Position numbers and translations under genes: made by a program. Positions 1 through 64,000 of a stretch of 64,000 nucleotides of DNA are shown one piece after another. Below the pieces are notes generated by a model that searched no databases, was not told the DNA's origin, and was given only the letters and a program-made list of their open reading frames with translations. The stretch spans positions 37,279 to 101,278 of the forward strand of contig CALVZQ010000005.1 of the NCBI GenBank assembly GCA_944372585.1, given 5' to 3'. This DNA comes from an uncultured Clostridia bacterium. GTDB taxonomy: Bacteria; Bacillota; Clostridia; Christensenellales; UBA1242. Positions within the stretch are counted from its first letter, which is position 1. Every line of letters begins with the position of its first letter.

Positions 1-1902
1 AGACTTCGTCCTGGTATGTATATCGGAACAACAAGTTCAAGGGGATTTCATCATATTTTGTGGGAGATTGTTGACAACGCTATTGATGAAATTTCAAATG
101 GTTATGGCGACACAATCAAAATCACAATAAACAAAGATGGGAGTGCCACTGTTGAAGATAATGGTCGTGGTATCCCTGTTGATATGCATCCAACTCTTCA
201 CAAAAGTGGTGTTGAAGTTGTTTACACAACCTTGCATGCCGGCGGGAAATTCAACAACGAAAACTACAAATTTTCTGGTGGTCTTCATGGTGTTGGTGCA
301 TCAGTCACCAATGCTCTTTCTCGTTGGTGCAAAGTCACAGTAAATAAAGGCGGTAAGAAATATTTTGTTGAGTTCCATTCATACGAAGATGAAAAAGGGA
401 AAATACATAGCGGTGTTCCTGTTGCACCATTAAAAGAAATTGGGACAAGCAACACAACTGGAACTTGTGTGACATTTTTGCCAGATGACAGAGTTTTTGG
501 AAAACAAACATTCAATTTTGAACTTATTTCAAGAAGAGCAAGAGAACTTGCTTTTTTGAACAAAGGATTGAAAATCGTTGTCAATGACGAAGAGACCAAC
601 GAAAATTGTGAATTTCATTTTGAAGGCGGAATCAAAGACTTTGTTTCATATTTGATGGAAGGAAAGAATGCACTTTTCAAAAATCCAATATATTTCTATG
701 CTGAAAGCAAGATTGTTGATTTGGGAGTAAGTTTCATTTCAACTGATTCTTACACTGAAAACACATTTTCTTATGTCAACAACATTCCGACAACTGAAGG
801 CGGTATGCATGAAGTTGGTTTCAAGAGTGCCTTCACCAAGGCTTTCAATGATTTTGCCAGAGCAAACAATATGCTCAAAGACAAAGAACCAAACTTGCTT
901 GGCGAAGACTTCAGAGAGGGGTTGGTTACTGTTATCAATGTCAAAATGAATAATGTTCAGTTTGAAGGGCAGACAAAAACCAAACTTGGAAATCCTGAAG
1001 CAAGGACAGAGGTTGAAAGTTTGTCTTTGCAAGAACTTTCAAAACTGCTTGCTGATAAAAAGAATTTTACTTATGCTGAAATTATTGTGAACAAAGCAAA
1101 ACAAGCGGCAAAGGTTAGACTTGCTGCAAAGAAAGCAAAGGAACTCACAAGAGCGAAGAACAATGCAGAAAACTTCAATTTGGTTGGAAAATTGGCTTCT
1201 TCCACTTCAAGAGACAGAAGTAAGAGCGAACTTTTCATTGTCGAAGGGGACAGTGCGGGCGGTTCTGCAAAACAGGGACGTGACAGAAGATTTCAGGCTA
1301 TTTTGCCACTTCGTGGAAAACCTTTGAATGCAGAAAAGAAGAGAGTTGACCAAGTTTTGGCAAATGAAGAAATCAGAACAATCATTTCTGCTTTGGATAC
1401 AGGTTTTGGAGAAGATTTTGATTTGTCATCGTTGAGATATAACAAAGTCATCATTCTTTCCGATGCGGACCAAGATGGTGCACACATCAGAGCGATTTTG
1501 CTTACTTTCTTCTATCGCTATATGAAACCACTGATTACTGATGGGCATGTTTTCATTGGTCTTCCACCGCTTTATAAGGTGTATAAGAAAGATTATGAAA
1601 AATATGTCTATTCCGACGCTGAACTCGCTGATGCTGTTAAGAGTGCTGGAAAAGGCTATATGATTCAGAGATATAAAGGTCTTGGAGAAATGAATCCAGA
1701 ACAACTTTGGGAGACCACCATGGATCCAGCAAACAGAACTTTGATTCAAGTCACCATTGAAGATGCAGCCGAGGCAGAAAAAATGATTACAACTCTCATG
1801 GGCGATGCGATTGAAGAGAGAAAACAATACATCAGTGAACACGCAAATTTTGACAGAGAAGACACATTCATGAGAGACTATAAGAATGTTAATGCAAATT
1901 GA
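1..1902 (+). CDS. parE: Type IIA topoisomerase B subunit, probably topoisomerase IV ParE; 5' end lies outside the window
   Basis: Frame is open from base 1 (RLRPGMYIG...). GHKL and Toprim motifs present: EIVDNAIDE, GGLHGVGASV, LFIVEGDSAGGSAKQGRDR, ILSDADQDGAHI, YKGLGEMNP. ParE rather than GyrB is inferred only from the partner gene lacking a GyrA box. Confidence 0.75.
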   Translation, partial: RLRPGMYIGTTSSRGFHHILWEIVDNAIDEISNGYGDTIKITINKDGSATVEDNGRGIPVDMHPTLHKSGVEVVYTTLHAGGKFNNENYKFSGGLHGVGASVTNALSRWCKVTVNKGGKKYFVEFHSYEDEKGKIHSGVPVAPLKEIGTSNTTGTCVTFLPDDRVFGKQTFNFELISRRARELAFLNKGLKIVVNDEETNENCEFHFEGGIKDFVSYLMEGKNALFKNPIYFYAESKIVDLGVSFISTDSYTENTFSYVNNIPTTEGGMHEVGFKSAFTKAFNDFARANNMLKDKEPNLLGEDFREGLVTVINVKMNNVQFEGQTKTKLGNPEARTEVESLSLQELSKLLADKKNFTYAEIIVNKAKQAAKVRLAAKKAKELTRAKNNAENFNLVGKLASSTSRDRSKSELFIVEGDSAGGSAKQGRDRRFQAILPLRGKPLNAEKKRVDQVLANEEIRTIISALDTGFGEDFDLSSLRYNKVIILSDADQDGAHIRAILLTFFYRYMKPLITDGHVFIGLPPLYKVYKKDYEKYVYSDAELADAVKSAGKGYMIQRYKGLGEMNPEQLWETTMDPANRTLIQVTIEDAAEAEKMITTLMGDAIEERKQYISEHANFDREDTFMRDYKNVNAN

Positions 1903-1963
1903 TCGATTTTGTGTTCTTATGAAATTTATACAATGAAAAATTTGAAAAAGTTGAGGTTTTAAA

Positions 1964-4774
1964 GTGGATAACAAGCACAAAACTGAAGAAGAGTTTAAAC
2001 CAGTTGTTATTGAACCTATTGAAGGGCAAATGTGTTATGACGAACTTTTGGCTGCACCAAAAGAAGAAGAAAAACAGGAAGAGATCCCTTTGACTTTGGA
2101 GGGACAGTTAGATTTTTGGTCTATGTCTTCAATTCCTCAATCAGAAAAAAAGGAAGATGTTGTGAAAGAAAAAGAAAATTTGATAGAAAAAACAAAGACA
2201 GAGCAAAAAGAAAGAAAAACAACAATCAAATCAGTGACAAAAAATGAAATGAACGTTGAAACCGCTGATGATACTTATGTTGAAAGCATTGAGATGACAA
2301 ACGCGGAGGAAGGTTTGGATTTAGATGAAGAAACTGCTGAAAACAATCAAGGCGGTCATGGTGGAAGCGGTGGTTCCAATGGAAACGGCGGGATTTATGG
2401 TGGCAACGGCATTTTGTTTAAGCCTTTGGAAGAAGTTTTGCATGATTCCATGATTCCTTACACAGAGCACGTTGTTATGGACAGAGCTTTGCCAAGAGTT
2501 GAAGATGGTTTGAAACCTGTTCAGAGAAGAATTTTGTATTCCATGCTCGAACTTGGACTTACTCCAGACAAACCATACAGAAAATCGGCAAGAATTGTCG
2601 GTGATTGCATGGGTAAATATCACCCTCATGGTGACAGTTCTGTTTATGACGCAATGGTTCGTATGTCACAAGACTTTGTTCTTCGAGCTCCACTTGTTGA
2701 CGGACATGGAAACTTTGGTTCGGTTGATGGCGACAGCGCTGCGGCCATGCGTTACACAGAAGCAAGAATGACTCCACTTGCCATGGAACTTTTGAGAGAT
2801 TTGGAAAAGGACACAGTGCGTTGGGGGTTGAACTTTGATGACACATTGAAAGAACCTGATGTTTTGCCAGGAAGATTTCCAAACCTTTTGGTCAATGGTG
2901 CAACTGGAATTGCTGTTGGTGTGGCAACAAACATTCCACCTCACAATTTGGGAGAAGTTATTGATGGTGTTGTTGCATATATTGAGAATCCAAACATCAC
3001 TCTTGACCAAATGATGAAAATAATCAAAGGTCCTGATTTCCCTACTGGGGGAGAATTGATTTATGGAGATGGACTTAAAAGTGCATACGAAACTGGCAAA
3101 GGGAAAATCATTCTTCGCGCCAAAGTTGGAATTGAGCAAAATGGTGACAAACAAAGTCTTGTTATCACTGAACTTCCATACCAAGTAAACAAAGCACAAT
3201 TGCTTCAGAAGATTGCCGAACTTAAGGACAAAAACAAAGACAAATTGTCAGTTATCAGTGAAATTCGTGATGAAAGTGACAGGAATGGTATGCGTGCTGT
3301 CATTCGATTGAAGAAAGAGGCAAATGCAAAGAAAATTTTGGGATTTCTGTTCCAATCCACCAATATGCAGATTTCTTATGGCATCAATATGGTGGCAATT
3401 GCTGGCGGAAAACCAAAGCTTATGGGGCTTTTGGACATCATTTCATATTACACCGCTTTCCAGAGAGATGTGATTGTCAGAAGAACAAAGTTTGACCTTA
3501 ATGTTGCAAAAGATAGGGCTCACATTGTTGAAGGACTTTTGATTGCAATCAAAAACATTGATGCAGTTATTAAAATTATCAAGACTTCCGCAAATGTTGG
3601 TGAAGCAAAACAAAGATTGCGTGCAAAGTTTGCTCTTTCAGAAAAACAGGCACAAGCGATTCTGGATATGAGACTTGCTCGTTTGGTTAATTTGGAAGTT
3701 ACAAAACTTCAAGCAGAACTTGCAGAACTAAAGGCAAAAATCAAAGAGTTGGAAGCGATTTTGAACTCTAAGAAATTGCAACTTGAAGTTGTTAAGAAAG
3801 AAATTTTGGAAATTAAGAAAAAATTTAATTCTCCAAGACGTTCTCATGAGCTTAAAAGTGAAGAAATCAAACTTACAAAAATTGAAGAAATGGAAGACAC
3901 AAAAGATTATTTGATTGCTCTTTCTGCTGGAAAAACATTGAAGAAAGTTAGCATGAAGAACTATTCAAAATCTTTGAAAACACTTTCAGACACTTCCACT
4001 TTGTTTGACATTCACACAAGTCTTTTGGAAGTTAAAGCGACAGACACAGTGCTCATTTTCACAGACAGAGGAAATTGTGTCAAAGCAGTGGTTGACAAAT
4101 TGCCAGAATGCAAGTGGAGAGAGAAAGGTATTCCTCTTAAGCAACTTGACAAATCAATTGACATCATGGAAACTCCGGTTGCCGTTTTGAAAGTTGAGGG
4201 CGATGGGGAAGTTGTATTCTTCTCGCAGAAAGGAATGGTTAAACGCAGCTCAGAGAAAGATTTGGTTGTTTCAAAAACTTATTACCAAGTGATGAAAATT
4301 TCTGACGATGACAAACTTTTGAATGTTGAACACGAAATCAAGGGCAAGACATTTGTCATGCTCAGCAAAAATGGGTATTGTGTCAACTTTGAAAAGAATG
4401 AAGTGCCATTGCAAGGCAGGGTTTCTGGTGGGGTGAAAGGAATCAATCTTGAGGACAAAGATTTGGTTGTTTTTGCTGGACAAAACTTGAGTGATGACTA
4501 TTTGATTGTGACCAACAATGGTTATGTAAAACGATTGAATGCTTTGCAAATTCCTATTTCTGCAAGATATAGAAAAGGTGTGAAATACATCAATTTTGCT
4601 CAAAATGGAAAATCTGTTGCCTATGTTGGAACAAAACCAAAAGCAGTTGTTGACCATGGATTGAAATTCACATTATTAGACAATAAGAAATTCAAAGTTT
4701 CAACTGACAGATTAAGTCCTGGGCAGGAAGAAATAAAGAAGAAATTTTTGGGAGTTTATGACTTTACAGACTAA
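1964..4774 (+). CDS. parC: Type IIA topoisomerase A subunit, probably topoisomerase IV ParC, with a ~150-aa non-homologous N-terminal extension
   Basis: GTG start preceded by GAGG. Core motifs [34 protein letters not shown]. The C-terminal beta-pinwheel region shows no QRRGGKG-type GyrA box ([10 protein letters not shown] at that place). It follows the B subunit gene directly. Confidence 0.75.
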
Positions 4775-4803
4775 AAATTGGACTACGAAAATGTCCAATT
4801 TTT
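4774..4803 (+). terminator. Rho-independent terminator after parC
   Basis: AAAATTGGAC / GTCCAATTTT 10-bp stem with a 9-nt loop, running into a T tract; overlaps the stop codon. Confidence 0.7.
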
Positions 4804-4924
4804 CTTATTTCGATCATTTTGTAATTTTGCACTTCGAGAAATTTTATGAGATCTTTCTGCTGCGTTTATGTGACATTATGTTTTTTTGATTATGCCGCCT
4901 TTGTTTAGAATGATTATAAACAAG

Positions 4925-5025
4925 TTTTCTGCGTCGCACTCACTTTTGCAAGCAAGTTCGTGCCTCCTTGAAATAATAAAAAAATTTGTCAAAATGTTTT
5001 GTGTTTTTGTCGTTTTTTGTTTATA
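4925..5025 (+). repeat. Direct repeat copy 1 (~101 bp), distal copy of a promoter-bearing unit
   Basis: Nearly identical to 5093..5194 (two substitutions and one 1-nt indel by eye). Begins TTTTCTGCGTCGCACTCACTTTTGCAAGCAAGTTCGTGCCTCCTTGAAATAAT. Ends in TATATC where copy 2 has TATAAT. Confidence 0.9.
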
Positions 5026-5092
5026 TCACAAACAAATTTTCTTACGAAAAAATCATTTCATGATTCAAAACTTCGTTTTTTTTGTTTGTGAT
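5025..5092 (+). promoter_or_regulatory. Hairpin-forming inverted repeat between the two repeat copies
   Basis: Perfect 12-bp arms ATCACAAACAAA (5025-5036) and TTTGTTTGTGAT (5081-5092) enclose a second small palindrome AATCAT-TTC-ATGATT. Followed by TTTTCT. Confidence 0.6.
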
Positions 5093-5194
5093 TTTTCTGC
5101 GTCGCACTCACTTTTGCAAGCAAGTTCGTGCCTCCTTGAAATAATATAAAAATTTTGTCAAAATGCTTTGTGTTTTTGTCGTTTTTTGTTTATA
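5093..5194 (+). repeat. Direct repeat copy 2 (~102 bp), proximal copy carrying the likely active promoter
   Basis: See copy 1; the repeat period is 168 bp. Confidence 0.9.
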
Positions 5195-5196
5195 AT
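5168..5196 (+). promoter_or_regulatory. Sigma-A-type promoter of the giant lipoprotein gene (TTGTGT-17 nt-TATAAT)
   Basis: -35-like TTGTGT at 5168-5173, 17-nt spacer, consensus TATAAT at 5191-5196. The ATG at 5203 lies exactly 6 nt after the -10 box and has no Shine-Dalgarno sequence. Confidence 0.5.
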
Positions 5197-5202
5197 ATAA
5201 CT

Positions 5203-8200
5203 ATGAAAAGAATTCTTTTGGGACTGTTCGCTGTGTTTATGTCGTTGGGACTGGCATGTGGCAGTGTTTTTATCATTGATTCATCAATCAAAACACCAAC
5301 AGAAAATGTGAATACGGAAATAGATGAAGGAGAAGATAAAGAAATCTCTGCAAACACAAATGGATATTGGGATGATAATATCGGTGTCAATTGGATCGGA
5401 GAAGTTAGAAATGGAATTCTTTATTATTATGTTGATAACGCGCAACAACTTGCAAGGTTGGCATACTATGTCAATAACAATAATTATTATGAATATAATG
5501 GGACTCGTTATTACCTTAGAGATGCTTATGTAGAGCTACGTCGTGACATTGATTTGTCAGCACATTATTGGATACCAATTGGAAATTCTTACGACAGAAG
5601 TTTTACTGGAAATTTTGATGGAAATGGTTACACGATTTCTGGGATATATATAGATTCTTATGGGCTTTCCGAAATATGCAGCACTTATAATGATGGGACA
5701 TCAACATTTACTGAACCATCTTCAAATGACCAATATATTGATCAAATTGCGATTGGACTGTTTGGTTATGCAAATGGTGCAATAATAGGTGATTTTAATA
5801 TAACCGGAAGTCGGTATTCGTTGGAGTTTCAAGAAAATTCTCTTTTAAGTTTAACTGTAAATGTTGGCTCTGTTGTTGGATTGTTGATGGGCGGACAGGT
5901 TGCAGAGGTTGAAAGTGATTGTGACATATATATTGAAGATAGTACAAATACAAATGTTGCAACTTTTAATTATGTTCCCACTTGGGCAATTGGAGGGATT
6001 GTTGGAAAGGCTTTATCGAATAATGATATAAGCTATTGCTTTCATTCAGGACAGATTGAGCTTCGTTCACCCCATATGTTTACAGGTATGGTTAGTGTCG
6101 GAGGCATTGTTGGATATACAACAAATCAGGTCTCACATTGCTCAGCAACTTCTTCATTTTACACAACTTCTCATGCCGAAGTATCAAACATTGGAGGCAT
6201 AGTGGGACTTCTTTGTATTTCTGCTAATGCCGTTGTCTCTATTCGTGACAATGTTTTTAATGGGAATTTTCCAAGCGGTGGAAGTTTTCCTGAGGGTTGG
6301 ACGATATCATCAAATGGTGCAGGTACCTTGGGAGGTATCGTAGGGTGTATTACAACCACTGGTGATATAATGGACAGAGGTTACAGAGTCAATGTTCATG
6401 AGTGTGTGAACTATGCCGATCTTTCTTGTGTAGGGGCTGCTACATCGGTTGGTGGAATCGTAGGTTCAAGTTATGGATACAGCACAACTGATTCTAATTC
6501 TCTTGATGTCAGGATTTTTTCTTGTGCAAACTTTGGCAATCTAAACATTGTTAAATGTTATGAAGGCTATCTTTACACATATCCAAGTTTTTCTGTTAAA
6601 CGTGGAATTGGTGGAATAATTGGTGTAAGTGGCGGCGGGATTTATGTCTATGACACTGCAAACTATGGAAATATCACATGTTCTGCAGATGGTTCAAATA
6701 CTTATTGGAATGTTGGTGGAATAATTGGTGCAATTGCCCGTTATGGTTTCATAACTGCCTGCATTAACCATGGAAGAATACAAGCCAATGGTGGACAAGG
6801 TGTGGGCGGAATCGTCGGAGTTTCTCAAATTATTGGTGGTTCAACTTTTGAATCTTATATCACAAATTGTATAAATTACAGCGGGGTTACAGCCTCTCAA
6901 AACTATGGACAAATAGTAGGTAATAGAAAGTATAGAGGTTGCACCACTGCATATTGTTTTTATAACAATAAAAATAAAGGTTATAGTGGAAGTTACAGTA
7001 ATTTAGTAGGTGGCTATACATATATAAATGGAGCTAGTCGAACTTATTCATATTTAAGAACAGATGTATTTGATTATTGTAATGATACAACCTCTGTAAC
7101 ATTTCAAGAAAATGATTATAGTCCTACTTACAGCTATTCTTCCAAAACCTTTTCCTATTCAACAGAATATAATGACCGTTCATATTCATGGTTGATGTCA
7201 CCACTTGTTTATTATTATTATTCAAGTGCAGAAAGAAATTCCAGGGATTTGACAGGTGTTAACATAATGGTTCCAATGGCTGCTGCGGAGGATGCACGAG
7301 TCCTTCTTCAATGGAACAAAAGAGAAGGTGATTACACAACAAGTTATTCTTCCGATATTGCAGAAATTAGTTATCTTTCTTATGATGAAGATTTAAATAT
7401 GTGTGTTTGGAAAAGCATAGACAGTCAATATCAATATTTTCCATATCTAAAGGGTGCAAATTACACGGTAGGAGGCAGAGCAGAATATTTGTTTAAGGTC
7501 GAATATGTAGATAAACATTGGGAGTCTCCAAGTGTGGCAATATATCATCCATATTCGAGCACTATAAGTTCTTGGCCTAATTTCGAGATCAATAGGGACA
7601 GAAACAGCGGAATCAACACAATAAGTAATGTTGTGTTTATGGAATTTGCAAATTATTATTATGGAACATCTACCAGTCAATTGACTTTCAGAGTGCAACT
7701 TTCAAGTATTCCTCAAGAGATTGTTGTTGAGTCATATATTTTGGAAACTTACAATGGTTACAGGGCCGAGAAATCTGATGATGGTGGAAATTCAGAAATT
7801 ATTTATGAAGTGGAAGATATGGCTTGGTATCATGACAGTGTACAAATTTCGGCAGTTCCAAATCTTGGTTATGCAGTCAAACAGATTTCAATGATAAGAG
7901 AGAGCGCAGTTGACGAGACTGATGAAATTTTCTATCAAACAGTTTCTGGTTCGGAAGCGACTTCTTATGGAAGCACAGGGTCTCAAGGCGATGAATATAT
8001 TTATGACTTTTTTGATGGTTTTGATGTCTATTATGTGCCGATTGTTTACAACTATCAAGTCATTTATGATTGGGAGGGTGCTCCACCTCCAAGATATGAT
8101 GTGATCAGCATGCTAGACCGATCTTCAAACAGCACAATAAGAAAATCACTGGCATTTGACTTTGATGATGCAACCGTCAAAGATGCAAGCACATATTATG

Positions 8201-10194
8201 ACCTTGAATATGGATATGCTTATGATTTTTACCTTGTTGAAGAAGAGGGCGATCCACTCACTTCAGACAAACTGATTAAGACGTTCGATAGCTTGACATC
8301 ATCGGCACCTGTTGAATTGACATCTGAAGAACTGTTGGAAGGATTGGACAAGCTTACTGATCCTATCAATAAAACTGAGTTTACCGTTTATGTGGTTAGG
8401 CGCTGGAATTCTCCTCCTCCAATCTTCTACATTTATAATGTCATTAACAACTATGAGGACACAGATTATTACAACATAGTTGAATTAGACAATTTCCAAT
8501 CTTTGATTTTTGGTGACTTGTCTGCAAATGAATATTATCAATTATACGGTTCAAACATGCCATCATATGAAGATGATTATCTTGCCTATCTCATCAATAC
8601 TGAAACGGGGACAGTAAACCCTGATGACAGGTATGTGGTGTATTATGATGATATGGTGCAAAGTTTCGTTTTGGAGGGATTTACATTCATTTACACCCCT
8701 CAGCTTGTTCAGAGCAACCTGTTCCAAATTCAAGGTATGACTGTTTTGGATCTTATTAAGACTTATCGGGAGTATATTGATTTTGGCGGAGATTATATGG
8801 TCATATATGCATATAGCACATTGCAAACATATGATTTTTCTGGTGATGCAAACATGAATATTGGAGCGACTTTGAGAGCAACCAGCAAGGAAAACACTTC
8901 AACAACTTTGAACTTCTCAAATGTAAACAAAGTTCATTATTTTGCTCCAGTGACTGTCAGTGTTTCATATGTCCCAATTGGATACGATTTTGTAGGTTGG
9001 TATGCAAATAACAATCTTTTGTCGCTAGATGAAAGTTACACGTTCATTAACGATAGAATGGTTGGCGGTTCGGATAGTCTGACTGTCACAGCAAGGTTTG
9101 TTAGTTACGATACCGTGTCTTCGTCTTATTCAGCAAATTCAAGCAGACAGGTTTACTCTATAAGTTCTGCACAAGATTTGATTTGGTTGAGTCAGCAAGT
9201 GGCAAGTGGAAACACTTTTGATGGTGTAACATTCAATCAGACCGTCGACATTAATATGTCTGGTATTATCTTTAATCCTATTGGTTCGCCTGAAACGCCA
9301 TTTAGGGGCATTTACAACGGAAAGAACTATATCATTAAAAACTTGAATTTAAACACCTATAGCTACAACTTGTCATATCGCGGTTTGTTTGGATATGTTG
9401 ATGGTGCAACAATAAAGAATTTGACCCTTAAAGGTGAAATTTACGCAAGTTATGTGATTAAAGGATATTCTTACTTGGGCAGTTTTGTGGGCTATGCTAA
9501 GAACTCAACTTTCGTTAATTTGAACAATTACAACTATGATATTGAGGCACAGGATATAAATTATTCTTCAAGTTCAAAACCTGTTGTGATTGATTTCTTC
9601 TATGATATTTATGGCAATCAAGCATTGAAACATCTGACTAGTGATGTAAGTTTGGAAGAATATGACGCAAGAATGGGACACGGAGGATTGATTGGTTATG
9701 CTGAAAATTGTTCTTTGTTTGCTTGTTCAAGTCAAAGTTATGTTCGTGGAGTTGAATATGTGGGCGGTCTCGTTGGAGGAAGCTTGAATAGTTCAATTGA
9801 ACAATCTTACGCAATTGGGTCGGTTAATGCTTGCAGGGTTGAATATGATCAAGAATCCAGTGGTGTTTTTGCTAGAGACGAGAATGGAAATTTTGTATTA
9901 AGTTCAAATTCTTATTATTTCTCGCTTCTTGATGGAAGCAATGGAACACATATTTTGCGCTCTTGGGGATTGTCTAGAAACAGTTGGACAGATGGCATAA
10001 GATCTGATTTGATCGGAACCATTGTTGCTGGCGATGACAGTGGAACGTCTGTTGTTGATTGTTTCTGGTCTCAAACAGGGCACAATACCGAACTTGTTGG
10101 CGATATTTCATATTCAACAGGAACAATTTTGGATCCTGACGTTTGGGTGACAGTGAATGGAAAAACAAGATTGAAAGTGTTCTATTGGGCATAA
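5203..10194 (+). CDS. Giant (~1660 aa) surface lipoprotein with GLUG-motif repeats
   Basis: In-frame ATG inside the listed ORF 5155..10194. MKRILLGLFAVFMSLGLAC is a signal peptide with a lipobox-like LGLAC. Two blocks contain many (I/V)GG(I/L)VG motifs (IGGIVGK, VGGIVGY, VGGLVGG...). Each block opens with an 'AQQLARLAYYVNN...FTGNFDGNGYTISGIYI' or 'AQDLIWLSQQV...PFRGIYNGKNYIIKNLNL' module. A GYDFVGWY Listeria-Bacteroides-type repeat is also present. Confidence 0.7.
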   Translation: MKRILLGLFAVFMSLGLACGSVFIIDSSIKTPTENVNTEIDEGEDKEISANTNGYWDDNIGVNWIGEVRNGILYYYVDNAQQLARLAYYVNNNNYYEYNGTRYYLRDAYVELRRDIDLSAHYWIPIGNSYDRSFTGNFDGNGYTISGIYIDSYGLSEICSTYNDGTSTFTEPSSNDQYIDQIAIGLFGYANGAIIGDFNITGSRYSLEFQENSLLSLTVNVGSVVGLLMGGQVAEVESDCDIYIEDSTNTNVATFNYVPTWAIGGIVGKALSNNDISYCFHSGQIELRSPHMFTGMVSVGGIVGYTTNQVSHCSATSSFYTTSHAEVSNIGGIVGLLCISANAVVSIRDNVFNGNFPSGGSFPEGWTISSNGAGTLGGIVGCITTTGDIMDRGYRVNVHECVNYADLSCVGAATSVGGIVGSSYGYSTTDSNSLDVRIFSCANFGNLNIVKCYEGYLYTYPSFSVKRGIGGIIGVSGGGIYVYDTANYGNITCSADGSNTYWNVGGIIGAIARYGFITACINHGRIQANGGQGVGGIVGVSQIIGGSTFESYITNCINYSGVTASQNYGQIVGNRKYRGCTTAYCFYNNKNKGYSGSYSNLVGGYTYINGASRTYSYLRTDVFDYCNDTTSVTFQENDYSPTYSYSSKTFSYSTEYNDRSYSWLMSPLVYYYYSSAERNSRDLTGVNIMVPMAAAEDARVLLQWNKREGDYTTSYSSDIAEISYLSYDEDLNMCVWKSIDSQYQYFPYLKGANYTVGGRAEYLFKVEYVDKHWESPSVAIYHPYSSTISSWPNFEINRDRNSGINTISNVVFMEFANYYYGTSTSQLTFRVQLSSIPQEIVVESYILETYNGYRAEKSDDGGNSEIIYEVEDMAWYHDSVQISAVPNLGYAVKQISMIRESAVDETDEIFYQTVSGSEATSYGSTGSQGDEYIYDFFDGFDVYYVPIVYNYQVIYDWEGAPPPRYDVISMLDRSSNSTIRKSLAFDFDDATVKDASTYYDLEYGYAYDFYLVEEEGDPLTSDKLIKTFDSLTSSAPVELTSEELLEGLDKLTDPINKTEFTVYVVRRWNSPPPIFYIYNVINNYEDTDYYNIVELDNFQSLIFGDLSANEYYQLYGSNMPSYEDDYLAYLINTETGTVNPDDRYVVYYDDMVQSFVLEGFTFIYTPQLVQSNLFQIQGMTVLDLIKTYREYIDFGGDYMVIYAYSTLQTYDFSGDANMNIGATLRATSKENTSTTLNFSNVNKVHYFAPVTVSVSYVPIGYDFVGWYANNNLLSLDESYTFINDRMVGGSDSLTVTARFVSYDTVSSSYSANSSRQVYSISSAQDLIWLSQQVASGNTFDGVTFNQTVDINMSGIIFNPIGSPETPFRGIYNGKNYIIKNLNLNTYSYNLSYRGLFGYVDGATIKNLTLKGEIYASYVIKGYSYLGSFVGYAKNSTFVNLNNYNYDIEAQDINYSSSSKPVVIDFFYDIYGNQALKHLTSDVSLEEYDARMGHGGLIGYAENCSLFACSSQSYVRGVEYVGGLVGGSLNSSIEQSYAIGSVNACRVEYDQESSGVFARDENGNFVLSSNSYYFSLLDGSNGTHILRSWGLSRNSWTDGIRSDLIGTIVAGDDSGTSVVDCFWSQTGHNTELVGDISYSTGTILDPDVWVTVNGKTRLKVFYWA

Positions 10195-10206
10195 ATATCA
10201 AAAATT

Positions 10207-10232
10207 AAAAGACCGAAAAATCGGTCTTTTTT
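10207..10232 (+). terminator. Rho-independent terminator
   Basis: AAAAGACCGA-AAAA-TCGGTCTTTT followed by T residues. Confidence 0.85.
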
Positions 10233-10383
10233 ATTGTCTTTTGTTCTAAGATTGGAGAAAGTTTTATATAGATATTATATGTTTGTTTAATTCGACATTT
10301 CAGGACAAATTTTGCTCATTAATCACAAAATAAGCCTTGTCGAAAATATGGAAGAAGTTTAAAATAAAAGTGAGGTTTGAATA

Positions 10384-11148
10384 ATGCATTTTTATGTTAT
10401 CAAATCAAGAACATTGAAAATTTTTGTCGCTATGGTTTTGGTTGTTGTTTTATTGGCAATATCTTTCAATGGGACAACTTCAGCACAGGTTTATTTCGGA
10501 TATTCAACTCGAAAAGTTCCAATTTATAATGTTGAAACTGAGGAAAAACAAGTTGCAATTTCTTTTGATGCTGCCTGGGGTGCTGACAAGACTCAAGGAA
10601 TTATTGATATTCTTGAAGAATTTGATTGCACTGCAACATTCTTCCTTGTTGGTTTTTGGGTTGATGACTACACAGACATGGTTAAGGCAATTGATGATGC
10701 GGGTTTGGAAATTGGAACTCACTCCAACACACACCCTGACATGGTTAAACTTGACAAAGCCACTATGAAAAGTGAATTGGAAACATCAATCTCAAAAATT
10801 AAAGCTGTCACTGGCAAGGACGTTTCACTTTTCAGAGCACCATTTGGCTCGTACAACAATGACCTTTTGGACACTGCCGAAAGTTTGAATTTGAAAACAA
10901 TTCAATGGGACGTTGACAGCCTTGACTGGAAAGGTCTTTCTGCTTCAGAAATTGCAAACAGGGTTTTGGGCAGAGTGAAAAATGGTTCAATCATTTTGAT
11001 GCACAACAACTCTGACAATGTCTTAGATGGATTGAGATTGATTTTGAACAAACTTAAAATTCAGGGGTATAAAGTCACAAGTGTTTCGGAATTGATTTAT
11101 CAAGACGACTACACCATAGACAGAAATGGCGTTCAACACAAAAATTAA
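10384..11148 (+). CDS. Polysaccharide deacetylase (NodB homology domain, PdaB-like), membrane-anchored
   Basis: N-terminal TM segment. Motifs FDAAWG, FFLVGFWV, HSNTHPDM, FRAPFGSYN, WDVDSLDW, ILMHN. Confidence 0.85.
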   Translation: MHFYVIKSRTLKIFVAMVLVVVLLAISFNGTTSAQVYFGYSTRKVPIYNVETEEKQVAISFDAAWGADKTQGIIDILEEFDCTATFFLVGFWVDDYTDMVKAIDDAGLEIGTHSNTHPDMVKLDKATMKSELETSISKIKAVTGKDVSLFRAPFGSYNNDLLDTAESLNLKTIQWDVDSLDWKGLSASEIANRVLGRVKNGSIILMHNNSDNVLDGLRLILNKLKIQGYKVTSVSELIYQDDYTIDRNGVQHKN

Positions 11149-11158
11149 GGAGGGAATT

Positions 11159-11854
11159 ATGGATTACGATAGATTAAAAGAAGGAGCAACAAACTTTGCA
11201 CAAATTTCTGGTAGGATTTGTGAAGAACCAAAGAAAACACACCAGGTTGAAGGAGAATATTTTTACGAATTTAAAGTGGAAGTTGAAAGACTTTCAAAAA
11301 CTAAGGACATCATTCCAGTCACCATTTCAGAGAGAGCTATTGTTGGACAAAAATTGAATGTCGGTGATTTTGTTAAGGTCACTGGAGAATATCGAAGTTA
11401 CAACAAGTTGCAGGACGAAAGAAGCAGATTGATTTTGCATTTGTTTGCAAAAGATTTGAATATTTTGTCTCCAAAAGAACAACAAGAAAATCTTTATGTT
11501 AACGAAGTTAAATTGGTGGGGTATGTCTGCAAAGAACCTATCTATAGAAAAACACCTTTTGACAGAGAGATTTGTGATGTGCTTTTGGCAGTTAATCGTC
11601 CAAACTTTCATAAGTCAGATTATGTTCCATGCATTATGTGGGGACTTAATGCCAGATTTATGGCAAGTCAAGGCATAGGTTGCAAGGTTGAACTTGTTGG
11701 AAGAATTCAGTCTAGGGAGTATACAAAGACACTTCCAAACGACCAAATGGAAAAGAAAACTGCTTATGAAGTTTCTTGTCAAAGAATTTCCATCATTTCA
11801 AACGTTGCAAACATGCAACCACATAATCAAGAAAGACGTAAGGATATCATTTAG
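11159..11854 (+). CDS. SSB-like protein with two tandem OB folds
   Basis: ATG 5 nt after AAGGAGGG (the listed ORF starts further upstream and overlaps the previous gene). Two OB-like halves: ISGRICEEPK...VKVTGEYRSY and VKLVGYVCKEPIYR...VELVGRIQSREYT. Confidence 0.55.
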   Translation: MDYDRLKEGATNFAQISGRICEEPKKTHQVEGEYFYEFKVEVERLSKTKDIIPVTISERAIVGQKLNVGDFVKVTGEYRSYNKLQDERSRLILHLFAKDLNILSPKEQQENLYVNEVKLVGYVCKEPIYRKTPFDREICDVLLAVNRPNFHKSDYVPCIMWGLNARFMASQGIGCKVELVGRIQSREYTKTLPNDQMEKKTAYEVSCQRISIISNVANMQPHNQERRKDII

Positions 11855-11871
11855 GTAAAAAACAAATAAAA

Positions 11872-11901
11872 AAAAGAAGGGGTTATTTATCCTTCTTTTT
11901 T
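11872..11901. terminator. Bidirectional terminator between convergent genes
   Basis: AAAAGAAGG / CCTTCTTTT stem with A and T tracts on either side. Confidence 0.7.
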
Positions 11902-11915
11902 ATTGTTTTGTTTTT

Positions 11916-13418
11916 TTAAAAAATTGGATCATCGTATGTGTCAGGTTTTTCAATCCCGAGAAGTTTGAGCACAGTTGGTGCAATTGATGTCAAAGATTTT
12001 CCTTTTTTGAGTTTCGCATTTTTGTTCTTTTCACTCACCAAAATGACAGGCACTGGATTTGTTGTGTGTTTTGTCAATTTGTTTCCGTCTTTATCAATCA
12101 TTTCTTCAGCATTTCCATGGTCAGCAGTGATGATGCATTCTCCACCTGCCATCAAAGTTGCCAAAGCAACGGCATAGGCTTGTTTGTCAACACATTCAAT
12201 TGCCTCTTTCGCACTCTTAAAATTTCCAGTATGGCCAATCATATCTGGGTTGGAATAGTTGACCAAAACAAAGTCATATTTGTTGCTTGCAATAGCGTCC
12301 AAAACCTCTGTGGTGATTTCAATAGCACGCATTTTTGGATATGCTGAAAAATCAGAAACATTTATGCTGTCAATAAGTTTTCTGTCCTCGCCTTTGTAAG
12401 GCTCTTCAATTCCACCATTAAAGAAAAAGGTTACGTGTGCATATTTTGTTGTTTCGGCAATGTGAAATTGTGTTTTTCCATTCTTCGAAAGTACACACGC
12501 CAAGTTGTCCTCGACAACAATTGGGGGATACATTGTGTTTAGGTTTTTCAGTTTGCCCGAATATTCTGTCATGGCAGTGAAAAGGAAATTTTTAATCTTT
12601 TTTGTTTCAAATTCTGAAAAATTTTCATCAGTCATTGCAAATGCAATTTCCCTTGCTCTGTCAGAACGATAGTTAAAGAAGATGAAACTGTCATTGTCTT
12701 TTATTGTGGCATTTGGGTCTATGATTGTTGGCTCAAAATATTCATCATTAATACCGTTTGAATAACTTTCTTTGACCGCTGTTTCTGGAGAGTCAGCTTT
12801 TGTGCCAATGCCATTATAAAGCATGTCATATGCTCTTTTAACGCGGTCATATCTTTGTTCTCTGTCCATTGCAAAAACCCTTCCTATGATTGTGGCAATT
12901 TTTGCATTTGTGCCAGCGATTTTTTCGTCTGTTTGTTGAATGAATTTGATTCCGTCTTGAACACCAGTATCCCTTCCGTCCAAAATGGCATGAATATATA
13001 TGTTTTTGATTTCAAAATTTTTTGCCATGTCCAAAATTGCGAACAGGTGTTCTATGTTTGAGTGCACTCCGCCATTTGACAGAAGTCCCATAATATGCAA
13101 ATTGCTTTTGTTTTTCTCGGCATGAGTCAATGCTTTGATTAATGCGGGATTTTTGTAGAACTTTCCGTTTTCAATCTCACTGTCGATGAGTTTTAGGTCC
13201 TGCAAAATGACGCGTCCACTTCCAAGTGTCAAGTGTCCAACTTCGCTGTTTCCCATGACACCTTTTGGAAGTCCGACATATTCTCCGCTTGCTTGAATGA
13301 GGGTGTGAGGATAAATTTTTTTCAGCTTGTCAAGATATGGTGTTCCTTGACTTTTTATTGCATTTCCAAACTTTTGTCTTTTTTCTCCAAAACCATCTAA
13401 TATAACTAATGTGACCAT
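11916..13418 (-). CDS. gpmI: 2,3-bisphosphoglycerate-independent phosphoglycerate mutase
   Basis: Full-length 500-aa match to the iPGM pattern: ILDGFG, GNSEVGHLTLGSGR, HIMGLLSNGGVHS, ILDGRDT, ITADHGNAE. Confidence 0.9.
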   Translation of the reverse strand: MVTLVILDGFGEKRQKFGNAIKSQGTPYLDKLKKIYPHTLIQASGEYVGLPKGVMGNSEVGHLTLGSGRVILQDLKLIDSEIENGKFYKNPALIKALTHAEKNKSNLHIMGLLSNGGVHSNIEHLFAILDMAKNFEIKNIYIHAILDGRDTGVQDGIKFIQQTDEKIAGTNAKIATIIGRVFAMDREQRYDRVKRAYDMLYNGIGTKADSPETAVKESYSNGINDEYFEPTIIDPNATIKDNDSFIFFNYRSDRAREIAFAMTDENFSEFETKKIKNFLFTAMTEYSGKLKNLNTMYPPIVVEDNLACVLSKNGKTQFHIAETTKYAHVTFFFNGGIEEPYKGEDRKLIDSINVSDFSAYPKMRAIEITTEVLDAIASNKYDFVLVNYSNPDMIGHTGNFKSAKEAIECVDKQAYAVALATLMAGGECIITADHGNAEEMIDKDGNKLTKHTTNPVPVILVSEKNKNAKLKKGKSLTSIAPTVLKLLGIEKPDTYDDPIF

Positions 13419-13486
13419 AACTTTTTCAAATTCTCCTTACATTAAAGGATACTATTTTTGCCTTTTAAAGTCAAACAATTTGTCGG

Positions 13487-13954
13487 TTAAAACTTGTCCT
13501 CAAAGTGTTCATCAAAAAGATTGTCTTGGTCAGGGTGATGTGTTTCGGTGCCATATCTAAGCTCGTTGTCATTTTCAAATTCTTGTGCTTCATATTCTCT
13601 TGAGTTTCTGTAATTTTCTGTGTCAGATCTGTTGTTGCCGGCATATTTATTACTGTTGATCTGTTCTTCTCCAGCTTCGACATTTTGATAGGCGGGTGTG
13701 TTTATTTTTTCTTGTTTTTTCATTTCTTCACTCCTTTTTTTCTTTTTTTCATAAACTTTGAATGTCCCTTTGTTTATGATTGTTCTAAGAGTGAGATAAA
13801 CAGCTCCAATGCCAAACAAGATGTAAATCATTCTGGAAAAGATGCTTGCTTGATAACCAAAAAGACCAGCAATGAAATCATATTGCAAAAGCCCAATCAA
13901 AAGCCAGTTTATGCAGCCCAAAATGGTCAGCAAAAATGCAATGAAGGTTAACAT
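13487..13954 (-). CDS. DUF378-family small membrane protein with a charged C-terminal extension
   Basis: N-terminal ILGCINWLLIGLLQYDFIAGLFG and a second TM segment are typical of DUF378. The ~90-aa K/E/N-rich tail is not. Confidence 0.6.
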   Translation of the reverse strand: MLTFIAFLLTILGCINWLLIGLLQYDFIAGLFGYQASIFSRMIYILFGIGAVYLTLRTIINKGTFKVYEKKKKRSEEMKKQEKINTPAYQNVEAGEEQINSNKYAGNNRSDTENYRNSREYEAQEFENDNELRYGTETHHPDQDNLFDEHFEDKF

Positions 13955-14094
13955 ATCTCACTCCTTTGTCTTATTATTTGACAAAAAAACAAAAAAACTC
14001 AAGAAACCCAAATTTTTAAGAAAAAAATTGTGTGTTTTCATATGTATAAAAACTTTTCATTTTGAATATATTATTAAGAAAATTGAAAAATTAG

Positions 14095-14123
14095 TTGACT
14101 TTTAGACATTTTTTACTTATAAT
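14095..14123 (+). promoter_or_regulatory. Sigma-A promoter upstream of greA (TTGACT-17 nt-TATAAT)
   Basis: Exact spacing and near-consensus hexamers, ~145 nt upstream of the greA ATG. Confidence 0.65.
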
Positions 14124-14266
14124 ATTGTGGTCGAAAGTCAAGAGATTAAGTTTCAATTAATGGACCTATTGGGTCGATTTTTTTAATTTGCTTTTTTCCA
14201 ACAATCATTTTTGTTGGTTAAATGTAAGGAAAATGATGATTATTTGCTTTAAAAGGAGACAAAATT

Positions 14267-14737
14267 ATGGAAAAACATTATTTAACACCTGAAGGAAAAG
14301 CACAACTTGAAGAAAAGTTGAATTATTATAAAACAGTAAAAAGACCAGAGGTTGTAAAGCGTATTGGGATCGCAAGAGAATTTGGTGACCTTTCTGAAAA
14401 TTCTGAATATGATGCAGCAAAAGACGAACAAGCTCAAATTGAAGCAGAAATTGCAGAAATGGAAAGCATTTTGCTCAATGCTGAAGTTATTGATAAAAAG
14501 AAAATCAATAATGATGTTGTCAATGTTGGTTGCAAAGTCAAACTTTACGACATGGATTTCGATGAAGATGTTGAATACAGAATCACAGGTTCTTCTGAGA
14601 GTGACCCTAGAAATGGAGTTATCAGCAATGTTTCTCCAGTTGGAAAGGCTCTTATTGGGCACAAAAAAGGAGAGACTGTTGTTGTTAAAACGCCTGGTGG
14701 GGACACAAGTTATAAAATTGTTTCTATTGAAATTTAA
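14267..14737 (+). CDS. greA: Transcription elongation factor GreA
   Basis: AAGGAG RBS. LTPEGKAQLEEKL...REFGDLSENSEYDAAKDEQ coiled-coil domain plus a C-terminal FKBP-like domain. Confidence 0.9.
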   Translation: MEKHYLTPEGKAQLEEKLNYYKTVKRPEVVKRIGIAREFGDLSENSEYDAAKDEQAQIEAEIAEMESILLNAEVIDKKKINNDVVNVGCKVKLYDMDFDEDVEYRITGSSESDPRNGVISNVSPVGKALIGHKKGETVVVKTPGGDTSYKIVSIEI

Positions 14738-14887
14738 TCATGTTCAAACCAAAAAATCTGTATAATTATTTGATAATAATGCTAAAGTTATCAAAAATCA
14801 TTTTGCATTTTTAATGATTTTTTGTTATACTATCATCGTGAAATAAAAAAAATTGTTTGCCAGTTGCTTGTCTTAGAAGGATTTTTT

Positions 14888-15811
14888 ATGATGTTTGTTA
14901 ATTCAATAAAACTTTTTGGTTCAAATTGGATCAAGGTTCTCAAATTTCTTTTGTATTATATTGTGATTTGGGGGCTTTGTTTTGCTTTATTTTTGCCGGT
15001 TTTTTTTGAATTTAGAGATTTGGTTTTTTCAAATTTTCAATCTGCAGACATGTTCAGTTCCTTCTCTGGTGTTTTTCAAGGGGCATTGGGGACAAATTTA
15101 CACAACATCATACAAACATCATATTCAACCTTGATTGAGGTTTTTAGTGCAAATACTGGGCTTGCAGTTTATGGACTTATCATTGTGTTCATTTTCTTAC
15201 CATTTTTTATCAATGTTGGGAAATACACATTGAATGAAATGTTGTACTCTTATATGACGAGCAAGGCAAAGGTGGGATTTTTTAGTGCTTTGGTAAAGAG
15301 CCTTAAAAAATCTGTTCCTTTCGCACTTTGCAAAACACTTTACAACATTTTGTTCTTTGCAATCACGCTTGCAATTGTCTATGGAATTGGACTTGTGGGA
15401 AATGCTTTCTTCATTTCTTATTTCTTACCACTCGTCGTTTTTGTTGTCTTGGTCTTGTTGTTTACAACAAATCAAATCACCGTGCTTGGTTGGGCGCCAG
15501 CATCAATTGTTTTTGATTGCAATGTCTTTTCTGCATACAGAAAAGGTGTTAAGGCTGTCAGAAGACACTTTTGGTCAATTTTTGGAACAACAATAATCTA
15601 TTTCTTCTTGTTCTGGGCTTTGGCAATTATTTTTGGTGTTTATTCTTTGATTGTTCTTGTTCCAATCATTTCAGCTGTGCTTTGTGTTTACAACATGGTT
15701 GTGTTTTTCTCAAGTCAAGGCATGAGATTCTATGTCAACGAAAACAAAATCTTGACACCTAAAAAACTTGAAGAAGTTGACAACATAAACAAAACTGCTT
15801 ACATTTTGTAA
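14888..15811 (+). CDS. Polytopic membrane protein, function unknown
   Basis: ATG after GAAGGA. About 6-7 hydrophobic segments and no recognisable motif. Confidence 0.5.
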   Translation: MMFVNSIKLFGSNWIKVLKFLLYYIVIWGLCFALFLPVFFEFRDLVFSNFQSADMFSSFSGVFQGALGTNLHNIIQTSYSTLIEVFSANTGLAVYGLIIVFIFLPFFINVGKYTLNEMLYSYMTSKAKVGFFSALVKSLKKSVPFALCKTLYNILFFAITLAIVYGIGLVGNAFFISYFLPLVVFVVLVLLFTTNQITVLGWAPASIVFDCNVFSAYRKGVKAVRRHFWSIFGTTIIYFFLFWALAIIFGVYSLIVLVPIISAVLCVYNMVVFFSSQGMRFYVNENKILTPKKLEEVDNINKTAYIL

Positions 15812-15973
15812 TTTTCAAACCAAGTTGGTTTGTTGCATAAAACAAAAGATAATGACTTGATGAAATTTGTTGAAATTTCATTTGGTTTCAAATCGAAAAC
15901 AAATAATTTTGTTTGACTTATTTTATCATTGATAACGCTTTTCGCGTTTTTAGAAATATTAAAAGGAGAAAAA

Positions 15974-17629
15974 ATGAATAACAAATTGAAAATCACCTTC
16001 CTGGGCGGTGTGGGTGAAATTGGAAAAAATATGACCGCTTTTGAATATAACAATGAAATTATTGTTGTTGATGCTGGAATGACTTTTCCTGGAGATGATT
16101 TGCCAGGAATTGATGTTGTCATTCCTGATATCACTTATCTTGTCAACAACAAGGAAAAAATCAAAGCCATCATTTTGACACATGGACACGAGGACCACAT
16201 TGGCGCGTTGCCATTTGTTTTGGCAGAAATTAAGGCGCCAATTTATGGAACAAGACTTACACTTGCTCTTGTTGAAAACAAGATGAAAGAACACCCAAAA
16301 GTAAATTACAAAGCCATCACTGTCAAACCAAGAAATGTGCTTAAGATTGGGTCTTTCTCAGTTGAATTTATCAAGGTTTCTCACTCTATCGCAGGTTCTC
16401 TTGCTTTGTGCATCACAACACCTGCTGGCAATGTTATTCACACCGGGGACTTCAAAATTGATTTTGAACCTATTGATGGCGTCATGACGGACCTTCAAAG
16501 GTTTGGGGAACTTGGCAAGAAAGGCGTCAACTTGTTGATGTGTGAAAGCACCAATGTGTGCAGACCGGGGTATTCCATGAGTGAAAAAAGTGTTGGCAGA
16601 ACACTTGAAGAAATCTTCAAAACTCACACAGAAAACAGAATTTTTGTTGCAACTTTTGCTTCAAACATTCACAGACTTCAACAGATTTTGCAATTGGCAG
16701 AAAAGTATGGCAGAAAAGTTGCATTCACTGGAAGAAGCATGATCAACATTATTGATGTCGGAATGAAGATTGGAGAGATCAATTTTAACAGAAACATTTT
16801 GATTGACATCGACAAAATTGACAAATGTGCAGACAAAGAACTGTTGATTGTCACAACTGGAAGTCAGGGGGAACCTCTTTCTGCTTTGACAAGAATGGCC
16901 GCTGGAGACTTCAAACAAATCAAAATTGGCGAAAATGATTTGATTGTCTTCTCGTCTTCTCCAATTCCTGGAAACGAAAAGAGTGTTTATAATGTCATCA
17001 ACTCTCTTTTTCAAAAGGGTGCTGATGTCATTTATGACGAACTTGAACAGGTGCATGCATCAGGGCATGCTTGTCAAGAAGAAATCAAGACAATCCATGC
17101 TCTTGTCAAACCAAAATTTTTCATTCCAATTCACGGTGAGTATAGACACCTTAAGATGCACAAACAAATTGCAATGCAACTTGGAATGGAAGAAAGAAAT
17201 ATAATTCTTCCGTCACTTGGTGCACAAATTGAAATGACACCAAATTCAATCAAAAAGGTTGGTTTCACAACTGCTGGACAACGACTTATTGACGGATATG
17301 GAATTGGAGATATGGACAGCAATGTTTTGCGTGAAAGAAAGCAACTTTCGGAAGATGGAATTTGTGTTGTTGTTATGACCATTAACAACGTTTCTGGAGA
17401 TGTTGTTGGTGACCCATTCATCATCACACGTGGGGTTGTTTATCAAGATGAAGCAGAAGCTTTTGTTCAGGACACAAAGACAATGATTGTTGCTTCTTTG
17501 AAAGAACAAGATTTGCGTGGTTGTGATCCTGCAGTCATCAAAAACACAATCAGAAGAAACCTTTCAAACTTCATTTTCAAGAGAACGAAGCGTAGACCTA
17601 TGATTTTGACAATCGTTTTGCTTGATTAA
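15974..17629 (+). CDS. rnj: Ribonuclease J
   Basis: ATG after AAAGGAG. Metallo-beta-lactamase/beta-CASP motifs HGHEDHIGALP, GDFKID, ASGHA, IPIHGEYRH. Confidence 0.9.
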   Translation: MNNKLKITFLGGVGEIGKNMTAFEYNNEIIVVDAGMTFPGDDLPGIDVVIPDITYLVNNKEKIKAIILTHGHEDHIGALPFVLAEIKAPIYGTRLTLALVENKMKEHPKVNYKAITVKPRNVLKIGSFSVEFIKVSHSIAGSLALCITTPAGNVIHTGDFKIDFEPIDGVMTDLQRFGELGKKGVNLLMCESTNVCRPGYSMSEKSVGRTLEEIFKTHTENRIFVATFASNIHRLQQILQLAEKYGRKVAFTGRSMINIIDVGMKIGEINFNRNILIDIDKIDKCADKELLIVTTGSQGEPLSALTRMAAGDFKQIKIGENDLIVFSSSPIPGNEKSVYNVINSLFQKGADVIYDELEQVHASGHACQEEIKTIHALVKPKFFIPIHGEYRHLKMHKQIAMQLGMEERNIILPSLGAQIEMTPNSIKKVGFTTAGQRLIDGYGIGDMDSNVLRERKQLSEDGICVVVMTINNVSGDVVGDPFIITRGVVYQDEAEAFVQDTKTMIVASLKEQDLRGCDPAVIKNTIRRNLSNFIFKRTKRRPMILTIVLLD

Positions 17630-17640
17630 TAGGTTGAAAA

Positions 17641-18225
17641 ATGAAAGATAAGACAGAATTTTTGGGTTATGAGGAGCATGAATACAATCCAATAATAAGA
17701 AAAAAAACATTGGAGCTTTTGAAAGAATTGCTGATTAAACACAATCCAAAATATATCTTGGAAATTGGGACGTTCATAGGTTACTCAACAGCAGTCATGT
17801 TGAAAACTTGCCAAGATGCCTTTGTTACGACAGTTGAAAAAGACGAGAAAAACTTTGCTTTTGCTGTCCAAAATTTGACGGATTTGGGATTTGACGGACG
17901 TTTTCAAGTTGTCAATAAAGATGCCTTTGAGTTTTTGCAAAAAACAAACAAAACCTATGATTTCATTTTTCTTGACGGACCAAAGGGACAGTATATCAAA
18001 TATCTCCCAATCATAAAAAAACTTTTGAGGAAGGGTGGATTTTTGGTTGCTGATGATGTGTTGTTTTATGGCATGGTTAATTCTTCTGACACAATAAAGC
18101 ACAAGCATAGATCAATTGTGAATAATTTGAGAAAATTTCTTGACGCGCTCAAAAATGATGATGATTTCAAAACTGTTGTCTATGAATTTGAGGACGGTGT
18201 TAGCGTCAGTGAAAAAATAAAATGA
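17641..18225 (+). CDS. Class I SAM-dependent O-methyltransferase (family 3, YrrM/TrmR-like)
   Basis: ILEIGTFIGYST SAM motif, FDFIFLDGPKGQY, GGFLVADDVLFYG. Confidence 0.7.
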   Translation: MKDKTEFLGYEEHEYNPIIRKKTLELLKELLIKHNPKYILEIGTFIGYSTAVMLKTCQDAFVTTVEKDEKNFAFAVQNLTDLGFDGRFQVVNKDAFEFLQKTNKTYDFIFLDGPKGQYIKYLPIIKKLLRKGGFLVADDVLFYGMVNSSDTIKHKHRSIVNNLRKFLDALKNDDDFKTVVYEFEDGVSVSEKIK

Positions 18226-18252
18226 ATTGCATCTTTTGAGATGCAATTTTTT
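18226..18252 (+). terminator. Rho-independent terminator
   Basis: ATTGCATCT-TTTG-AGATGCAAT followed by TTTTT. Confidence 0.8.
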
Positions 18253-18408
18253 ATAGTAATGGAAGATTGTCTGTGGATTTATCACAATCAAAACTTATAT
18301 TTATCAAATGGAAAGGGCAAGTTTAGTCTTGCTGGAGTGGTGCCACCAATTCTATATACTTTTCAAAATCAATTTCATGTCTATATTTTTGTTTGTTATA
18401 TGTTTTAT

Positions 18409-18437
18409 TTGTTTTTTTTTGTTTATTTTGGTAGAAT
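18409..18437 (+). promoter_or_regulatory. Extended -10 promoter (TTGTTT-17 nt-TGgTAGAAT) placed 6 nt from the PAP2 gene ATG
   Basis: TAGAAT at 18432-18437 preceded by TG at 18429-18430. The ATG at 18444 has no Shine-Dalgarno sequence. Confidence 0.5.
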
Positions 18438-18443
18438 AATACC

Positions 18444-19016
18444 ATGGATTTTGAAATTAAGATAATTGAATTTTTGCAGTCAGGAAGGAGTCCTTTTTTC
18501 GATGTGTCATTTCAACTTATTTCGGCAATCGGCAGCACAATGGGTGTCGTTGCTGTCTGTCTTTTGTTTTTGTTGTTCAAAAGAAAACTTTGTTTTTGGT
18601 ATCTTTTTTCATATGGGTTTGTATATTTGACAGTCAGCATAATGAAAGATAGTATTCAAAGAATGAGACCTTTCAATGTGACGGACACAATTGAGAACAT
18701 TGGTGATGTTGTGACAGAGTTCAGTTTTCCCAGCGGACATGCTGCTTGTGCAACAGCGATTGCCATTTTTGTCGGATACTTTTTGTTCCAATATTTCAAA
18801 AGCAAAGGGACAAGAGTTGGAATTGTGTTGTCATGTTGTTTGTATGTCGGACTTGTTTGTTTGTCGAGAATGTATCTGGGAAAGCATTTTTTGACCGATG
18901 TAATTGCAGGGGTTGTTGTTTCGGCTGTGATTTGTGTGCTTGGATTGACTTTGATGCATTTTGTTAACAAGAAAAAGAAGGTGAAAACAAATGAAATTAC
19001 AAATGGAACTAACTAA
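18444..19016 (+). CDS. PAP2-family membrane phosphatase (undecaprenyl-diphosphatase/PgpB-like)
   Basis: KDSIQRMRP, PSGHAA and SRMYLGKHFLTDV match the KX6RP / PSGH / SRX5HX3D acid phosphatase motif. Several TM segments. Confidence 0.8.
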   Translation: MDFEIKIIEFLQSGRSPFFDVSFQLISAIGSTMGVVAVCLLFLLFKRKLCFWYLFSYGFVYLTVSIMKDSIQRMRPFNVTDTIENIGDVVTEFSFPSGHAACATAIAIFVGYFLFQYFKSKGTRVGIVLSCCLYVGLVCLSRMYLGKHFLTDVIAGVVVSAVICVLGLTLMHFVNKKKKVKTNEITNGTN

Positions 19017-19434
19017 TTTAAATCAAACCAAAGAACTTGCAGTGGCTTTTGGAAAGGTTTTGAAGCCACCAATGGTGATTTTGCTCAAAGGAGATTTGGG
19101 CAGTGGAAAAACCACATTCGTAAAAGAAGTGGCTTCGGCTTTGGGTTGCAACGATTTGGTGACAAGTCCAACGTTTACACTTTTAAACACATACACAGCA
19201 AAGTTTCCAATTTATCATTTTGACATGTACAGATTAGGTTCGGCAGAAGAGGCTTTGAATGTTGGGTTTGAGGAATATTTTGACAAAGACAGACTGGACG
19301 GAATTTGTTTTGTTGAATGGCCAGAAAATGTTGATGGATTGATCAAAGATGTTGACTATGTCATTGAAATTGAAAAAAAATCTGAAAATCGAAGGAGTGT
19401 GACAATTAAGGAGGGAAAACATGCTGGCAATTAA
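18991..19434 (+). CDS. tsaE: tRNA t6A37 biosynthesis ATPase TsaE
   Basis: GDLGSGKTTFVK P-loop, SPTFTL, HFDMYRL. The exact start is uncertain (the alternative ATG at 19003 also fits). Confidence 0.8.
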   Translation: MKLQMELTNLNQTKELAVAFGKVLKPPMVILLKGDLGSGKTTFVKEVASALGCNDLVTSPTFTLLNTYTAKFPIYHFDMYRLGSAEEALNVGFEEYFDKDRLDGICFVEWPENVDGLIKDVDYVIEIEKKSENRRSVTIKEGKHAGN

Positions 19435-20068
19435 TACGGCATTCATGACGGCGAACTTGGCGCTTAAGACATCAAATGGCAAAACAACTTATAGAGAACT
19501 TGATGCGCACAGCAAACATTCAGAGAATGTGCTCAAAACCATCGATGAAATGTGTCAGGCATGTGAAATTGATGTTTTAGATGTGAAAACTGTCGCTGTG
19601 GTTGTTGGACCAGGTTCATTTACGGGACTTAGAATCGGAACAGCCATTGCAAAAGCGCTTGGCTGTGTAAACAAAAAATTGAAGTTCATTGGTTTGTCAT
19701 CTTTGGAGCTTATGGCAAATATTGTGACAGAAAACAAACTATGCACAGAAAATTTTGCTTGTGTTTTGAATGCACTATCAGATTTGTATTTTGTTGCATA
19801 TTTTGATAAAACAGGAATAAAATTACAAGAAGAGAGAATGATAGATAGGCGAGAATATCTAAGCATCACCCAACCAATTTTTGGACTCAAAGGTGATTTG
19901 AAAGATGAAAACATAAATCAAATTGAGATAACAAGTGAAGATTTGCTTACATTCTCTGAGAAGCAAGAAAACCTTGAAAATTTTGTCTCTTTAGATGAAT
20001 TGTTGCCTGTGTATTTAAGGCTCTCTCAGGCGGAAGATAATTTGCTTAAAAAAAGTAAAAAAGATTAA
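19421..20068 (+). CDS. tsaB: tRNA t6A37 biosynthesis protein TsaB
   Basis: VGPGSFTGLRIG motif. Overlaps the end of tsaE, the usual operon arrangement. Confidence 0.75.
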   Translation: MLAINTAFMTANLALKTSNGKTTYRELDAHSKHSENVLKTIDEMCQACEIDVLDVKTVAVVVGPGSFTGLRIGTAIAKALGCVNKKLKFIGLSSLELMANIVTENKLCTENFACVLNALSDLYFVAYFDKTGIKLQEERMIDRREYLSITQPIFGLKGDLKDENINQIEITSEDLLTFSEKQENLENFVSLDELLPVYLRLSQAEDNLLKKSKKD

Positions 20069-20135
20069 TCAAATTAGTTGACAAACATTCATATTGCATG
20101 TAGAATACATACCGATAAACAAGAAAGGAGATTTT

Positions 20136-20657
20136 ATGAAAAAACCTGTTTATATTAGATGTCCTAGATGTGAACTCAATTATATTGAGAAAAAAGATAA
20201 ACTCTGCAGTGTATGCAAGGCAGAACTCTCTGCAAATAAGGAAGATTTCATTGGAGATCTTGATTTGGAACTTTGCCCAATTTGCAAAACTAACTACATT
20301 CAACCAGATGAAATCATGTGTGCAACATGTCTTAAAGAGCATCAAGCAGAAGGTGAAGATGCTTCAAACGATTGGGAAGACTATCTCAACCGTGACGAAG
20401 ATGAGGTTGTTTATGATGACGAAGAAACAGGAGACATGGCTTCTGTGACCGATCTAGATGATGAAATCATTGATGACGATTTGGACACCGGAATTGGCTT
20501 TGACGACAGACTTGATGATGGTTCTCTTGATGATTTAGACGATGAATTGGACGACGAGTTTGATGATGATCTTGATTTTGACGATGAAGATTCTGATGAT
20601 GACGAAGAAGATGAAGAAGAAGACGAAGATTCTGGTGATGATGAAGATGATTTTTAA
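20136..20657 (+). CDS. Double zinc-ribbon protein with an extreme poly-acidic C-terminal tail
   Basis: ATG after AAAGGAG. CPRC...CSVC and CPIC...CATC, followed by ~100 aa that are mostly D/E. Confidence 0.6.
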   Translation: MKKPVYIRCPRCELNYIEKKDKLCSVCKAELSANKEDFIGDLDLELCPICKTNYIQPDEIMCATCLKEHQAEGEDASNDWEDYLNRDEDEVVYDDEETGDMASVTDLDDEIIDDDLDTGIGFDDRLDDGSLDDLDDELDDEFDDDLDFDDEDSDDDEEDEEEDEDSGDDEDDF

Positions 20658-20782
20658 TAATCATCTTTTTTTTATTGACAAAACAAAAATATAAATAAAA
20701 CAAAAAAGGAGAGAACTGTAGCCTATTTCAGATAAATAATTTATGAAACTAAATTTTAGGAGTTTCATTTTTAAACGAAGAG

Positions 20783-20818
20783 AAAGAACTCTCGGACAAA
20801 AATGTCCGAGAGTTCTTT
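20783..20818. terminator. Perfect 16-bp hairpin downstream of the minus-strand orphan gene
   Basis: AAAGAACTCTCGGACA-AAAA-TGTCCGAGAGTTCTTT. There is no clean U tract on either strand. Confidence 0.5.
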
Positions 20819-20851
20819 ACTATAAATATTTGAGTTTAAAAAATTTGAGAT

Positions 20852-21427
20852 TTAGTCAAAATAGTTTGCAAATGCTTTATCAAAAGCCAACAATATTTCA
20901 TTAAAAGAAAAGATGTCCTTGCCTGTTCTTCTTAATCTTTGCCGCATAAGATTTTGAATTTCAGCACAAAGATTTTTAGGTTTTGGGCTAAGAATGCAGA
21001 ATGTCATTCCGATAATCATCTCCGTATCATCAAGTGAGTAACCATTTTTCTTCTTAAAACTAGGATTATGCTTATCTAACTCAATAAGGAACTGACGAAG
21101 CTCATTATATGCATCTCTATACCATTCTTCATCCCAAAAATCTTCACTAATTTCTATTGGTAGATTTTGAAAAAACTCGGCATACTTTTCTTCTGGGACT
21201 CTAATATTTTCCAGCGAAGGGGCAATATTTTCATCAAATAAAGAATCACTAAAATCATAGTATCCCATCAGCGTCATAAAATCATAAAACTGCTTTTGTT
21301 TCGCTCTATCCCATTTCACAGCTCTTATAATTGATAGATAGTCACTCACACCTTGACGAAATAATGTGGCAATGATTTCAGCATCCGCTTCAGATATTAT
21401 AAGCTTATCTTCTGTATCTTTACTCAT
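20852..21427 (-). CDS. Hypothetical cytoplasmic, mostly helical protein (191 aa)
   Basis: Long ORF with AAGGAG-like RBS (AAAGGAGCTAATAATG on the minus strand). No motif recognised. Confidence 0.55.
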   Translation of the reverse strand: MSKDTEDKLIISEADAEIIATLFRQGVSDYLSIIRAVKWDRAKQKQFYDFMTLMGYYDFSDSLFDENIAPSLENIRVPEEKYAEFFQNLPIEISEDFWDEEWYRDAYNELRQFLIELDKHNPSFKKKNGYSLDDTEMIIGMTFCILSPKPKNLCAEIQNLMRQRLRRTGKDIFSFNEILLAFDKAFANYFD

Positions 21428-21566
21428 TATTAGCTCCTTTATAATTATGATTTAACATATAGTCATTATATCAAATTGAAAGGAAGAAGACAAGCGGTTG
21501 ATATAGAGAGCTACTTATTGCGCCACGTTGTATAAATTTCGTTTCTTATACATCACTTTTGTCTAC

Positions 21567-21603
21567 TTAAAAAATAAGACATAGCTTCACGTTATGCCTT
21601 ATT
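21567..21603 (-). terminator. Probable terminator of the 1307-aa gene
   Basis: On the minus strand, AATAAGGCAT...ATGTCTTATT (one mismatch) is followed by a T tract. Confidence 0.5.
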
Positions 21604-21671
21604 TTTGTTAAATTACAACTTATTTATATTTCCTATGGTAAATTGCTGTAAATGAATTCTTTTCATTTATA

Positions 21672-24600
21672 TTATTTTTTCTTAGCTCCTTTTTTCTTGT
21701 CATCTTCAGAAACTTTTTCTGATGATTGTTTTTCAGCCTTCTCTTTTTCTTTGTTAAGTTTCTTGGAAACTTTTGCAAGTTCTTTTTGCTTCATTTCTTC
21801 TTTTGCTGCAACTTTTCTTTCAAGACTGAGCAGGTATTCAGGGGAGTTAAGATTTTCAATTTGTTTATTGAGAGAGTCAATCTTTTCAACAATCACGGTT
21901 CTCTTTTGAGCGAACAGTTTGAATTCTTTGTCTGTTTCTTTTGAAACTTGACCTTTGTCTTTTTCTCTTAAATTCAAAACCTTTTGTTTGTGAAGTTGTT
22001 CAAGATTGTCAAGTTCTTTTTGGAATTTGTCAATTGTTGATTTAACTTCAAGGATTTCTTCATCTCTTTGTTTTCTAGCTTTTAGTTTATTTGCGTCAAC
22101 ATTCAAACTTGATTTTCTGTCATAGGTTTCTTTTTTCTTTCTCTCAACTTTTTTGATTTTGATTTTTCTCAAGATGCTTCCAACAACAGCAATTATGATT
22201 GCAAGACCAGTGATAAGTGATGGAATAATAAGCCAGTTGAAGTTGTTATTGTTTGTTGTTGTCTCTTCGTCATTTGTTGTGTCTTCCGTTGTGTCATCTT
22301 CTGTGCTGTCTTCTGTCGATTCTGCATTTGAAGTGAAAACTTTATCTTCGTTGATGTCATAATTTTCACTTTCTATGGTCTCTGTTGCAGTTGTGTATGC
22401 TGTTTCATCAGATTCTTCAAAAGTGATGTCATAAATCACCATTGAGCCTGAAGTTTCCATAGTGTCGCAAACTAGAGCAATATACAATTGTCCTGACGCA
22501 TCTTCTGTTGGGTGGAAATACATTGTGTATGTTTCATAATCATCGTTTGAAACAAGTTCTGTCATGTAATCAAAACCAGTAAGACCAAAAGTTACGCCAT
22601 AAGAATAGTCTTTGTTATTATCAAGTTCCACTCCATCATTGTTGTAATTGAAGTTTGTCTTAAGTTTGAAGGAAAGAACATAATAAGAATCGGCAGTCAT
22701 GTCAAGATTGAAGTTTGACTGGATCACATAGGAGCCAACACCTTGACTTTGAATAAAGAACACATTTTTGCTTTCTTCATCTTCAGTTTCTTTTTCAATG
22801 TAAAATGGACTGCTTTCTGTGAATTTGTCGCCTTTAACAATTCCACCATTAATTGCACTTCCATCGGAACTTGAAACAGACCCGGAATATGCTGGGGTGG
22901 TGGTTGTAGAAAGGTCGTCGGTGATGTTGTTTGTTGGAATGTTGAGATAGAAGTTTGTCATGTCGACAATTCCAAAGATGTCACCATTTCCTTCTGCTGT
23001 GTTAACTTTGTTGTCATATTCAGATGATTCAATTGTTGCAAGTTCAAAGTTGTCAAAGTAAGCAAAACCTTCAACATTTTCATCAGATGTTCCAAAATCA
23101 ATCACGATGTAAACATTGCTTGCGCCTGCGAAAGATTTAAGATAGATTGAATAATCTTGCCATTTCCCGTTTGTTGAAAGTGCTTCAGATTCAAACAATT
23201 TGAAACCATCTTCGCCATATATCGACACCTTGATTATTGCGTTTTGTGAAGAAGTGTTGTAAGTTTTGTATTTGAAATTGAGTTTGTAAGTTCCATTTGC
23301 ATCAACTGAAATGTTTTCAGAAGTAAGTTTTTGCCAAGAACTGTGAATGTTTGCAAGCATCATGATGTTGTCTGGTTCGGTTTTTGAATTTCTGCTGTTG
23401 CCTGGGTTTGCATAGGTTGCCCAGTAGTATGGGTTGTCAATGTCCTCAACACCGCTTGCTTTAAGTTCGTTATATTTTGCCAAATAGTTTTTATATTGAG
23501 AATCTTCTGTGCTTATGACACCATCAAACAAAAGTCCGTCTCCACCTTCAGTTGTCCAGTTTTGAGCAGTGAGTGGATAGTTGTAGTTATCAATTGTCAC
23601 AAGATTGAAGTTTCCATTTGGAACGGTGAGTGTTCCAGAGAAAGAATTCAGTTCAACTTTGTTTGTTGCAGCATCATATTCTTCTGTTGTTGCTTTTTCA
23701 ACTGTGATGTCGTCAAACACAACACAACCTGTTGCGGTTTCATCACTCTTTCCAAGTCCTAAAGAAACATTGATTGAAGAGTTGTATAATGCTCCGCCTT
23801 TGACATAGAATTCAATGACACCATAGTCGTTCACAAAACTGTTGTCGCCATTTGTTGTCACTGCACTGCTTTCTGTTTGAGTTGTCAAAGTGTATTGGTC
23901 TTCTGTGAGGTTGTAGGCGGTGAGTATGTTGTCATTTTCTTCAACAAACATATAGACATTACCGCTTGAAAGTTCTGAAATTTTGTAGTACGCTTTGATT
24001 TTGTAGATCTCATTTGCATTGATGCTTACGTCATTTGATTTAACATTGACATATTCATTCTTTGCCCAAAGACCCAAAAGGTAGTTGTTTGCAGAAAGTG
24101 TGACTTTTTCGTCATCAATTTCAACTTCGCAAGAAAGGTTTGAACCAACAAAGTCATATCCCGTTATGCTTTTGAAATATTCTGGGCTTTTTGAGTCAAA
24201 AACTTGAGCATTTCCGCTTCCAGATTTTTTCCAATTTTTCAAAGAAGAGATATCTTCGTTGTAAATTCCTTCTTCAAAGTCAAAGTTGTTTGTTGGATAT
24301 TCAATGATTTCTTTGTTTCTCAAATCAAGCAAGCTCACGCAATCAAACACTTCTGTTGTGATCTGACCTTTGCTGTTAGTGATTTCTTGAGTGTAATTTT
24401 TGCCAAAGTATGATTGATATGTTCTCCAGAAAGTGTTTTCGCTGTATTGATAAACATGAACGTCATCAAAGAATGCAACACCACTGCTTTCATGCCCAGA
24501 TTCGTTTGTCCCAAGCCATAGATCAAGGGTGACGCTTTGCTCAGAGTTTCCAGTTGCAACGAAGAAGTAGAAAGTTACCCATTCTTTTGATGAAACTTGG

Positions 24601-25595
24601 ACAAATTCTGCTTTGACAGGGTCGCCATTTTCATCGACAAGTCCTGACAAATACATAGAACCAAAAACATAGTCATTCAAAGAGTCATATTCTGTTTTTG
24701 TTGTGTAGTAAGTTGTTCCTTCTGCAACAGTGTAGTTTGAATTTGCTTCGTTGTATGCGATATTGCAAGTGAAGTAGGTTGCACCATTGTTGACATTGAT
24801 TTGTTCGTCATCTTCTGTTCCAGTTTTCTCTATGTCATTGACTGAAACATAGATTGGTGTTCCTTCGTGCATAAATCCGATGTATTCTTCATCTTCATAG
24901 AAAGGTTGAACATCATTAAGAGCTGTTGCAAGTTGTCCAACTTCAGACAAAGTTTTGTGAAGATAGTATGTTCTGCTTTTATATGTGAAAGAGATATATT
25001 CATCAAAACCTTTGTTTTCAAAGACTGTTTTTCCAATTGTTGTGTTTTCCTCAATTTCAGAAAATTCCACATAGGTTGTGTATGAGTTGTAGTTTGTGTC
25101 ATTCTTGAAAGAAACTTGGAAAGAATAGAATGAATTTGCTTCCAAAGAGATGGCACTTGACTTATAACCTTGTCTTGCTGTGCTGTAGGTTGTGGAATCG
25201 CTTGTCTTTGAATTTATCATCAAAATATACTTATCAGTTGCCTTTGCAAGAGGGTTGTTTGAAAGGTGATAAGTTCCAGTCATATAGTTTTGGAAAGTGT
25301 TTCCAGTGTTGATGATTCCAGCGGTTGTTTTTCTGTCACTAAGTTGACCTGTCCAACCAGAGAGGGAAGTGCTGATAGAGTATGTCGAACTGCTTGAGTT
25401 GAAATTGTTGTTTGTCATACTGACTTCTCTCATATAGCCAGAATAATAATTTGCTGATGTGCTTGATGTGCTGTCATCTGCCTTTGCCAAATCGACATCA
25501 TTCAAAGTGTAGGCGAGTCCTGATGCAGACAAAGGGAGAATTAACGCAAAAATAAACATGATGATTTTGCTTTTGATTGTTCTTAATTTTTTCAT
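21672..25595 (-). CDS. Giant (1307 aa) type I membrane surface protein: signal peptide, four CBM/galactose-binding-like modules, one TM segment, 165-aa K/E-rich coiled-coil cytoplasmic tail
   Basis: N-terminal MKKLRTIKSKIIMFIFALILPLSASGLA. Four modules have similar endings: VTLDLWLGTNESGHESSGVAFFDDVHVYQY, INVSLGLGKSDETATGCVVFDDITVEKA, VYIVIDFGTSDENVEGFAYFDNFELATI and LYIALVCDTMETSGSMVIYDITFEES. TM segment WLIIPSLITGLAIIIAVVGSIL, then a heptad-like K/E tail. Confidence 0.7.
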   Translation of the reverse strand: MKKLRTIKSKIIMFIFALILPLSASGLAYTLNDVDLAKADDSTSSTSANYYSGYMREVSMTNNNFNSSSSTYSISTSLSGWTGQLSDRKTTAGIINTGNTFQNYMTGTYHLSNNPLAKATDKYILMINSKTSDSTTYSTARQGYKSSAISLEANSFYSFQVSFKNDTNYNSYTTYVEFSEIEENTTIGKTVFENKGFDEYISFTYKSRTYYLHKTLSEVGQLATALNDVQPFYEDEEYIGFMHEGTPIYVSVNDIEKTGTEDDEQINVNNGATYFTCNIAYNEANSNYTVAEGTTYYTTKTEYDSLNDYVFGSMYLSGLVDENGDPVKAEFVQVSSKEWVTFYFFVATGNSEQSVTLDLWLGTNESGHESSGVAFFDDVHVYQYSENTFWRTYQSYFGKNYTQEITNSKGQITTEVFDCVSLLDLRNKEIIEYPTNNFDFEEGIYNEDISSLKNWKKSGSGNAQVFDSKSPEYFKSITGYDFVGSNLSCEVEIDDEKVTLSANNYLLGLWAKNEYVNVKSNDVSINANEIYKIKAYYKISELSSGNVYMFVEENDNILTAYNLTEDQYTLTTQTESSAVTTNGDNSFVNDYGVIEFYVKGGALYNSSINVSLGLGKSDETATGCVVFDDITVEKATTEEYDAATNKVELNSFSGTLTVPNGNFNLVTIDNYNYPLTAQNWTTEGGDGLLFDGVISTEDSQYKNYLAKYNELKASGVEDIDNPYYWATYANPGNSRNSKTEPDNIMMLANIHSSWQKLTSENISVDANGTYKLNFKYKTYNTSSQNAIIKVSIYGEDGFKLFESEALSTNGKWQDYSIYLKSFAGASNVYIVIDFGTSDENVEGFAYFDNFELATIESSEYDNKVNTAEGNGDIFGIVDMTNFYLNIPTNNITDDLSTTTTPAYSGSVSSSDGSAINGGIVKGDKFTESSPFYIEKETEDEESKNVFFIQSQGVGSYVIQSNFNLDMTADSYYVLSFKLKTNFNYNNDGVELDNNKDYSYGVTFGLTGFDYMTELVSNDDYETYTMYFHPTEDASGQLYIALVCDTMETSGSMVIYDITFEESDETAYTTATETIESENYDINEDKVFTSNAESTEDSTEDDTTEDTTNDEETTTNNNNFNWLIIPSLITGLAIIIAVVGSILRKIKIKKVERKKKETYDRKSSLNVDANKLKARKQRDEEILEVKSTIDKFQKELDNLEQLHKQKVLNLREKDKGQVSKETDKEFKLFAQKRTVIVEKIDSLNKQIENLNSPEYLLSLERKVAAKEEMKQKELAKVSKKLNKEKEKAEKQSSEKVSEDDKKKGAKKK

Positions 25596-25688
25596 ACCTA
25601 ATCCTTTACTATAAGTTTAACTCACATATTATAATACATTTAAGATAAATAATCAAATATTTTTTTTAAAATTATCAACAATAATAGC

Positions 25689-26093
25689 ATGAAAGATACA
25701 AGTTTGGCAAAAAAAGAAGAAAAACAAGAGAAATTGTCAGCAAAAAAGAAGTTGTTGTTGTGCATATGTGGTGCAATAATTGGGTTTATCAATGGATTTT
25801 TTGGCGGTGGTGGGGGCATGGTTTGCGTTCCCTTACTTGAAAAGGTGCTTCATTTGCCAAATAAATATTCACATGCGACAACAATCGTGATAATACTTCC
25901 AATTTCTTTCGTCAGTGCAGTGATTTATTTTTTGAGTGGAAATTTGGAAACAATATCTTTCCTAACGGTCGGAACTGGGGTTGTGCTTGGTGGCATTGTT
26001 GGTTCTTTTGCATTGAAATTTTTGCCAGCAAAAATCATCAGAATAATTTTCGTTTTCATTATGCTCGCTGGGGGAATAAGACTTTTGTTTTGA
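25689..26093 (+). CDS. TSUP (TauE/SafE) family permease, half-size 4-TM unit
   Basis: GFINGFFGGGGGMVCVPLL and four TM segments, with a 25-aa K/E-rich N-terminus. No Shine-Dalgarno sequence. Confidence 0.65.
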   Translation: MKDTSLAKKEEKQEKLSAKKKLLLCICGAIIGFINGFFGGGGGMVCVPLLEKVLHLPNKYSHATTIVIILPISFVSAVIYFLSGNLETISFLTVGTGVVLGGIVGSFALKFLPAKIIRIIFVFIMLAGGIRLLF

Positions 26094-26097
26094 CTTT

Positions 26098-26325
26098 TCA
26101 TTCTTCTTCGGGACAGATTAATTTCAAAAGATACATTATCAAATCCATTAGGCGCAGTCTTATTGTTTCATAGATTTCAATTTCTAGGTCAAGCAATTTT
26201 CCACGTTGCTCCATGTTTAACATTGTTGATAATGCTTGAATTGTTTCACCATAATCTTTTGAATAGACAGTTTCTCCATTATGATTTACATATGCTTGAT
26301 ATAATATTTCTGCAATTTTTTCCAT
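26098..26325 (-). CDS. Small hypothetical protein (75 aa)
   Basis: Strong AAGGAG RBS 6 nt upstream on the minus strand. Predicted helical; no motif recognised. Confidence 0.45.
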   Translation of the reverse strand: MEKIAEILYQAYVNHNGETVYSKDYGETIQALSTMLNMEQRGKLLDLEIEIYETIRLRLMDLIMYLLKLICPEEE

Positions 26326-26522
26326 ATATTACTCCTTTTGATATAATCATACAACACTGAAAAAGATTTGTTTTCCATTATGACAAATTGCCATAAACTC
26401 ATTTAAAACATCTCTCAAATGAAAAATATTTTGTTAGTTTTTACTGTAGTAAGATTATTTTTAGCCTTGCTTGATTCAAATGTCAAAGAATAAAAATAAA
26501 CTAAATTTTCACAATATGTAAT

Positions 26523-26885
26523 ATGATTTATTTTTTCTATATTTTGGCAGGATTTGTTTCTGGAATTTTTGGTGGTCTTGGAATGGGCGGTGGGACTTTG
26601 CTTATTCCAATTCTTTCAATTTTTTTGGATTTTGACCAAAAACTTGCTCAGGGAATCAATTTATTGAGTTTTTTGGTTATGGCAATTTTTTCCATCTACA
26701 TACATTATCGCAACGGCTACATCGTCACAAAAAATATTTTTTGGATAATTTTTTTTGGTGTCATATTTTCTGTTTTGGGGGCAATTTTGATGTCCTACCT
26801 TCCGTCAAAGATTTTGAAAATTATTTTTGGCGTTTTTCTTTGTTGTTTGGCAGTCGTAGAATTTGTAAAAGTATTAAAAAAATAG
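26523..26885 (+). CDS. TSUP (TauE/SafE) family permease, second half-size 4-TM unit
   Basis: GFVSGIFGGLGMGGGTLLIPIL and four TM segments. No Shine-Dalgarno sequence. Confidence 0.65.
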   Translation: MIYFFYILAGFVSGIFGGLGMGGGTLLIPILSIFLDFDQKLAQGINLLSFLVMAIFSIYIHYRNGYIVTKNIFWIIFFGVIFSVLGAILMSYLPSKILKIIFGVFLCCLAVVEFVKVLKK

Positions 26886-26990
26886 TTTACAAAAACACAT
26901 TTTTATGATATATTTATAACGTAAATTTTGATATGGAGATTTCATTTTTGAATCTGTTTTATCAAAGTATTTATTCGTAAGAGGTGGATT

Positions 26991-27161
26991 ATGGTTGATA
27001 AAGAAAAATGTATTGGCTGTGGAACTTGTGTTGCCATTTGTCCTGTTGGGGCAATTTCTTTTGATAAAGATGGCAAAGCAGTGATTGACAAAGCAAAATG
27101 CATTCACTGTGGCTCTTGTCAGGCAAGTTGTCCAGTTAGCGCCATCGATTTAGACAAATAA
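26991..27161 (+). CDS. 2x[4Fe-4S] ferredoxin (56 aa), absent from the ORF track because it is shorter than 60 aa
   Basis: GAGGTGG RBS. My translation is MVDKEKCIGCGTCVAICPVGAISFDKDGKAVIDKAKCIHCGSCQASCPVSAIDLDK, which contains two CxxCxxCxxxCP motifs. Confidence 0.85.
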   Translation: MVDKEKCIGCGTCVAICPVGAISFDKDGKAVIDKAKCIHCGSCQASCPVSAIDLDK

Positions 27162-27187
27162 CAAAGCAAGCAAAAGTGAGGATTTTT

Positions 27188-28669
27188 ATGGAAAATATTG
27201 CATACATTCAACTTAACGAAAGAAAAGTTAAGCTCTTGATTGTTCAAAGCAGAAATGGAAGATACAGAATTTTGGAAGAAGTTGAAAATTATTACGACTT
27301 GACAAACGACATCATCAAAGATTGTCTTTTCAGTCCAAAATCAAAGGCTGACATTTTGAAAATTTTGAACATATATCGTTACACCATTGAAACTTTTAAT
27401 GTTGGGAAAATGATTGCGATTGCTTCAAACATCATCGTTAAAGCAAGAAACTATCGTGGATTTTTGGACGAGATATACACAAACACAGGCATGAACTTTC
27501 TCATTTCAAACGATGACGAAGTTGTCAAAGATGTCTATCTTTCTTGTATGTCTGACATTGATGCTTCAAAGGGGTATATTGTCAACATTGACTCATATTC
27601 AACATACATTTTGAAATTCAACAGAAGAAATGTTGTGGAATATAATGTCATTTCTTATGGATACAGCAACTTGTCGGCTTCTGGCATGAACTTTGCTGAA
27701 ATGACAAATGCTGTCAAGAAAGAACTTAAAAAAGCCTCTCTCATTAAAAGTTTTGAAGAAGATATGGTCTTTGGTTGTGGCCCAAGTTTTATTGATATTT
27801 CAAGAATTGCAAAAAAACTCACAAGATATCCAATCGACATTGACAACAACTATGAACTGACAGACAGTGCAGTTCAAAAGGTGGTCGATTTTGCAAAAGA
27901 TTTGGACACTCAGAAAGTTAAGAAAATCAAAGGCGTTGGTCCAGAAGGTGCAGAAAGCATCAATGGTGGTCTTGCAATCATTAGTGCCATCTACGAAATT
28001 TTGAAGTTGTCTTCAATCAATGTGACAATCGCCAATGCTCTTGAGGGGGTTGTCATCACAAATTTGGTTGGTTCTTCAAATGAAAAATATTCGGACTTGT
28101 TGCAAAACAGTCTGGACAGTTACTATGAATTCAAGAAAGAAGGACTGGCAATCAACAGTCAAGTCTATGACATGGCAATCCTTCTTTTCAAACAACTCAA
28201 AGTTGTTCACAAGCTTCCAAGAATGTATGTCAAGCCACTCAAAATTGCGGCATATATGTTTGATTGCGGGAAATTTATCAATTTCAACAATCATCAAAAA
28301 CATTCTTTCTACACAATTTTGAATGCAAACATCGCAGGAGCAACACAGAAAGAGATTTTGCTTGCTGCTTTTGCTTGCACTTGTCAAAATCTTGACAATT
28401 TCAATTTGTCAGAAATCATGAAATACAAAGAAATTTTGACTGATGAAGATGTTGAAGCAATCAGAAAATTGGGAGTTCTTGTCAATTTGGCTGTCAATTT
28501 GAATGCTTCAAGAAAAAACATCATAAATGACATTGTTTGTGACATTCTCGGAGATTCAATCATCATGAAAACCGTCGTAAGTTCTGATCCATCTTTTGAA
28601 ATCATGCAAAGCATGAAAATTTCTGATGATTTCAAGAAAATATTTAAGAAAAGTTTGCAAATAATTTAA
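27188..28669 (+). CDS. Ppx/GppA-family phosphatase
   Basis: ATG after GTGAGGA. ~490 aa with an ASKHA-like N-terminal half and a helical HD-like C-terminal half, the length and order typical of Ppx/GppA. Motif support is weak by eye. Confidence 0.55.
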   Translation: MENIAYIQLNERKVKLLIVQSRNGRYRILEEVENYYDLTNDIIKDCLFSPKSKADILKILNIYRYTIETFNVGKMIAIASNIIVKARNYRGFLDEIYTNTGMNFLISNDDEVVKDVYLSCMSDIDASKGYIVNIDSYSTYILKFNRRNVVEYNVISYGYSNLSASGMNFAEMTNAVKKELKKASLIKSFEEDMVFGCGPSFIDISRIAKKLTRYPIDIDNNYELTDSAVQKVVDFAKDLDTQKVKKIKGVGPEGAESINGGLAIISAIYEILKLSSINVTIANALEGVVITNLVGSSNEKYSDLLQNSLDSYYEFKKEGLAINSQVYDMAILLFKQLKVVHKLPRMYVKPLKIAAYMFDCGKFINFNNHQKHSFYTILNANIAGATQKEILLAAFACTCQNLDNFNLSEIMKYKEILTDEDVEAIRKLGVLVNLAVNLNASRKNIINDIVCDILGDSIIMKTVVSSDPSFEIMQSMKISDDFKKIFKKSLQII

Positions 28670-28694
28670 CTGTAACACTGTTAAAAGGTTTTTT

Positions 28695-29918
28695 ATGGAA
28701 GAGGAAAAGAAACACAGTAGTTTGAAGGTAGTTTTGTATGTTTTGTTTGCCATAATCACCGTCATTTTGGTGTATTTATTTATTGTTGTTTACTTTTTCT
28801 ATATCTCTCCTTACAACATTTCAATGAAAACTTCCATTTGGCCATTTTTGTCTGATCAAACCATTGGGGAGATGTATCTTGATGCAACGGTTGAGATCAA
28901 TTTCACTGTTGCTGACGAAGTGACTTTTGAAAATGAAGAAAAAAGTGTTGTGGGAGTCAATGTCAGACAAGATGGCTACGTCATTGCTCCATACAATGAA
29001 TTTCGTTCGTGCACTGAAGATACCCAAATCACCATTCTTGCAAATTCTGGAAAAGTTTACAACGGTAAGTTGCTCTTTGGAGATATGAACTACAACATTG
29101 CCATTCTCAAGTGCGAAAATGTGACTTCCGAAGAAAATGTCAACATTCCTTTTGTTTCAATTTCCAATGCAGTGAATTATTCATGGTTTTTTGAGACTGA
29201 TGTTTTGGCAATTTCATCTCCGATGCAAACGAGAACGATTTGGGAAGGAACTGTGAGTGACACAAATCCTTACAATGTCTATAAAGAAATTCAAATTGAA
29301 AACAAATATGCCGTGGATTTTGTCATGGAAGACTGCTATTTGGTGGAAATCTCTGATGTTAATGAAGAAAGTTTTGATGGCGGAGCAATCTTTGACAAGT
29401 CTGGGGGTATTTTGGGTTTGTCATTCACAAAAACTGAAGATGGAAGTTATGTGATTATGCCTATTGACTCGGCAAACCTCTTTTTGAGTGATGTTGTGAA
29501 CGCATATAAGAATGAAGAAAAATATGAAAATGAGTTGATAGACAATCTCATTGGTTTTGACAAGGTGGAACTTCAATGTTTTCTTGACACATCAACATAC
29601 AATTATGGAGAAGAGGAATATTTTTATTTTAACAACACTTGGCAAATTTACACAGATGAAATTGCTGTTGATTTTGCAAATAGCACGACTTTGGGATTTT
29701 ATCTTTTTGAAGATTGGGTGTATGGCGGTGAAACAATCTTAAGCGCTGGAAATGTGATTAGCTCAATCAGTTACAACCATACAACTTACAGTGCAGAACA
29801 AAAAACAATCCTTGTGGAAGGGTTGTATAATACAGATTCTGGTGATGTGATGACTGTGTATTATTACAATATCAACTCTTTGGGTGGAACGGCAAACAGC
29901 GTGACATTCACTGTTTAA
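28695..29918 (+). CDS. Membrane-anchored trypsin-like (HtrA-fold) pseudo-protease
   Basis: One N-terminal TM segment. Collinear with trypsin_2/HtrA blocks but with VIAPYNEF for TNxHV, NIAILKC for DLAVLK and SFDGGAIFDKSGGILGL for GNSGGPL. Confidence 0.5.
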   Translation: MEEEKKHSSLKVVLYVLFAIITVILVYLFIVVYFFYISPYNISMKTSIWPFLSDQTIGEMYLDATVEINFTVADEVTFENEEKSVVGVNVRQDGYVIAPYNEFRSCTEDTQITILANSGKVYNGKLLFGDMNYNIAILKCENVTSEENVNIPFVSISNAVNYSWFFETDVLAISSPMQTRTIWEGTVSDTNPYNVYKEIQIENKYAVDFVMEDCYLVEISDVNEESFDGGAIFDKSGGILGLSFTKTEDGSYVIMPIDSANLFLSDVVNAYKNEEKYENELIDNLIGFDKVELQCFLDTSTYNYGEEEYFYFNNTWQIYTDEIAVDFANSTTLGFYLFEDWVYGGETILSAGNVISSISYNHTTYSAEQKTILVEGLYNTDSGDVMTVYYYNINSLGGTANSVTFTV

Positions 29919-29924
29919 GGAGGC

Positions 29925-30929
29925 GTGATGAAAAAATTTAAGTATGCCATTGAAATGGGTGGCGGTTACACATGTATTTATGTCAAAGACGAAGGTTTGG
30001 CTTTGAAAGAACCAACCTTGATTGCTGCAGAACCTACTGAAGATGGTTACAAAGTCATCGCAATGGGCAATGATGCAAAAAAACTTGTCGGCAAGACAAA
30101 AGAAAATGTGGAAATTTTCACTCCTTCCGCAAGTGGAGAACATTCAAATTATGAATATTCTGTCATTTTGCTCAAACATTTCTTGAGCAAAGTTGGTTTC
30201 AAAGCCTATGAAGATAACGCACTTTTTATCGTTCCTTGCGGACTTACTGCAAGAGAAAAAGAGAACATTTTGAATGTTTGCGAAGGTGCAAACATGGGTT
30301 ATGTCGAACTTATCCCATCTGTGCTTTGCTCTTGCATCGGAGAAGGAAGAAACGTTGACAGTTCAAAAGTCAATATGATTGTGGATATTGGCGGAACAGC
30401 AACAGATATTGCAGCAATCAATATGTCTGCAATTTTGAAAGGTGCCACACTCGGTGTTGGTGGCAGAAACATTGATGCGGCCATTGTCAATTTTCTGGCA
30501 TACACTCAAGAACTTGTGATTGGTTTGCCAACAGCAGAAATGCTTAAGAACGAGGTTGGAAGTCTATACACAAACGACACTTTGAATATGGAAATCACAG
30601 GGGTTGACGCACAGAGCAAATCTCCAAAAACAGTGGTTATTTTGTCTAACGATTTGCGCAGAGCAATTGAGCCATTTTTTAGTGAAATTGTCAGAGCGAT
30701 TGACACAACAATCAATGCTCTACCTCCAGAAATAGTTGCAGACATCATCAACAACAAGATTTTGATTGTTGGTGGGTGTGCAAAAATGCAAGGACTTGAT
30801 GATTATTTGAAAAAACATCTTGGCTATCCTTTTGAGATAAGCGAAGATGTTGACAATGTCACAATTTTGGGAGCAGGGAAACTGCTTTCTGACTCACAAC
30901 TTTTGGCAAGCATAATAAAAAATTTGTAA
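29925..30929 (+). CDS. Divergent MreB-like actin homologue
   Basis: Collinear with MreB (AMGNDAKKLVGKT, VDIGGTATDIAAI, LIVGGCAKMQGL), but the phosphate-1 motif is IEMGGGYT instead of IDLGTANT. Confidence 0.7.
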   Translation: MMKKFKYAIEMGGGYTCIYVKDEGLALKEPTLIAAEPTEDGYKVIAMGNDAKKLVGKTKENVEIFTPSASGEHSNYEYSVILLKHFLSKVGFKAYEDNALFIVPCGLTAREKENILNVCEGANMGYVELIPSVLCSCIGEGRNVDSSKVNMIVDIGGTATDIAAINMSAILKGATLGVGGRNIDAAIVNFLAYTQELVIGLPTAEMLKNEVGSLYTNDTLNMEITGVDAQSKSPKTVVILSNDLRRAIEPFFSEIVRAIDTTINALPPEIVADIINNKILIVGGCAKMQGLDDYLKKHLGYPFEISEDVDNVTILGAGKLLSDSQLLASIIKNL

Positions 30930-30953
30930 AAGAGATTATTTTTGGGAGTTAGT

Positions 30954-31502
30954 ATGGAAAATTATTTCATAATTCATGGCAGTTTTGGTTCAAGTCAAGA
31001 AAATTGGTTTCCTTGGTTGGAAGAAACATTAATCAAAAAGGGAAAACAAGTTTTCAATCTAGATTATCCATGCGGGGGGGGGAATCAAAACTTTAAAAAC
31101 TGGGAATATGTCCTAAATTCAGTTAGAAGATTTATCAATGAAGATAGTGTCTTCTTTTGCCATTCAATTTCTTGCGTCTTTTTAGCAAAATATTTGATTA
31201 AAAATGATTTAAAGGTTGGGAAAGTTGTTTTTGTTTCTGGATTTAACAATTATCTTGGTTTGGACGATGATTTTGATGAAGTGAACTGCACTATGTACAC
31301 AAACAGACTTTCAGAACTAAAAAATCATGCAAACGAGAGAATTTGTTATTATTCTGACTCTGACCCATTTGTCAAATTTTCTTATCTTGAAGATTTTGCA
31401 AAGACTGTTAATGCAGAATGTCATCATGTGAAAGATGCCGGGCATTTTAACCACTCAGCTGGTTATGACAAATTTGAAGAATTATTGAAATATATCAAAT
31501 GA
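30954..31502 (+). CDS. YdeN/RBBP9-like alpha/beta serine hydrolase
   Basis: IIHGSFGSSQENWFPWL start, CHSIS nucleophile-elbow region, DSDPFV, HF..AG near the C-terminus. Confidence 0.6.
   Translation: MENYFIIHGSFGSSQENWFPWLEETLIKKGKQVFNLDYPCGGGNQNFKNWEYVLNSVRRFINEDSVFFCHSISCVFLAKYLIKNDLKVGKVVFVSGFNNYLGLDDDFDEVNCTMYTNRLSELKNHANERICYYSDSDPFVKFSYLEDFAKTVNAECHHVKDAGHFNHSAGYDKFEELLKYIK
31074..31082 (+). repeat. G9 homopolymer tract inside the hydrolase gene
   Basis: tgc ggg ggg ggg aat encodes CGGGN. It is the only long G/C homopolymer I saw in this AT-rich window. Confidence 0.95.
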
Positions 31503-31656
31503 CCTTACTGGTCATTTTTTTATTGCTTGCCGGTTGGAGTTTTTGTCTGTTTTGTGAGAACAATACAAAATTAGACATTTTTTGTTGTTTTTGGCATTTT
31601 TCTTGCTTTGTGACTCTGCTGTGCAAGATTTATAATATCAACAAAGGAGTTTTCTT

Positions 31657-32448
31657 ATGGCAAGAAAAATCGTGGTGACAAGTGGAAAGGGTGGGGTTGG
31701 CAAAACCACTGTCTGTGCAAATTTGGGTGTTTATCTGTCTAGGCTTGGCTTTCGTGTCGTTGTCATTGATGTTGACATAGGACTAAACAATCTTGATGTC
31801 ATCATGGGGCTTGAAAGGCAGGTCATTTTTGACATCACTGATGTTGTTTCTGGCAAATGTCGCGTCAGACAAGCACTTGTGCAAGATCCAAACTTTCCTT
31901 CGCTTTACCTTTTGCCCTCATCACACACATACTCTGCAAGCAAGATAACTGGAGAACACATCAAAAACATTATTGACATAATTGATCACTCTTTTGATTA
32001 CATCTTGATTGATTGTCCTGCTGGTGTTGAGGCGGGGTTTCATCGTGCCGTTTTTCCTGCAAATGAAGCACTTATTGTTGTCACTCCACACCTTTCAAGC
32101 ATCAGAGATGCTGACAAAGTTGTTGGACTTTTGAGTGAATATAACATAGAAAGCAAGGGGCTCGTGATCAATCGTATGCGTGGAGATTTGCTTCTATCTG
32201 GGGAAATGATGAACATTGAAAGCATTGTTAAAGCCATGGGAATTCCGCTTCTCGGAGTCATTCCAGAAGATGACAATGTGTCAAAAATGTCCGCCGATGG
32301 TCGCATTATGACCGATTGTGAAAGTGCAAGAGCATTTACGTTATTGTCTGAGAACATACATAACGGATGCAAGAAAATTTATGACTGCACTTACAAATAT
32401 AGGGGACTTATGGGCTATTTGAAAAGAAGCATAAAAAAACACGTTTGA
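31657..32448 (+). CDS. minD: Septum site-determining ATPase MinD
   Basis: VVTSGKGGVGKTT deviant Walker A, DVDIGLNNLD, LIDCPAG, and a C-terminal amphipathic helix. Confidence 0.9.
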   Translation: MARKIVVTSGKGGVGKTTVCANLGVYLSRLGFRVVVIDVDIGLNNLDVIMGLERQVIFDITDVVSGKCRVRQALVQDPNFPSLYLLPSSHTYSASKITGEHIKNIIDIIDHSFDYILIDCPAGVEAGFHRAVFPANEALIVVTPHLSSIRDADKVVGLLSEYNIESKGLVINRMRGDLLLSGEMMNIESIVKAMGIPLLGVIPEDDNVSKMSADGRIMTDCESARAFTLLSENIHNGCKKIYDCTYKYRGLMGYLKRSIKKHV

Positions 32449-32461
32449 TTTAAGGAGAAAT

Positions 32462-32677
32462 ATGGACAGAATCAATGAACTCTTGATCAGAGACAAATTT
32501 ACAAATCCGCAGTTGGTTGCTGAAGTTTTGAAAGGGGAGGTGGCTCCGATTGCCAGGAATTTTTTTCTGCTTGCAGATGATTTGGTTGTCAGATTCAAAA
32601 GAGAAGGAGAAAATTTTGTTTTTGACATAGAAATCAAGGCGAGCAGAATTAAACCTTTTGGAAACAGAATTGTTTAA
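32462..32677 (+). CDS. minE: MinE-like small protein (tentative)
   Basis: Sits directly after minD with GGAG RBS. The C-terminal half resembles the MinE topological-specificity domain pattern. The N-terminal membrane-targeting segment is not evident. Confidence 0.45.
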   Translation: MDRINELLIRDKFTNPQLVAEVLKGEVAPIARNFFLLADDLVVRFKREGENFVFDIEIKASRIKPFGNRIV

Positions 32678-32706
32678 AAAAACACCTTTTTCAAGGTGTT
32701 TTTTGA
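32678..32706. terminator. Bidirectional terminator
   Basis: AAAAACACCTT-TTTC-AAGGTGTTTTT. Confidence 0.85.
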
Positions 32707-32733
32707 TGTTTTGTGTGAAATTATATTGTGTTT

Positions 32734-33570
32734 TTATATGAAATAAACCATTCCATAGCAGTTTGGCCCGGCATGAGTGCCTACGACACAACCTATTTCG
32801 TTGATTGAAACATTTTCTGGGTCAATTCCAAGTTTTGTGGCATATTTTTTGATGAAATCTTTGATTATGGTTTCATTTGCAGAGTGCCCAAAATAAATTG
32901 GAAAATTTTTATTTCTTTTGTTTGCACATTCCACCATATATTCATTTGCTTTTTCACCAATTTTCTTCGCGACATTGTTGACTTTTCCACCGTCCAAGTT
33001 GATGATTGGTTTGATGTTGAGAACTGATGCGGCGAAATAACTTGCTGTTGAAAGACGACCACCTTGTTTGAGATATTTCAAATCTCCAATCACAGCAATC
33101 AGTTTGACACTGCTTTTGAGTTTTTCGAGATAATCTATCACTTGGTCTGGGGTGGCATCTTTGTGAGATTTGATGAATTTTACAAGTTCAACAATGATTG
33201 CGCCTTCAGCAAATGTTGTCACACGAGAATCGCAAACATAAACATTTTTCATTCCCAAACTTTCAACTGCATTTTTTGCTTGAGCAATTGTTCCGGCAAG
33301 GTCTGACGAAATCACAATTGTGATGACAAACCAATCTTCTTTGTTGACATAAGGTGTGAAGGCTGTTTCAAATTTGTATTGATTTGGTTGACTTGTTTTT
33401 GGAATGATTCCAGTTTCTTTCAGTTTTTTATAGAATTCATCATTTGGAAGCCCTTCAGGATAGAGTTCTCCATTGAAATTGACCTCAATTGGCAAAACTG
33501 TTATATCATTTTCTTCGGCAAAGCCCTTTGGCATGTCGACCGAAGCTTCTGTGACGATTTTGTAGTTCAT
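32734..33570 (-). CDS. DegV-family fatty-acid-binding protein
   Basis: Typical DegV length and pattern (IVTEASVDMP..., SQPN, ISSDLAGT, GGRLS). Confidence 0.85.
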   Translation of the reverse strand: MNYKIVTEASVDMPKGFAEENDITVLPIEVNFNGELYPEGLPNDEFYKKLKETGIIPKTSQPNQYKFETAFTPYVNKEDWFVITIVISSDLAGTIAQAKNAVESLGMKNVYVCDSRVTTFAEGAIIVELVKFIKSHKDATPDQVIDYLEKLKSSVKLIAVIGDLKYLKQGGRLSTASYFAASVLNIKPIINLDGGKVNNVAKKIGEKANEYMVECANKRNKNFPIYFGHSANETIIKDFIKKYATKLGIDPENVSINEIGCVVGTHAGPNCYGMVYFI

Positions 33571-33708
33571 TTGTCTCTCCTATTACTCATATTCATAATA
33601 TCAAAAATGAAATGTAAATGCAAATAATTATACGAAAAAATTTAAAAACTTTTAAGCATTTCATGTTAACAAAATTTTTTGTTTAAAAGAAAAAACCACA
33701 AAAAGTGG

Positions 33709-35391
33709 TTAGTTTTTCTTGAACAATTGTTTTGTGAAATTATACAGCAAAACCACAACGACGAGGTAATAGACAAGTGAAATAAAGAAGTTTCCGTAAG
33801 AATATAGTGCGGTTTTCAGGAAACCTGTTTGCATTGTTCCGCCACCAAGAAAGGCGGTTAGGTCTGCGTGAATGAATGGAAACAAGCAATATGCAAGGGA
33901 ACCATTCAAAAAGATGTTGCAGATTGTCGCAATGACAAAAATACCTACAGAAATTCCAAATGTCAATTCAAATTTTCTTGAAACATTCATCAAAAAGATT
34001 GTGATAACACTGTAGAAAATCACTTGCAATTCAATTCCAATCACTTTGATTATGAAGAACAAAAATGGGTGAATTGTGTAGACTGATGTCAAATTGAATA
34101 CAGCCAAAATTTCGTTTGCAAGTGAAGGAAAAAGCAATGCACCCCATGTTAAACTCAAAATGCTGTAAACTGCCAAAACGAAGGAGGTCGCATAAACTAT
34201 TGCCAAAAATTTTCCTGTGAAAACTTGATTGAAAGTGACATTTTGAGATAAAATTGTGTCCATTTTTCCGTTTCGTCTGTCAAGTCCAAACTGTTTGTAT
34301 GATGCAAAAATTCCAAACAAAATTGTCAAAAATCCAATTATGCTCATGACAAAGTAGGCGTGATCATAGAGCGAAACTTGATAGGAGGCGGTGTTGAAGT
34401 TGAGTGGAACTTGATATTGAGTGTAATACAAACTTTCGTCATTCAAAAAATAGTTTGTTTTTACAAGGGCAAGTTCGGTGTCTTCAATGGAAATTGGTTG
34501 ATAGTGATACAGGTTTTCCAAATCACCAAAATGGCGCTCCAAGGAAAGTCGAAGTTCGTACATGACTGAATATTTTGCACTTTCGCAGGTGAGTTTGTAG
34601 TTTGTGATCAAACTTGTCATCTCTTCCATGTGTGTTGTGTCATAGGTGGTGACTTGATTGTTTAGACTTACGATTTCGTCCAGAATTTGAAGTCTTTTTG
34701 TTGTTGCTTTTTCAATGTACTTTGTTTGGTATTCTTGCAAAAGTTCGCTGTCAACTTTCCAAACAAAAACATGTTTGACAACGCTGTCAATGGAATTGAA
34801 ATTTGAAATGTTGTCATAAAGATTTGTCAAAATTGTTGGTATTGTTTCAGTGGAGTTTGCTTGTTCGTGAAAGAATGTTGAAATGTTTTCCAAAGTTTCA
34901 AATTCGGCAGTTTCAAAAATCAAATTGCTTTCAAATTCTTCCAAACCTTTGAAATATTCCACAAATTCGTCAAGTTCGTTTGAAGCCGTTTTGATTGTTG
35001 TTATGTTGCCGTTTTGTGTGTAGGTGCAACTGCCTGTTGTGTGAAATTTGACAACTTCATAATAAATTTCTTGAAACTGTGAATTGATGTCAGTGAGAAG
35101 GTCATAATCATCACATTCTTGCTGAACACTTATCATTCTTTCGCCATCTTCAAGAATGTCATCAAGTTTAACTTTGTTGTCGTAAGCTTCGTTTGTGGAC
35201 ATAAAGTTGTTGTATATATCTTTTGTGGTCGCCCCCGAAATGGTTGCTGTGTAGGCAGGAGTAGGTTCAATCTTGTAGACAAGTCCAGTGATTAGACAGA
35301 CGATTAGCACAAGGAGCATTGTTCCAATTGTGAATGGGTTGACAATCAATCTTTTGAAGTCATAGGAGGCGATTTTGAAAATTTTTTTCAC
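33709..35391 (-). CDS. ABC-2-type transporter permease with a large extracytoplasmic domain
   Basis: N-terminal TM segment, ~300-aa soluble insert, five C-terminal TM segments. Overlaps the upstream ATPase gene by 4 nt. Confidence 0.65.
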   Translation of the reverse strand: MKKIFKIASYDFKRLIVNPFTIGTMLLVLIVCLITGLVYKIEPTPAYTATISGATTKDIYNNFMSTNEAYDNKVKLDDILEDGERMISVQQECDDYDLLTDINSQFQEIYYEVVKFHTTGSCTYTQNGNITTIKTASNELDEFVEYFKGLEEFESNLIFETAEFETLENISTFFHEQANSTETIPTILTNLYDNISNFNSIDSVVKHVFVWKVDSELLQEYQTKYIEKATTKRLQILDEIVSLNNQVTTYDTTHMEEMTSLITNYKLTCESAKYSVMYELRLSLERHFGDLENLYHYQPISIEDTELALVKTNYFLNDESLYYTQYQVPLNFNTASYQVSLYDHAYFVMSIIGFLTILFGIFASYKQFGLDRRNGKMDTILSQNVTFNQVFTGKFLAIVYATSFVLAVYSILSLTWGALLFPSLANEILAVFNLTSVYTIHPFLFFIIKVIGIELQVIFYSVITIFLMNVSRKFELTFGISVGIFVIATICNIFLNGSLAYCLFPFIHADLTAFLGGGTMQTGFLKTALYSYGNFFISLVYYLVVVVLLYNFTKQLFKKN

Positions 35392-36314
35392 GATTCGTCC
35401 TCCTTGTAGTAAGGTGCAAGATTTGCAAAAATCTTTTCTGATTTTTTGCTTAGATATCCTGCTTTGTAGATGGCAATTTTTTTCTTTGTGACAAATTTGA
35501 CAATGTCCGCCACTGTGTCTTCATCTGCTTCAAACAGAACTTTGTTTCCAAGAAGTTTGACTTTCAATTCAAAATTGTCAATGACAAGCTTTCCGGTGTA
35601 GTGTGGATATTTGACACTTAAGAATGCATAGGTCTTGTTTGTGTCAAATTTTTTGCATTGGTTGTTTGTCAAAACTTCTCTTATGCCTTTGTTTTCCATG
35701 AAGATAAATTTTTCGCAAATATCCTCAATCGTTTCAAGATTTCTTGAAGAAATGATGATGCTTGTTCCTTGTGTTCTGATTTCTTCAATATGCGCTTTAA
35801 TCTCATCAACAGATTCTGGTGGAAGTGATTTGAAGGGTTCGTCCAAAAGCAGCAATTTGGTCTTGGTCAAAAAAGCAAGGGCGAGTGCCATAAGTTTTTT
35901 CTCATAATATGACAAAAACCAAACCTTTGTTTTCATTTTGTGTGCAAGGTTGAATTTGTTTAAAACTTTGATTATTTGTTCTTTGTTTACATTGTCATTC
36001 AGACTGCAAAGATATTTGAAATTTTCGTAAACTGATTGATATTTGAAAAACATTGGAGGATCAAGACAAATGGCAACATCTTTCAAAACACTGTTGTCTT
36101 GCAATATGTCCTTTCCTTCAATGATGACATTTCCTGAGCTTATTGGCAAAGAACCTGTTATTGCCTTCAGAAGACTGGTTTTTCCTGACTTATCTTCTCC
36201 GATAAGACCATAACATTCTCCGCTGTTCATCGAAAAATTGACATTCTTCAAAAGAAAGCGATCTTTTATCAAAACTGTGAGTCCCTTGACCTCTAAAATT
36301 TTGTTTTCACTCAT
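35388..36314 (-). CDS. ABC transporter ATP-binding protein
   Basis: Walker A GEDKSGKTS, signature-like LSYYEKKL, Walker B LLLLDEP. Confidence 0.85.
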   Translation of the reverse strand: MSENKILEVKGLTVLIKDRFLLKNVNFSMNSGECYGLIGEDKSGKTSLLKAITGSLPISSGNVIIEGKDILQDNSVLKDVAICLDPPMFFKYQSVYENFKYLCSLNDNVNKEQIIKVLNKFNLAHKMKTKVWFLSYYEKKLMALALAFLTKTKLLLLDEPFKSLPPESVDEIKAHIEEIRTQGTSIIISSRNLETIEDICEKFIFMENKGIREVLTNNQCKKFDTNKTYAFLSVKYPHYTGKLVIDNFELKVKLLGNKVLFEADEDTVADIVKFVTKKKIAIYKAGYLSKKSEKIFANLAPYYKEDES

Positions 36315-36418
36315 GGAATAATTATATCAAACGAGGCAACAAATGTAAAGGGGTTTTTGAAATTTTAAGGTCGGGGAGAAACATTGGAAAACAAACAAAA
36401 AAAAGGCAAGAATGCCTT

Positions 36419-36952
36419 TTAATCTGTGTTGATCAAGTTTTCAAAGATGTATTCATATATGTTTGGGGCGTTTTGTCGCCATTTTTTGCAAGCCTCTTCT
36501 GCTGCTTGTCGGGTTGGGGCTTTGACTTGAATTTCAAAAAGCGGGGTGTTGATCAAACTTTCATAGATTCTCATTGTCACAAGATATGAGCCATCATCAG
36601 CGTCTGTGTAGTTGGCGTAGTATTCCTGTGACTGTTTGATGGAAAGTCTGTTTGCTTTGGCATAGTTTGTGATTTCATCACGAAGATTGTTTGGAATTCT
36701 TTTATAGAAATATGACAGACAGTCTCTTCCTTCAAAAGTGAGGTTATATCTCATTTCCCCCTCTTTGCACTCGGTTTTGTAGATGAGTTTTGCTTCAGAA
36801 AGTTGATATAACAGGTCAAGGCAGTCCATGTAGTTTATCCAATTGTTTTTGACAGAACAAATTTCAATGATAGAGTTTTCTGTCAATGGCATTTCCATTT
36901 TGTCCATACAGAAAAGAATTATCAATTTGTTGGTCACTGCATCATAATCCAT
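36419..36952 (-). CDS. DUF4364-like (PadR-like winged-helix) protein
   Basis: ATG after GGAGA (the listed ORF starts 9 codons upstream). NKLIILFCMDKMEMPLTENSIIEI... resembles DUF4364 N-termini. Confidence 0.45.
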   Translation of the reverse strand: MDYDAVTNKLIILFCMDKMEMPLTENSIIEICSVKNNWINYMDCLDLLYQLSEAKLIYKTECKEGEMRYNLTFEGRDCLSYFYKRIPNNLRDEITNYAKANRLSIKQSQEYYANYTDADDGSYLVTMRIYESLINTPLFEIQVKAPTRQAAEEACKKWRQNAPNIYEYIFENLINTD

Positions 36953-37128
36953 AAAATCTCCAAAAATGTATATATGCATTTTATCTTAATTACAAAAAAA
37001 AATCAATTTTTTGTGACTTGTTTGCAAATTAATTTGCTTTTTTGGTTTTATATGCTAAAATATTATGTATTAATTGACTGGCAATTTCACAAGTTTTGTG
37101 ATATCATCAGCCAAGTGTGGAGGTTTTC

Positions 37129-37956
37129 ATGGAAGCAAAAAACATTCTTGATGTAGAAAAATTTGTTTTGGCTTGTAATGATATGTTGAGTGGAAAATTT
37201 CTTGACCTTAACAAAAAACTTGACAAATTCCTTTCTGTGATGACAAAGAGTGAAGACATAATCGATCTTCTTTCCGATTGTTTGGAAGATTTTGATGAAG
37301 AAGCGGAATTTTCAAAAGCTTTTTCTGTGGACAAGAAAACCGGAAGTGTGAAGGTTGCAATCCCAACTGATGACAAAAAAAGATTGGCTCTTTCTGTGAC
37401 CATTTTCAATGATATAATCAATGACAAACTCAACGCCAACCAATTTCTTGAAACCTATTTTCAAGACAGAAAACTCACTCCAATGCAAAATTTTTTGGAA
37501 AAGATTATCAAACCATACCGAGATGTGATTTGCAAACTCTTCCAGCTTGACACAAACATCACAGTTGATGACATCAAAAAACAAATTGAAGAAGAAAAAT
37601 TGTTCAAGAAAGAAGAGGAAAAGAAACAAGAAGAAGCACAATTTCCACACCTTGACGAACTTTTGGCAGAAATTGTCAAGTCTTGCAATCAAATGTTGGC
37701 AATTTTGAAGTTTGAGAAGAAGAGAACTGATGTGCTTGACGATGTTGAATTTGTTGTCAATTCCATTTTGAAAGCCTGTGAGAAACGAGATTTGATGGTC
37801 ATCAATGGTCTTGTGATTGGGCTTAATTATGTTTCCAAAAAATTTAAAAACATCAGACATCTTGTTGCCGATTTGAATGGACTTATTTATGATTATTATG
37901 AATATCTTGCAGGTGGTAATGATGCCACCACTCAAGAAGGTTTGGAAGAAGAATAA
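37129..37956 (+). CDS. Hypothetical acidic helical protein (275 aa)
   Basis: ATG 5 nt after GTGGAGG. Central EEEKLFKKEEEKKQEE linker. No motif recognised. Confidence 0.5.
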   Translation: MEAKNILDVEKFVLACNDMLSGKFLDLNKKLDKFLSVMTKSEDIIDLLSDCLEDFDEEAEFSKAFSVDKKTGSVKVAIPTDDKKRLALSVTIFNDIINDKLNANQFLETYFQDRKLTPMQNFLEKIIKPYRDVICKLFQLDTNITVDDIKKQIEEEKLFKKEEEKKQEEAQFPHLDELLAEIVKSCNQMLAILKFEKKRTDVLDDVEFVVNSILKACEKRDLMVINGLVIGLNYVSKKFKNIRHLVADLNGLIYDYYEYLAGGNDATTQEGLEEE

Positions 37957-37987
37957 TTTTACGCAATGTAAAATTATTTTTTTGTTT
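37954..37987 (+). terminator. AT-rich terminator separating 37129..37956 from the DUF11 operon
   Basis: TAATTTTAC-GCAAT-GTAAAATTA followed by T7. Confidence 0.6.
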
Positions 37988-38041
37988 TAAAAAACATATT
38001 TTCAATTTTTGAATAGAATGATTTTGACAGGAGAAAAACTT

Positions 38042-39364
38042 ATGTCATTCATTCAAAGATATTCAGATATAAAAAGAGGCGGAATCGTTTTTGTTGGAAA
38101 CACTCTTGGTCTCAGCAAGATTGCAAATCTCAACCAAGCAGGAACTTTGGGTTCTATCGGTGCTTTCACATCTTTGGATACAACTTTGAAAGTTAACGAT
38201 TTCCCTTTTGGTACAACTTTAAATTATTTGCAAAATGGGTCTAGTGCGACTCTTACTCTTCCAGTCGGAAGTTCGGTGTTGTATGCGGAACTTGTTTGGG
38301 GTGGACTTTTTAGGTCAACTGCAAACAACATTTCCAATCTTATTGACAATTCCGTCAATTTCACAACACCAAATGGGCTTCAGGTGATTTCTCCTGATGC
38401 TCTCACAAAGCAAACTTTCAACATCAATGTCAACAACATCACTATCGGCTTTTATGTCAGATCAGCAAATGTCACATCGCTAATTCAAAGTGCTGGAAAT
38501 GGCACATACAGTGTGCAAGGTGTTCCAGCACTGATTGAAGCATTGACAAACAGAACAGACGACACCAATCATGCAGGGTGGACTTTGGCTGTGGTCTATG
38601 CAAATCAAAGTCTTGAATTCAGGAGTTTGAATTTGTGGGTTGGTGGAGAAGTGGTTTCTCCATCGACAGGTGTCACAAACATAACTTTGACAGGATTCAA
38701 ATCGCCAAATGAGCCGATTCCAAACGGAAAAATTTTCGTTTCCGCTCAAGAAGGAGACGCTGTCATATCAGGTGATCAAATGTTGTTTGGTGTCAATGCC
38801 GGAAGTCTTACAAATTTGTCTGGACCAAACAATCCAGTCAATAATTTCTTTTGTTCTCAAATCAACAATGAAAATGGACTTTTGGACACCACGGGAACAT
38901 TTGGAACAAGAAATGCCAACGCAAACACTGGCACGAACACCATTGCGTGCAGGCAGGGTTATGACATCACTGCTGTCGATTTGACAGGAAAAATTCAGCC
39001 AGAACAGTCCACTGCATTCATAAGGTTCACTTCAAGTGGAGACTTGTATGTCCCAAACTGCTTGGCAATCGAGATTGACAACGGGGCAAATCCAAGTTTG
39101 ACGGTGATTAAAAGTGTTGACAAGTCTGTCGCAATTCAAGGTGATATCTTGACTTACACTTCTGTTGTGACAAATGATGGAAGTTTGCCACTTACGGACA
39201 CTTTGTTTACTGATGATATCCCTGTGGGAACACAGTTTGTCGCAAATTCCGTTTTCATTGATGGCGTCAACAATCCAAGCTACAATCCACAAACCGGTTT
39301 TTCGATTGGAAATCTTATTCCAAATCAAAGTGTTATTGTCACTTTTCAAGTTCAAGTTTTATAA
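38042..39364 (+). CDS. DUF11-repeat protein A: ~350-aa unassigned beta-rich N-domain plus one DUF11/TIGR01451 repeat; no signal peptide
   Basis: ATG 8 nt after AGGAG (the listed ORF begins at an upstream TTG). C-terminal LTVIKSVDKSVAIQGDILTYTSVVTNDGSLPLTDTLFTDDIPVGTQFV...VIVTFQVQV. N-domain contains HAGWTLAVVYAN. Confidence 0.7.
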   Translation: MSFIQRYSDIKRGGIVFVGNTLGLSKIANLNQAGTLGSIGAFTSLDTTLKVNDFPFGTTLNYLQNGSSATLTLPVGSSVLYAELVWGGLFRSTANNISNLIDNSVNFTTPNGLQVISPDALTKQTFNINVNNITIGFYVRSANVTSLIQSAGNGTYSVQGVPALIEALTNRTDDTNHAGWTLAVVYANQSLEFRSLNLWVGGEVVSPSTGVTNITLTGFKSPNEPIPNGKIFVSAQEGDAVISGDQMLFGVNAGSLTNLSGPNNPVNNFFCSQINNENGLLDTTGTFGTRNANANTGTNTIACRQGYDITAVDLTGKIQPEQSTAFIRFTSSGDLYVPNCLAIEIDNGANPSLTVIKSVDKSVAIQGDILTYTSVVTNDGSLPLTDTLFTDDIPVGTQFVANSVFIDGVNNPSYNPQTGFSIGNLIPNQSVIVTFQVQVL

Positions 39365-39382
39365 TTTTAGGAGAAAAAAATA

Positions 39383-40141
39383 ATGACTATTACAAATTTA
39401 TCAAACACCCAATTCAGTTATACCTTACCAGATGGAACAGTTCAAACAGAGACAAGAGAGAGCAATCTCGTCAACACTGAAGTTTTGACAGATTCTTTCA
39501 CAAAAGTTAAAAGTTCAAACAAAACCTTTTTGCAGGAAGGAGAAACTGCAACACAAACAGTCACTCTCACAAATGGTTCTTTGTTTAACCTTTCCAGTAT
39601 GTTTTTTTCAGACACTCTTTCAACTGGTGCTTCATATGTTCCGGGAACAGTGTTTGTCAATGGAGTATCTCAACCGACCTATGATGTCAACACTGGTTTC
39701 AACATTGATGACATGGCTCCAAATGAGGTGGCAGTCATCACTTATGACATCAAAGCCGACAATCCTTTGACACAGGCCATTGTAAACAACTTCGCAACAA
39801 TCAACTACACCGCGGCTGAAAGACCATTGTCTGAAAACACAAACACTGTTCAATTGGCTGTTGTTTCCAACAGATTGTCAATTGTCAAAACTGTTGACAA
39901 ACCTGTGGCAATCAAAGGAGAAAATTTGCACTATACCAGCACAATCACAAACACAGGAACACTTTTGAAAACAAATCTGATCTTCTCAGATCCAATTCCA
40001 GCAGGTTCAACTTTTGTTGTTGGCAGTGTCAAAATTGATGGTGTGACACAAGCTTCGTACAATCCTGCAACAGGTTTCCCTCTTGCTGACTTGCCAGTTG
40101 GAGCGAGCACAGTTGTTGAATTTGATGTCACGGTGAACTGA
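39383..40141 (+). CDS. DUF11-repeat protein B: two DUF11 repeats, cysteine-free, no signal peptide
   Basis: AGGAG RBS, 18 nt after the previous stop. Repeats are FTKVKSSNKTFLQEGETATQTVTLTNGS...VITYDIKA and LSIVKTVDKPVAIKGENLHYTSTITNTG...VVEFDVTV. Confidence 0.75.
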   Translation: MTITNLSNTQFSYTLPDGTVQTETRESNLVNTEVLTDSFTKVKSSNKTFLQEGETATQTVTLTNGSLFNLSSMFFSDTLSTGASYVPGTVFVNGVSQPTYDVNTGFNIDDMAPNEVAVITYDIKADNPLTQAIVNNFATINYTAAERPLSENTNTVQLAVVSNRLSIVKTVDKPVAIKGENLHYTSTITNTGTLLKTNLIFSDPIPAGSTFVVGSVKIDGVTQASYNPATGFPLADLPVGASTVVEFDVTVN

Positions 40142-40142
40142 T

Positions 40143-40397
40143 ATGGCAGTGATTTCAAATGTTTCTTTTGTCACTGATTTTTCTGTCACCCCTTCAGTTG
40201 TTTTCACCAGCAATCCGGTTCAAACAACAATCATAACAAGGGATCCAGTTGTTCCTGTTGTGCCAGACGTTTTCTATCTCTGTGATGACTGCTGTCCAAG
40301 ATGGAGTTGCCGCTGTCAGAGATGCAATTGTTGCAGAAACAGTTGGCGAATTTCAAGATGCTTAAATCGATGCAATTTCCCACCATACTTCTTTTGA
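40143..40397 (+). CDS. 84-aa protein with a DUF11-linker-like N-half and a Cys/Arg-rich C-half
   Basis: Translationally coupled (TGAtATG). The C-half is CDDCCPRWSCRCQRCNCCRNSWRISRCLNRC, with 10 Cys in 31 residues. Confidence 0.6.
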   Translation: MAVISNVSFVTDFSVTPSVVFTSNPVQTTIITRDPVVPVVPDVFYLCDDCCPRWSCRCQRCNCCRNSWRISRCLNRCNFPPYFF

Positions 40398-40411
40398 TTG
40401 AAAAGTCACTT

Positions 40412-40450
40412 AAAATGCACAATTTTCATGTTGTGCATTTTTCATTTTTT
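40412..40450. terminator. Bidirectional terminator between the DUF11 operon and the convergent glycosyltransferase gene
   Basis: AAAATGCACAA-TTTTCATG-TTGTGCATTTT followed by TCATTTTTT. Confidence 0.8.
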
Positions 40451-40460
40451 ATGAGATGAA

Positions 40461-41522
40461 TTAATTTTGAAAAAATTGATTATTAAAGATCACAGAAGGG
40501 TGGTTTGGTTTTAGTTTTTTTGCTTTCTGATGATACATTTTTGCTTCTTGATAGTCGGTGAAATACAAAAGTTTTGTCAGTTCCAAAAATGGTGTGATGT
40601 TTGAATAGGTCTCTTTGACAAAACCAGCCACTTGTTTTGGACAATAAAGAGCAGATTTATACCAAAAAATCGCTCTTTCTTTTTCGTTTTTCATGTCATA
40701 AAGATGTCCAATCTTGCAACATAATTCTGCAGTCGGGGTGTGATTTTGAAGACAGGCAAAAAGAATGCTTAAAGATGAATCAATTTGGTTTTTCAAAAGA
40801 AAACAATCAGAAAGCAAAACATGTGCGCCATAATTGTCGGGTGGGTATGAATTTTTCATTTTCAAAAACTTTTTAAGATTTTTGATTGCTGAAGAGATGT
40901 AGTTGTTGTAATAGAGTTCTCGGCTGTAATAATACATTTCACGAGCATTGAATTTTTCGCCACGTCTTATTGCTTTGCGATAGAGATTGAGGTTGCGTCT
41001 TCCATCTTTGTTGTCTGCATTTTTTCTGTGTTCAATTTCAATGTCAAGATATTCAATTTTTCCATATGGAGCAATTGCTTCGTGAACAAATCCTTCCCAT
41101 CTGAAGCGGTCTGTGCTTTTGAGCAAGCGTTCGCGAAAATATGTCAGAAATGGAGTGTTGTCTGCATCAAAACCAGTGGAATATTTGAACATATAAACAT
41201 CTGTTTCTGTGTTTGTCGTACTTTTCAATTCCAAGATTTTTTGAATGTTTTTTTGTGTCACAAAATCATCAGCATCAAGCCACATTTGATAATCACAAGT
41301 TGCTTTTGAAAAGGAAAAATTCCTTGCCTTTGAAAAATCATCACACCATTTGAAGTCACAAATCTTGTCGGTGTATTGTTTTGCAATTTCTTTTGTCCTG
41401 TCGGTTGAACCAGTGTCGACAATTATGATTTCATCGGCAAATTGTTTGGCACAATCCAAAAGTCTTGCGATGACCTTCTCTTCATTTTTTACAATCATAC
41501 ATAAACTTATTGTGAACATCAT
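40461..41522 (-). CDS. GT2 glycosyltransferase with a C-terminal TPR-like helical domain (SunS-like architecture)
   Basis: Start ATGATG at 41522, 4-5 nt after AGAGG. The 77 extra N-terminal codons of the listed ORF overlap the divergent gene. Motifs: LCMIVKNEEKVIARLL, DEIIIVDTGSTDRT, LDADDF, then TPR-like helices (REMYYYSRELYYNN...). Confidence 0.75.
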   Translation of the reverse strand: MMFTISLCMIVKNEEKVIARLLDCAKQFADEIIIVDTGSTDRTKEIAKQYTDKICDFKWCDDFSKARNFSFSKATCDYQMWLDADDFVTQKNIQKILELKSTTNTETDVYMFKYSTGFDADNTPFLTYFRERLLKSTDRFRWEGFVHEAIAPYGKIEYLDIEIEHRKNADNKDGRRNLNLYRKAIRRGEKFNAREMYYYSRELYYNNYISSAIKNLKKFLKMKNSYPPDNYGAHVLLSDCFLLKNQIDSSLSILFACLQNHTPTAELCCKIGHLYDMKNEKERAIFWYKSALYCPKQVAGFVKETYSNITPFLELTKLLYFTDYQEAKMYHQKAKKLKPNHPSVIFNNQFFQN

Positions 41523-41625
41523 TTGACCTCTATTTCTTACATATTCCAAAGATTTTGTTTTGTTGCAGTGAAATGTTTTTGAAAAATTCGTGTGGTGTGA
41601 TATGATAATCTCACTGGAGAAAAAT

Positions 41626-43098
41626 ATGTTAGGTGCAATAATAGGTGATGTTGTAGGCTCCAAATATGAGTTTGACAACATCAAATCAAAAGATTTTCCT
41701 TTGTTTTCCAAAGAAAACAAATTCACAGATGGCACGGTGCTTACTTGTGCCATTGCTCAGGCTTGTATGAATTGCAAAGGGGACTATTCCAAATTGCAAA
41801 AAGAGGCAAAAAAATGCCTTTTGGAATTTGGTCGAATTTATATGGCAAATAATGTTGTCGGCTATGGAGAAATGTTCTATGAATGGCTCAAAGACCCAAT
41901 GCCATATCAAAGTTTTGGAAACGGGGCAGCCATGAGGGTTTCTCCACTTGCCTACTTTGCAAAAGACAAAGAGCAACTCAAAGAGATGAGCAGAGCAGTC
42001 ACCATCTTGAGCCACAATCATGTTGAAGCCATCACGGGAGCGGAAGCGGTTGCAGTTTCTGTTTTTATGGCATTGAATGGTGCAAGCAAAGAAGAAATCA
42101 AAAAAGAAATTGAGAAAAATTATTACAAACTCAACTTTGATTATGAGAAACTGGTGAAATCATATCGTTTTGACGTCAGTTGCAAAAATTCAGTTCCACA
42201 GGCCATTTTTTGTTTTTTGATTTCTGATTCTTTTGAAGATGCTCTCAGAACGGCAATTTCAATTGGTGGAGACAGTGACACAATTGCTTGCATAACTTGT
42301 TCAATTGCTGAAGCGTTTTATGGTGTTCCTGTTGGATTGGAACGCTGGGCGCTGAGATATTTGGACAAAAATCTTTTGACTGTTTATCGAAATTTTTGTA
42401 AATCAAAATATTGCGATTATGCAAAAATTCATGGCGAAGATATGTTGAAGGATTTCAATTTTTCTGACTTCGTCAAAAGAAGAAAAAGGTTTTTGAAAGA
42501 AAATTCTGAAAAAAGTTTTGTCATTGTTGAAGGGCAAATCCCTTTGATAATTTCTTCACCGCATGGAGTTTCGCAGGTCAGACTTGGGCAACCAAAATAT
42601 GCAGAACCAGGTTCTTTGTCGCTCGCTCTTGAACTTCAAAAAAGGACCAATGCACATTTGATTGCAAAAACAAAAAATTGCAATGACGATGCAAATTTTG
42701 ATGCAATTTCACCATATAAAGAAGAACTAAAACGTTACATAAAGCAACATAACATCAAATATCTCATTGATTTTCATGGCATGAAAAAGTCGCGAGAAAT
42801 TGACATCAATTTGGGGACAAATTTTGGGCGAAACATTATGAAAGATGAGAAATTGTTTGATTTTCTTTTGCATGGTTTCAATCAAAGAAATTTCAAGGTT
42901 GCAGTTGACAACCCATTCAATGGAGATGCTGATACAGTTTCTGGAGCAATATCACAAAGTTGTGGAATTTGGACGATCCAAATTGAAATAAATTATAGAT
43001 TCACCAACGAAAAAAGATGTGTTGCGTGTCTTCTGGACATTTTGGAAATCATGATTCAAACAATAGATTTTTGCTGTAAGGGGCGAAAATTGCTTTGA
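41626..43098 (+). CDS. Fusion protein: N-terminal ADP-ribosylglycohydrolase (ARH) domain and C-terminal N-formylglutamate amidohydrolase (FGase)-like domain
   Basis: ATG 6 nt after GGAGA. ARH motifs: MLGAIIGDVVGSKYEF, FTDGT, GNGAAMRVSP, GGDSDTIACI. FGase-like motifs: PLIISSPHGVSQVR, LIDFHGM, WTIQIEINY. Confidence 0.65.
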   Translation: MLGAIIGDVVGSKYEFDNIKSKDFPLFSKENKFTDGTVLTCAIAQACMNCKGDYSKLQKEAKKCLLEFGRIYMANNVVGYGEMFYEWLKDPMPYQSFGNGAAMRVSPLAYFAKDKEQLKEMSRAVTILSHNHVEAITGAEAVAVSVFMALNGASKEEIKKEIEKNYYKLNFDYEKLVKSYRFDVSCKNSVPQAIFCFLISDSFEDALRTAISIGGDSDTIACITCSIAEAFYGVPVGLERWALRYLDKNLLTVYRNFCKSKYCDYAKIHGEDMLKDFNFSDFVKRRKRFLKENSEKSFVIVEGQIPLIISSPHGVSQVRLGQPKYAEPGSLSLALELQKRTNAHLIAKTKNCNDDANFDAISPYKEELKRYIKQHNIKYLIDFHGMKKSREIDINLGTNFGRNIMKDEKLFDFLLHGFNQRNFKVAVDNPFNGDADTVSGAISQSCGIWTIQIEINYRFTNEKRCVACLLDILEIMIQTIDFCCKGRKLL

Positions 43099-43158
43099 AA
43101 TGACAAACAAAATATGATATAATCACTTCGGAAAAATTTTACTTAATGAGGAGAGAAA

Positions 43159-44025
43159 ATGAAAACAGTTGCAATCGTCACTGACAGTAACAGTGGAATT
43201 TCACCAGAAGAAGCAGACAAATTGGGGATTTATGTTGTTCCAATGCCATTTATTATTGATGGAGAAATTTATTATGAAGGCGTAAGTCTGACGAATGACA
43301 AATTTTATGAAATTCAAAGAAGCGGAACAAGAATAACCACATCACAACCAAACATAAATGACATTGTTGCTTTGTGGGAGAACATTTTGAAAGAATATGA
43401 TGAGATTGTGCATATTCCAATGTCGAGTGGACTCAGTCAAAGTTGTGAAACAGCAACAAGTTTTGCCGAACAGTTTGGTGGCAGAGTTCAAGTTGTTGAC
43501 AACAAAAGAGTCTCTGTCACAATGAAAGCATCAGTCGTTGATGCTGTCAACATGGTTAAAGACGGGAAAAATGCGAAGCAAATCAAACAGTATTTGGAAG
43601 AAACGGCTTTGGATTCTTCAATCTATCTTGTTGTTGACACATTGAAATATCTCAAACAAGGTGGAAGAATAACTCCAGCGGCCGCTGCAATTGGAACAGT
43701 TTTAAACATCAAACCAGTTCTTCAAATTCAAGGTGGAAAACTTGACCAATATGCCAAAGTCATGAACATCAGAAGCGCAAAATCAAAAATGTTGGACGCA
43801 ATGAAAAAGGACCTTGAAGGAAGATTCAGAAGTTTGGTTAATGAAGGCAAGATGAAATTGGCCGTTGCTCACACTTTGAATGAAGAAAACGCAAAAGAAT
43901 TTGCTGAAGAAATCAGAAAAACATTTCCAAATGTTGAACTTGATTTTGTTGATGCTTTGGCTCTTTCTATTGCAACTCACACTGGACCAAAAGTCTTGGC
44001 TATTGCAAGTTATAGGGTTTATTAA
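43159..44025 (+). CDS. DegV-family fatty-acid-binding protein (second copy)
   Basis: VAIVTDSNSGISPEEA, TSQPN, LKQGGRITPAAA. Confidence 0.85.
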   Translation: MKTVAIVTDSNSGISPEEADKLGIYVVPMPFIIDGEIYYEGVSLTNDKFYEIQRSGTRITTSQPNINDIVALWENILKEYDEIVHIPMSSGLSQSCETATSFAEQFGGRVQVVDNKRVSVTMKASVVDAVNMVKDGKNAKQIKQYLEETALDSSIYLVVDTLKYLKQGGRITPAAAAIGTVLNIKPVLQIQGGKLDQYAKVMNIRSAKSKMLDAMKKDLEGRFRSLVNEGKMKLAVAHTLNEENAKEFAEEIRKTFPNVELDFVDALALSIATHTGPKVLAIASYRVY

Positions 44026-44105
44026 AATCAAAGATTTTTCAGAAAAAGTCCAATTCGTTTGGTCTTTTTCTTTTTTTACTCTAAAATAGGATTGGGAGTT
44101 ATATT

Positions 44106-44984
44106 ATGAAAGATTGCATTTTTTGTAAGATAATAAATGGAGAAATGCCAAGTTACAAAATTTATGAAGATGATTTTTGTTTGGCTTTTTTGGATATTTC
44201 AAATGATATTTATGGGCACACCTTGGTCATTCCAAAAAAACACTATGAAAATGTGATGACCTGTGACAACAAGACTTTGTCAAGAGTTATGGAAACCTGC
44301 AAAAAAATCGGAACGCACTATGTGAAAGATTGTGGTTTTGATGGCTTCAACATTTTGAATGCTTGTGGAAAAGCTGCAGAACAATCTGTTTTTCATGTTC
44401 ATTTTCACATTTTGCCAAGAAAGACAGATGATGGAGAAAAGGTTTTTCCAACACTTTCTGGTTCGAAAATTGACATGGCTGAGGCGTGTGCCAAACTGAA
44501 AATCCAATGTGAAAACGAACATGTTGAAGAACTTTGCGAAGACGATGAAGATTGTGTTGTTCTTTACACAGATGGTGCATGTTCTGGAAATCCTGGAGCA
44601 GGTGGCTGGGCTTCAATTTTGTCTTTCAAAGGGAAAGAAAAAGTTTTGTCTGGCGGAGAGAAAGAAACTACAAACAATCGCATGGAACTTATGGCTGTGA
44701 TTATGGGGCTTGAAAGTGTTAAAAATGGAAACAAAGTCAAGGTTTTCAGTGACAGTGCTTATGTTGTCAATACATTCAATCAAAATTGGATTGAAAAATG
44801 GCAAAAAAACAATTGGCAGACAAGCGGAAAAGGGGCAGTTCAGAACAAAGATTTATGGCAAAGATTGCTCGCTGCAATGGAAGGACTTGATGTGGAATTT
44901 GTCAAAGTCAAAGGTCATAGTGACAACAAAAACAACAATCGTTGTGATGCACTTGCAAGAGAAGAAATTATGAAGATGAGTTAG
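44106..44984 (+). CDS. HIT-family nucleotide hydrolase fused to RNase HI
   Basis: N-half: CIFCKII...HTLVIPKKH...FHVHFHILPR (HxHxHxx). C-half: LYTDGACSGNPGAGGWA, NNRMELMA, VFSDSAYV, GHSDNKNNNRCDALA (DEDD residues). It is one uninterrupted ORF. Confidence 0.8.
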   Translation: MKDCIFCKIINGEMPSYKIYEDDFCLAFLDISNDIYGHTLVIPKKHYENVMTCDNKTLSRVMETCKKIGTHYVKDCGFDGFNILNACGKAAEQSVFHVHFHILPRKTDDGEKVFPTLSGSKIDMAEACAKLKIQCENEHVEELCEDDEDCVVLYTDGACSGNPGAGGWASILSFKGKEKVLSGGEKETTNNRMELMAVIMGLESVKNGNKVKVFSDSAYVVNTFNQNWIEKWQKNNWQTSGKGAVQNKDLWQRLLAAMEGLDVEFVKVKGHSDNKNNNRCDALAREEIMKMS

Positions 44985-45016
44985 TCATCTTCTTTTTTTT
45001 GTTAAATTTAATTTTT

Positions 45017-46012
45017 TTAAATAGGAACAAAAATGAGCAAAATCATTGTGACAATCAAAGACAGGCAAGCATGCGAAAATTTTTGCAATGTGAAAAATTT
45101 GATTGGCATTTGAAGATTTGAAAGCATGGTTATTGATTGCAAGATTGTTGAAATTCCGCCAAAACTTATCGTGAATGAGCAAAGTGCGATCGCAAGAGAT
45201 TTGTTTGAAAGAGTGGACAAATCAATGCAACCTTTTGTTATTTCAATCAACCCTTCAAAAAAGTAGGCAATGTTGTTTGGGAGAAGTGATAAAATGGGCG
45301 AAAAACATTCAATCACAATAAAGAAAATCGTTATGATGCAACCGACAGACAAAATGGAAAGTGTGGAATTTAGCACAATCTCCGAAAGGTTGAATTGAGT
45401 TTTTTGGGTGTTGTTATCATTATTTGGAAGGTTGTTTGTTGAATCTTTCTCTCTCAATTTGAAATTTCGATATATGATTCCGTTCAACACTGCCCCAATG
45501 ATATGACTTAGAAAGAGAATGTATCCAATTTTTGAACTGTTGAACATTCCAATCCCGACCGCACCAATTATGAACATGGGACCAGAGGTCGAACAAAATG
45601 AAGACATTTTGAAAGCATCTTCTTTTGAAATTTTTCCTTGCATATAAAGGTCTGCAACCATTTTTGAGCCGACGGGATAGCCAGATAAAATTGCCATCGC
45701 AAATGCATACATGGAAATGGGTGGCGCTTTGAAAATCTTTTGGCTTATTTTTGAAAATGGATTTGTAAGTTTTGGCATGAAGTCCAAAGATGATAAAACT
45801 TTTGTGAAAAACATAAATGGCAAGACACTGGGCAAAACATTAAATGCCCAGGCACTTATTCCATTTAGGGATTGAGAGATAAATTTGGCTGGTTGCAAAA
45901 TCATGCAAAGCAAAAAATATAAAATCAAAATTGTGAAAAACATATATGCAAAACTTGTGTTTTTATTGCGTGAAAATTTCAAAATGTCCTCCTTTTTTGT
46001 TTGACTTTGCAT
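45017..46012 (-). CDS. Nucleoside-recognition (Gate) domain membrane protein, YlbJ-like
   Basis: Polytopic, with two Gate-like halves. Resembles the sporulation membrane protein YlbJ but is shorter. No Shine-Dalgarno sequence at the listed ATG. Confidence 0.45.
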   Translation of the reverse strand: MQSQTKKEDILKFSRNKNTSFAYMFFTILILYFLLCMILQPAKFISQSLNGISAWAFNVLPSVLPFMFFTKVLSSLDFMPKLTNPFSKISQKIFKAPPISMYAFAMAILSGYPVGSKMVADLYMQGKISKEDAFKMSSFCSTSGPMFIIGAVGIGMFNSSKIGYILFLSHIIGAVLNGIIYRNFKLREKDSTNNLPNNDNNTQKTQFNLSEIVLNSTLSILSVGCIITIFFIVIECFSPILSLLPNNIAYFFEGLIEITKGCIDLSTLSNKSLAIALCSFTISFGGISTILQSITMLSNLQMPIKFFTLQKFSHACLSLIVTMILLIFVPI

Positions 46013-46029
46013 TGTAGATTTCTTATAAT
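46001..46029 (+). promoter_or_regulatory. Sigma-A promoter for pta-ackA (TTGACT-17 nt-TATAAT)
   Basis: Exact 17-nt spacing. Overlaps the start codon of the divergent membrane protein gene. Confidence 0.65.
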
Positions 46030-46065
46030 TATTAATGAAAGTTGCAAAACTTTTGATTGTTTGTT

Positions 46066-46093
46066 CAAATCTTCATGCGTGAAGATTTGTTTT
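46066..46093 (+). promoter_or_regulatory. Terminator-like hairpin inside the pta leader
   Basis: CAAATCTTCA-TGCG-TGAAGATTTG (perfect 10 bp) followed by TTTTGATTTG, ~30 nt downstream of the predicted transcription start and 57 nt upstream of the pta ATG. Confidence 0.5.
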
Positions 46094-46149
46094 GATTTGA
46101 TGTTATTATTTTATTTTTAATTTTATGAAAAAAGAATTGGAGAGAAATT

Positions 46150-47154
46150 ATGTTTAATATTGACAAATTGGTTAATGAAGCAAAAAAGAGACAAAAGACA
46201 ATTGTTTTCCCTGAAGTTAGTTTTTCTGACAGAACAGTGGAAGCGGTCAAATTTTTGCAAAAGAAAAAAATTGTCAAAGTCTTGCTTGTTGGTGATGCAA
46301 GTGCTTTGATTCTTAGGGACAAAATTTTTGAACACTTTGACATTGTCAATCCTGTGACCTTTCCAGACAGAGCTAAACTTGTGAAAACTTTGTATGAAAA
46401 AAGAAAAGAAAAAGGCATGACAATGGAGCAGGCAGACGAACTTGAAAAAGACCCATACTACTTTGCCACACTTCTTGTTGAATGTGGATATGCAGATGGA
46501 ATGGTTGCGGGAGCGGAAGCCTCAACGGCAACAACAGTTCGTCCAGCTCTTCAAATCATCAAGGCAAAAAACAAGAAAGATCCAGTTTCATCTTTTTTCT
46601 TGATGTATGGAAAAAACAAATTTTTGAAGAACGAAGCAGTCATCTTGTCCGATTGTGGTGTTTTGGAAAATCCAGATGCTGACACACTGGTGGCAATTGC
46701 TTCTCAAAGTGCGAAAAGTGCACAACAATTTGGTTTGACTCCAAGAGTGGCATTTTTGTCTTATTCCACAAAGGGAAGTGCCAAGAGCGAAAACATTGAC
46801 AAGGTCAGACAAGCATACGAAAAGTTCAAAAAGAAAGAAAAAGATATCGTTTGTGACGGAGAATTGCAATTTGATGCTGCAATGGTTCCAAGAGTTGCAG
46901 AACACAAATGCCCAGGCAGTCCTTTGAAAGGGAATTCAAATGTTTTGATTTTCCCAAACATTGAAGCAGGGAACATTTGCTACAAAATGATGCAATATGT
47001 TGGTGGTCTCAACGCAGTTGGGCCAATTTTGCAGGGGCTTAGGAAACCGGTAAACGACCTGTCGAGAGGTTGTTCTGTGAACGACATTGTCATGGTGAGT
47101 GTGCTTACTGCACTTCAATGTGAAGAAAAAGAAAAGAAAGGAGAAAATAAATAA
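46150..47154 (+). CDS. pta: Phosphate acetyltransferase
   Basis: Short-form PTA (~334 aa) with typical motifs (GMVAGA, SDCG, NVLIFP, AVGPILQG). Directly coupled to ackA. Confidence 0.85.
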   Translation: MFNIDKLVNEAKKRQKTIVFPEVSFSDRTVEAVKFLQKKKIVKVLLVGDASALILRDKIFEHFDIVNPVTFPDRAKLVKTLYEKRKEKGMTMEQADELEKDPYYFATLLVECGYADGMVAGAEASTATTVRPALQIIKAKNKKDPVSSFFLMYGKNKFLKNEAVILSDCGVLENPDADTLVAIASQSAKSAQQFGLTPRVAFLSYSTKGSAKSENIDKVRQAYEKFKKKEKDIVCDGELQFDAAMVPRVAEHKCPGSPLKGNSNVLIFPNIEAGNICYKMMQYVGGLNAVGPILQGLRKPVNDLSRGCSVNDIVMVSVLTALQCEEKEKKGENK

Positions 47155-48356
47155 TGAAAATTTTGGTTATCAACGCAGGAAGTTCTTCACTCAAATATCA
47201 ACTTCTTGATATGGAAACGGAAAAAGTTATTGCAAAAGGTAGTGTTGAAAAAATTGGACTTGAAGGTTCGATGATGACACATAAAGTCAATGGACAGGCA
47301 TACACTTACAAACAAAAACTCAGCAACCATTCAGAATCTTTGGAACTTGTTTTGAAAGTTCTTCAAGATCCAAAAATTGGAAGTTTGAAGTCTTTGGACG
47401 AAATTGGAGCTGTTGGGCACAGAGTTCTTCATGGTGGAGAAATCTATAGCAAAGCGGTTTTGGTCGATGATGAAGTTATGAAAAACTTGAAGAAATTGAC
47501 ACCACTTGGACCACTTCATATGCCTGCAAACATTTCAGGAATTGAAGCATGTATGAAAGTTATGCCAAAAGTTCCAAATGTTGCACTTTTTGACACTGCT
47601 TTTCATGCAACCATGCCAAAGAAAGCGTACACTTATGCAACTCCATATGAATGGTATGAAAAATATGGAGTCAGAAGATATGGTTTCCATGGAACAAGTC
47701 ATGAATATATCACAAGAACTGTTGAACAAATTGAAGGAGCAGACAAATTGAACATAATCAGTTGTCACATTGGAAATGGGGCATCTCTTGCAGCAATCAA
47801 AAATGGAAAATGTGTTGACACTTCAATGGGACTTACACCTCTTGAAGGTTTGATCATGGGAACAAGAAGTGGTGACTTGGATCCTGCAATTTTGGAATAT
47901 GTTATGGACAAAGAAGGGCTGGATATTAAGCAAATGCTCAATATTCTCAACAAAAAATCTGGACTTTTGGGCATAAGTGGTATTTCAAGTGATATTCGTG
48001 ATGTTCAGGCCGAAGTCAAGAATGGCAATGAAAGAGCAGAACTTGCAGTTGATTGCTTTATTTACAGAATTAAGAAATATATTGGTGCATATGCTGCTGC
48101 CCTTGGTGGGGTTGACGTCATTGTTTTCACTGCAGGAACTGGCGAGAATAGAGATGAAATCCGTGAAGAAATCATGAAAGATATGGAATTTATGGGTGTC
48201 GATTTTGATGTTGAAGCAAACAGAAATTTCAAAAGAGGGGAAATTTGTCTGATTTCAAAACCAACATCAAAGGTCAAGGTCTATGTCATTCCAACTGATG
48301 AAGAACTTATGATTGCAAGACAAACTAAGGCGGTTGTGGAGAATTTGAAGAAATAA
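47154..48356 (+). CDS. ackA: Acetate kinase
   Basis: MKILVINAGSSSLKYQL, GHRVLHGG, FHGTSH, TAGTGEN. TAATG overlap with pta. Confidence 0.92.
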   Translation: MKILVINAGSSSLKYQLLDMETEKVIAKGSVEKIGLEGSMMTHKVNGQAYTYKQKLSNHSESLELVLKVLQDPKIGSLKSLDEIGAVGHRVLHGGEIYSKAVLVDDEVMKNLKKLTPLGPLHMPANISGIEACMKVMPKVPNVALFDTAFHATMPKKAYTYATPYEWYEKYGVRRYGFHGTSHEYITRTVEQIEGADKLNIISCHIGNGASLAAIKNGKCVDTSMGLTPLEGLIMGTRSGDLDPAILEYVMDKEGLDIKQMLNILNKKSGLLGISGISSDIRDVQAEVKNGNERAELAVDCFIYRIKKYIGAYAAALGGVDVIVFTAGTGENRDEIREEIMKDMEFMGVDFDVEANRNFKRGEICLISKPTSKVKVYVIPTDEELMIARQTKAVVENLKK

Positions 48357-48542
48357 TCATGTTAGTGGACTAAAATTTCGGAAAAATTCGCAATATAACT
48401 TGACAAATGTTTTTAAATGAGATAGAATATACAAGCAAATGTAATCAAAAGTTGACAAAAAGTTAAATTTTTGCACTTTTTGTGGTAAGTTAATGTGACT
48501 GAATTGTCATACACTTAAAAAATTACTAAAAGGAGAAGAAAA

Positions 48543-48737
48543 ATGGCTGTTCCAAAGGGTAAAGTCTCAAAACAGAGAAGAAACACAAGAAATTCTGCAA
48601 ACTTCAAGGCAGAGGCTCCAACACTTGTTGAGTGCCCAAAATGTCACGAACTTAAAAAACCTCATACTGTTTGCAAAAATTGTGGAACATACAAAAACAA
48701 AACTGTTGTTGAGGATAAAAAGAATTCAAAAAAATAA
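48543..48737 (+). CDS. rpmF: 50S ribosomal protein L32
   Basis: MAVPKGKVSKQRRNTR plus a CPKC...CKNC zinc ribbon. AAGGAG RBS. Confidence 0.9.
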   Translation: MAVPKGKVSKQRRNTRNSANFKAEAPTLVECPKCHELKKPHTVCKNCGTYKNKTVVEDKKNSKK

Positions 48738-48762
48738 TCTATCAGAAATGATAGATTTTTTT
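48736..48762 (+). terminator. Rho-independent terminator after rpmF
   Basis: AATCTATCA-GAAA-TGATAGATT followed by TTTTT. Confidence 0.85.
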
Positions 48763-48929
48763 ATTTCATATTTCATCAAGAGCTAAGCAAAAAAAGTGTT
48801 TAAATCCTCTATTTCTTTTGACTTTTGCCGCTGTCTTTTGTTATAGTAATAGTGGTTTAGTGTATAAATTTGCTCTTTAATATTTTTGCTTGATATGGAA
48901 CTTTTAATGAATTTTTGTTGAGGTGATTT

Positions 48930-49946
48930 ATGAAAGTTGTTGTTGATGCTTTTGGTGGAGACAATGCACCATTAGAAATTGTTGAAGGTGCAGTTCTTGC
49001 AGTTGAAAAAAACAAGGATTTGACAGTTGTTTTGACTGGTGATGAAACAAAAATTAAAGAAATTTTGAATGGAAGGACAAACAGAATTGAAATTGTGCAT
49101 GCAAATGATGTCATAACCAATGATGATGTCCCAACAATTGCAATTCGTCAAAAGAAAGATTCTTCTTTGGTTAAGGCTTTTGATTTGTTGAAAGAAGATT
49201 CTGATGTTGTTGGTCTTGTTTCTGCAGGAAGTACAGGTGCGATCCTTTCGGGTGCAATTATGAAGATTGGGAGAATCAAAGGAATTTCTCGTCCTGCTCT
49301 TGCTCCGATTTTGCCAACTAAAAAAGACACAGATGTCATAATTATTGACAGCGGTGCAAATGTTGATTGCAAAAGTGAAAACTTGTTGCATTTTGCAATC
49401 ATGGGTTCTGCTTATTATTCCATTGTTGAAGGAGTTAAAGAACCAAGAGTTGCACTTTTGAATAATGGTGCGGAAGAACATAAGGGAAATGAGCTTACAA
49501 AAGAAACATATCCACTTATGAAAAAGTTGCCAATCAACTTCATTGGAAACACAGAAGCCAGAGAAGTTATGTCAGGTGATGTTGATGTCATTGTCACAGA
49601 TGGCTTTGCTGGAAACGTGCTTTTGAAAGGTGTTGAAGGCGCGGCAAGTGGAATTTTGTCTGTTTTGAAGAGAGAAATCAAGGCAAGTTTTTCTGCAAAA
49701 ATTGGCTATCTTTTCATGGGCAAAGTGTTCAAAAAATTGAAAGCAAAACTTGACATCAACAAACATGGTGGAGCACCATTTTTGGGTTGCAAAAAACTTG
49801 TTGTCAAAAACCATGGCTCATGTGGAAGAGATAACATTTGTGCATCAATTATGCAGGTGATCAAGCTCCATGAAAACAAATTGAATGAAAAAATTGAAGC
49901 TATGGTTGGCGAAATGACAAAGAAGATTGAGGTCGCAAATGGTTGA
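48930..49946 (+). CDS. plsX: Phosphate acyltransferase PlsX
   Basis: VVDAFGGDNAP, SAGSTGA, GFAGNVLLK, GAPFLG. Confidence 0.9.
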   Translation: MKVVVDAFGGDNAPLEIVEGAVLAVEKNKDLTVVLTGDETKIKEILNGRTNRIEIVHANDVITNDDVPTIAIRQKKDSSLVKAFDLLKEDSDVVGLVSAGSTGAILSGAIMKIGRIKGISRPALAPILPTKKDTDVIIIDSGANVDCKSENLLHFAIMGSAYYSIVEGVKEPRVALLNNGAEEHKGNELTKETYPLMKKLPINFIGNTEAREVMSGDVDVIVTDGFAGNVLLKGVEGAASGILSVLKREIKASFSAKIGYLFMGKVFKKLKAKLDINKHGGAPFLGCKKLVVKNHGSCGRDNICASIMQVIKLHENKLNEKIEAMVGEMTKKIEVANG

Positions 49947-50559
49947 CGAAAAAATAGGCTATGTTTTTAAAAATAAAAACCTTTTAAAACGTGCTTTGAC
50001 ACATCCTTCTAAGTCAAAAGAAAATTATCAAAGATTGGAATTTTTGGGTGATTCTATTTTGAACTTCTTGGTTGGAGAATATCTCTTTAAGCATTGTGAT
50101 AAACAAGAAGGTGAACTTACAGTTTTGAGGTCTCATTTTGTATCTGAAGACTATTTGGCTGCATGCTTTGATGAAATGGGTTTGGCGGAAGAGGTTATTG
50201 CTGGAAAAAGTTTGAACAATGAAATCACTTCAGCAATCAAAGGTGATGTCATTGAATCAATTATTGCTGGGATATATCTTGACAGCGATTTGGATACGGC
50301 AAGGAATTTCATTATTGAAAAACTTCACATTGACACTTTTGAAGATGCGAAAAATGACAACTACAAATCTCAACTGCAAGAACTTGTGCAAGCAAATTTC
50401 AAGTGCACGATGAAATATGAAACTGTCAAAGTGGGGAAATATTTTGAAGCAAAGTTCTTTATGGATGAAGATTTGATTGCTGTGGGATATGGAAAAGACA
50501 AAACCAAAGCAGAACAAAACTGTGCGTATGTGGCGTTGAATAAATTATTTGTGGACTGA
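49939..50559 (+). CDS. rnc: Ribonuclease III
   Basis: ATG 6 nt after GAGG, overlapping the plsX end by 8 nt. ERLEFLGDSILN signature plus a C-terminal dsRBD. Confidence 0.85.
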   Translation: MVDEKIGYVFKNKNLLKRALTHPSKSKENYQRLEFLGDSILNFLVGEYLFKHCDKQEGELTVLRSHFVSEDYLAACFDEMGLAEEVIAGKSLNNEITSAIKGDVIESIIAGIYLDSDLDTARNFIIEKLHIDTFEDAKNDNYKSQLQELVQANFKCTMKYETVKVGKYFEAKFFMDEDLIAVGYGKDKTKAEQNCAYVALNKLFVD

Positions 50560-50606
50560 TTACGATTATTAAAATATAACTTTTATTGGGTCCTTAAGGT
50601 GGGAAT

Positions 50607-53600
50607 ATGTATTTCAAAAAAATTGAAATGATTGGTTTTAAATCATTTGCAGACAGAACGGTTATTGAATTTAATGGTGGATTTACTGCTATTGTTGGAC
50701 CAAACGGTTGTGGCAAGAGCAATGTTTCTGATGCTATTCGTTGGGTGCTTGGTGAACAAAGTGCCAAGTCTTTGCGTGGAGATAACATGCAGGACGTTAT
50801 TTTTAAGGGAACAGAAAAGAGAAAAAGTTTGTCATATTGTGAAGTTACTTTGACTTTTGATAACACTGACAGATTTTTCAACATTGCCTATGATGAACTT
50901 TCAATCACAAGAAAACTTTATCGTTCTGGCGAAAGTGAATATCAAATCAACAAAAACACTTGTCGTTTGCGTGACATAACCGACCTTTTGTTTGACAGTG
51001 GTATCGGAAAGAATGGTTATTCTGTCATTGGACAAGGCAAGGTTAGCGAAATTGTTGACGAGAAACCAGAAGAGCGTCGTGCCATGTTTGAAGAGGCGGC
51101 AGGAATTGCAAAATTCAAATCAAGAAAAGATGAAGCGGAAAGAAAACTTGAAAGAACTCGCGACAATTTGGTGCGTATTGACGACATTCGTGGCGAAATT
51201 GACAGGCAAATGGGGCCTCTTCGCAAGCAAGCGGAAGATGCAAAAAAATATCTTGAATACAAAGGGCAACTTAAAGATTTGGAAGTCAATGCCTACATTT
51301 ATCAATATGAAAATGCCAGCGTAGTTAAAGAACAAATCAATGCAAAATTGCAGGCTATTGACGAAGAAATGTTTGCAAGACAAACCGATTTGGACAACAT
51401 CACTCGTGAATATGCCGAAGCAATGGACAAATTGTCGGCTTATGACAAAGAAATTGCTTCTTTGAATGATGAACTTTTGAGACTCACTGTTGAACTTGAA
51501 AAGCAAGAAGGAGAAACAAAAGTAACTCGTGAGAGAATCAATTACACACAAAAAGAGAACGACAGAATCAATCTTGATTTGACCAATGCTCAGACAGTGA
51601 TTGAAACTTGTGAAGAACAGGAACAAGCAAAAAATGAAGAAAAAACAAGACTTCAAGAACGTTTGAATGTTTTGAACACAACTTATGAAAACTTATCAGC
51701 AAAGCACTTGCAAATTGTTGATGAGATGTCTTTGAGTGAAACAGAAACAGGAGAATCACAACAAAAAATCATTGAAACTCTTGGTTCGCTTTCTGATGTC
51801 AAGAGCAATGTTTCAAGACTTGAAACAGAAAGAAATCTTCTTGTTCAAAACAGAGAAAATCTTGAGAAAAACTTAAAAGATGTCGAAGAAAAAATTGCCA
51901 ACATCAAAAATTTGAGTCAAGCAAGCAAAGAGACGATTGACAAGACTTCAAAACAATTTCAAGAGATAAAAAACAAGCAGGAAGAAATTTCTGGGCGTAT
52001 TTTTGTCACTACAAGAGATATTGCAGAACTGGAAACTGAGAGAGCAAACTTGATTACTCAGGTTAAGGTTTATGAAAACAGAAGAAAACTCTTGTCTGAG
52101 ATGCAAGCTGAATATGAAGGTTATGCTCAAAGTGTTAGAAAAATTTTGAAAGAAAGTGAAAAGAACTCAGCATTCAGCAGTAAAATGGTTGGCGTTCTTG
52201 CTTCTCTTATCAAAGTTCCTGCTCAGTTTGAAACTGCAATTGAAGTTGCTCTTGGAAATGCTGTCCAAAACATTGTTACATACAATGAAGATGGGGCAAA
52301 GGACTTGATTGCATATTTGAAAGAAAACAAATTTGGTCGTGCAACATTCTTGCCTATCAGCAGTATGCGTAGACGTGATATGGACGAAAGAAGCATTGCT
52401 GGAAAGAAGGGCGTTTTTGGAGTTGCAAGCAAACTTATCTCTTATGACAAGAAAATTGACAATGTCATCAGCAACTTGCTTGGAGGCACTGTTGTGGTTG
52501 ACACGTTGGCAACGGCTGTTGACCTTGCGAGAGACAACAGATTTTCTTTCAAGATTGTCACACTTGATGGGGATGTTGTCAGCACACAAGGTTCACTTAC
52601 TGGTGGAAGCAAGCGTAGTGAAGTTGTGAATTTGATTTCTCGCCAAAGAGAGATTGAAACACTTGCAACTGAAATTGATGCTTTAACTCGAAAAGAATAT
52701 GAAATGAAAAATAAGATAGACTATCTTAAAGTCGATTTAAATGCCTCAAAATCGAGTGAAAAGCAAATTCTTGATCAGAAAAACGAACTTGAAATCAACT
52801 TGGCAAAAGAGCAAGAAAAACTTGAAGCAATCAACAAGGATTTGGCAGAACTTGAAGACGAAAAGAATGTTTATGAAATGGAAAAAACTTCTGTTTCCAA
52901 CAAATTGAAGTTGATTGAACAAGATTTGTCACAAACCAATTTGGTTCAAAATGCTTTGAGTGGAAACAAAGAAGATGCAGACCTTTTGATTAAGCAAAAA
53001 CAAGAGCATTACAACCAAATTAGAAAGGAAAGAGATGAGATTGTTTCCAACATGACAACGGTCAAAGTTGAAATTGCATCTTGTGAAGCACAAATCAAGG
53101 CTTTGAAGGAAGATTTGGACAGAATTTTGCTTGAAAAAGACAAACAACTTTCCAATATTGAATCTTTGAAATCTCACTTGGCAGAGAACGAAAAGTTTAT
53201 TGCAAGTGCAGAAGAAATGATTAGGGTTCAGATTGAAAATGCAAAACCTTCACTTGCAAAGGACAATTTGCAGAAGATCAGAAAAGATAGAGAAAATCTT
53301 GAAAACAGCAAGGTTGCCATCTCTGCAAGTATTAAGAAGTTGGACGAAAACAAAACAGTCACAATGGAAGAAATTTCCAAAGTTAATGACAAAAAATATC
53401 GCGAAGAAGCAAATCTGGCAAAGGTTGACACAGAACTTGAGGCTATGCAAGAGAGAATCTATGAAGAATACAGTTTGACTTATTCAGGTTGCTTGGAATT
53501 TAGGCGTCCAGACTTTGAGATTAAGGAAGCGCTTATAAGCATCAACAAATTGAAAAAAGATATCTCTGCTCTTGGTTATGTCAATGTTCATGCGATTGAA

Positions 53601-54194
53601 GATTGTTCAACATTGCTTGAAAGATACAATAAAATGACAACTCAATCCGACGACTTGAAGAAAGCAGAAGAAGATTTGGTTAAGATTATCAAAGACCTTT
53701 CAAATGAGATGTTGACCAAATTTAATGACGAATTTGAAAAGATTAACGACAGTTTCAAGGTTGTCTTCAGAGAATTGTTTGGGGGTGGAAATGCCAGATT
53801 GGAACTTACAGAAGCGGAAGATCCTCTTAATGCTGGTGTTGAAATCATGGTTCAACTGCCAGGAAAGGCAGCGAACAAACTTTCACTTTTGAGTGGTGGA
53901 GAAAAGACTTTGACTGCAATCGCTTTGTTGTTCTCAATTTTGAGATTGAAGCCATTGCCATTCTCACTTTTGGACGAAATCGAAGCGGCTCTTGACGATG
54001 CGAACATCGAAAGATTTGCTATGTATTTGAAAAAACTTTCTTCGACAACGCAATTTATTGTTATCACTCACAGAAAGCCTACAATGGAACTTGCAGATTG
54101 TCTTTATGGTGTCACAATGGAAGAAAAAGGTGTGTCTAAGATTGTTTCTGTTAAACTTGCAGATGCTATTAAACAAGCAGAACAAGGAAACTAA
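50607..54194 (+). CDS. smc: Chromosome condensation protein SMC
   Basis: FKSFADRT, GPNGCGKSN Walker A, long coiled coils, hinge, LSGGEKTLTAIALLF, LLDEIEAALD. Confidence 0.93.
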   Translation: MYFKKIEMIGFKSFADRTVIEFNGGFTAIVGPNGCGKSNVSDAIRWVLGEQSAKSLRGDNMQDVIFKGTEKRKSLSYCEVTLTFDNTDRFFNIAYDELSITRKLYRSGESEYQINKNTCRLRDITDLLFDSGIGKNGYSVIGQGKVSEIVDEKPEERRAMFEEAAGIAKFKSRKDEAERKLERTRDNLVRIDDIRGEIDRQMGPLRKQAEDAKKYLEYKGQLKDLEVNAYIYQYENASVVKEQINAKLQAIDEEMFARQTDLDNITREYAEAMDKLSAYDKEIASLNDELLRLTVELEKQEGETKVTRERINYTQKENDRINLDLTNAQTVIETCEEQEQAKNEEKTRLQERLNVLNTTYENLSAKHLQIVDEMSLSETETGESQQKIIETLGSLSDVKSNVSRLETERNLLVQNRENLEKNLKDVEEKIANIKNLSQASKETIDKTSKQFQEIKNKQEEISGRIFVTTRDIAELETERANLITQVKVYENRRKLLSEMQAEYEGYAQSVRKILKESEKNSAFSSKMVGVLASLIKVPAQFETAIEVALGNAVQNIVTYNEDGAKDLIAYLKENKFGRATFLPISSMRRRDMDERSIAGKKGVFGVASKLISYDKKIDNVISNLLGGTVVVDTLATAVDLARDNRFSFKIVTLDGDVVSTQGSLTGGSKRSEVVNLISRQREIETLATEIDALTRKEYEMKNKIDYLKVDLNASKSSEKQILDQKNELEINLAKEQEKLEAINKDLAELEDEKNVYEMEKTSVSNKLKLIEQDLSQTNLVQNALSGNKEDADLLIKQKQEHYNQIRKERDEIVSNMTTVKVEIASCEAQIKALKEDLDRILLEKDKQLSNIESLKSHLAENEKFIASAEEMIRVQIENAKPSLAKDNLQKIRKDRENLENSKVAISASIKKLDENKTVTMEEISKVNDKKYREEANLAKVDTELEAMQERIYEEYSLTYSGCLEFRRPDFEIKEALISINKLKKDISALGYVNVHAIEDCSTLLERYNKMTTQSDDLKKAEEDLVKIIKDLSNEMLTKFNDEFEKINDSFKVVFRELFGGGNARLELTEAEDPLNAGVEIMVQLPGKAANKLSLLSGGEKTLTAIALLFSILRLKPLPFSLLDEIEAALDDANIERFAMYLKKLSSTTQFIVITHRKPTMELADCLYGVTMEEKGVSKIVSVKLADAIKQAEQGN

Positions 54195-54205
54195 AAGGAG
54201 ATTTG

Positions 54206-55102
54206 ATGGGACTTTTTAAAAAAATAGGTAATGCTCTGAAAAAGACAAGAGATGCAATCAATCGCAAAATTGATGCTCTTTTAAGTCATGGAGAAGTTGA
54301 TGACGAACTTTTTGACGATTTGACTGATGTTTTGATTTCTAGTGATATTGGCGTTAAGTCTTCAATGGAAATTGTTGAAGAGTTGAGAGATGAATGTCAC
54401 AAACGCAAAATCAGAAAAGCAGATGGAGTCAAAGACCTTTTGAAAGAAATCATTCAAGGATATTTTGAAGATGCTCCACAGATTGAAATTGAATATCCGG
54501 CAATCATCACCATCATCGGAGTGAATGGTGTTGGAAAAACTACGACAATTGGAAAACTCGCAAACTATTTCAAAAATCAGAAAAAGAGTGTGACCTTGGT
54601 TGCGGGTGACACTTTCAGAGCAGCTGCGTCATCTCAACTTTCTGAATGGGCTGGGAGAACAAAAACGAGAATAATCAAGCATGCTGAAGGAGCAGATGCT
54701 GGGGCTGTTGTTTTTGATGGAATTGCGAGTGCAAAAGCAAACAACACAGATGTCTTGTTGGTTGATACAGCAGGAAGACTTCACACAAAAACAAACCTTA
54801 TGGCAGAACTTCAAAAGATTGAAAAGATTATTGACAGAGAATATCCAGAGGCTCACAAATATAACTTCATTGTTCTTGATGCAACAACAGGACAAAATGC
54901 ACTTTCTCAAATTCATGCATTTGATGAATATTGCAAAATAGATGGCATCGTTTTGACCAAACTTGATGGAACTGCCAAAGGTGGGGTCATTATTGCCATT
55001 GAGAAGGAATATAAACTTCCTGTTGTGTTTGTTGGAACAGGTGAAACTGTTGATGATTTGGACAAATTCAATCCAAAAGAATTTGTTGATGAATTGTATT
55101 GA
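54206..55102 (+). CDS. ftsY: Signal recognition particle receptor FtsY (short form, NG domain only)
   Basis: GVNGVGKTTTIGKLA, DTAGRLH, TKLDGTAKGG. Confidence 0.9.
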   Translation: MGLFKKIGNALKKTRDAINRKIDALLSHGEVDDELFDDLTDVLISSDIGVKSSMEIVEELRDECHKRKIRKADGVKDLLKEIIQGYFEDAPQIEIEYPAIITIIGVNGVGKTTTIGKLANYFKNQKKSVTLVAGDTFRAAASSQLSEWAGRTKTRIIKHAEGADAGAVVFDGIASAKANNTDVLLVDTAGRLHTKTNLMAELQKIEKIIDREYPEAHKYNFIVLDATTGQNALSQIHAFDEYCKIDGIVLTKLDGTAKGGVIIAIEKEYKLPVVFVGTGETVDDLDKFNPKEFVDELY

Positions 55103-55163
55103 CATTCAATTAAAATGTTGCATAATACACAACATATTGTGGTAATATGCAACATAATTGAAA

Positions 55164-55204
55164 GAAAAAAGCACTTGTCAAATTTGACATATGCTTGTTT
55201 TTTT
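55164..55204. terminator. Bidirectional terminator between ftsY and the convergent hypothetical gene
   Basis: AAGCA-CT-TGTCAAATTTGACA-TA-TGCTT palindrome flanked by A6 and T7. Confidence 0.7.
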
Positions 55205-55209
55205 GTGAT

Positions 55210-56115
55210 TTATTTATCGTCTTTGCCGTCTCTACGTATGTTTGTTGGTTTTGTTCCTGGATTGCAAACAACAGACATTTCATATGGAGTCATTCTTTTG
55301 CTTGAATAGCTTTTGTTGTTTGTAATTGAATCTTCAACCATTGAATTGAAAACACACAGAAGCACTTTTTCTTTTTCTGACAATTTGTTGCTATGCAATT
55401 CTTCTTGAACATATTGTTCAATTACACCAAGGATCAGACCTTTCATATACGGATTGCTGTCGTCAAAAGCAAAGCCTTTCAATATGAAATGAGAGTCATC
55501 TGCTGGAGGGACAAAAACTCCAAAAGTCAAATTTGCAAACAATTTGTTGAGTTGGGAAGATAGTTCTCTTTGAGTGTCAGGCAGGAGGCATTGATAGTTT
55601 TTCAAATTTTCATATTCAATTTTTACTGGAAATTTTTCGACGATTTCCACATTGTTGTAGATTTCAAGCAATTCATCATGAAATTCAATTTTGGAAAGGT
55701 CTTCCAAATGTAATTCTGGATGTTCTTTGAAATATTGTCCAATTGCAACAACTTCTTCTTGATTTAGATGTCTCTTAAGTTCGGTTGTTCTTTTTATTGT
55801 TGCCTCTTGGTACATTTCGGCAAATGCTTCAAGCATAATCTTTTCTGCTTTGCTTTTTACGTTTTTGCTTTCTTCAATCAAAAAACTTACAATTTCGTTT
55901 GTTGCGAATGACTCCAAGAAATCCGGCAAAATAAATCTATTGCTCATTGTCAAACAAAAAACAGGTTTTCCTTCTGAGTCTTTTCTCAAGCCAAAAGAAA
56001 TTCTTTCATTAAGATTTTTTTCTATCACATCAGCAACTTGCATCAAAAATGTTTGGTTTGATTCTTGTTTCATTCTTTTGTAATAATTTGAATTTTTGAA
56101 GTTTATAACTTTCAT
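55210..56115 (-). CDS. Hypothetical protein (301 aa)
   Basis: Long ORF with minus-strand GAGGAAGG RBS. No TM segment and no recognisable motif. Confidence 0.5.
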   Translation of the reverse strand: MKVINFKNSNYYKRMKQESNQTFLMQVADVIEKNLNERISFGLRKDSEGKPVFCLTMSNRFILPDFLESFATNEIVSFLIEESKNVKSKAEKIMLEAFAEMYQEATIKRTTELKRHLNQEEVVAIGQYFKEHPELHLEDLSKIEFHDELLEIYNNVEIVEKFPVKIEYENLKNYQCLLPDTQRELSSQLNKLFANLTFGVFVPPADDSHFILKGFAFDDSNPYMKGLILGVIEQYVQEELHSNKLSEKEKVLLCVFNSMVEDSITNNKSYSSKRMTPYEMSVVCNPGTKPTNIRRDGKDDK

Positions 56116-56245
56116 TTTTCACCTTCCTCTATATTTTTGTATTATATCAAAAATCGTTTTGATAGTCAATAGCACATTTTATTAAATTTTTTTGGCAAAA
56201 TTCTACAAATTTCAACATATATTGTAACATCGCTAAGGAGAGTTT

Positions 56246-56995
56246 ATGATTTTTGAAAGTTTTGCCTATTTTTTGAGTCGTATTTGTGTCTTTACAAATT
56301 ATGTCAACACGGTGCAGGGGTTTCCAAAACCTCTTTCTTTGGAGGAAGAAAAAGAAGCATTTGAAAAAATGAAACAAGGAGACATGAAAGCAAGAGACAA
56401 ACTTATCAGTCACAATTTGCGACTTGTTGCACATATCGTTAAAAAATATACTTATTCTCTTGAAGCAGATGATTTGTTGTCTGTCGGAACAATTGGTCTT
56501 ATCAAAGCAATTGACACTTTTGATTATGGCAAAAAAGTTCAACTTTCAACGTATGCAGCAAGGTGCATAAACAATGAAATTTTGATGCTTATTCGTTCAA
56601 ACAAAAAGCATAAAAATGTTGTTTCATTAAACAGTTTGACAAGCAATAATGATGAAGACAAAGATTTGGAACTTAAAGATGTTCTCGCATCAGATGATGA
56701 GGAAATTTTTTCTCAAGTTGAAAACAATTTGATCATGCAAAAAATCAAGAATATCATTGCAACAAAACTTGACAAAAGGGAGCAGGCGGTCATCAAATTA
56801 CGCTATGGTATTGACTGTGAAAAAGCCTTAACGCAAAAGGAAGTTGCTCAAGAACTTGGAATTTCTAGGTCCTACATTTCAAGGATTGAAAACAAAACAT
56901 TGAAAGTTATCAAAGAAGAATTTGAGAAAAGTGAGCATACACCAGAAAAGAACGAGGATAAATCTGAAAAAGATAAAACTTTTCAAAAAAATTGA
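56246..56995 (+). CDS. sigK: Sporulation sigma factor SigK (pro-sigma-K), uninterrupted
   Basis: AAGGAG RBS. YVNTVQGFPKPLSLEEE, HNLRLVAHIVKKY, GTIGLIKAIDTF and TYAARCINNEILM match sigma-K better than sigma-E. A hydrophobic ~20-aa pro-sequence is present. Confidence 0.8.
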   Translation: MIFESFAYFLSRICVFTNYVNTVQGFPKPLSLEEEKEAFEKMKQGDMKARDKLISHNLRLVAHIVKKYTYSLEADDLLSVGTIGLIKAIDTFDYGKKVQLSTYAARCINNEILMLIRSNKKHKNVVSLNSLTSNNDEDKDLELKDVLASDDEEIFSQVENNLIMQKIKNIIATKLDKREQAVIKLRYGIDCEKALTQKEVAQELGISRSYISRIENKTLKVIKEEFEKSEHTPEKNEDKSEKDKTFQKN

Positions 56996-57137
56996 TTGAT
57001 TTTGCTTGACAGGTTTTTGATAGTATTTTATCATTAAATGTATATATATTTATAACTAAAATCGCATCTTTTTTGTTTTTGTAGGGATTGTTTTAGATTT
57101 TTTTGATGTGACTTCAAATTTTTGTGGGGAGGGGACT

Positions 57138-58496
57138 ATGGATAAAACGGAATTTTATGATATTGTTGGAAAACTTATTGTCCCATTATTCACAGGCTCT
57201 TTTCTTGCTGGCGAAATTGAATCTTCTCAAAGAGATTTGGAAGTTGCACTTGGCAAAGGAAATTCCATTCTTTTGAAACCTACAAAACTTGATGATTATC
57301 GTATCATTTTGAAACGTGGACAGCCATTTAAGTCTTTTGAGGTGAACCTTATCCGTGCAATTATTCACGAAATTGGAAACATTTCAAACCTGAATATTGA
57401 AGACAAAATGTATCTTAGACAACTTCAAGACATGGCAATTGAAAAAGCATTGGTTGAAAGTCTGACTGAAAATGGAAGTGAAACCGTTTTGGGAATCATT
57501 AACGATTTGGAAAAATGGGCATCAAGAACATATGAAGGGGCGACTGTAAAACTTGGCATTATGGTCAATCTTGGTGTCAATTCTGACAGCACAAACCCAG
57601 TGCACTATAGTGAAGTTTTAAACAAAGACTTTTTTGCTTTGTTCACAGATGGAGTGTCTTCATTTATTGAGTTTGACAAGAGTGGAATCCTTCTTGGATA
57701 TATGAATTTGAAAAACCCAAAATCAGTGCCGACAATTTCACCTTATGTTTTTGACAGATTGGCAAGAGTGTGCAATGACAAGAGAATTGGAATTGTCTTG
57801 ACAGAGAAAGGAGATATTTTGATTTTCTTTTCAAGACAACTTGTCTTTGCCAAAAGAAATGGCGATTGGTGTGTTTATTCTCATGACGAGGTTATCAGGC
57901 TTTTGCAAAACAATGTGTCATACACTGCAAAACAAATCAGAAGAGCAATCTACAACACGGCGCTTGATTGTTCTTTTGCATACAAAGGAGCCTGTTTGGT
58001 TTACATCAACAAGGACAAAACTCTTGATGCGTTGAACCATATTGATGCCGCTGACATAATTTCCGAAGAACATTTCAACATGAAAAAAGACTTGGAACTT
58101 GCAGAAGCAGAAAAACTTTATAACATTGCCAACGCAAAAAAGATTATTGACAAATTCAGTTTGACTTATGAAGATTTTTTGAATAAAAATCATTACACAA
58201 AAACCATGTCAATAAGAAAGATTGTTGCGGGCAAAAAATTGTTTGAACTTGACAGAAAACTCGTGGAAGAAATGACTTCTGTTGATGGTGCAACAATTGT
58301 GGATTATGATGGAACAATCATTGCTGTTGGAGCAATTATCAAAATCGAAGCCGGCAGTCAAGGAGGTGGTCGTCTTGCTGCGACAACCACTATGGCCAAA
58401 TATGGTGTTGCGATCAAGGTGTCTCAAGATGGGATTATGCAAGGTTTCAGTGTGGACAAACAGGGAAGAGTTAAACAGATTTTTAATTTTGGGTGA
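57138..58496 (+). CDS. Hypothetical protein with a C-terminal DisA_N/DAC-like domain lacking the RHR motif
   Basis: ATG after GGGGAGGGG. VDGATIVDYDGTIIAVGAIIKI...GGGRLAATTTMAKYGVAIKVSQDG aligns by eye with DGAxIx..G.I.AA...L...GTRHRAA...V.VS of diadenylate cyclases. Confidence 0.4.
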   Translation: MDKTEFYDIVGKLIVPLFTGSFLAGEIESSQRDLEVALGKGNSILLKPTKLDDYRIILKRGQPFKSFEVNLIRAIIHEIGNISNLNIEDKMYLRQLQDMAIEKALVESLTENGSETVLGIINDLEKWASRTYEGATVKLGIMVNLGVNSDSTNPVHYSEVLNKDFFALFTDGVSSFIEFDKSGILLGYMNLKNPKSVPTISPYVFDRLARVCNDKRIGIVLTEKGDILIFFSRQLVFAKRNGDWCVYSHDEVIRLLQNNVSYTAKQIRRAIYNTALDCSFAYKGACLVYINKDKTLDALNHIDAADIISEEHFNMKKDLELAEAEKLYNIANAKKIIDKFSLTYEDFLNKNHYTKTMSIRKIVAGKKLFELDRKLVEEMTSVDGATIVDYDGTIIAVGAIIKIEAGSQGGGRLAATTTMAKYGVAIKVSQDGIMQGFSVDKQGRVKQIFNFG

Positions 58497-58501
58497 TTAT
58501 A

Positions 58502-58942
58502 ATGAAAATAAAAATTCGAATTGCTATTGAAGATGATATTGATTTTTTGGTGCAGTTTGCCAAACAACTCTATAATTCTGGTGAAGATTTGCATGAGGAT
58601 TTTCACAATTTGTTGAAAGATGATGATGCTGTAGTGTTTTTGGCATACGATCAAAACAAAAATGTTATTGGATTCGCACATGTTGAAATAAGACATGACT
58701 ATGTGGAAGGTTGCAAGACAAATAATGTTGGTTATTTGGAAGGTATTTTTCTGCAACCTGAATACAGAAGTTTTGGTGTTGGAAAAATGCTTGTTGAAAA
58801 GGCAATTAAGTGGGCAAAAGAAAAAGGTTGCACAGAATTTGCCAGTGATTGCGAAGTTTCCAATGATATCAGCGTCAAATTTCATGAATCAGTTGGTTTT
58901 CACGAAGTTAATAGAATTGTTTGTTTTAAAATGGATATCTAA
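58502..58942 (+). CDS. GNAT N-acetyltransferase, AAC(6')-like
   Basis: GYLEGIFLQPEYRSFGVGKMLVEKAIKWAKEKGCTEFASDCEVSNDISVKFHESVGF. Confidence 0.7.
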   Translation: MKIKIRIAIEDDIDFLVQFAKQLYNSGEDLHEDFHNLLKDDDAVVFLAYDQNKNVIGFAHVEIRHDYVEGCKTNNVGYLEGIFLQPEYRSFGVGKMLVEKAIKWAKEKGCTEFASDCEVSNDISVKFHESVGFHEVNRIVCFKMDI

Positions 58943-58950
58943 TTTTGAAA

Positions 58951-58979
58951 TTGACAAACAAATTTTGCTGTGTTATAAT
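58951..58979 (+). promoter_or_regulatory. Consensus sigma-A promoter of rnpB (TTGACA-17 nt-TATAAT)
   Basis: Perfect hexamers and spacing, 7 nt upstream of the P1 stem of the RNase P RNA. Confidence 0.8.
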
Positions 58980-58985
58980 GGTTCA

Positions 58986-59336
58986 GTCAGTCAGCCAGGT
59001 GGTCGCTGTGTGTTTGTGATGAACACAGAGAGGAAAGTCCGAGCATCAAAAGAACAGGGTGCCAGTTAACGACTGGTGAAGGTGACTTCAAGGATAGTGC
59101 AACAGAAATAGACTTCTGGGAAAATCTCAGTAAAGGTGGAAAGGTAGGGTAAGAGCCTACCGGGTGATTGGTAACAATCGCTGCTCTGTAAACCCCACTC
59201 GATGCAAGGTTAAGTCTTTCGCAAATGTGCGTTCTTTCACGCGAGAGCAAAAATACCGCTGGAACTTGTTGGCGACAACAAGTCTGGAAAGATGACTGCC
59301 AAATACAGAACTCGGCTTATAGACTGGCTGACAAAC
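58986..59336 (+). ncRNA. rnpB: RNase P RNA
   Basis: Universal P4 elements GAGGAAAGUCCG (59030-59041) and ACAGAACUCGGCUUAU (59305-59320). P1 pairing of GUCAGCCAG (58990-58998) with CUGGCUGAC (59324-59332). The ends are approximate. Confidence 0.88.
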
Positions 59337-59425
59337 CACATTTGTGGAAATTTGAATGGGAGAATTATTCTCCTATTTTTTATTCTTTTTTGTCTAAAAT
59401 TTTTTGTGATGTCAATAATTTGATC

Positions 59426-60664
59426 ATGAAAAAAAGCGAATACATTCAAAAAGCAAAGAATGCAATTTTGAACCGAGTGCGTTTTCATGCGCCAGTTGTT
59501 TATGATGATAAGATTGACAAGACAGTTTTGTTTGTCAATGGAATTGATGTTGAAAAACCAGTTTTCAAGTTTGACAAACAGATGAACAACAGACTTTTGA
59601 AGGCATTTTCTTTGGCTCAACAGGAAGAAGAATTCAATCTTTTGCTTTCAACTTCAAGTCTTGAAAATGTCAAACAGTCAAAATTGAAAACTATGAAAAA
59701 CACAATTGTTTACAGTCCTCAAAACAGTCCTGTTTCTTTTGTTGAAATGGTGAACAAACTCAATATCAACTATCAATCTTCTTCAAACTACAATTTGGTT
59801 TATAAGGACAAATTTTTCAAAGTTAATGGGGAGATTTTAAATCCATCATACAAAGAATTTGTGCTGAGGAAAAATCTTGTAAGTGATGGTGTGTGGGTGG
59901 AATATCACGAATTTGTTTTGAATGGAGACAATTTTTTTGTCAAATTCACAAACAAATCGGACAAAGGAAAAAAGATGCATTTGGAACTCAATATACCTCT
60001 GAGAAAGGGGTATTATTATTTCAAAAAAAAGAACAAATGTGTTGTTGTTGAAAATCTGCTTACAAAAGAAAAATTGTTTTTGAATTACATTGGAAAGAAC
60101 TGCGAATTTTCGTTTTCAAATGTGGACGGACTTGAAAACTCTGTTTTTTGTTGCATTAATGTCAAAATGAATTTGAATATTGACAGCAAACAGCAGAAAT
60201 TTGTCTTTTTCAATTTGGGAGATAGCGAATTTTGTTTGAAAAACCTTTCTCAAATTCAGACATTCAAAGACATGGCAATCAAGAAATGCTGTGAAATTTT
60301 CAATGTCAGAGTAAAGACAAGAGAACCAAAGTTTGATAATTTTTTCAACATCACTTTGCCAAGACGAATTTGGGTTAATTGGCTTAACAATGAGATAGAC
60401 ATGGAATTGGAAGAAAAATATGTTTCGCTCAAGAAGTTGTTTGTGAAGGGGCGAGAAAATTTTTCTTTTGTTCCGTTCAAAAAAATAGGTGTTAGAGAGA
60501 TTGGAATCTTCAATGGAGAGTATTACAAAAAAATCCTTGTGGTCTCTTCCAGCGAAAAATTTTTGAGAGTTGGAAAAACTTTTTTCTATAACATCAATGG
60601 AGTCACAAATCATTCGCTTCGCAATTCTGAACCCATTGTGTTGTCCTTTGGAGAAGGAAATTAG
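59426..60664 (+). CDS. Hypothetical protein (412 aa)
   Basis: First ATG downstream of rnpB; the listed ORF start at 59225 lies inside the RNA gene. AATAAT box 6 nt upstream and no Shine-Dalgarno sequence. Beta-rich; no motif recognised. Confidence 0.5.
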   Translation: MKKSEYIQKAKNAILNRVRFHAPVVYDDKIDKTVLFVNGIDVEKPVFKFDKQMNNRLLKAFSLAQQEEEFNLLLSTSSLENVKQSKLKTMKNTIVYSPQNSPVSFVEMVNKLNINYQSSSNYNLVYKDKFFKVNGEILNPSYKEFVLRKNLVSDGVWVEYHEFVLNGDNFFVKFTNKSDKGKKMHLELNIPLRKGYYYFKKKNKCVVVENLLTKEKLFLNYIGKNCEFSFSNVDGLENSVFCCINVKMNLNIDSKQQKFVFFNLGDSEFCLKNLSQIQTFKDMAIKKCCEIFNVRVKTREPKFDNFFNITLPRRIWVNWLNNEIDMELEEKYVSLKKLFVKGRENFSFVPFKKIGVREIGIFNGEYYKKILVVSSSEKFLRVGKTFFYNINGVTNHSLRNSEPIVLSFGEGN

Positions 60665-60742
60665 TTGTTTATCAATAAATTATTTAAATTTTTTTAAATT
60701 GTTTTGACAAGCATTGTTTCTTTTTGCTAATATATTTCTATC

Positions 60743-62050
60743 ATGAGCATGGAGCAAAGAATTCCTCTTGCTGAAAGAATGAGGGCAACAAATTTTGACG
60801 AATTTGTTGGGCAAGAGCATATTGTCGGGAAAAACAAATTGTTGTATAGGGCAATATCAACAGGTTCTGTTGGTAGTTGCATTTTTTATGGCCCACCAGG
60901 AACTGGAAAAACAACACTTGCAGGAATTATTGCAAAAATGCTTCATGCAAACATTGAAAAATTAAATGCCGTTTCAAGTGGTGTTGCTGATGCCAAAGCC
61001 GTCATTGAAAAAGCTCGTTCACTCAAGCAAATGTTTGGACAAGACACCTATCTTCTGCTTGATGAGTGTCACAGGTGGAGCAAAGCACAAAGCGACTGTG
61101 TTTTGCAAGCCATTGAGGAGGGCGACATCTATTTCATAGGTTCGACCACGGAAAATCCATACACAAGCATGACAAGAGCGATTGTTTCGAGATGTAGTGT
61201 TTTTGAATTTAAAAAGGTTTCAGAAAAAGATGTTGAAAAGGTTTTGAGAAGAGCAATTTCTGACAAGGAAAAGGGGCTTGGAAATTTCAAAACTCAAATT
61301 GAAGATGATGCATTGAAGTTTTTGGCTTTTGCGTGCAATGGAGATGTCAGAACCGCCTTGAACAGTTTGGAACTTGCAGTTTTATCGACTAAGATTGGAA
61401 AAGACAAAATCATTCACATCGACAAAGAAACAATGGCGGAATGTTTGAACAGGCGACCATTATCCATTGATGAAAATATGTATTATGACTATCTGTCTGC
61501 CTTTTGCAAAAGTTTGAGGGGCTCGGACACAGAGGCAGCACTATATTATGCTCACAGACTTCTCAAGGCAGGGATTGACCCACTTATCATTGCAAGACGT
61601 ATGATTGCTCATGCATCAGAAGACATAGGCATGGCGGACAGCAATGCACTTTTGATGGCATGCTGTGCCATGTATGCCTGTGAGAAAAATGGTCCACCGG
61701 AATGTTATCTGAACTTGTCGCATGCAATCATATATCTTTGTGAGGCGGAAAAATCCAACAGTGTCCTTGTGGCAATGCACAGGGCTCAGCAAGATGCAGA
61801 GAATGAAAGGGAAGACATTGTTCCAAATCATTTGAAAAATCACCCAAGCACAAACAAAGACGGACATGGAAAATATAAATATCCGCATGATTATGGGGGA
61901 TATTGCAAGCAACAATATATGCCGGACAAACTGAAAGACAGAGTCTATTATGAGCCAAGCGAAAATGGCAGAGAAAAAAATTTGATAAGAAAAAAATTTG
62001 CAAAAAATGGATTTGTTCCAAAGAGCAAACCAGAAGATAGGAGAGGTTGA
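60743..62050 (+). CDS. rarA: Replication-associated recombination protein A (MgsA/RarA AAA+ ATPase)
   Basis: PLAERMRATNFDEFVGQEH, GPPGTGKTT, LLLDECHRW, GDVRTALNSLE, LHKSIRGSD-like CKSLRGSD. Confidence 0.9.
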   Translation: MSMEQRIPLAERMRATNFDEFVGQEHIVGKNKLLYRAISTGSVGSCIFYGPPGTGKTTLAGIIAKMLHANIEKLNAVSSGVADAKAVIEKARSLKQMFGQDTYLLLDECHRWSKAQSDCVLQAIEEGDIYFIGSTTENPYTSMTRAIVSRCSVFEFKKVSEKDVEKVLRRAISDKEKGLGNFKTQIEDDALKFLAFACNGDVRTALNSLELAVLSTKIGKDKIIHIDKETMAECLNRRPLSIDENMYYDYLSAFCKSLRGSDTEAALYYAHRLLKAGIDPLIIARRMIAHASEDIGMADSNALLMACCAMYACEKNGPPECYLNLSHAIIYLCEAEKSNSVLVAMHRAQQDAENEREDIVPNHLKNHPSTNKDGHGKYKYPHDYGGYCKQQYMPDKLKDRVYYEPSENGREKNLIRKKFAKNGFVPKSKPEDRRG

Positions 62051-62052
62051 TT

Positions 62053-62994
62053 ATGTGTAAGAAAAGAAGTGACGGAACAAAGGTTAAAGATTTACAAATC
62101 ATTGAAAAGGCAATTTCATATTTCATGCCAGAGCGTATTGATGCTGTCAATATGTTCACACAGCCAATCAGATGCGAAAAACTTGACCAATTTATTCTCA
62201 ATGAGAAAAAGAACAACGGTGTTCATTACACCTACACAGAAATTTTGGCAGCAGCATGCGTGAGAATGTTGTATGAAAGACCAAAGACAAACAGATTTGT
62301 CAACAACTGCATTGTGTATCAAAGAAATACCATTTCCATTTCCATGAGTGTCAAAAAAACATTGACAGACAATGGTGAAGAGGTCACTTTGAAGTTCTAT
62401 TTCACTGGTCGAGAAAGTTTGGATCAGGTCAAAAAAATCATGGACGATGAAATTGCAAAAAACATCAAACCAGATGCAGAAACACACGAAACCACCAAGA
62501 CGGCTGGGGCATTGTGCAAACTTCCAAATTGGCTCTTTAAGTTTGCAATGGCTTGTGTTAGATTTATGGACAAACACAACTTTTTGCCAAAGAAACTTAT
62601 CCATGCAAGCCCTTTCCACACAAGCATCTACATCACAGATTTGAGAAGCATCAAGCTGGACAAAATTTATCATCATCTCTACAACTTTGGAACAACAACA
62701 ATTTTTGGCGCACTTGGAAAAGTTCAATATGTTCCTGTTTCAGATCGTTCTGGAGAAGTTCGTGTTGAGAAACAGATGAACTTGGGACTCGTTTTGGACG
62801 AAAGAGTTGCTGACGGATTGTATTATGGAAACAGTGTCAGATTGCTTTTGAAATATCTTGAAAATCCAGAACTCTTGAAGGAAAGTTTGCCAGAACCTGA
62901 ACTTACAGGCAAGGCTTTGAAGAAAAAACTGAAACAAGAGAAAAAACTTGCAAAAAAACAAAAGAAAAACAAACAAGAAAAAGACAAGAAGTAA
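62053..62994 (+). CDS. 2-oxoacid dehydrogenase E2 catalytic-domain-like (CAT fold) acyltransferase with no lipoyl domain and a K-rich tail
   Basis: ATG 6 nt after GGAGAGG. LGLVLDERVADGLYYGNSVRLLLKYLENPELL aligns with the E2 DHRxxDG block. YTEILAAACVRML is typical of the family. Confidence 0.55.
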   Translation: MCKKRSDGTKVKDLQIIEKAISYFMPERIDAVNMFTQPIRCEKLDQFILNEKKNNGVHYTYTEILAAACVRMLYERPKTNRFVNNCIVYQRNTISISMSVKKTLTDNGEEVTLKFYFTGRESLDQVKKIMDDEIAKNIKPDAETHETTKTAGALCKLPNWLFKFAMACVRFMDKHNFLPKKLIHASPFHTSIYITDLRSIKLDKIYHHLYNFGTTTIFGALGKVQYVPVSDRSGEVRVEKQMNLGLVLDERVADGLYYGNSVRLLLKYLENPELLKESLPEPELTGKALKKKLKQEKKLAKKQKKNKQEKDKK

Positions 62995-63025
62995 ATTAAT
63001 TTCGTGAAACATTGGGGGTGAAAAA

Positions 63026-63487
63026 ATGAAGTGTAGTCAATGTGGTTGCCAAGACTTAGTACCTGTTGATTTTCCGCAAAAAACAAATTTAAAAGAAGTA
63101 GATTGCGGATTAGTTGGATATAGTTCAGCGTATGTATTAAAAAATAAGATAAATTGTGATTCTTTTATTTGTATTAATTGTGGACATTTTGAATTTTTCA
63201 ATTTAGGACTTGCAGAACAAATTAAACATGATAGAAAATTAAAAAAAGAAATACAAGAAAATATTAACAAAGTTGAAAATGAAATTATGCTATTAAACAA
63301 TAAAGCTTTCGATATACAAGAACAAATAGGAAAATTAAAATCCGAAACATTAAATCTTGATATTACCCTAAGAAGAAATAATGAACTACAAGTCCAAATA
63401 TCCAATTTAAAAAAAGAATTGGCTGCACTTAATAAAACAATTAATGAGAAAAAGAAATTAATTAATAATTTGAAAGTGAAAAAGTAA
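63026..63487 (+). CDS. Zinc-ribbon plus coiled-coil protein (153 aa) in a markedly more AT-rich segment
   Basis: GGGGGTG RBS. CSQCGC...CINCGH, then a K/E/N heptad-like C-half. Confidence 0.5.
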   Translation: MKCSQCGCQDLVPVDFPQKTNLKEVDCGLVGYSSAYVLKNKINCDSFICINCGHFEFFNLGLAEQIKHDRKLKKEIQENINKVENEIMLLNNKAFDIQEQIGKLKSETLNLDITLRRNNELQVQISNLKKELAALNKTINEKKKLINNLKVKK

Positions 63488-63833
63488 GAGGTTCAATTTA
63501 GGATTATTTTTAATTTTAATGTAAAATATACTATATAAATGGTAAAAATTACGAGTCAAATTTATTTATCTTTAACTTTTGTTTTTTATTATATAAAGTT
63601 TTAATTATTTTGCAAAAAGTTAGAATTTTCATTCTAAGACATTTATTATAATGTCTTTTTTTTACAAGTTTTTAGCGAATTTTTGACTGCATTATGGTGT
63701 CACTTTTTTGTATTTTATTGTAAAATATTGTAAATTTATTAAATTTCCTGACATAAAAAATTGACTATGAAAATCTTTATAATTAAAATGCTTTTTGAAG
63801 ATTAGTTGACTGATATAAAGGAGATTTTCACAA

Positions 63834-64000
63834 ATGAAAAATGATTTGATTTGGACAAAAACATTGCTCACGGTTTACAGATATTTGGAAAGAATTAGTG
63901 GGGCCATTGACAAAATTATTATGCAAAGTGCTTTGAACAGTTCAAATATCGTTGGGCAGAACTATTTTTACAACAATGTTTATTCCATTTCACAAAAACT
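63834..64000 (+). CDS. Hypothetical protein, 3' end outside the window
   Basis: ATG preceded by AAAGGAG. The frame is open to the window edge (MKNDLIWTKTLLTVYRYLERISGAIDKII...). Confidence 0.35.
   Translation, partial: MKNDLIWTKTLLTVYRYLERISGAIDKIIMQSALNSSNIVGQNYFYNNVYSISQK

Follow-up and report, generated by a model that had tools for sequence, protein, structure and literature searches.

Domains of the DUF11 family, now called CLIPPER in Pfam, are found in spore proteins such as the P29/CRD appendage proteins of C. taeniosporum and CrdA-C of B. cereus, and the C. taeniosporum genes are under predicted sigma-K promoters (PMC5749712). They are also present in F-Anchor-3 of the Clostridial F-ENA (PMC12357932). 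In the CLIPPER fibrillar adhesins the bonds are intramolecular, and the adhesin is one Sec-secreted polypeptide with sorting signals (PMC12617251). Given these DUF11 spore proteins, and given that the head of protein A described below is shared with a 5010-aa protein, the claim of an earlier, sequence-only reading that the present locus matches no named system was too strong.

The features of the locus are listed in Table 1. By the window we mean the whole stretch of DNA analysed, 64,000 nucleotides long. The DNA comes from a gut Clostridia bacterium (Christensenellales). Three genes, A, B and C, follow each other with gaps of 18 nt (A/B) and 1 nt (B/C, TGAtATG). They had been described as tightly spaced ORFs between two terminators, and both the spacing and the two hairpins are confirmed. 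The downstream hairpin is strong (12-bp stem, -14.8 kcal/mol, z -4.8), while the upstream one (37951-37979), rich in A and U, is weaker (-8.8 kcal/mol, z -3.0, followed by U7). The gene on its 5' side is 37117-37956, and the stem of this hairpin is preserved by compensatory changes in a locus of the same genus (L001).

Table 1. Features of the A-B-C locus and of the SigK-type gene, in positions of the window.
Feature	Position	Strand	Remarks
AU-rich hairpin and U7	37951..37987	+	likely terminator of upstream gene; 5' boundary of module
Sigma-K-type promoter (predicted)	37994..38020	+	-35 'AC' 37994-37995, 16-nt spacer, -10 AATAGAATG 38012-38020
Gene A	38042-39364	+	440 aa; GGAG at 38030-38033 precedes ATG
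A head domain	38042..39076	+	residues 1-345; beta-rich, very strongly conserved
A truncated CLIPPER/DUF11 'acceptor'	39077..39364	+	residues ~346-440, C-terminal
Gene B	39383-40141	+	252 aa
B N-terminal 'donor' beta-hairpin	39383..39490	+	residues 1-36; long-loop type
B complete CLIPPER domain	39491..39871	+	residues ~37-163; own K43, D77, N/D136
B truncated CLIPPER 'acceptor'	39872..40141	+	residues ~164-252, C-terminal; stop codon included
Gene C	40143-40397	+	84 aa
C N-terminal 'donor' hairpin	40143..40241	+	residues 1-33; short-loop type
C Pro-rich linker (residues 34-44) and hypervariable Cys-rich tail	40242..40397	+	putative anchor; stop codon included
Intrinsic terminator closing operon	40412..40441	+	hairpin, U-run after
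SigK-type sporulation sigma factor gene	56246..56995	+	NF004471, 269 bits, cut-off 252; outside module

The DUF11/TIGR01451 repeats reported earlier in A and B score above the curated cut-offs of both models: A reaches 34 bits against DUF11/PF01345 and 56 bits against TIGR01451, and B 61 bits (over two repeats) and 79 bits. The head of A has no Pfam model and no PDB relative. Many of its residues are invariant in the alignment of relatives, and it is always N-terminal in them (1625 clusters). Protein C has no family match in the profile search; the description of it as Cys/Arg-rich agrees with our count of 10 Cys, all within the last 40 residues, and 8 Arg. In agreement with the earlier reading, no signal peptide, TM segment or LPXTG was seen in the sequences of A, B and C. 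These observations support one conserved operon-like module without secretion signals, as judged from sequence.

The comparison set consists of about 80 species-level loci, chiefly from Christensenellales gut MAGs, and no fewer than 502 species-level genomes encode a relative of A. In 57 of 78 related loci A and B recur together with a Cys-rich C, at equally tight spacing, while the flanks vary. Judging by this recurrence the arrangement is far above chance, and the neighbourhood check proposed earlier thus favours the triplet itself.

The same check does not favour the two neighbouring enzyme genes that had been counted into the module. Their identities were correctly read, with 78 bits for GT2, 121 for ARH and 40 for FGase in the profile search, and their probable starts (41522 for the GT, ~41602 for ARH-FGase) imply that the two genes do not overlap. 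The description of the GT as SunS-like with a TPR is less secure: its best NCBIfam match, SunS (TIGR04195), reaches 59 bits where the cut-off is 350, and the TPR match is likewise under its cut-off. Beyond the window, GT2-TPR and ARH-FGase are found only in two loci of the same genus (L001 and L006), where an FTHFS gene and a DUF308 gene lie between them and C; none of the other related loci has them, and no flank family is shared by more than 9 loci. The two enzymes appear, then, to be unrelated to the A-B-C module, and since they are not co-conserved with it the proposed glycosylation is unsupported. The same finding effectively refutes a RiPP or glycocin-like cluster, in which C would be a Cys-rich precursor S-glycosylated by the GT. 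Such a cluster would fit the SunS match, the small Cys-rich C and the ABC transporter 2 kb upstream, but we consider it extremely improbable: the SunS score is far under the cut-off, the GT is absent outside the genus and two genes away from C within it, the conserved hairpin of C occurs in other genomes as part of fusions with A or B, and the related loci share no C39 peptidase or thiol-disulfide oxidoreductase near the triplet.

The C-terminal domains of both A and B are truncated. They cover Pfam DUF11 positions 2-84 of 114, both stopping at 84, and the strands bearing the isopeptide Asn are absent from both; the internal domain of B spans positions 6-113 and resembles the CLIPPER crystal structure 9IFR (TM 0.67, Foldseek). 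AF2 models B (pLDDT 96) with 10 strands in the first domain and 6 in the second. Lys715, the isopeptide Lys of 9IFR, is matched in the alignment by K169 of B, and Asn806 of 9IFR, at chain position 101 of 123, falls within the region that the truncated domains do not have. The acceptor Lys and Asp (K357 and D391 in A, K169 and D203 in B) are 100% conserved.

Both B and C start with a hairpin. That of B has five fully conserved residues (N5, S27, N28, V30, T32), and its strands, 2-5, 8-14, 20-26 and 30-33, are extra strands within residues 1-33 of the AF2 model, with pLDDT above 90. Among 56 distinct C proteins the hairpin, with consensus M..i.N.S.v.d.s...p....SN.V.T, is the sole conserved part: the Asn equivalent to N5 is conserved in at least 90%, while the tails hold 5-27 Cys and total length varies between 57 and 149 aa.

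In several genomes the genes are fused. There is an A-B fusion (L054, 830 aa), three fusions of A with a hairpin and a Cys tail (L019, L034, L055; 641-659 aa) and an A-B-C fusion (L066/P0241, 907 aa; a 13-member cluster on many contigs), and in all of these the donor hairpins directly follow truncated domains. At two loci (L021, L060) C comes directly after A, without B. Further, hairpins and domains are matched by type: long-loop donors come after A-type acceptors in 55/57 loci and at 4 fusion junctions, and short-loop donors after B-type acceptors in 52/53 loci, together with 3 loci without B and 1 fusion. As a side remark, a B-type hairpin in a fusion has a domain on either side and might be part of the second; only the C hairpin is without such an alternative partner. 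The sequence-only reading had missed the split-domain architecture.

With moderate confidence, we propose that A, B and C form a head-stalk-anchor fibre made in the mother cell, that is, one 'fibrillar adhesin-like' rod split in three at two domain boundaries and joined by strand completion in trans. A would provide the conserved 345-aa head and a CLIPPER (DUF11, CnaA-like Ig) domain without its last strands. The B hairpin would complete this domain and lead into a complete CLIPPER domain and a second truncated one, which in turn would be completed by the C hairpin, followed by the Pro-rich linker and the hypervariable Cys-rich tail. As none of them has a signal peptide, the three proteins would come together in the cytoplasm of the mother cell and join up as head, stalk and anchor, in that order and at 1:1:1 stoichiometry. 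From these features we infer docking in trans, a location on the spore, and an orientation in which the tail ties the rod into a cysteine-rich outer spore layer and the head points outward. More speculatively, because the acceptors keep the Lys and the catalytic Asp and the invariant Asn is on the incoming hairpin, the joints might be secured by Lys-Asn isopeptide bonds that form autocatalytically between the molecules.

Tests of homology between hairpins and domain tails were not significant: the Pfam chimera test gained at most 2 bits, similar to shuffled controls, the hhalign extension test of hairpin against complete-domain tail was marginal, and a domain-tail HMM did not separate hairpins from shuffles. 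In a model of an A-C fusion, the hairpin has a pLDDT of about 50-60 with coverage by 3 sequences. The test results would suit independent coat or exosporium proteins with shortened, 7-strand, CLIPPER_2-like Ig domains, the hairpins being their own extensions with neither trans completion nor a covalent joint. PF24346 (CLIPPER_2, more compact; PMC12617251) does weakly match the start of these domains, and since AF2 is confident over the whole length of the B monomer, the B hairpin may pack on domain 1. We nevertheless find this unlikely, as the 33-residue C hairpin has nothing after it but a Pro linker and a Cys tail, and thus no domain within C that it could join. Left unexplained would also be the fusions, the cognate pairing, and an invariant acceptor Lys and Asp without an Asn partner in cis.

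B bears both a donor and an acceptor, and A-type and B-type acceptor domains are alike. It is therefore conceivable, if not very likely, that B polymerises head-to-tail, with its N-terminal hairpin in the C-terminal domain of the next B, into a long pilus-like spore appendage with A at the tip and C at the base, which could be likened to ENA fibres or chaperone-usher pili. The P29 protein of C. taeniosporum (269 aa, two DUF11 repeats), B-like in size and layout, is present in about 600,000 copies and builds appendages (PMC5749712). However, the donor/acceptor pairing is near-perfect, and the long-loop B donor follows A-type, not B-type, acceptors. Fused forms carry exactly one B or no B at all, and there are whole loci without it, so that a spacer module fits better than an essential polymer subunit.

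The mother-cell setting of the split rod is suggested by the promoter. The motif mAC-N16-18-[C/A]ATAnnnT[A/G] is found upstream of A in 56/69 (81%) non-redundant loci, compared with 3.8 +/- 1.7 in shuffles and 18/414 (4.3%) among the remaining upstream regions of these loci, and the base 5' of AC is A or C in 56/56 motif-bearing regions. The sigma-K consensus is given as mACm-N16-CATA-N3-TA (PMC5749712). A mother-cell promoter, as proposed earlier, is thus upheld, but it is sigma-K-type (AC at -35, spacer 16-18) and not sigma-E-type. The earlier claim that the genome encodes sigK is supported as well; the SigK-like gene exceeds the SigK cut-off (Table 1), SigE models score below the SigK subfamily model, and its product is the probable trans-acting factor for the A promoter. 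The operon would then be a late-sporulation transcript of the mother cell.

A conserved module without secretion signals behind a mother-cell-type promoter makes a spore-surface role the best reading, and this part of the self-assembling, possibly glycosylated spore-surface module suggested earlier is retained. The A-head family as such is not spore-specific: its relatives include signal-peptide proteins, such as L085 (Abditibacteriaceae), and one member in Trichococcus, and many have a leader of 20-70 aa. It is doubtful whether Christensenellales sporulate; the cultured Christensenellaceae are described as not forming spores. Among the MAGs of Christensenellales, those that SpoMAG classes as spore-formers are a minority (PMC12536801). 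An adhesin of the vegetative cell surface or of the biofilm matrix, set free by lysis or exported by an unrecognised route and unrelated to spores, would account for this, for the head and CLIPPER repeats in Sec-secreted proteins of non-spore-formers such as L085, and for CLIPPER being typical of fibrillar adhesins (PMC12617251). It is improbable, however, given that A, B and C have no signal peptide, that the promoter conserved at 81% of loci is sigma-K-type, not sigma-A, with SigK present, and that the nameable leaderless relatives are mostly from spore-forming taxa (Priestia, Rossellomorea, Desulfosporosinus, the B. cereus group).

Compared with known systems, A-B-C has the domain family, the positions of the isopeptide Lys and catalytic Asp, and the head-stalk-anchor logic in common with the CLIPPER fibrillar adhesins (9IFR, PMC12617251). 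It differs from them in that two of three domains are truncated, with the Asn-bearing strands at the start of the next gene, and in having no signal peptide and a Cys-rich tail as the putative anchor. The head is shared with a 5010-aa B. mycoides/B. cereus DUF11 'cell surface protein' and a 4888-aa Priestia koreensis protein, whose N-termini are 50% identical to it; both start with the head at residue 1, without a leader, and continue into CLIPPER repeats. These are single polypeptides with dozens of repeats, for which no split or Cys-rich mini-protein is described.

The C. taeniosporum proteins P29a/P29b and CRD1/CRD2 are, like A-B-C, clustered DUF11 spore-surface proteins with no secretion signals and with predicted sigma-K promoters, and P29 is likened to B by size and layout. 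Their partners are the collagen-like glycoproteins GP85 and CL2 rather than a Cys-rich C, and the CRD proteins begin with DUF11 repeats, without a 345-aa head. The S-, L- and F-ENA are spore fibres that self-assemble without secretion, with N-terminal connectors that dock into the next subunit and Cys cross-links, as proposed here, and the F-Anchor-3 stalk consists of DUF11 domains (PMC12357932). ENA subunits, in contrast, are DUF3992/DUF4183 jellyrolls in long homopolymers, and a profile search found neither domain at the A-B-C locus.

In chlamydial OmcB and OmcA a DUF11 protein is likewise co-encoded with a small Cys-rich protein, and the two belong to the disulfide-cross-linked shell of a dormant form. 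The analogy, drawn in the sequence-only reading, is superficial: OmcB and OmcA are exported, OmcA as a lipoprotein, with no head domain and no sign of strand donation, and C, unlike OmcA, is conserved beyond cysteines in a CLIPPER-type hairpin. The archaeal 'threads' combine a donor strand with an intermolecular isopeptide (PMC9715654). They are secreted homopolymers of another fold. In SpyTag/SpyCatcher and isopeptag/pilin-C, which are man-made, a strand with the reactive residue completes an Ig-like domain with a Lys and a catalytic acid, which yields a covalent joint between proteins; the chemistry and logic predicted here are the same as in these systems and the threads. If the model is true, A-B-C would differ from both the threads and the man-made SpyTag-like systems as a natural, heterotypic split of an isopeptide-type domain, ordered from A to B to C.

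The operon under study holds three consecutive genes, A, B and C (the proposed head, stalk and Cys-rich foot), and all three lie exactly where the sequence-only reading had placed them. Hairpins were also found on both sides, where it had claimed terminators; their positions and those of the other features are collected in the table. The DUF11 repeats that had been proposed for A and B are borne out by profile searches: for PF01345, where DUF11 is now named CLIPPER, the match of A reaches 34.2 bits and that of B 61.1 (curated cut-off 24.6), and for TIGR01451 the scores are 56.3 and 79.4 (curated cut-off 24). A contains one such domain (residues 353-439) and B two. C matched neither Pfam nor TIGR01451 profiles; it contains 10 Cys, every one within its last 40 residues. 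When reading the sequences directly we found no signal peptide, TM segment or LPXTG motif in A, B or C, as had been claimed, and none of the three shows the signal peptide plus C-terminal sorting signal by which fibrillar adhesins are recognised. A relative in locus L085 does carry an N-terminal leader. Further, A, B and C gave no Pfam match to DUF3992 or DUF4183, the domains of ENA subunits, and we rejected a phage structural module, as the one match in the PHROG search, from B, had 20 bits and was to a family of unknown function.

Features of the operon, conserved residues of B and gene arrangements in related loci (L numbers); positions refer to the window unless a locus is named
Feature	Position	Strand	Remarks
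AU-rich hairpin with U7, 5' of operon	37951-37987		weaker than the closing hairpin
Promoter	AC 37994-37995; AATAGAATG 38012-38020	+	16-nt spacer; motif match
Gene A	38042-39364	+	440 aa; GGAG at 38030-38033 ahead of ATG
Head part of A	38042-39076		residues 1-345
Gene B	39383-40141	+	252 aa; starts 18 nt past A
Gene C	40143-40397	+	84 aa; starts 1 nt past B (TGAtATG)
Closing hairpin with U-run	40412-40441		12-bp stem, -14.8 kcal/mol, z -4.8
SigK-type sigma factor gene	56246-56995	+	
Gene C of L001	L001 10100-10339		
Gene C of L002	L002 10097-10372		
Gene C of L005	L005 2955-3326		
B hairpin	N5, S27, N28, V30, T32		100% in 57 non-redundant B proteins
B domain 1	K43, D77		100% in 57 non-redundant B proteins
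B domain 1	position 136		N or D in all 57 non-redundant B proteins
B domain 2	K169, D203		100% in 57 non-redundant B proteins
L054	830 aa		A-B fusion, junction ...FRVRIN-QTGETS-MIIPNQSKINFDY...; followed by separate C
L019, L034, L055	641-659 aa		A + hairpin + Cys tail
L066	907 aa		A-B-C as a single chain
L021, L060			C directly after A, B absent
Rossellomorea, Trichococcus	494-514 aa		head + one domain with cis hairpin + short Cys tail

The CLIPPER domain is a CnaA-like Ig domain in which a Lys and an Asn are often joined by an intramolecular isopeptide bond; the crystal structure 9IFR has it between Lys715 and Asn806, with Asp748 as the catalyst (PMC12617251). The internal domain of B covers positions 6-113 of the 114 positions of the profile. 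In A as well as in B, the C-terminal domain runs out at position 84, which is where the protein itself ends. When the B profile is aligned to 9IFR, positions 6-56 of the structure correspond to residues 165-215 of B and the isopeptide Lys715 falls on K169, while Asn806 is position 101 of the 123 in the chain, within the portion that is missing from A and B. The AF2 model of B (pLDDT 96.1) has a Foldseek match to 9IFR with a TM-score of 0.67; its other matches are the pilins RrgB and EbpB and the C-domains of AgI/II, all in line with a CnaA-like Ig fold. When A, B and their profiles were searched against the sequences of the PDB, the only match was 9IFR, for B, at an E-value of 0.039. The model has ten strands in domain 1, six in domain 2 and four extra strands in residues 1-33 (pLDDT > 90).

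The residues of the isopeptide bond are conserved in a corresponding way. Domain 1 of B contains K43, D77 and an N or D at 136 in a single domain. K357 and D391 of A are invariant, as are the equivalent residues K169 and D203 of B, and at least 90% of C proteins have an Asn at the corresponding place of the hairpin. The acceptors, that is the C-terminal CLIPPER domains of A and B that lack the last strands, keep the Lys and the catalytic Asp, and the strands bearing the Asn are absent in cis. The sole conserved Asn able to partner the Lys and Asp of an acceptor lies in the N-terminal hairpin of the protein that follows, B or C, the donor.

In several related loci the split genes are fused. In every fused case the truncated domain is joined to the hairpin by a linker of 4-10 residues. 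The 907-aa A-B-C form belongs to a 13-member cluster found on many contigs, and it is therefore no assembly artefact. Acceptors and donors are also paired by type: a long-loop donor comes after the A-type acceptor at 4 fusion junctions and in 55 of the 57 loci with split genes, and a short-loop donor after the B-type acceptor in 52/53 loci, in 3 loci without B and in 1 fusion. This pairing is independent of which polypeptide holds each part, and on these grounds a homopolymer of B is less likely than a rod with A, B and C in order.

Direct sequence comparison was of little help. In a Pfam scan of chimeras, where an acceptor was combined with the real, a shuffled or the wrong hairpin, the gain was at most 2 bits and the shuffled controls behaved alike. 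When complete domains were compared by hhalign with profiles of acceptor plus hairpin, the B+C chimera did not extend the alignment and only the A+B chimera did (115 columns, +5 in score), with similar results for reversed controls. An HMM made from the B domain 1 tail did not significantly separate the hairpins from 20x shuffles. Since these tests were negative or uninformative, we argue that the hairpins are homologous to the missing strands from position, fusions and conserved residues. In the AF2 model of an A-C fusion the hairpin has low confidence, and just three sequences cover it. The hairpin of B could in principle belong to the first domain of B itself. For the hairpin of C there is no alternative partner, as only a Pro-rich linker and the Cys tail come after it. 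Completion of the acceptors in trans by the hairpins is the most likely reading, and we consider it probable. An intermolecular isopeptide bond at the joints is plausible, although we give it somewhat less than an even chance.

A relatives are numerous: a protein collection contains 781, and contigs from one genome per species contain 502 or more. The majority come from gut MAGs of Christensenellales/Clostridia, at 56-76% identity, and relatives at 48-52% identity occur in Desulfosporosinus, Priestia, Rossellomorea, Trichococcus and one Abditibacteriaceae MAG. In L006, a MAG contig from an uncultured Catabacter sp. that we take to be Christensenellales from the taxonomy of Catabacter, A is 99% identical to the A of the window. 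The 226 relatives of B are all unnamed and nearly all 251-276 aa long (one has 243 aa).

A search with C in 5.8 billion proteins gave no match, so its relatives were recovered by position in the related loci. There, the DNA 3' of B almost always contains a small ORF, beginning after a gap of about 1 nt. Among the 56 distinct C proteins (57-149 aa) only the first ~33 residues are shared, with the consensus M..i.N.S.v.d.s...p....SN.V.T; past this hairpin follow the Pro-rich linker and a hypervariable tail with 5-27 Cys. C is a small gene systematically missed by annotation pipelines: the gene finders behind several public records do not call it, yet its position is conserved in more than 50 species.

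The sequence-only reading had grouped A, B and C with two adjacent enzyme genes, GT2-TPR and ARH-FGase. The triplet itself is conserved: of the 78 loci where A is intact, 61 also encode a B of 240-280 aa and 57 a Cys-rich C. The neighbours are not, as the two enzyme genes occur in only 2 of 85 loci, L001 and L006, both from the same genus. No flank family is present in more than 9 loci, and co-conservation of these or any other flanking genes was rejected. The module is thus A-B-C and nothing further, and the proposed functional link to the two enzymes is unsupported. In L001 and L006, C and the GT gene are separated by genes for formate-tetrahydrofolate ligase and a DUF308 protein (L001 10340-12660; L006 9357-11720), which are absent from 40398-40460 of the window; hence a deletion or insertion at the level of the strain explains why the GT gene of the window adjoins the operon and converges on it.

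The identities of these neighbours were confirmed by profile search, as a GT2 enzyme and a fusion of ARH and FGase. The "SunS-like" label describes the GT very poorly, as the score for TIGR04195 is 59 bits vs a cut-off of 350. With this score, and a GT in so few loci, a RiPP/glycocin cluster with a SunS-family S-glycosyltransferase was rejected. The longest ORFs here, 40461-41753 (-) and 41590-43098 (+), have 164 nt in common; judged by L001, the true starts would be 41522 (MMFTISL..., 353 aa) and about 41602 (MIISLEK...), leaving a short divergent intergenic region. Upstream of the operon lie genes for a DUF4364 protein (36419-36979, -) and a 279-aa acidic protein without a family (37117-37956, +); they show synteny within the genus only, and no link to the module was seen.

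To study the promoter we aligned the 160 nt 5' of A over 69 non-redundant loci. The motif AC-N16-18-[C/A]ATAnnnT[A/G] is present in 56 of these regions, compared with 3.8 +/- 1.7 (maximum 9) in dinucleotide-blind shuffles and 18 of 414 (4.3%) other upstream regions of the same loci. The base ahead of AC is A or C in 56/56, although this was not demanded by the search. By its sequence the motif corresponds to the sigma-K consensus, given as mACm-N16-CATA-N3-TA for the appendage genes of C. taeniosporum (PMC5749712). The strict form mACm-N16-17-CATAnnnTA is matched by 11 loci only. The putative window promoter, aAC-N16-AATAGAATG, has 4 of the 6 specified -10 bases and is of sigma-K type. A sigma-E-type promoter had been suggested earlier; however, its ACATATT box is just 11-12 nt from the -10 element, whereas the sigma-E consensus spacing is 14 nt. 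That reading was rejected, and the AC-N16 spacing fits sigma-K.

In the window the leader between promoter and RBS is very short. Loci with a 567-aa A (L028, L032, L035, L037, L039, L051, L069 and others) have, at this place between the sigma-K-like promoter and the RBS, a conserved hairpin about 15-90 nt 5' of A that is absent from the window. It consists of CTACATAT, a self-pairing covarying core of 20-25 nt, ATATGTAG and T7-9, and it looks like an intrinsic terminator/attenuator or an mRNA-stabilising stem; an Rfam search with it gave no family.

The sigK gene that had been claimed for this genome is indeed present in the window, with 269 bits against the SigK subfamily cut-off of 252 and lower scores for SigE, SigF and SigG. 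Its presence deserves attention, as the cultured members of this clade are described as non-sporulating. The SigK gene, the lack of secretion signals and the Cys-rich tail, taken with the precedents among DUF11 spore proteins, point to A, B and C being made in the mother cell and put on the spore surface. A self-assembling spore-surface module, as first proposed, remains the best reading, minus the part given to GT and ARH-FGase. Sporulation of Christensenellales has been predicted, for some MAGs only (PMC12536801), and our literature search found no microscopic documentation of it. The window also encodes a polysaccharide deacetylase (10384-11148, +) whose best model is the sporulation protein PdaB, at 203 bits below the cut-off of 237; it may be sporulation-related.

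Residues 1-345, the head, are the most conserved part of A, with dozens of invariant residues. No Pfam model covers the head, and a PDB sequence search found no relative. In the AF2 model of the 645-aa A-C fusion it is beta-rich (pLDDT ~45-85), and Foldseek matches of that model were dominated by generic Ig repeats, with nothing specific for the head. An exhaustive search gave 1625 clusters at 50% identity, 360 of them with E < 1e-30, and the head is thus a large uncharacterised domain family. In all of the best 150 of the 1625, bar a few short fragments, the head is N-terminal, starting at residue 1 or behind a leader of 20-70 aa, in proteins of 350-5010 aa. Its relatives include a 5010-aa "cell surface protein" of B. 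mycoides/B. cereus and a 4888-aa CLIPPER-repeat protein of Priestia koreensis, so that the operon can be seen as a miniaturised, split form of a widespread family with head and CLIPPER stalk. Further examples of the head lie in L080 (6980 onwards) and L085 (2941-6273). The 4-5 kaa Bacillus/Priestia proteins have no leader, and versions with a Sec leader occur in non-Firmicutes. By analogy with fibrillar adhesins, we infer that the C-terminal Cys tail would serve as the anchor, with the head at the far end. Two other large ORFs of the window, 5155-10194 (+; 1679 aa, GLUG motif only) and 21672-25595 (-; 1307 aa, no family match), have essentially no family assignment and may be further surface or structural proteins.

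Taken as a mechanism, two CnaA-like CLIPPER domains would be divided between consecutive genes, the truncated domain of A, with its invariant Lys and Asp, would be completed by the hairpin tag of B, and that of B, likewise with invariant Lys and Asp, by the hairpin tag of C, each tag bringing its invariant Asn, and intermolecular isopeptide bonds would then form autocatalytically. Our proposal of such a natural ligation, similar to SpyTag/SpyCatcher and giving an ordered covalent fibre of head, stalk and anchor on Christensenellales spores with no enzyme or secretion system, is tentative, possible rather than probable. If true, it would be direct molecular evidence for sporulation in an abundant, nominally non-sporulating gut clade. 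If the pieces reassemble, this would be a new way to construct a spore-surface fibre, by ordered completion of Ig domains in trans through cognate pairs of tag and acceptor, and the module may offer orthogonal, self-ligating protein tags of natural origin. The split architecture occurs in hundreds of gut Clostridia species. The sigma-K promoter, the SigK gene and the leaderless Cys-anchored fibre provide a marker for testing spore formation in Christensenellales, a question that matters for how this health-associated and heritable clade passes from host to host. By-products are an unmodelled N-terminal head family (~1600 clusters at 50% identity) and the small gene C.

The earlier statement that the module matches no named system is not supported, in view of known DUF11 spore proteins: P29/CRD of C. 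taeniosporum and CrdA-C of B. cereus (PMC5749712), and F-Anchor-3 (PMC12357932). The module belongs among the DUF11/CLIPPER spore and surface proteins. What sets it apart is the three-way split with cognate hairpin tags, the conserved sigma-K-type promoter and the hypervariable Cys-rich anchor gene. DUF11/CLIPPER proteins are known as secreted adhesin stalks in one piece, which internal isopeptide bonds stabilise. In contrast, A-B-C has the same architecture in three co-translated pieces, without secretion signals and behind a conserved promoter of late-sporulation type.
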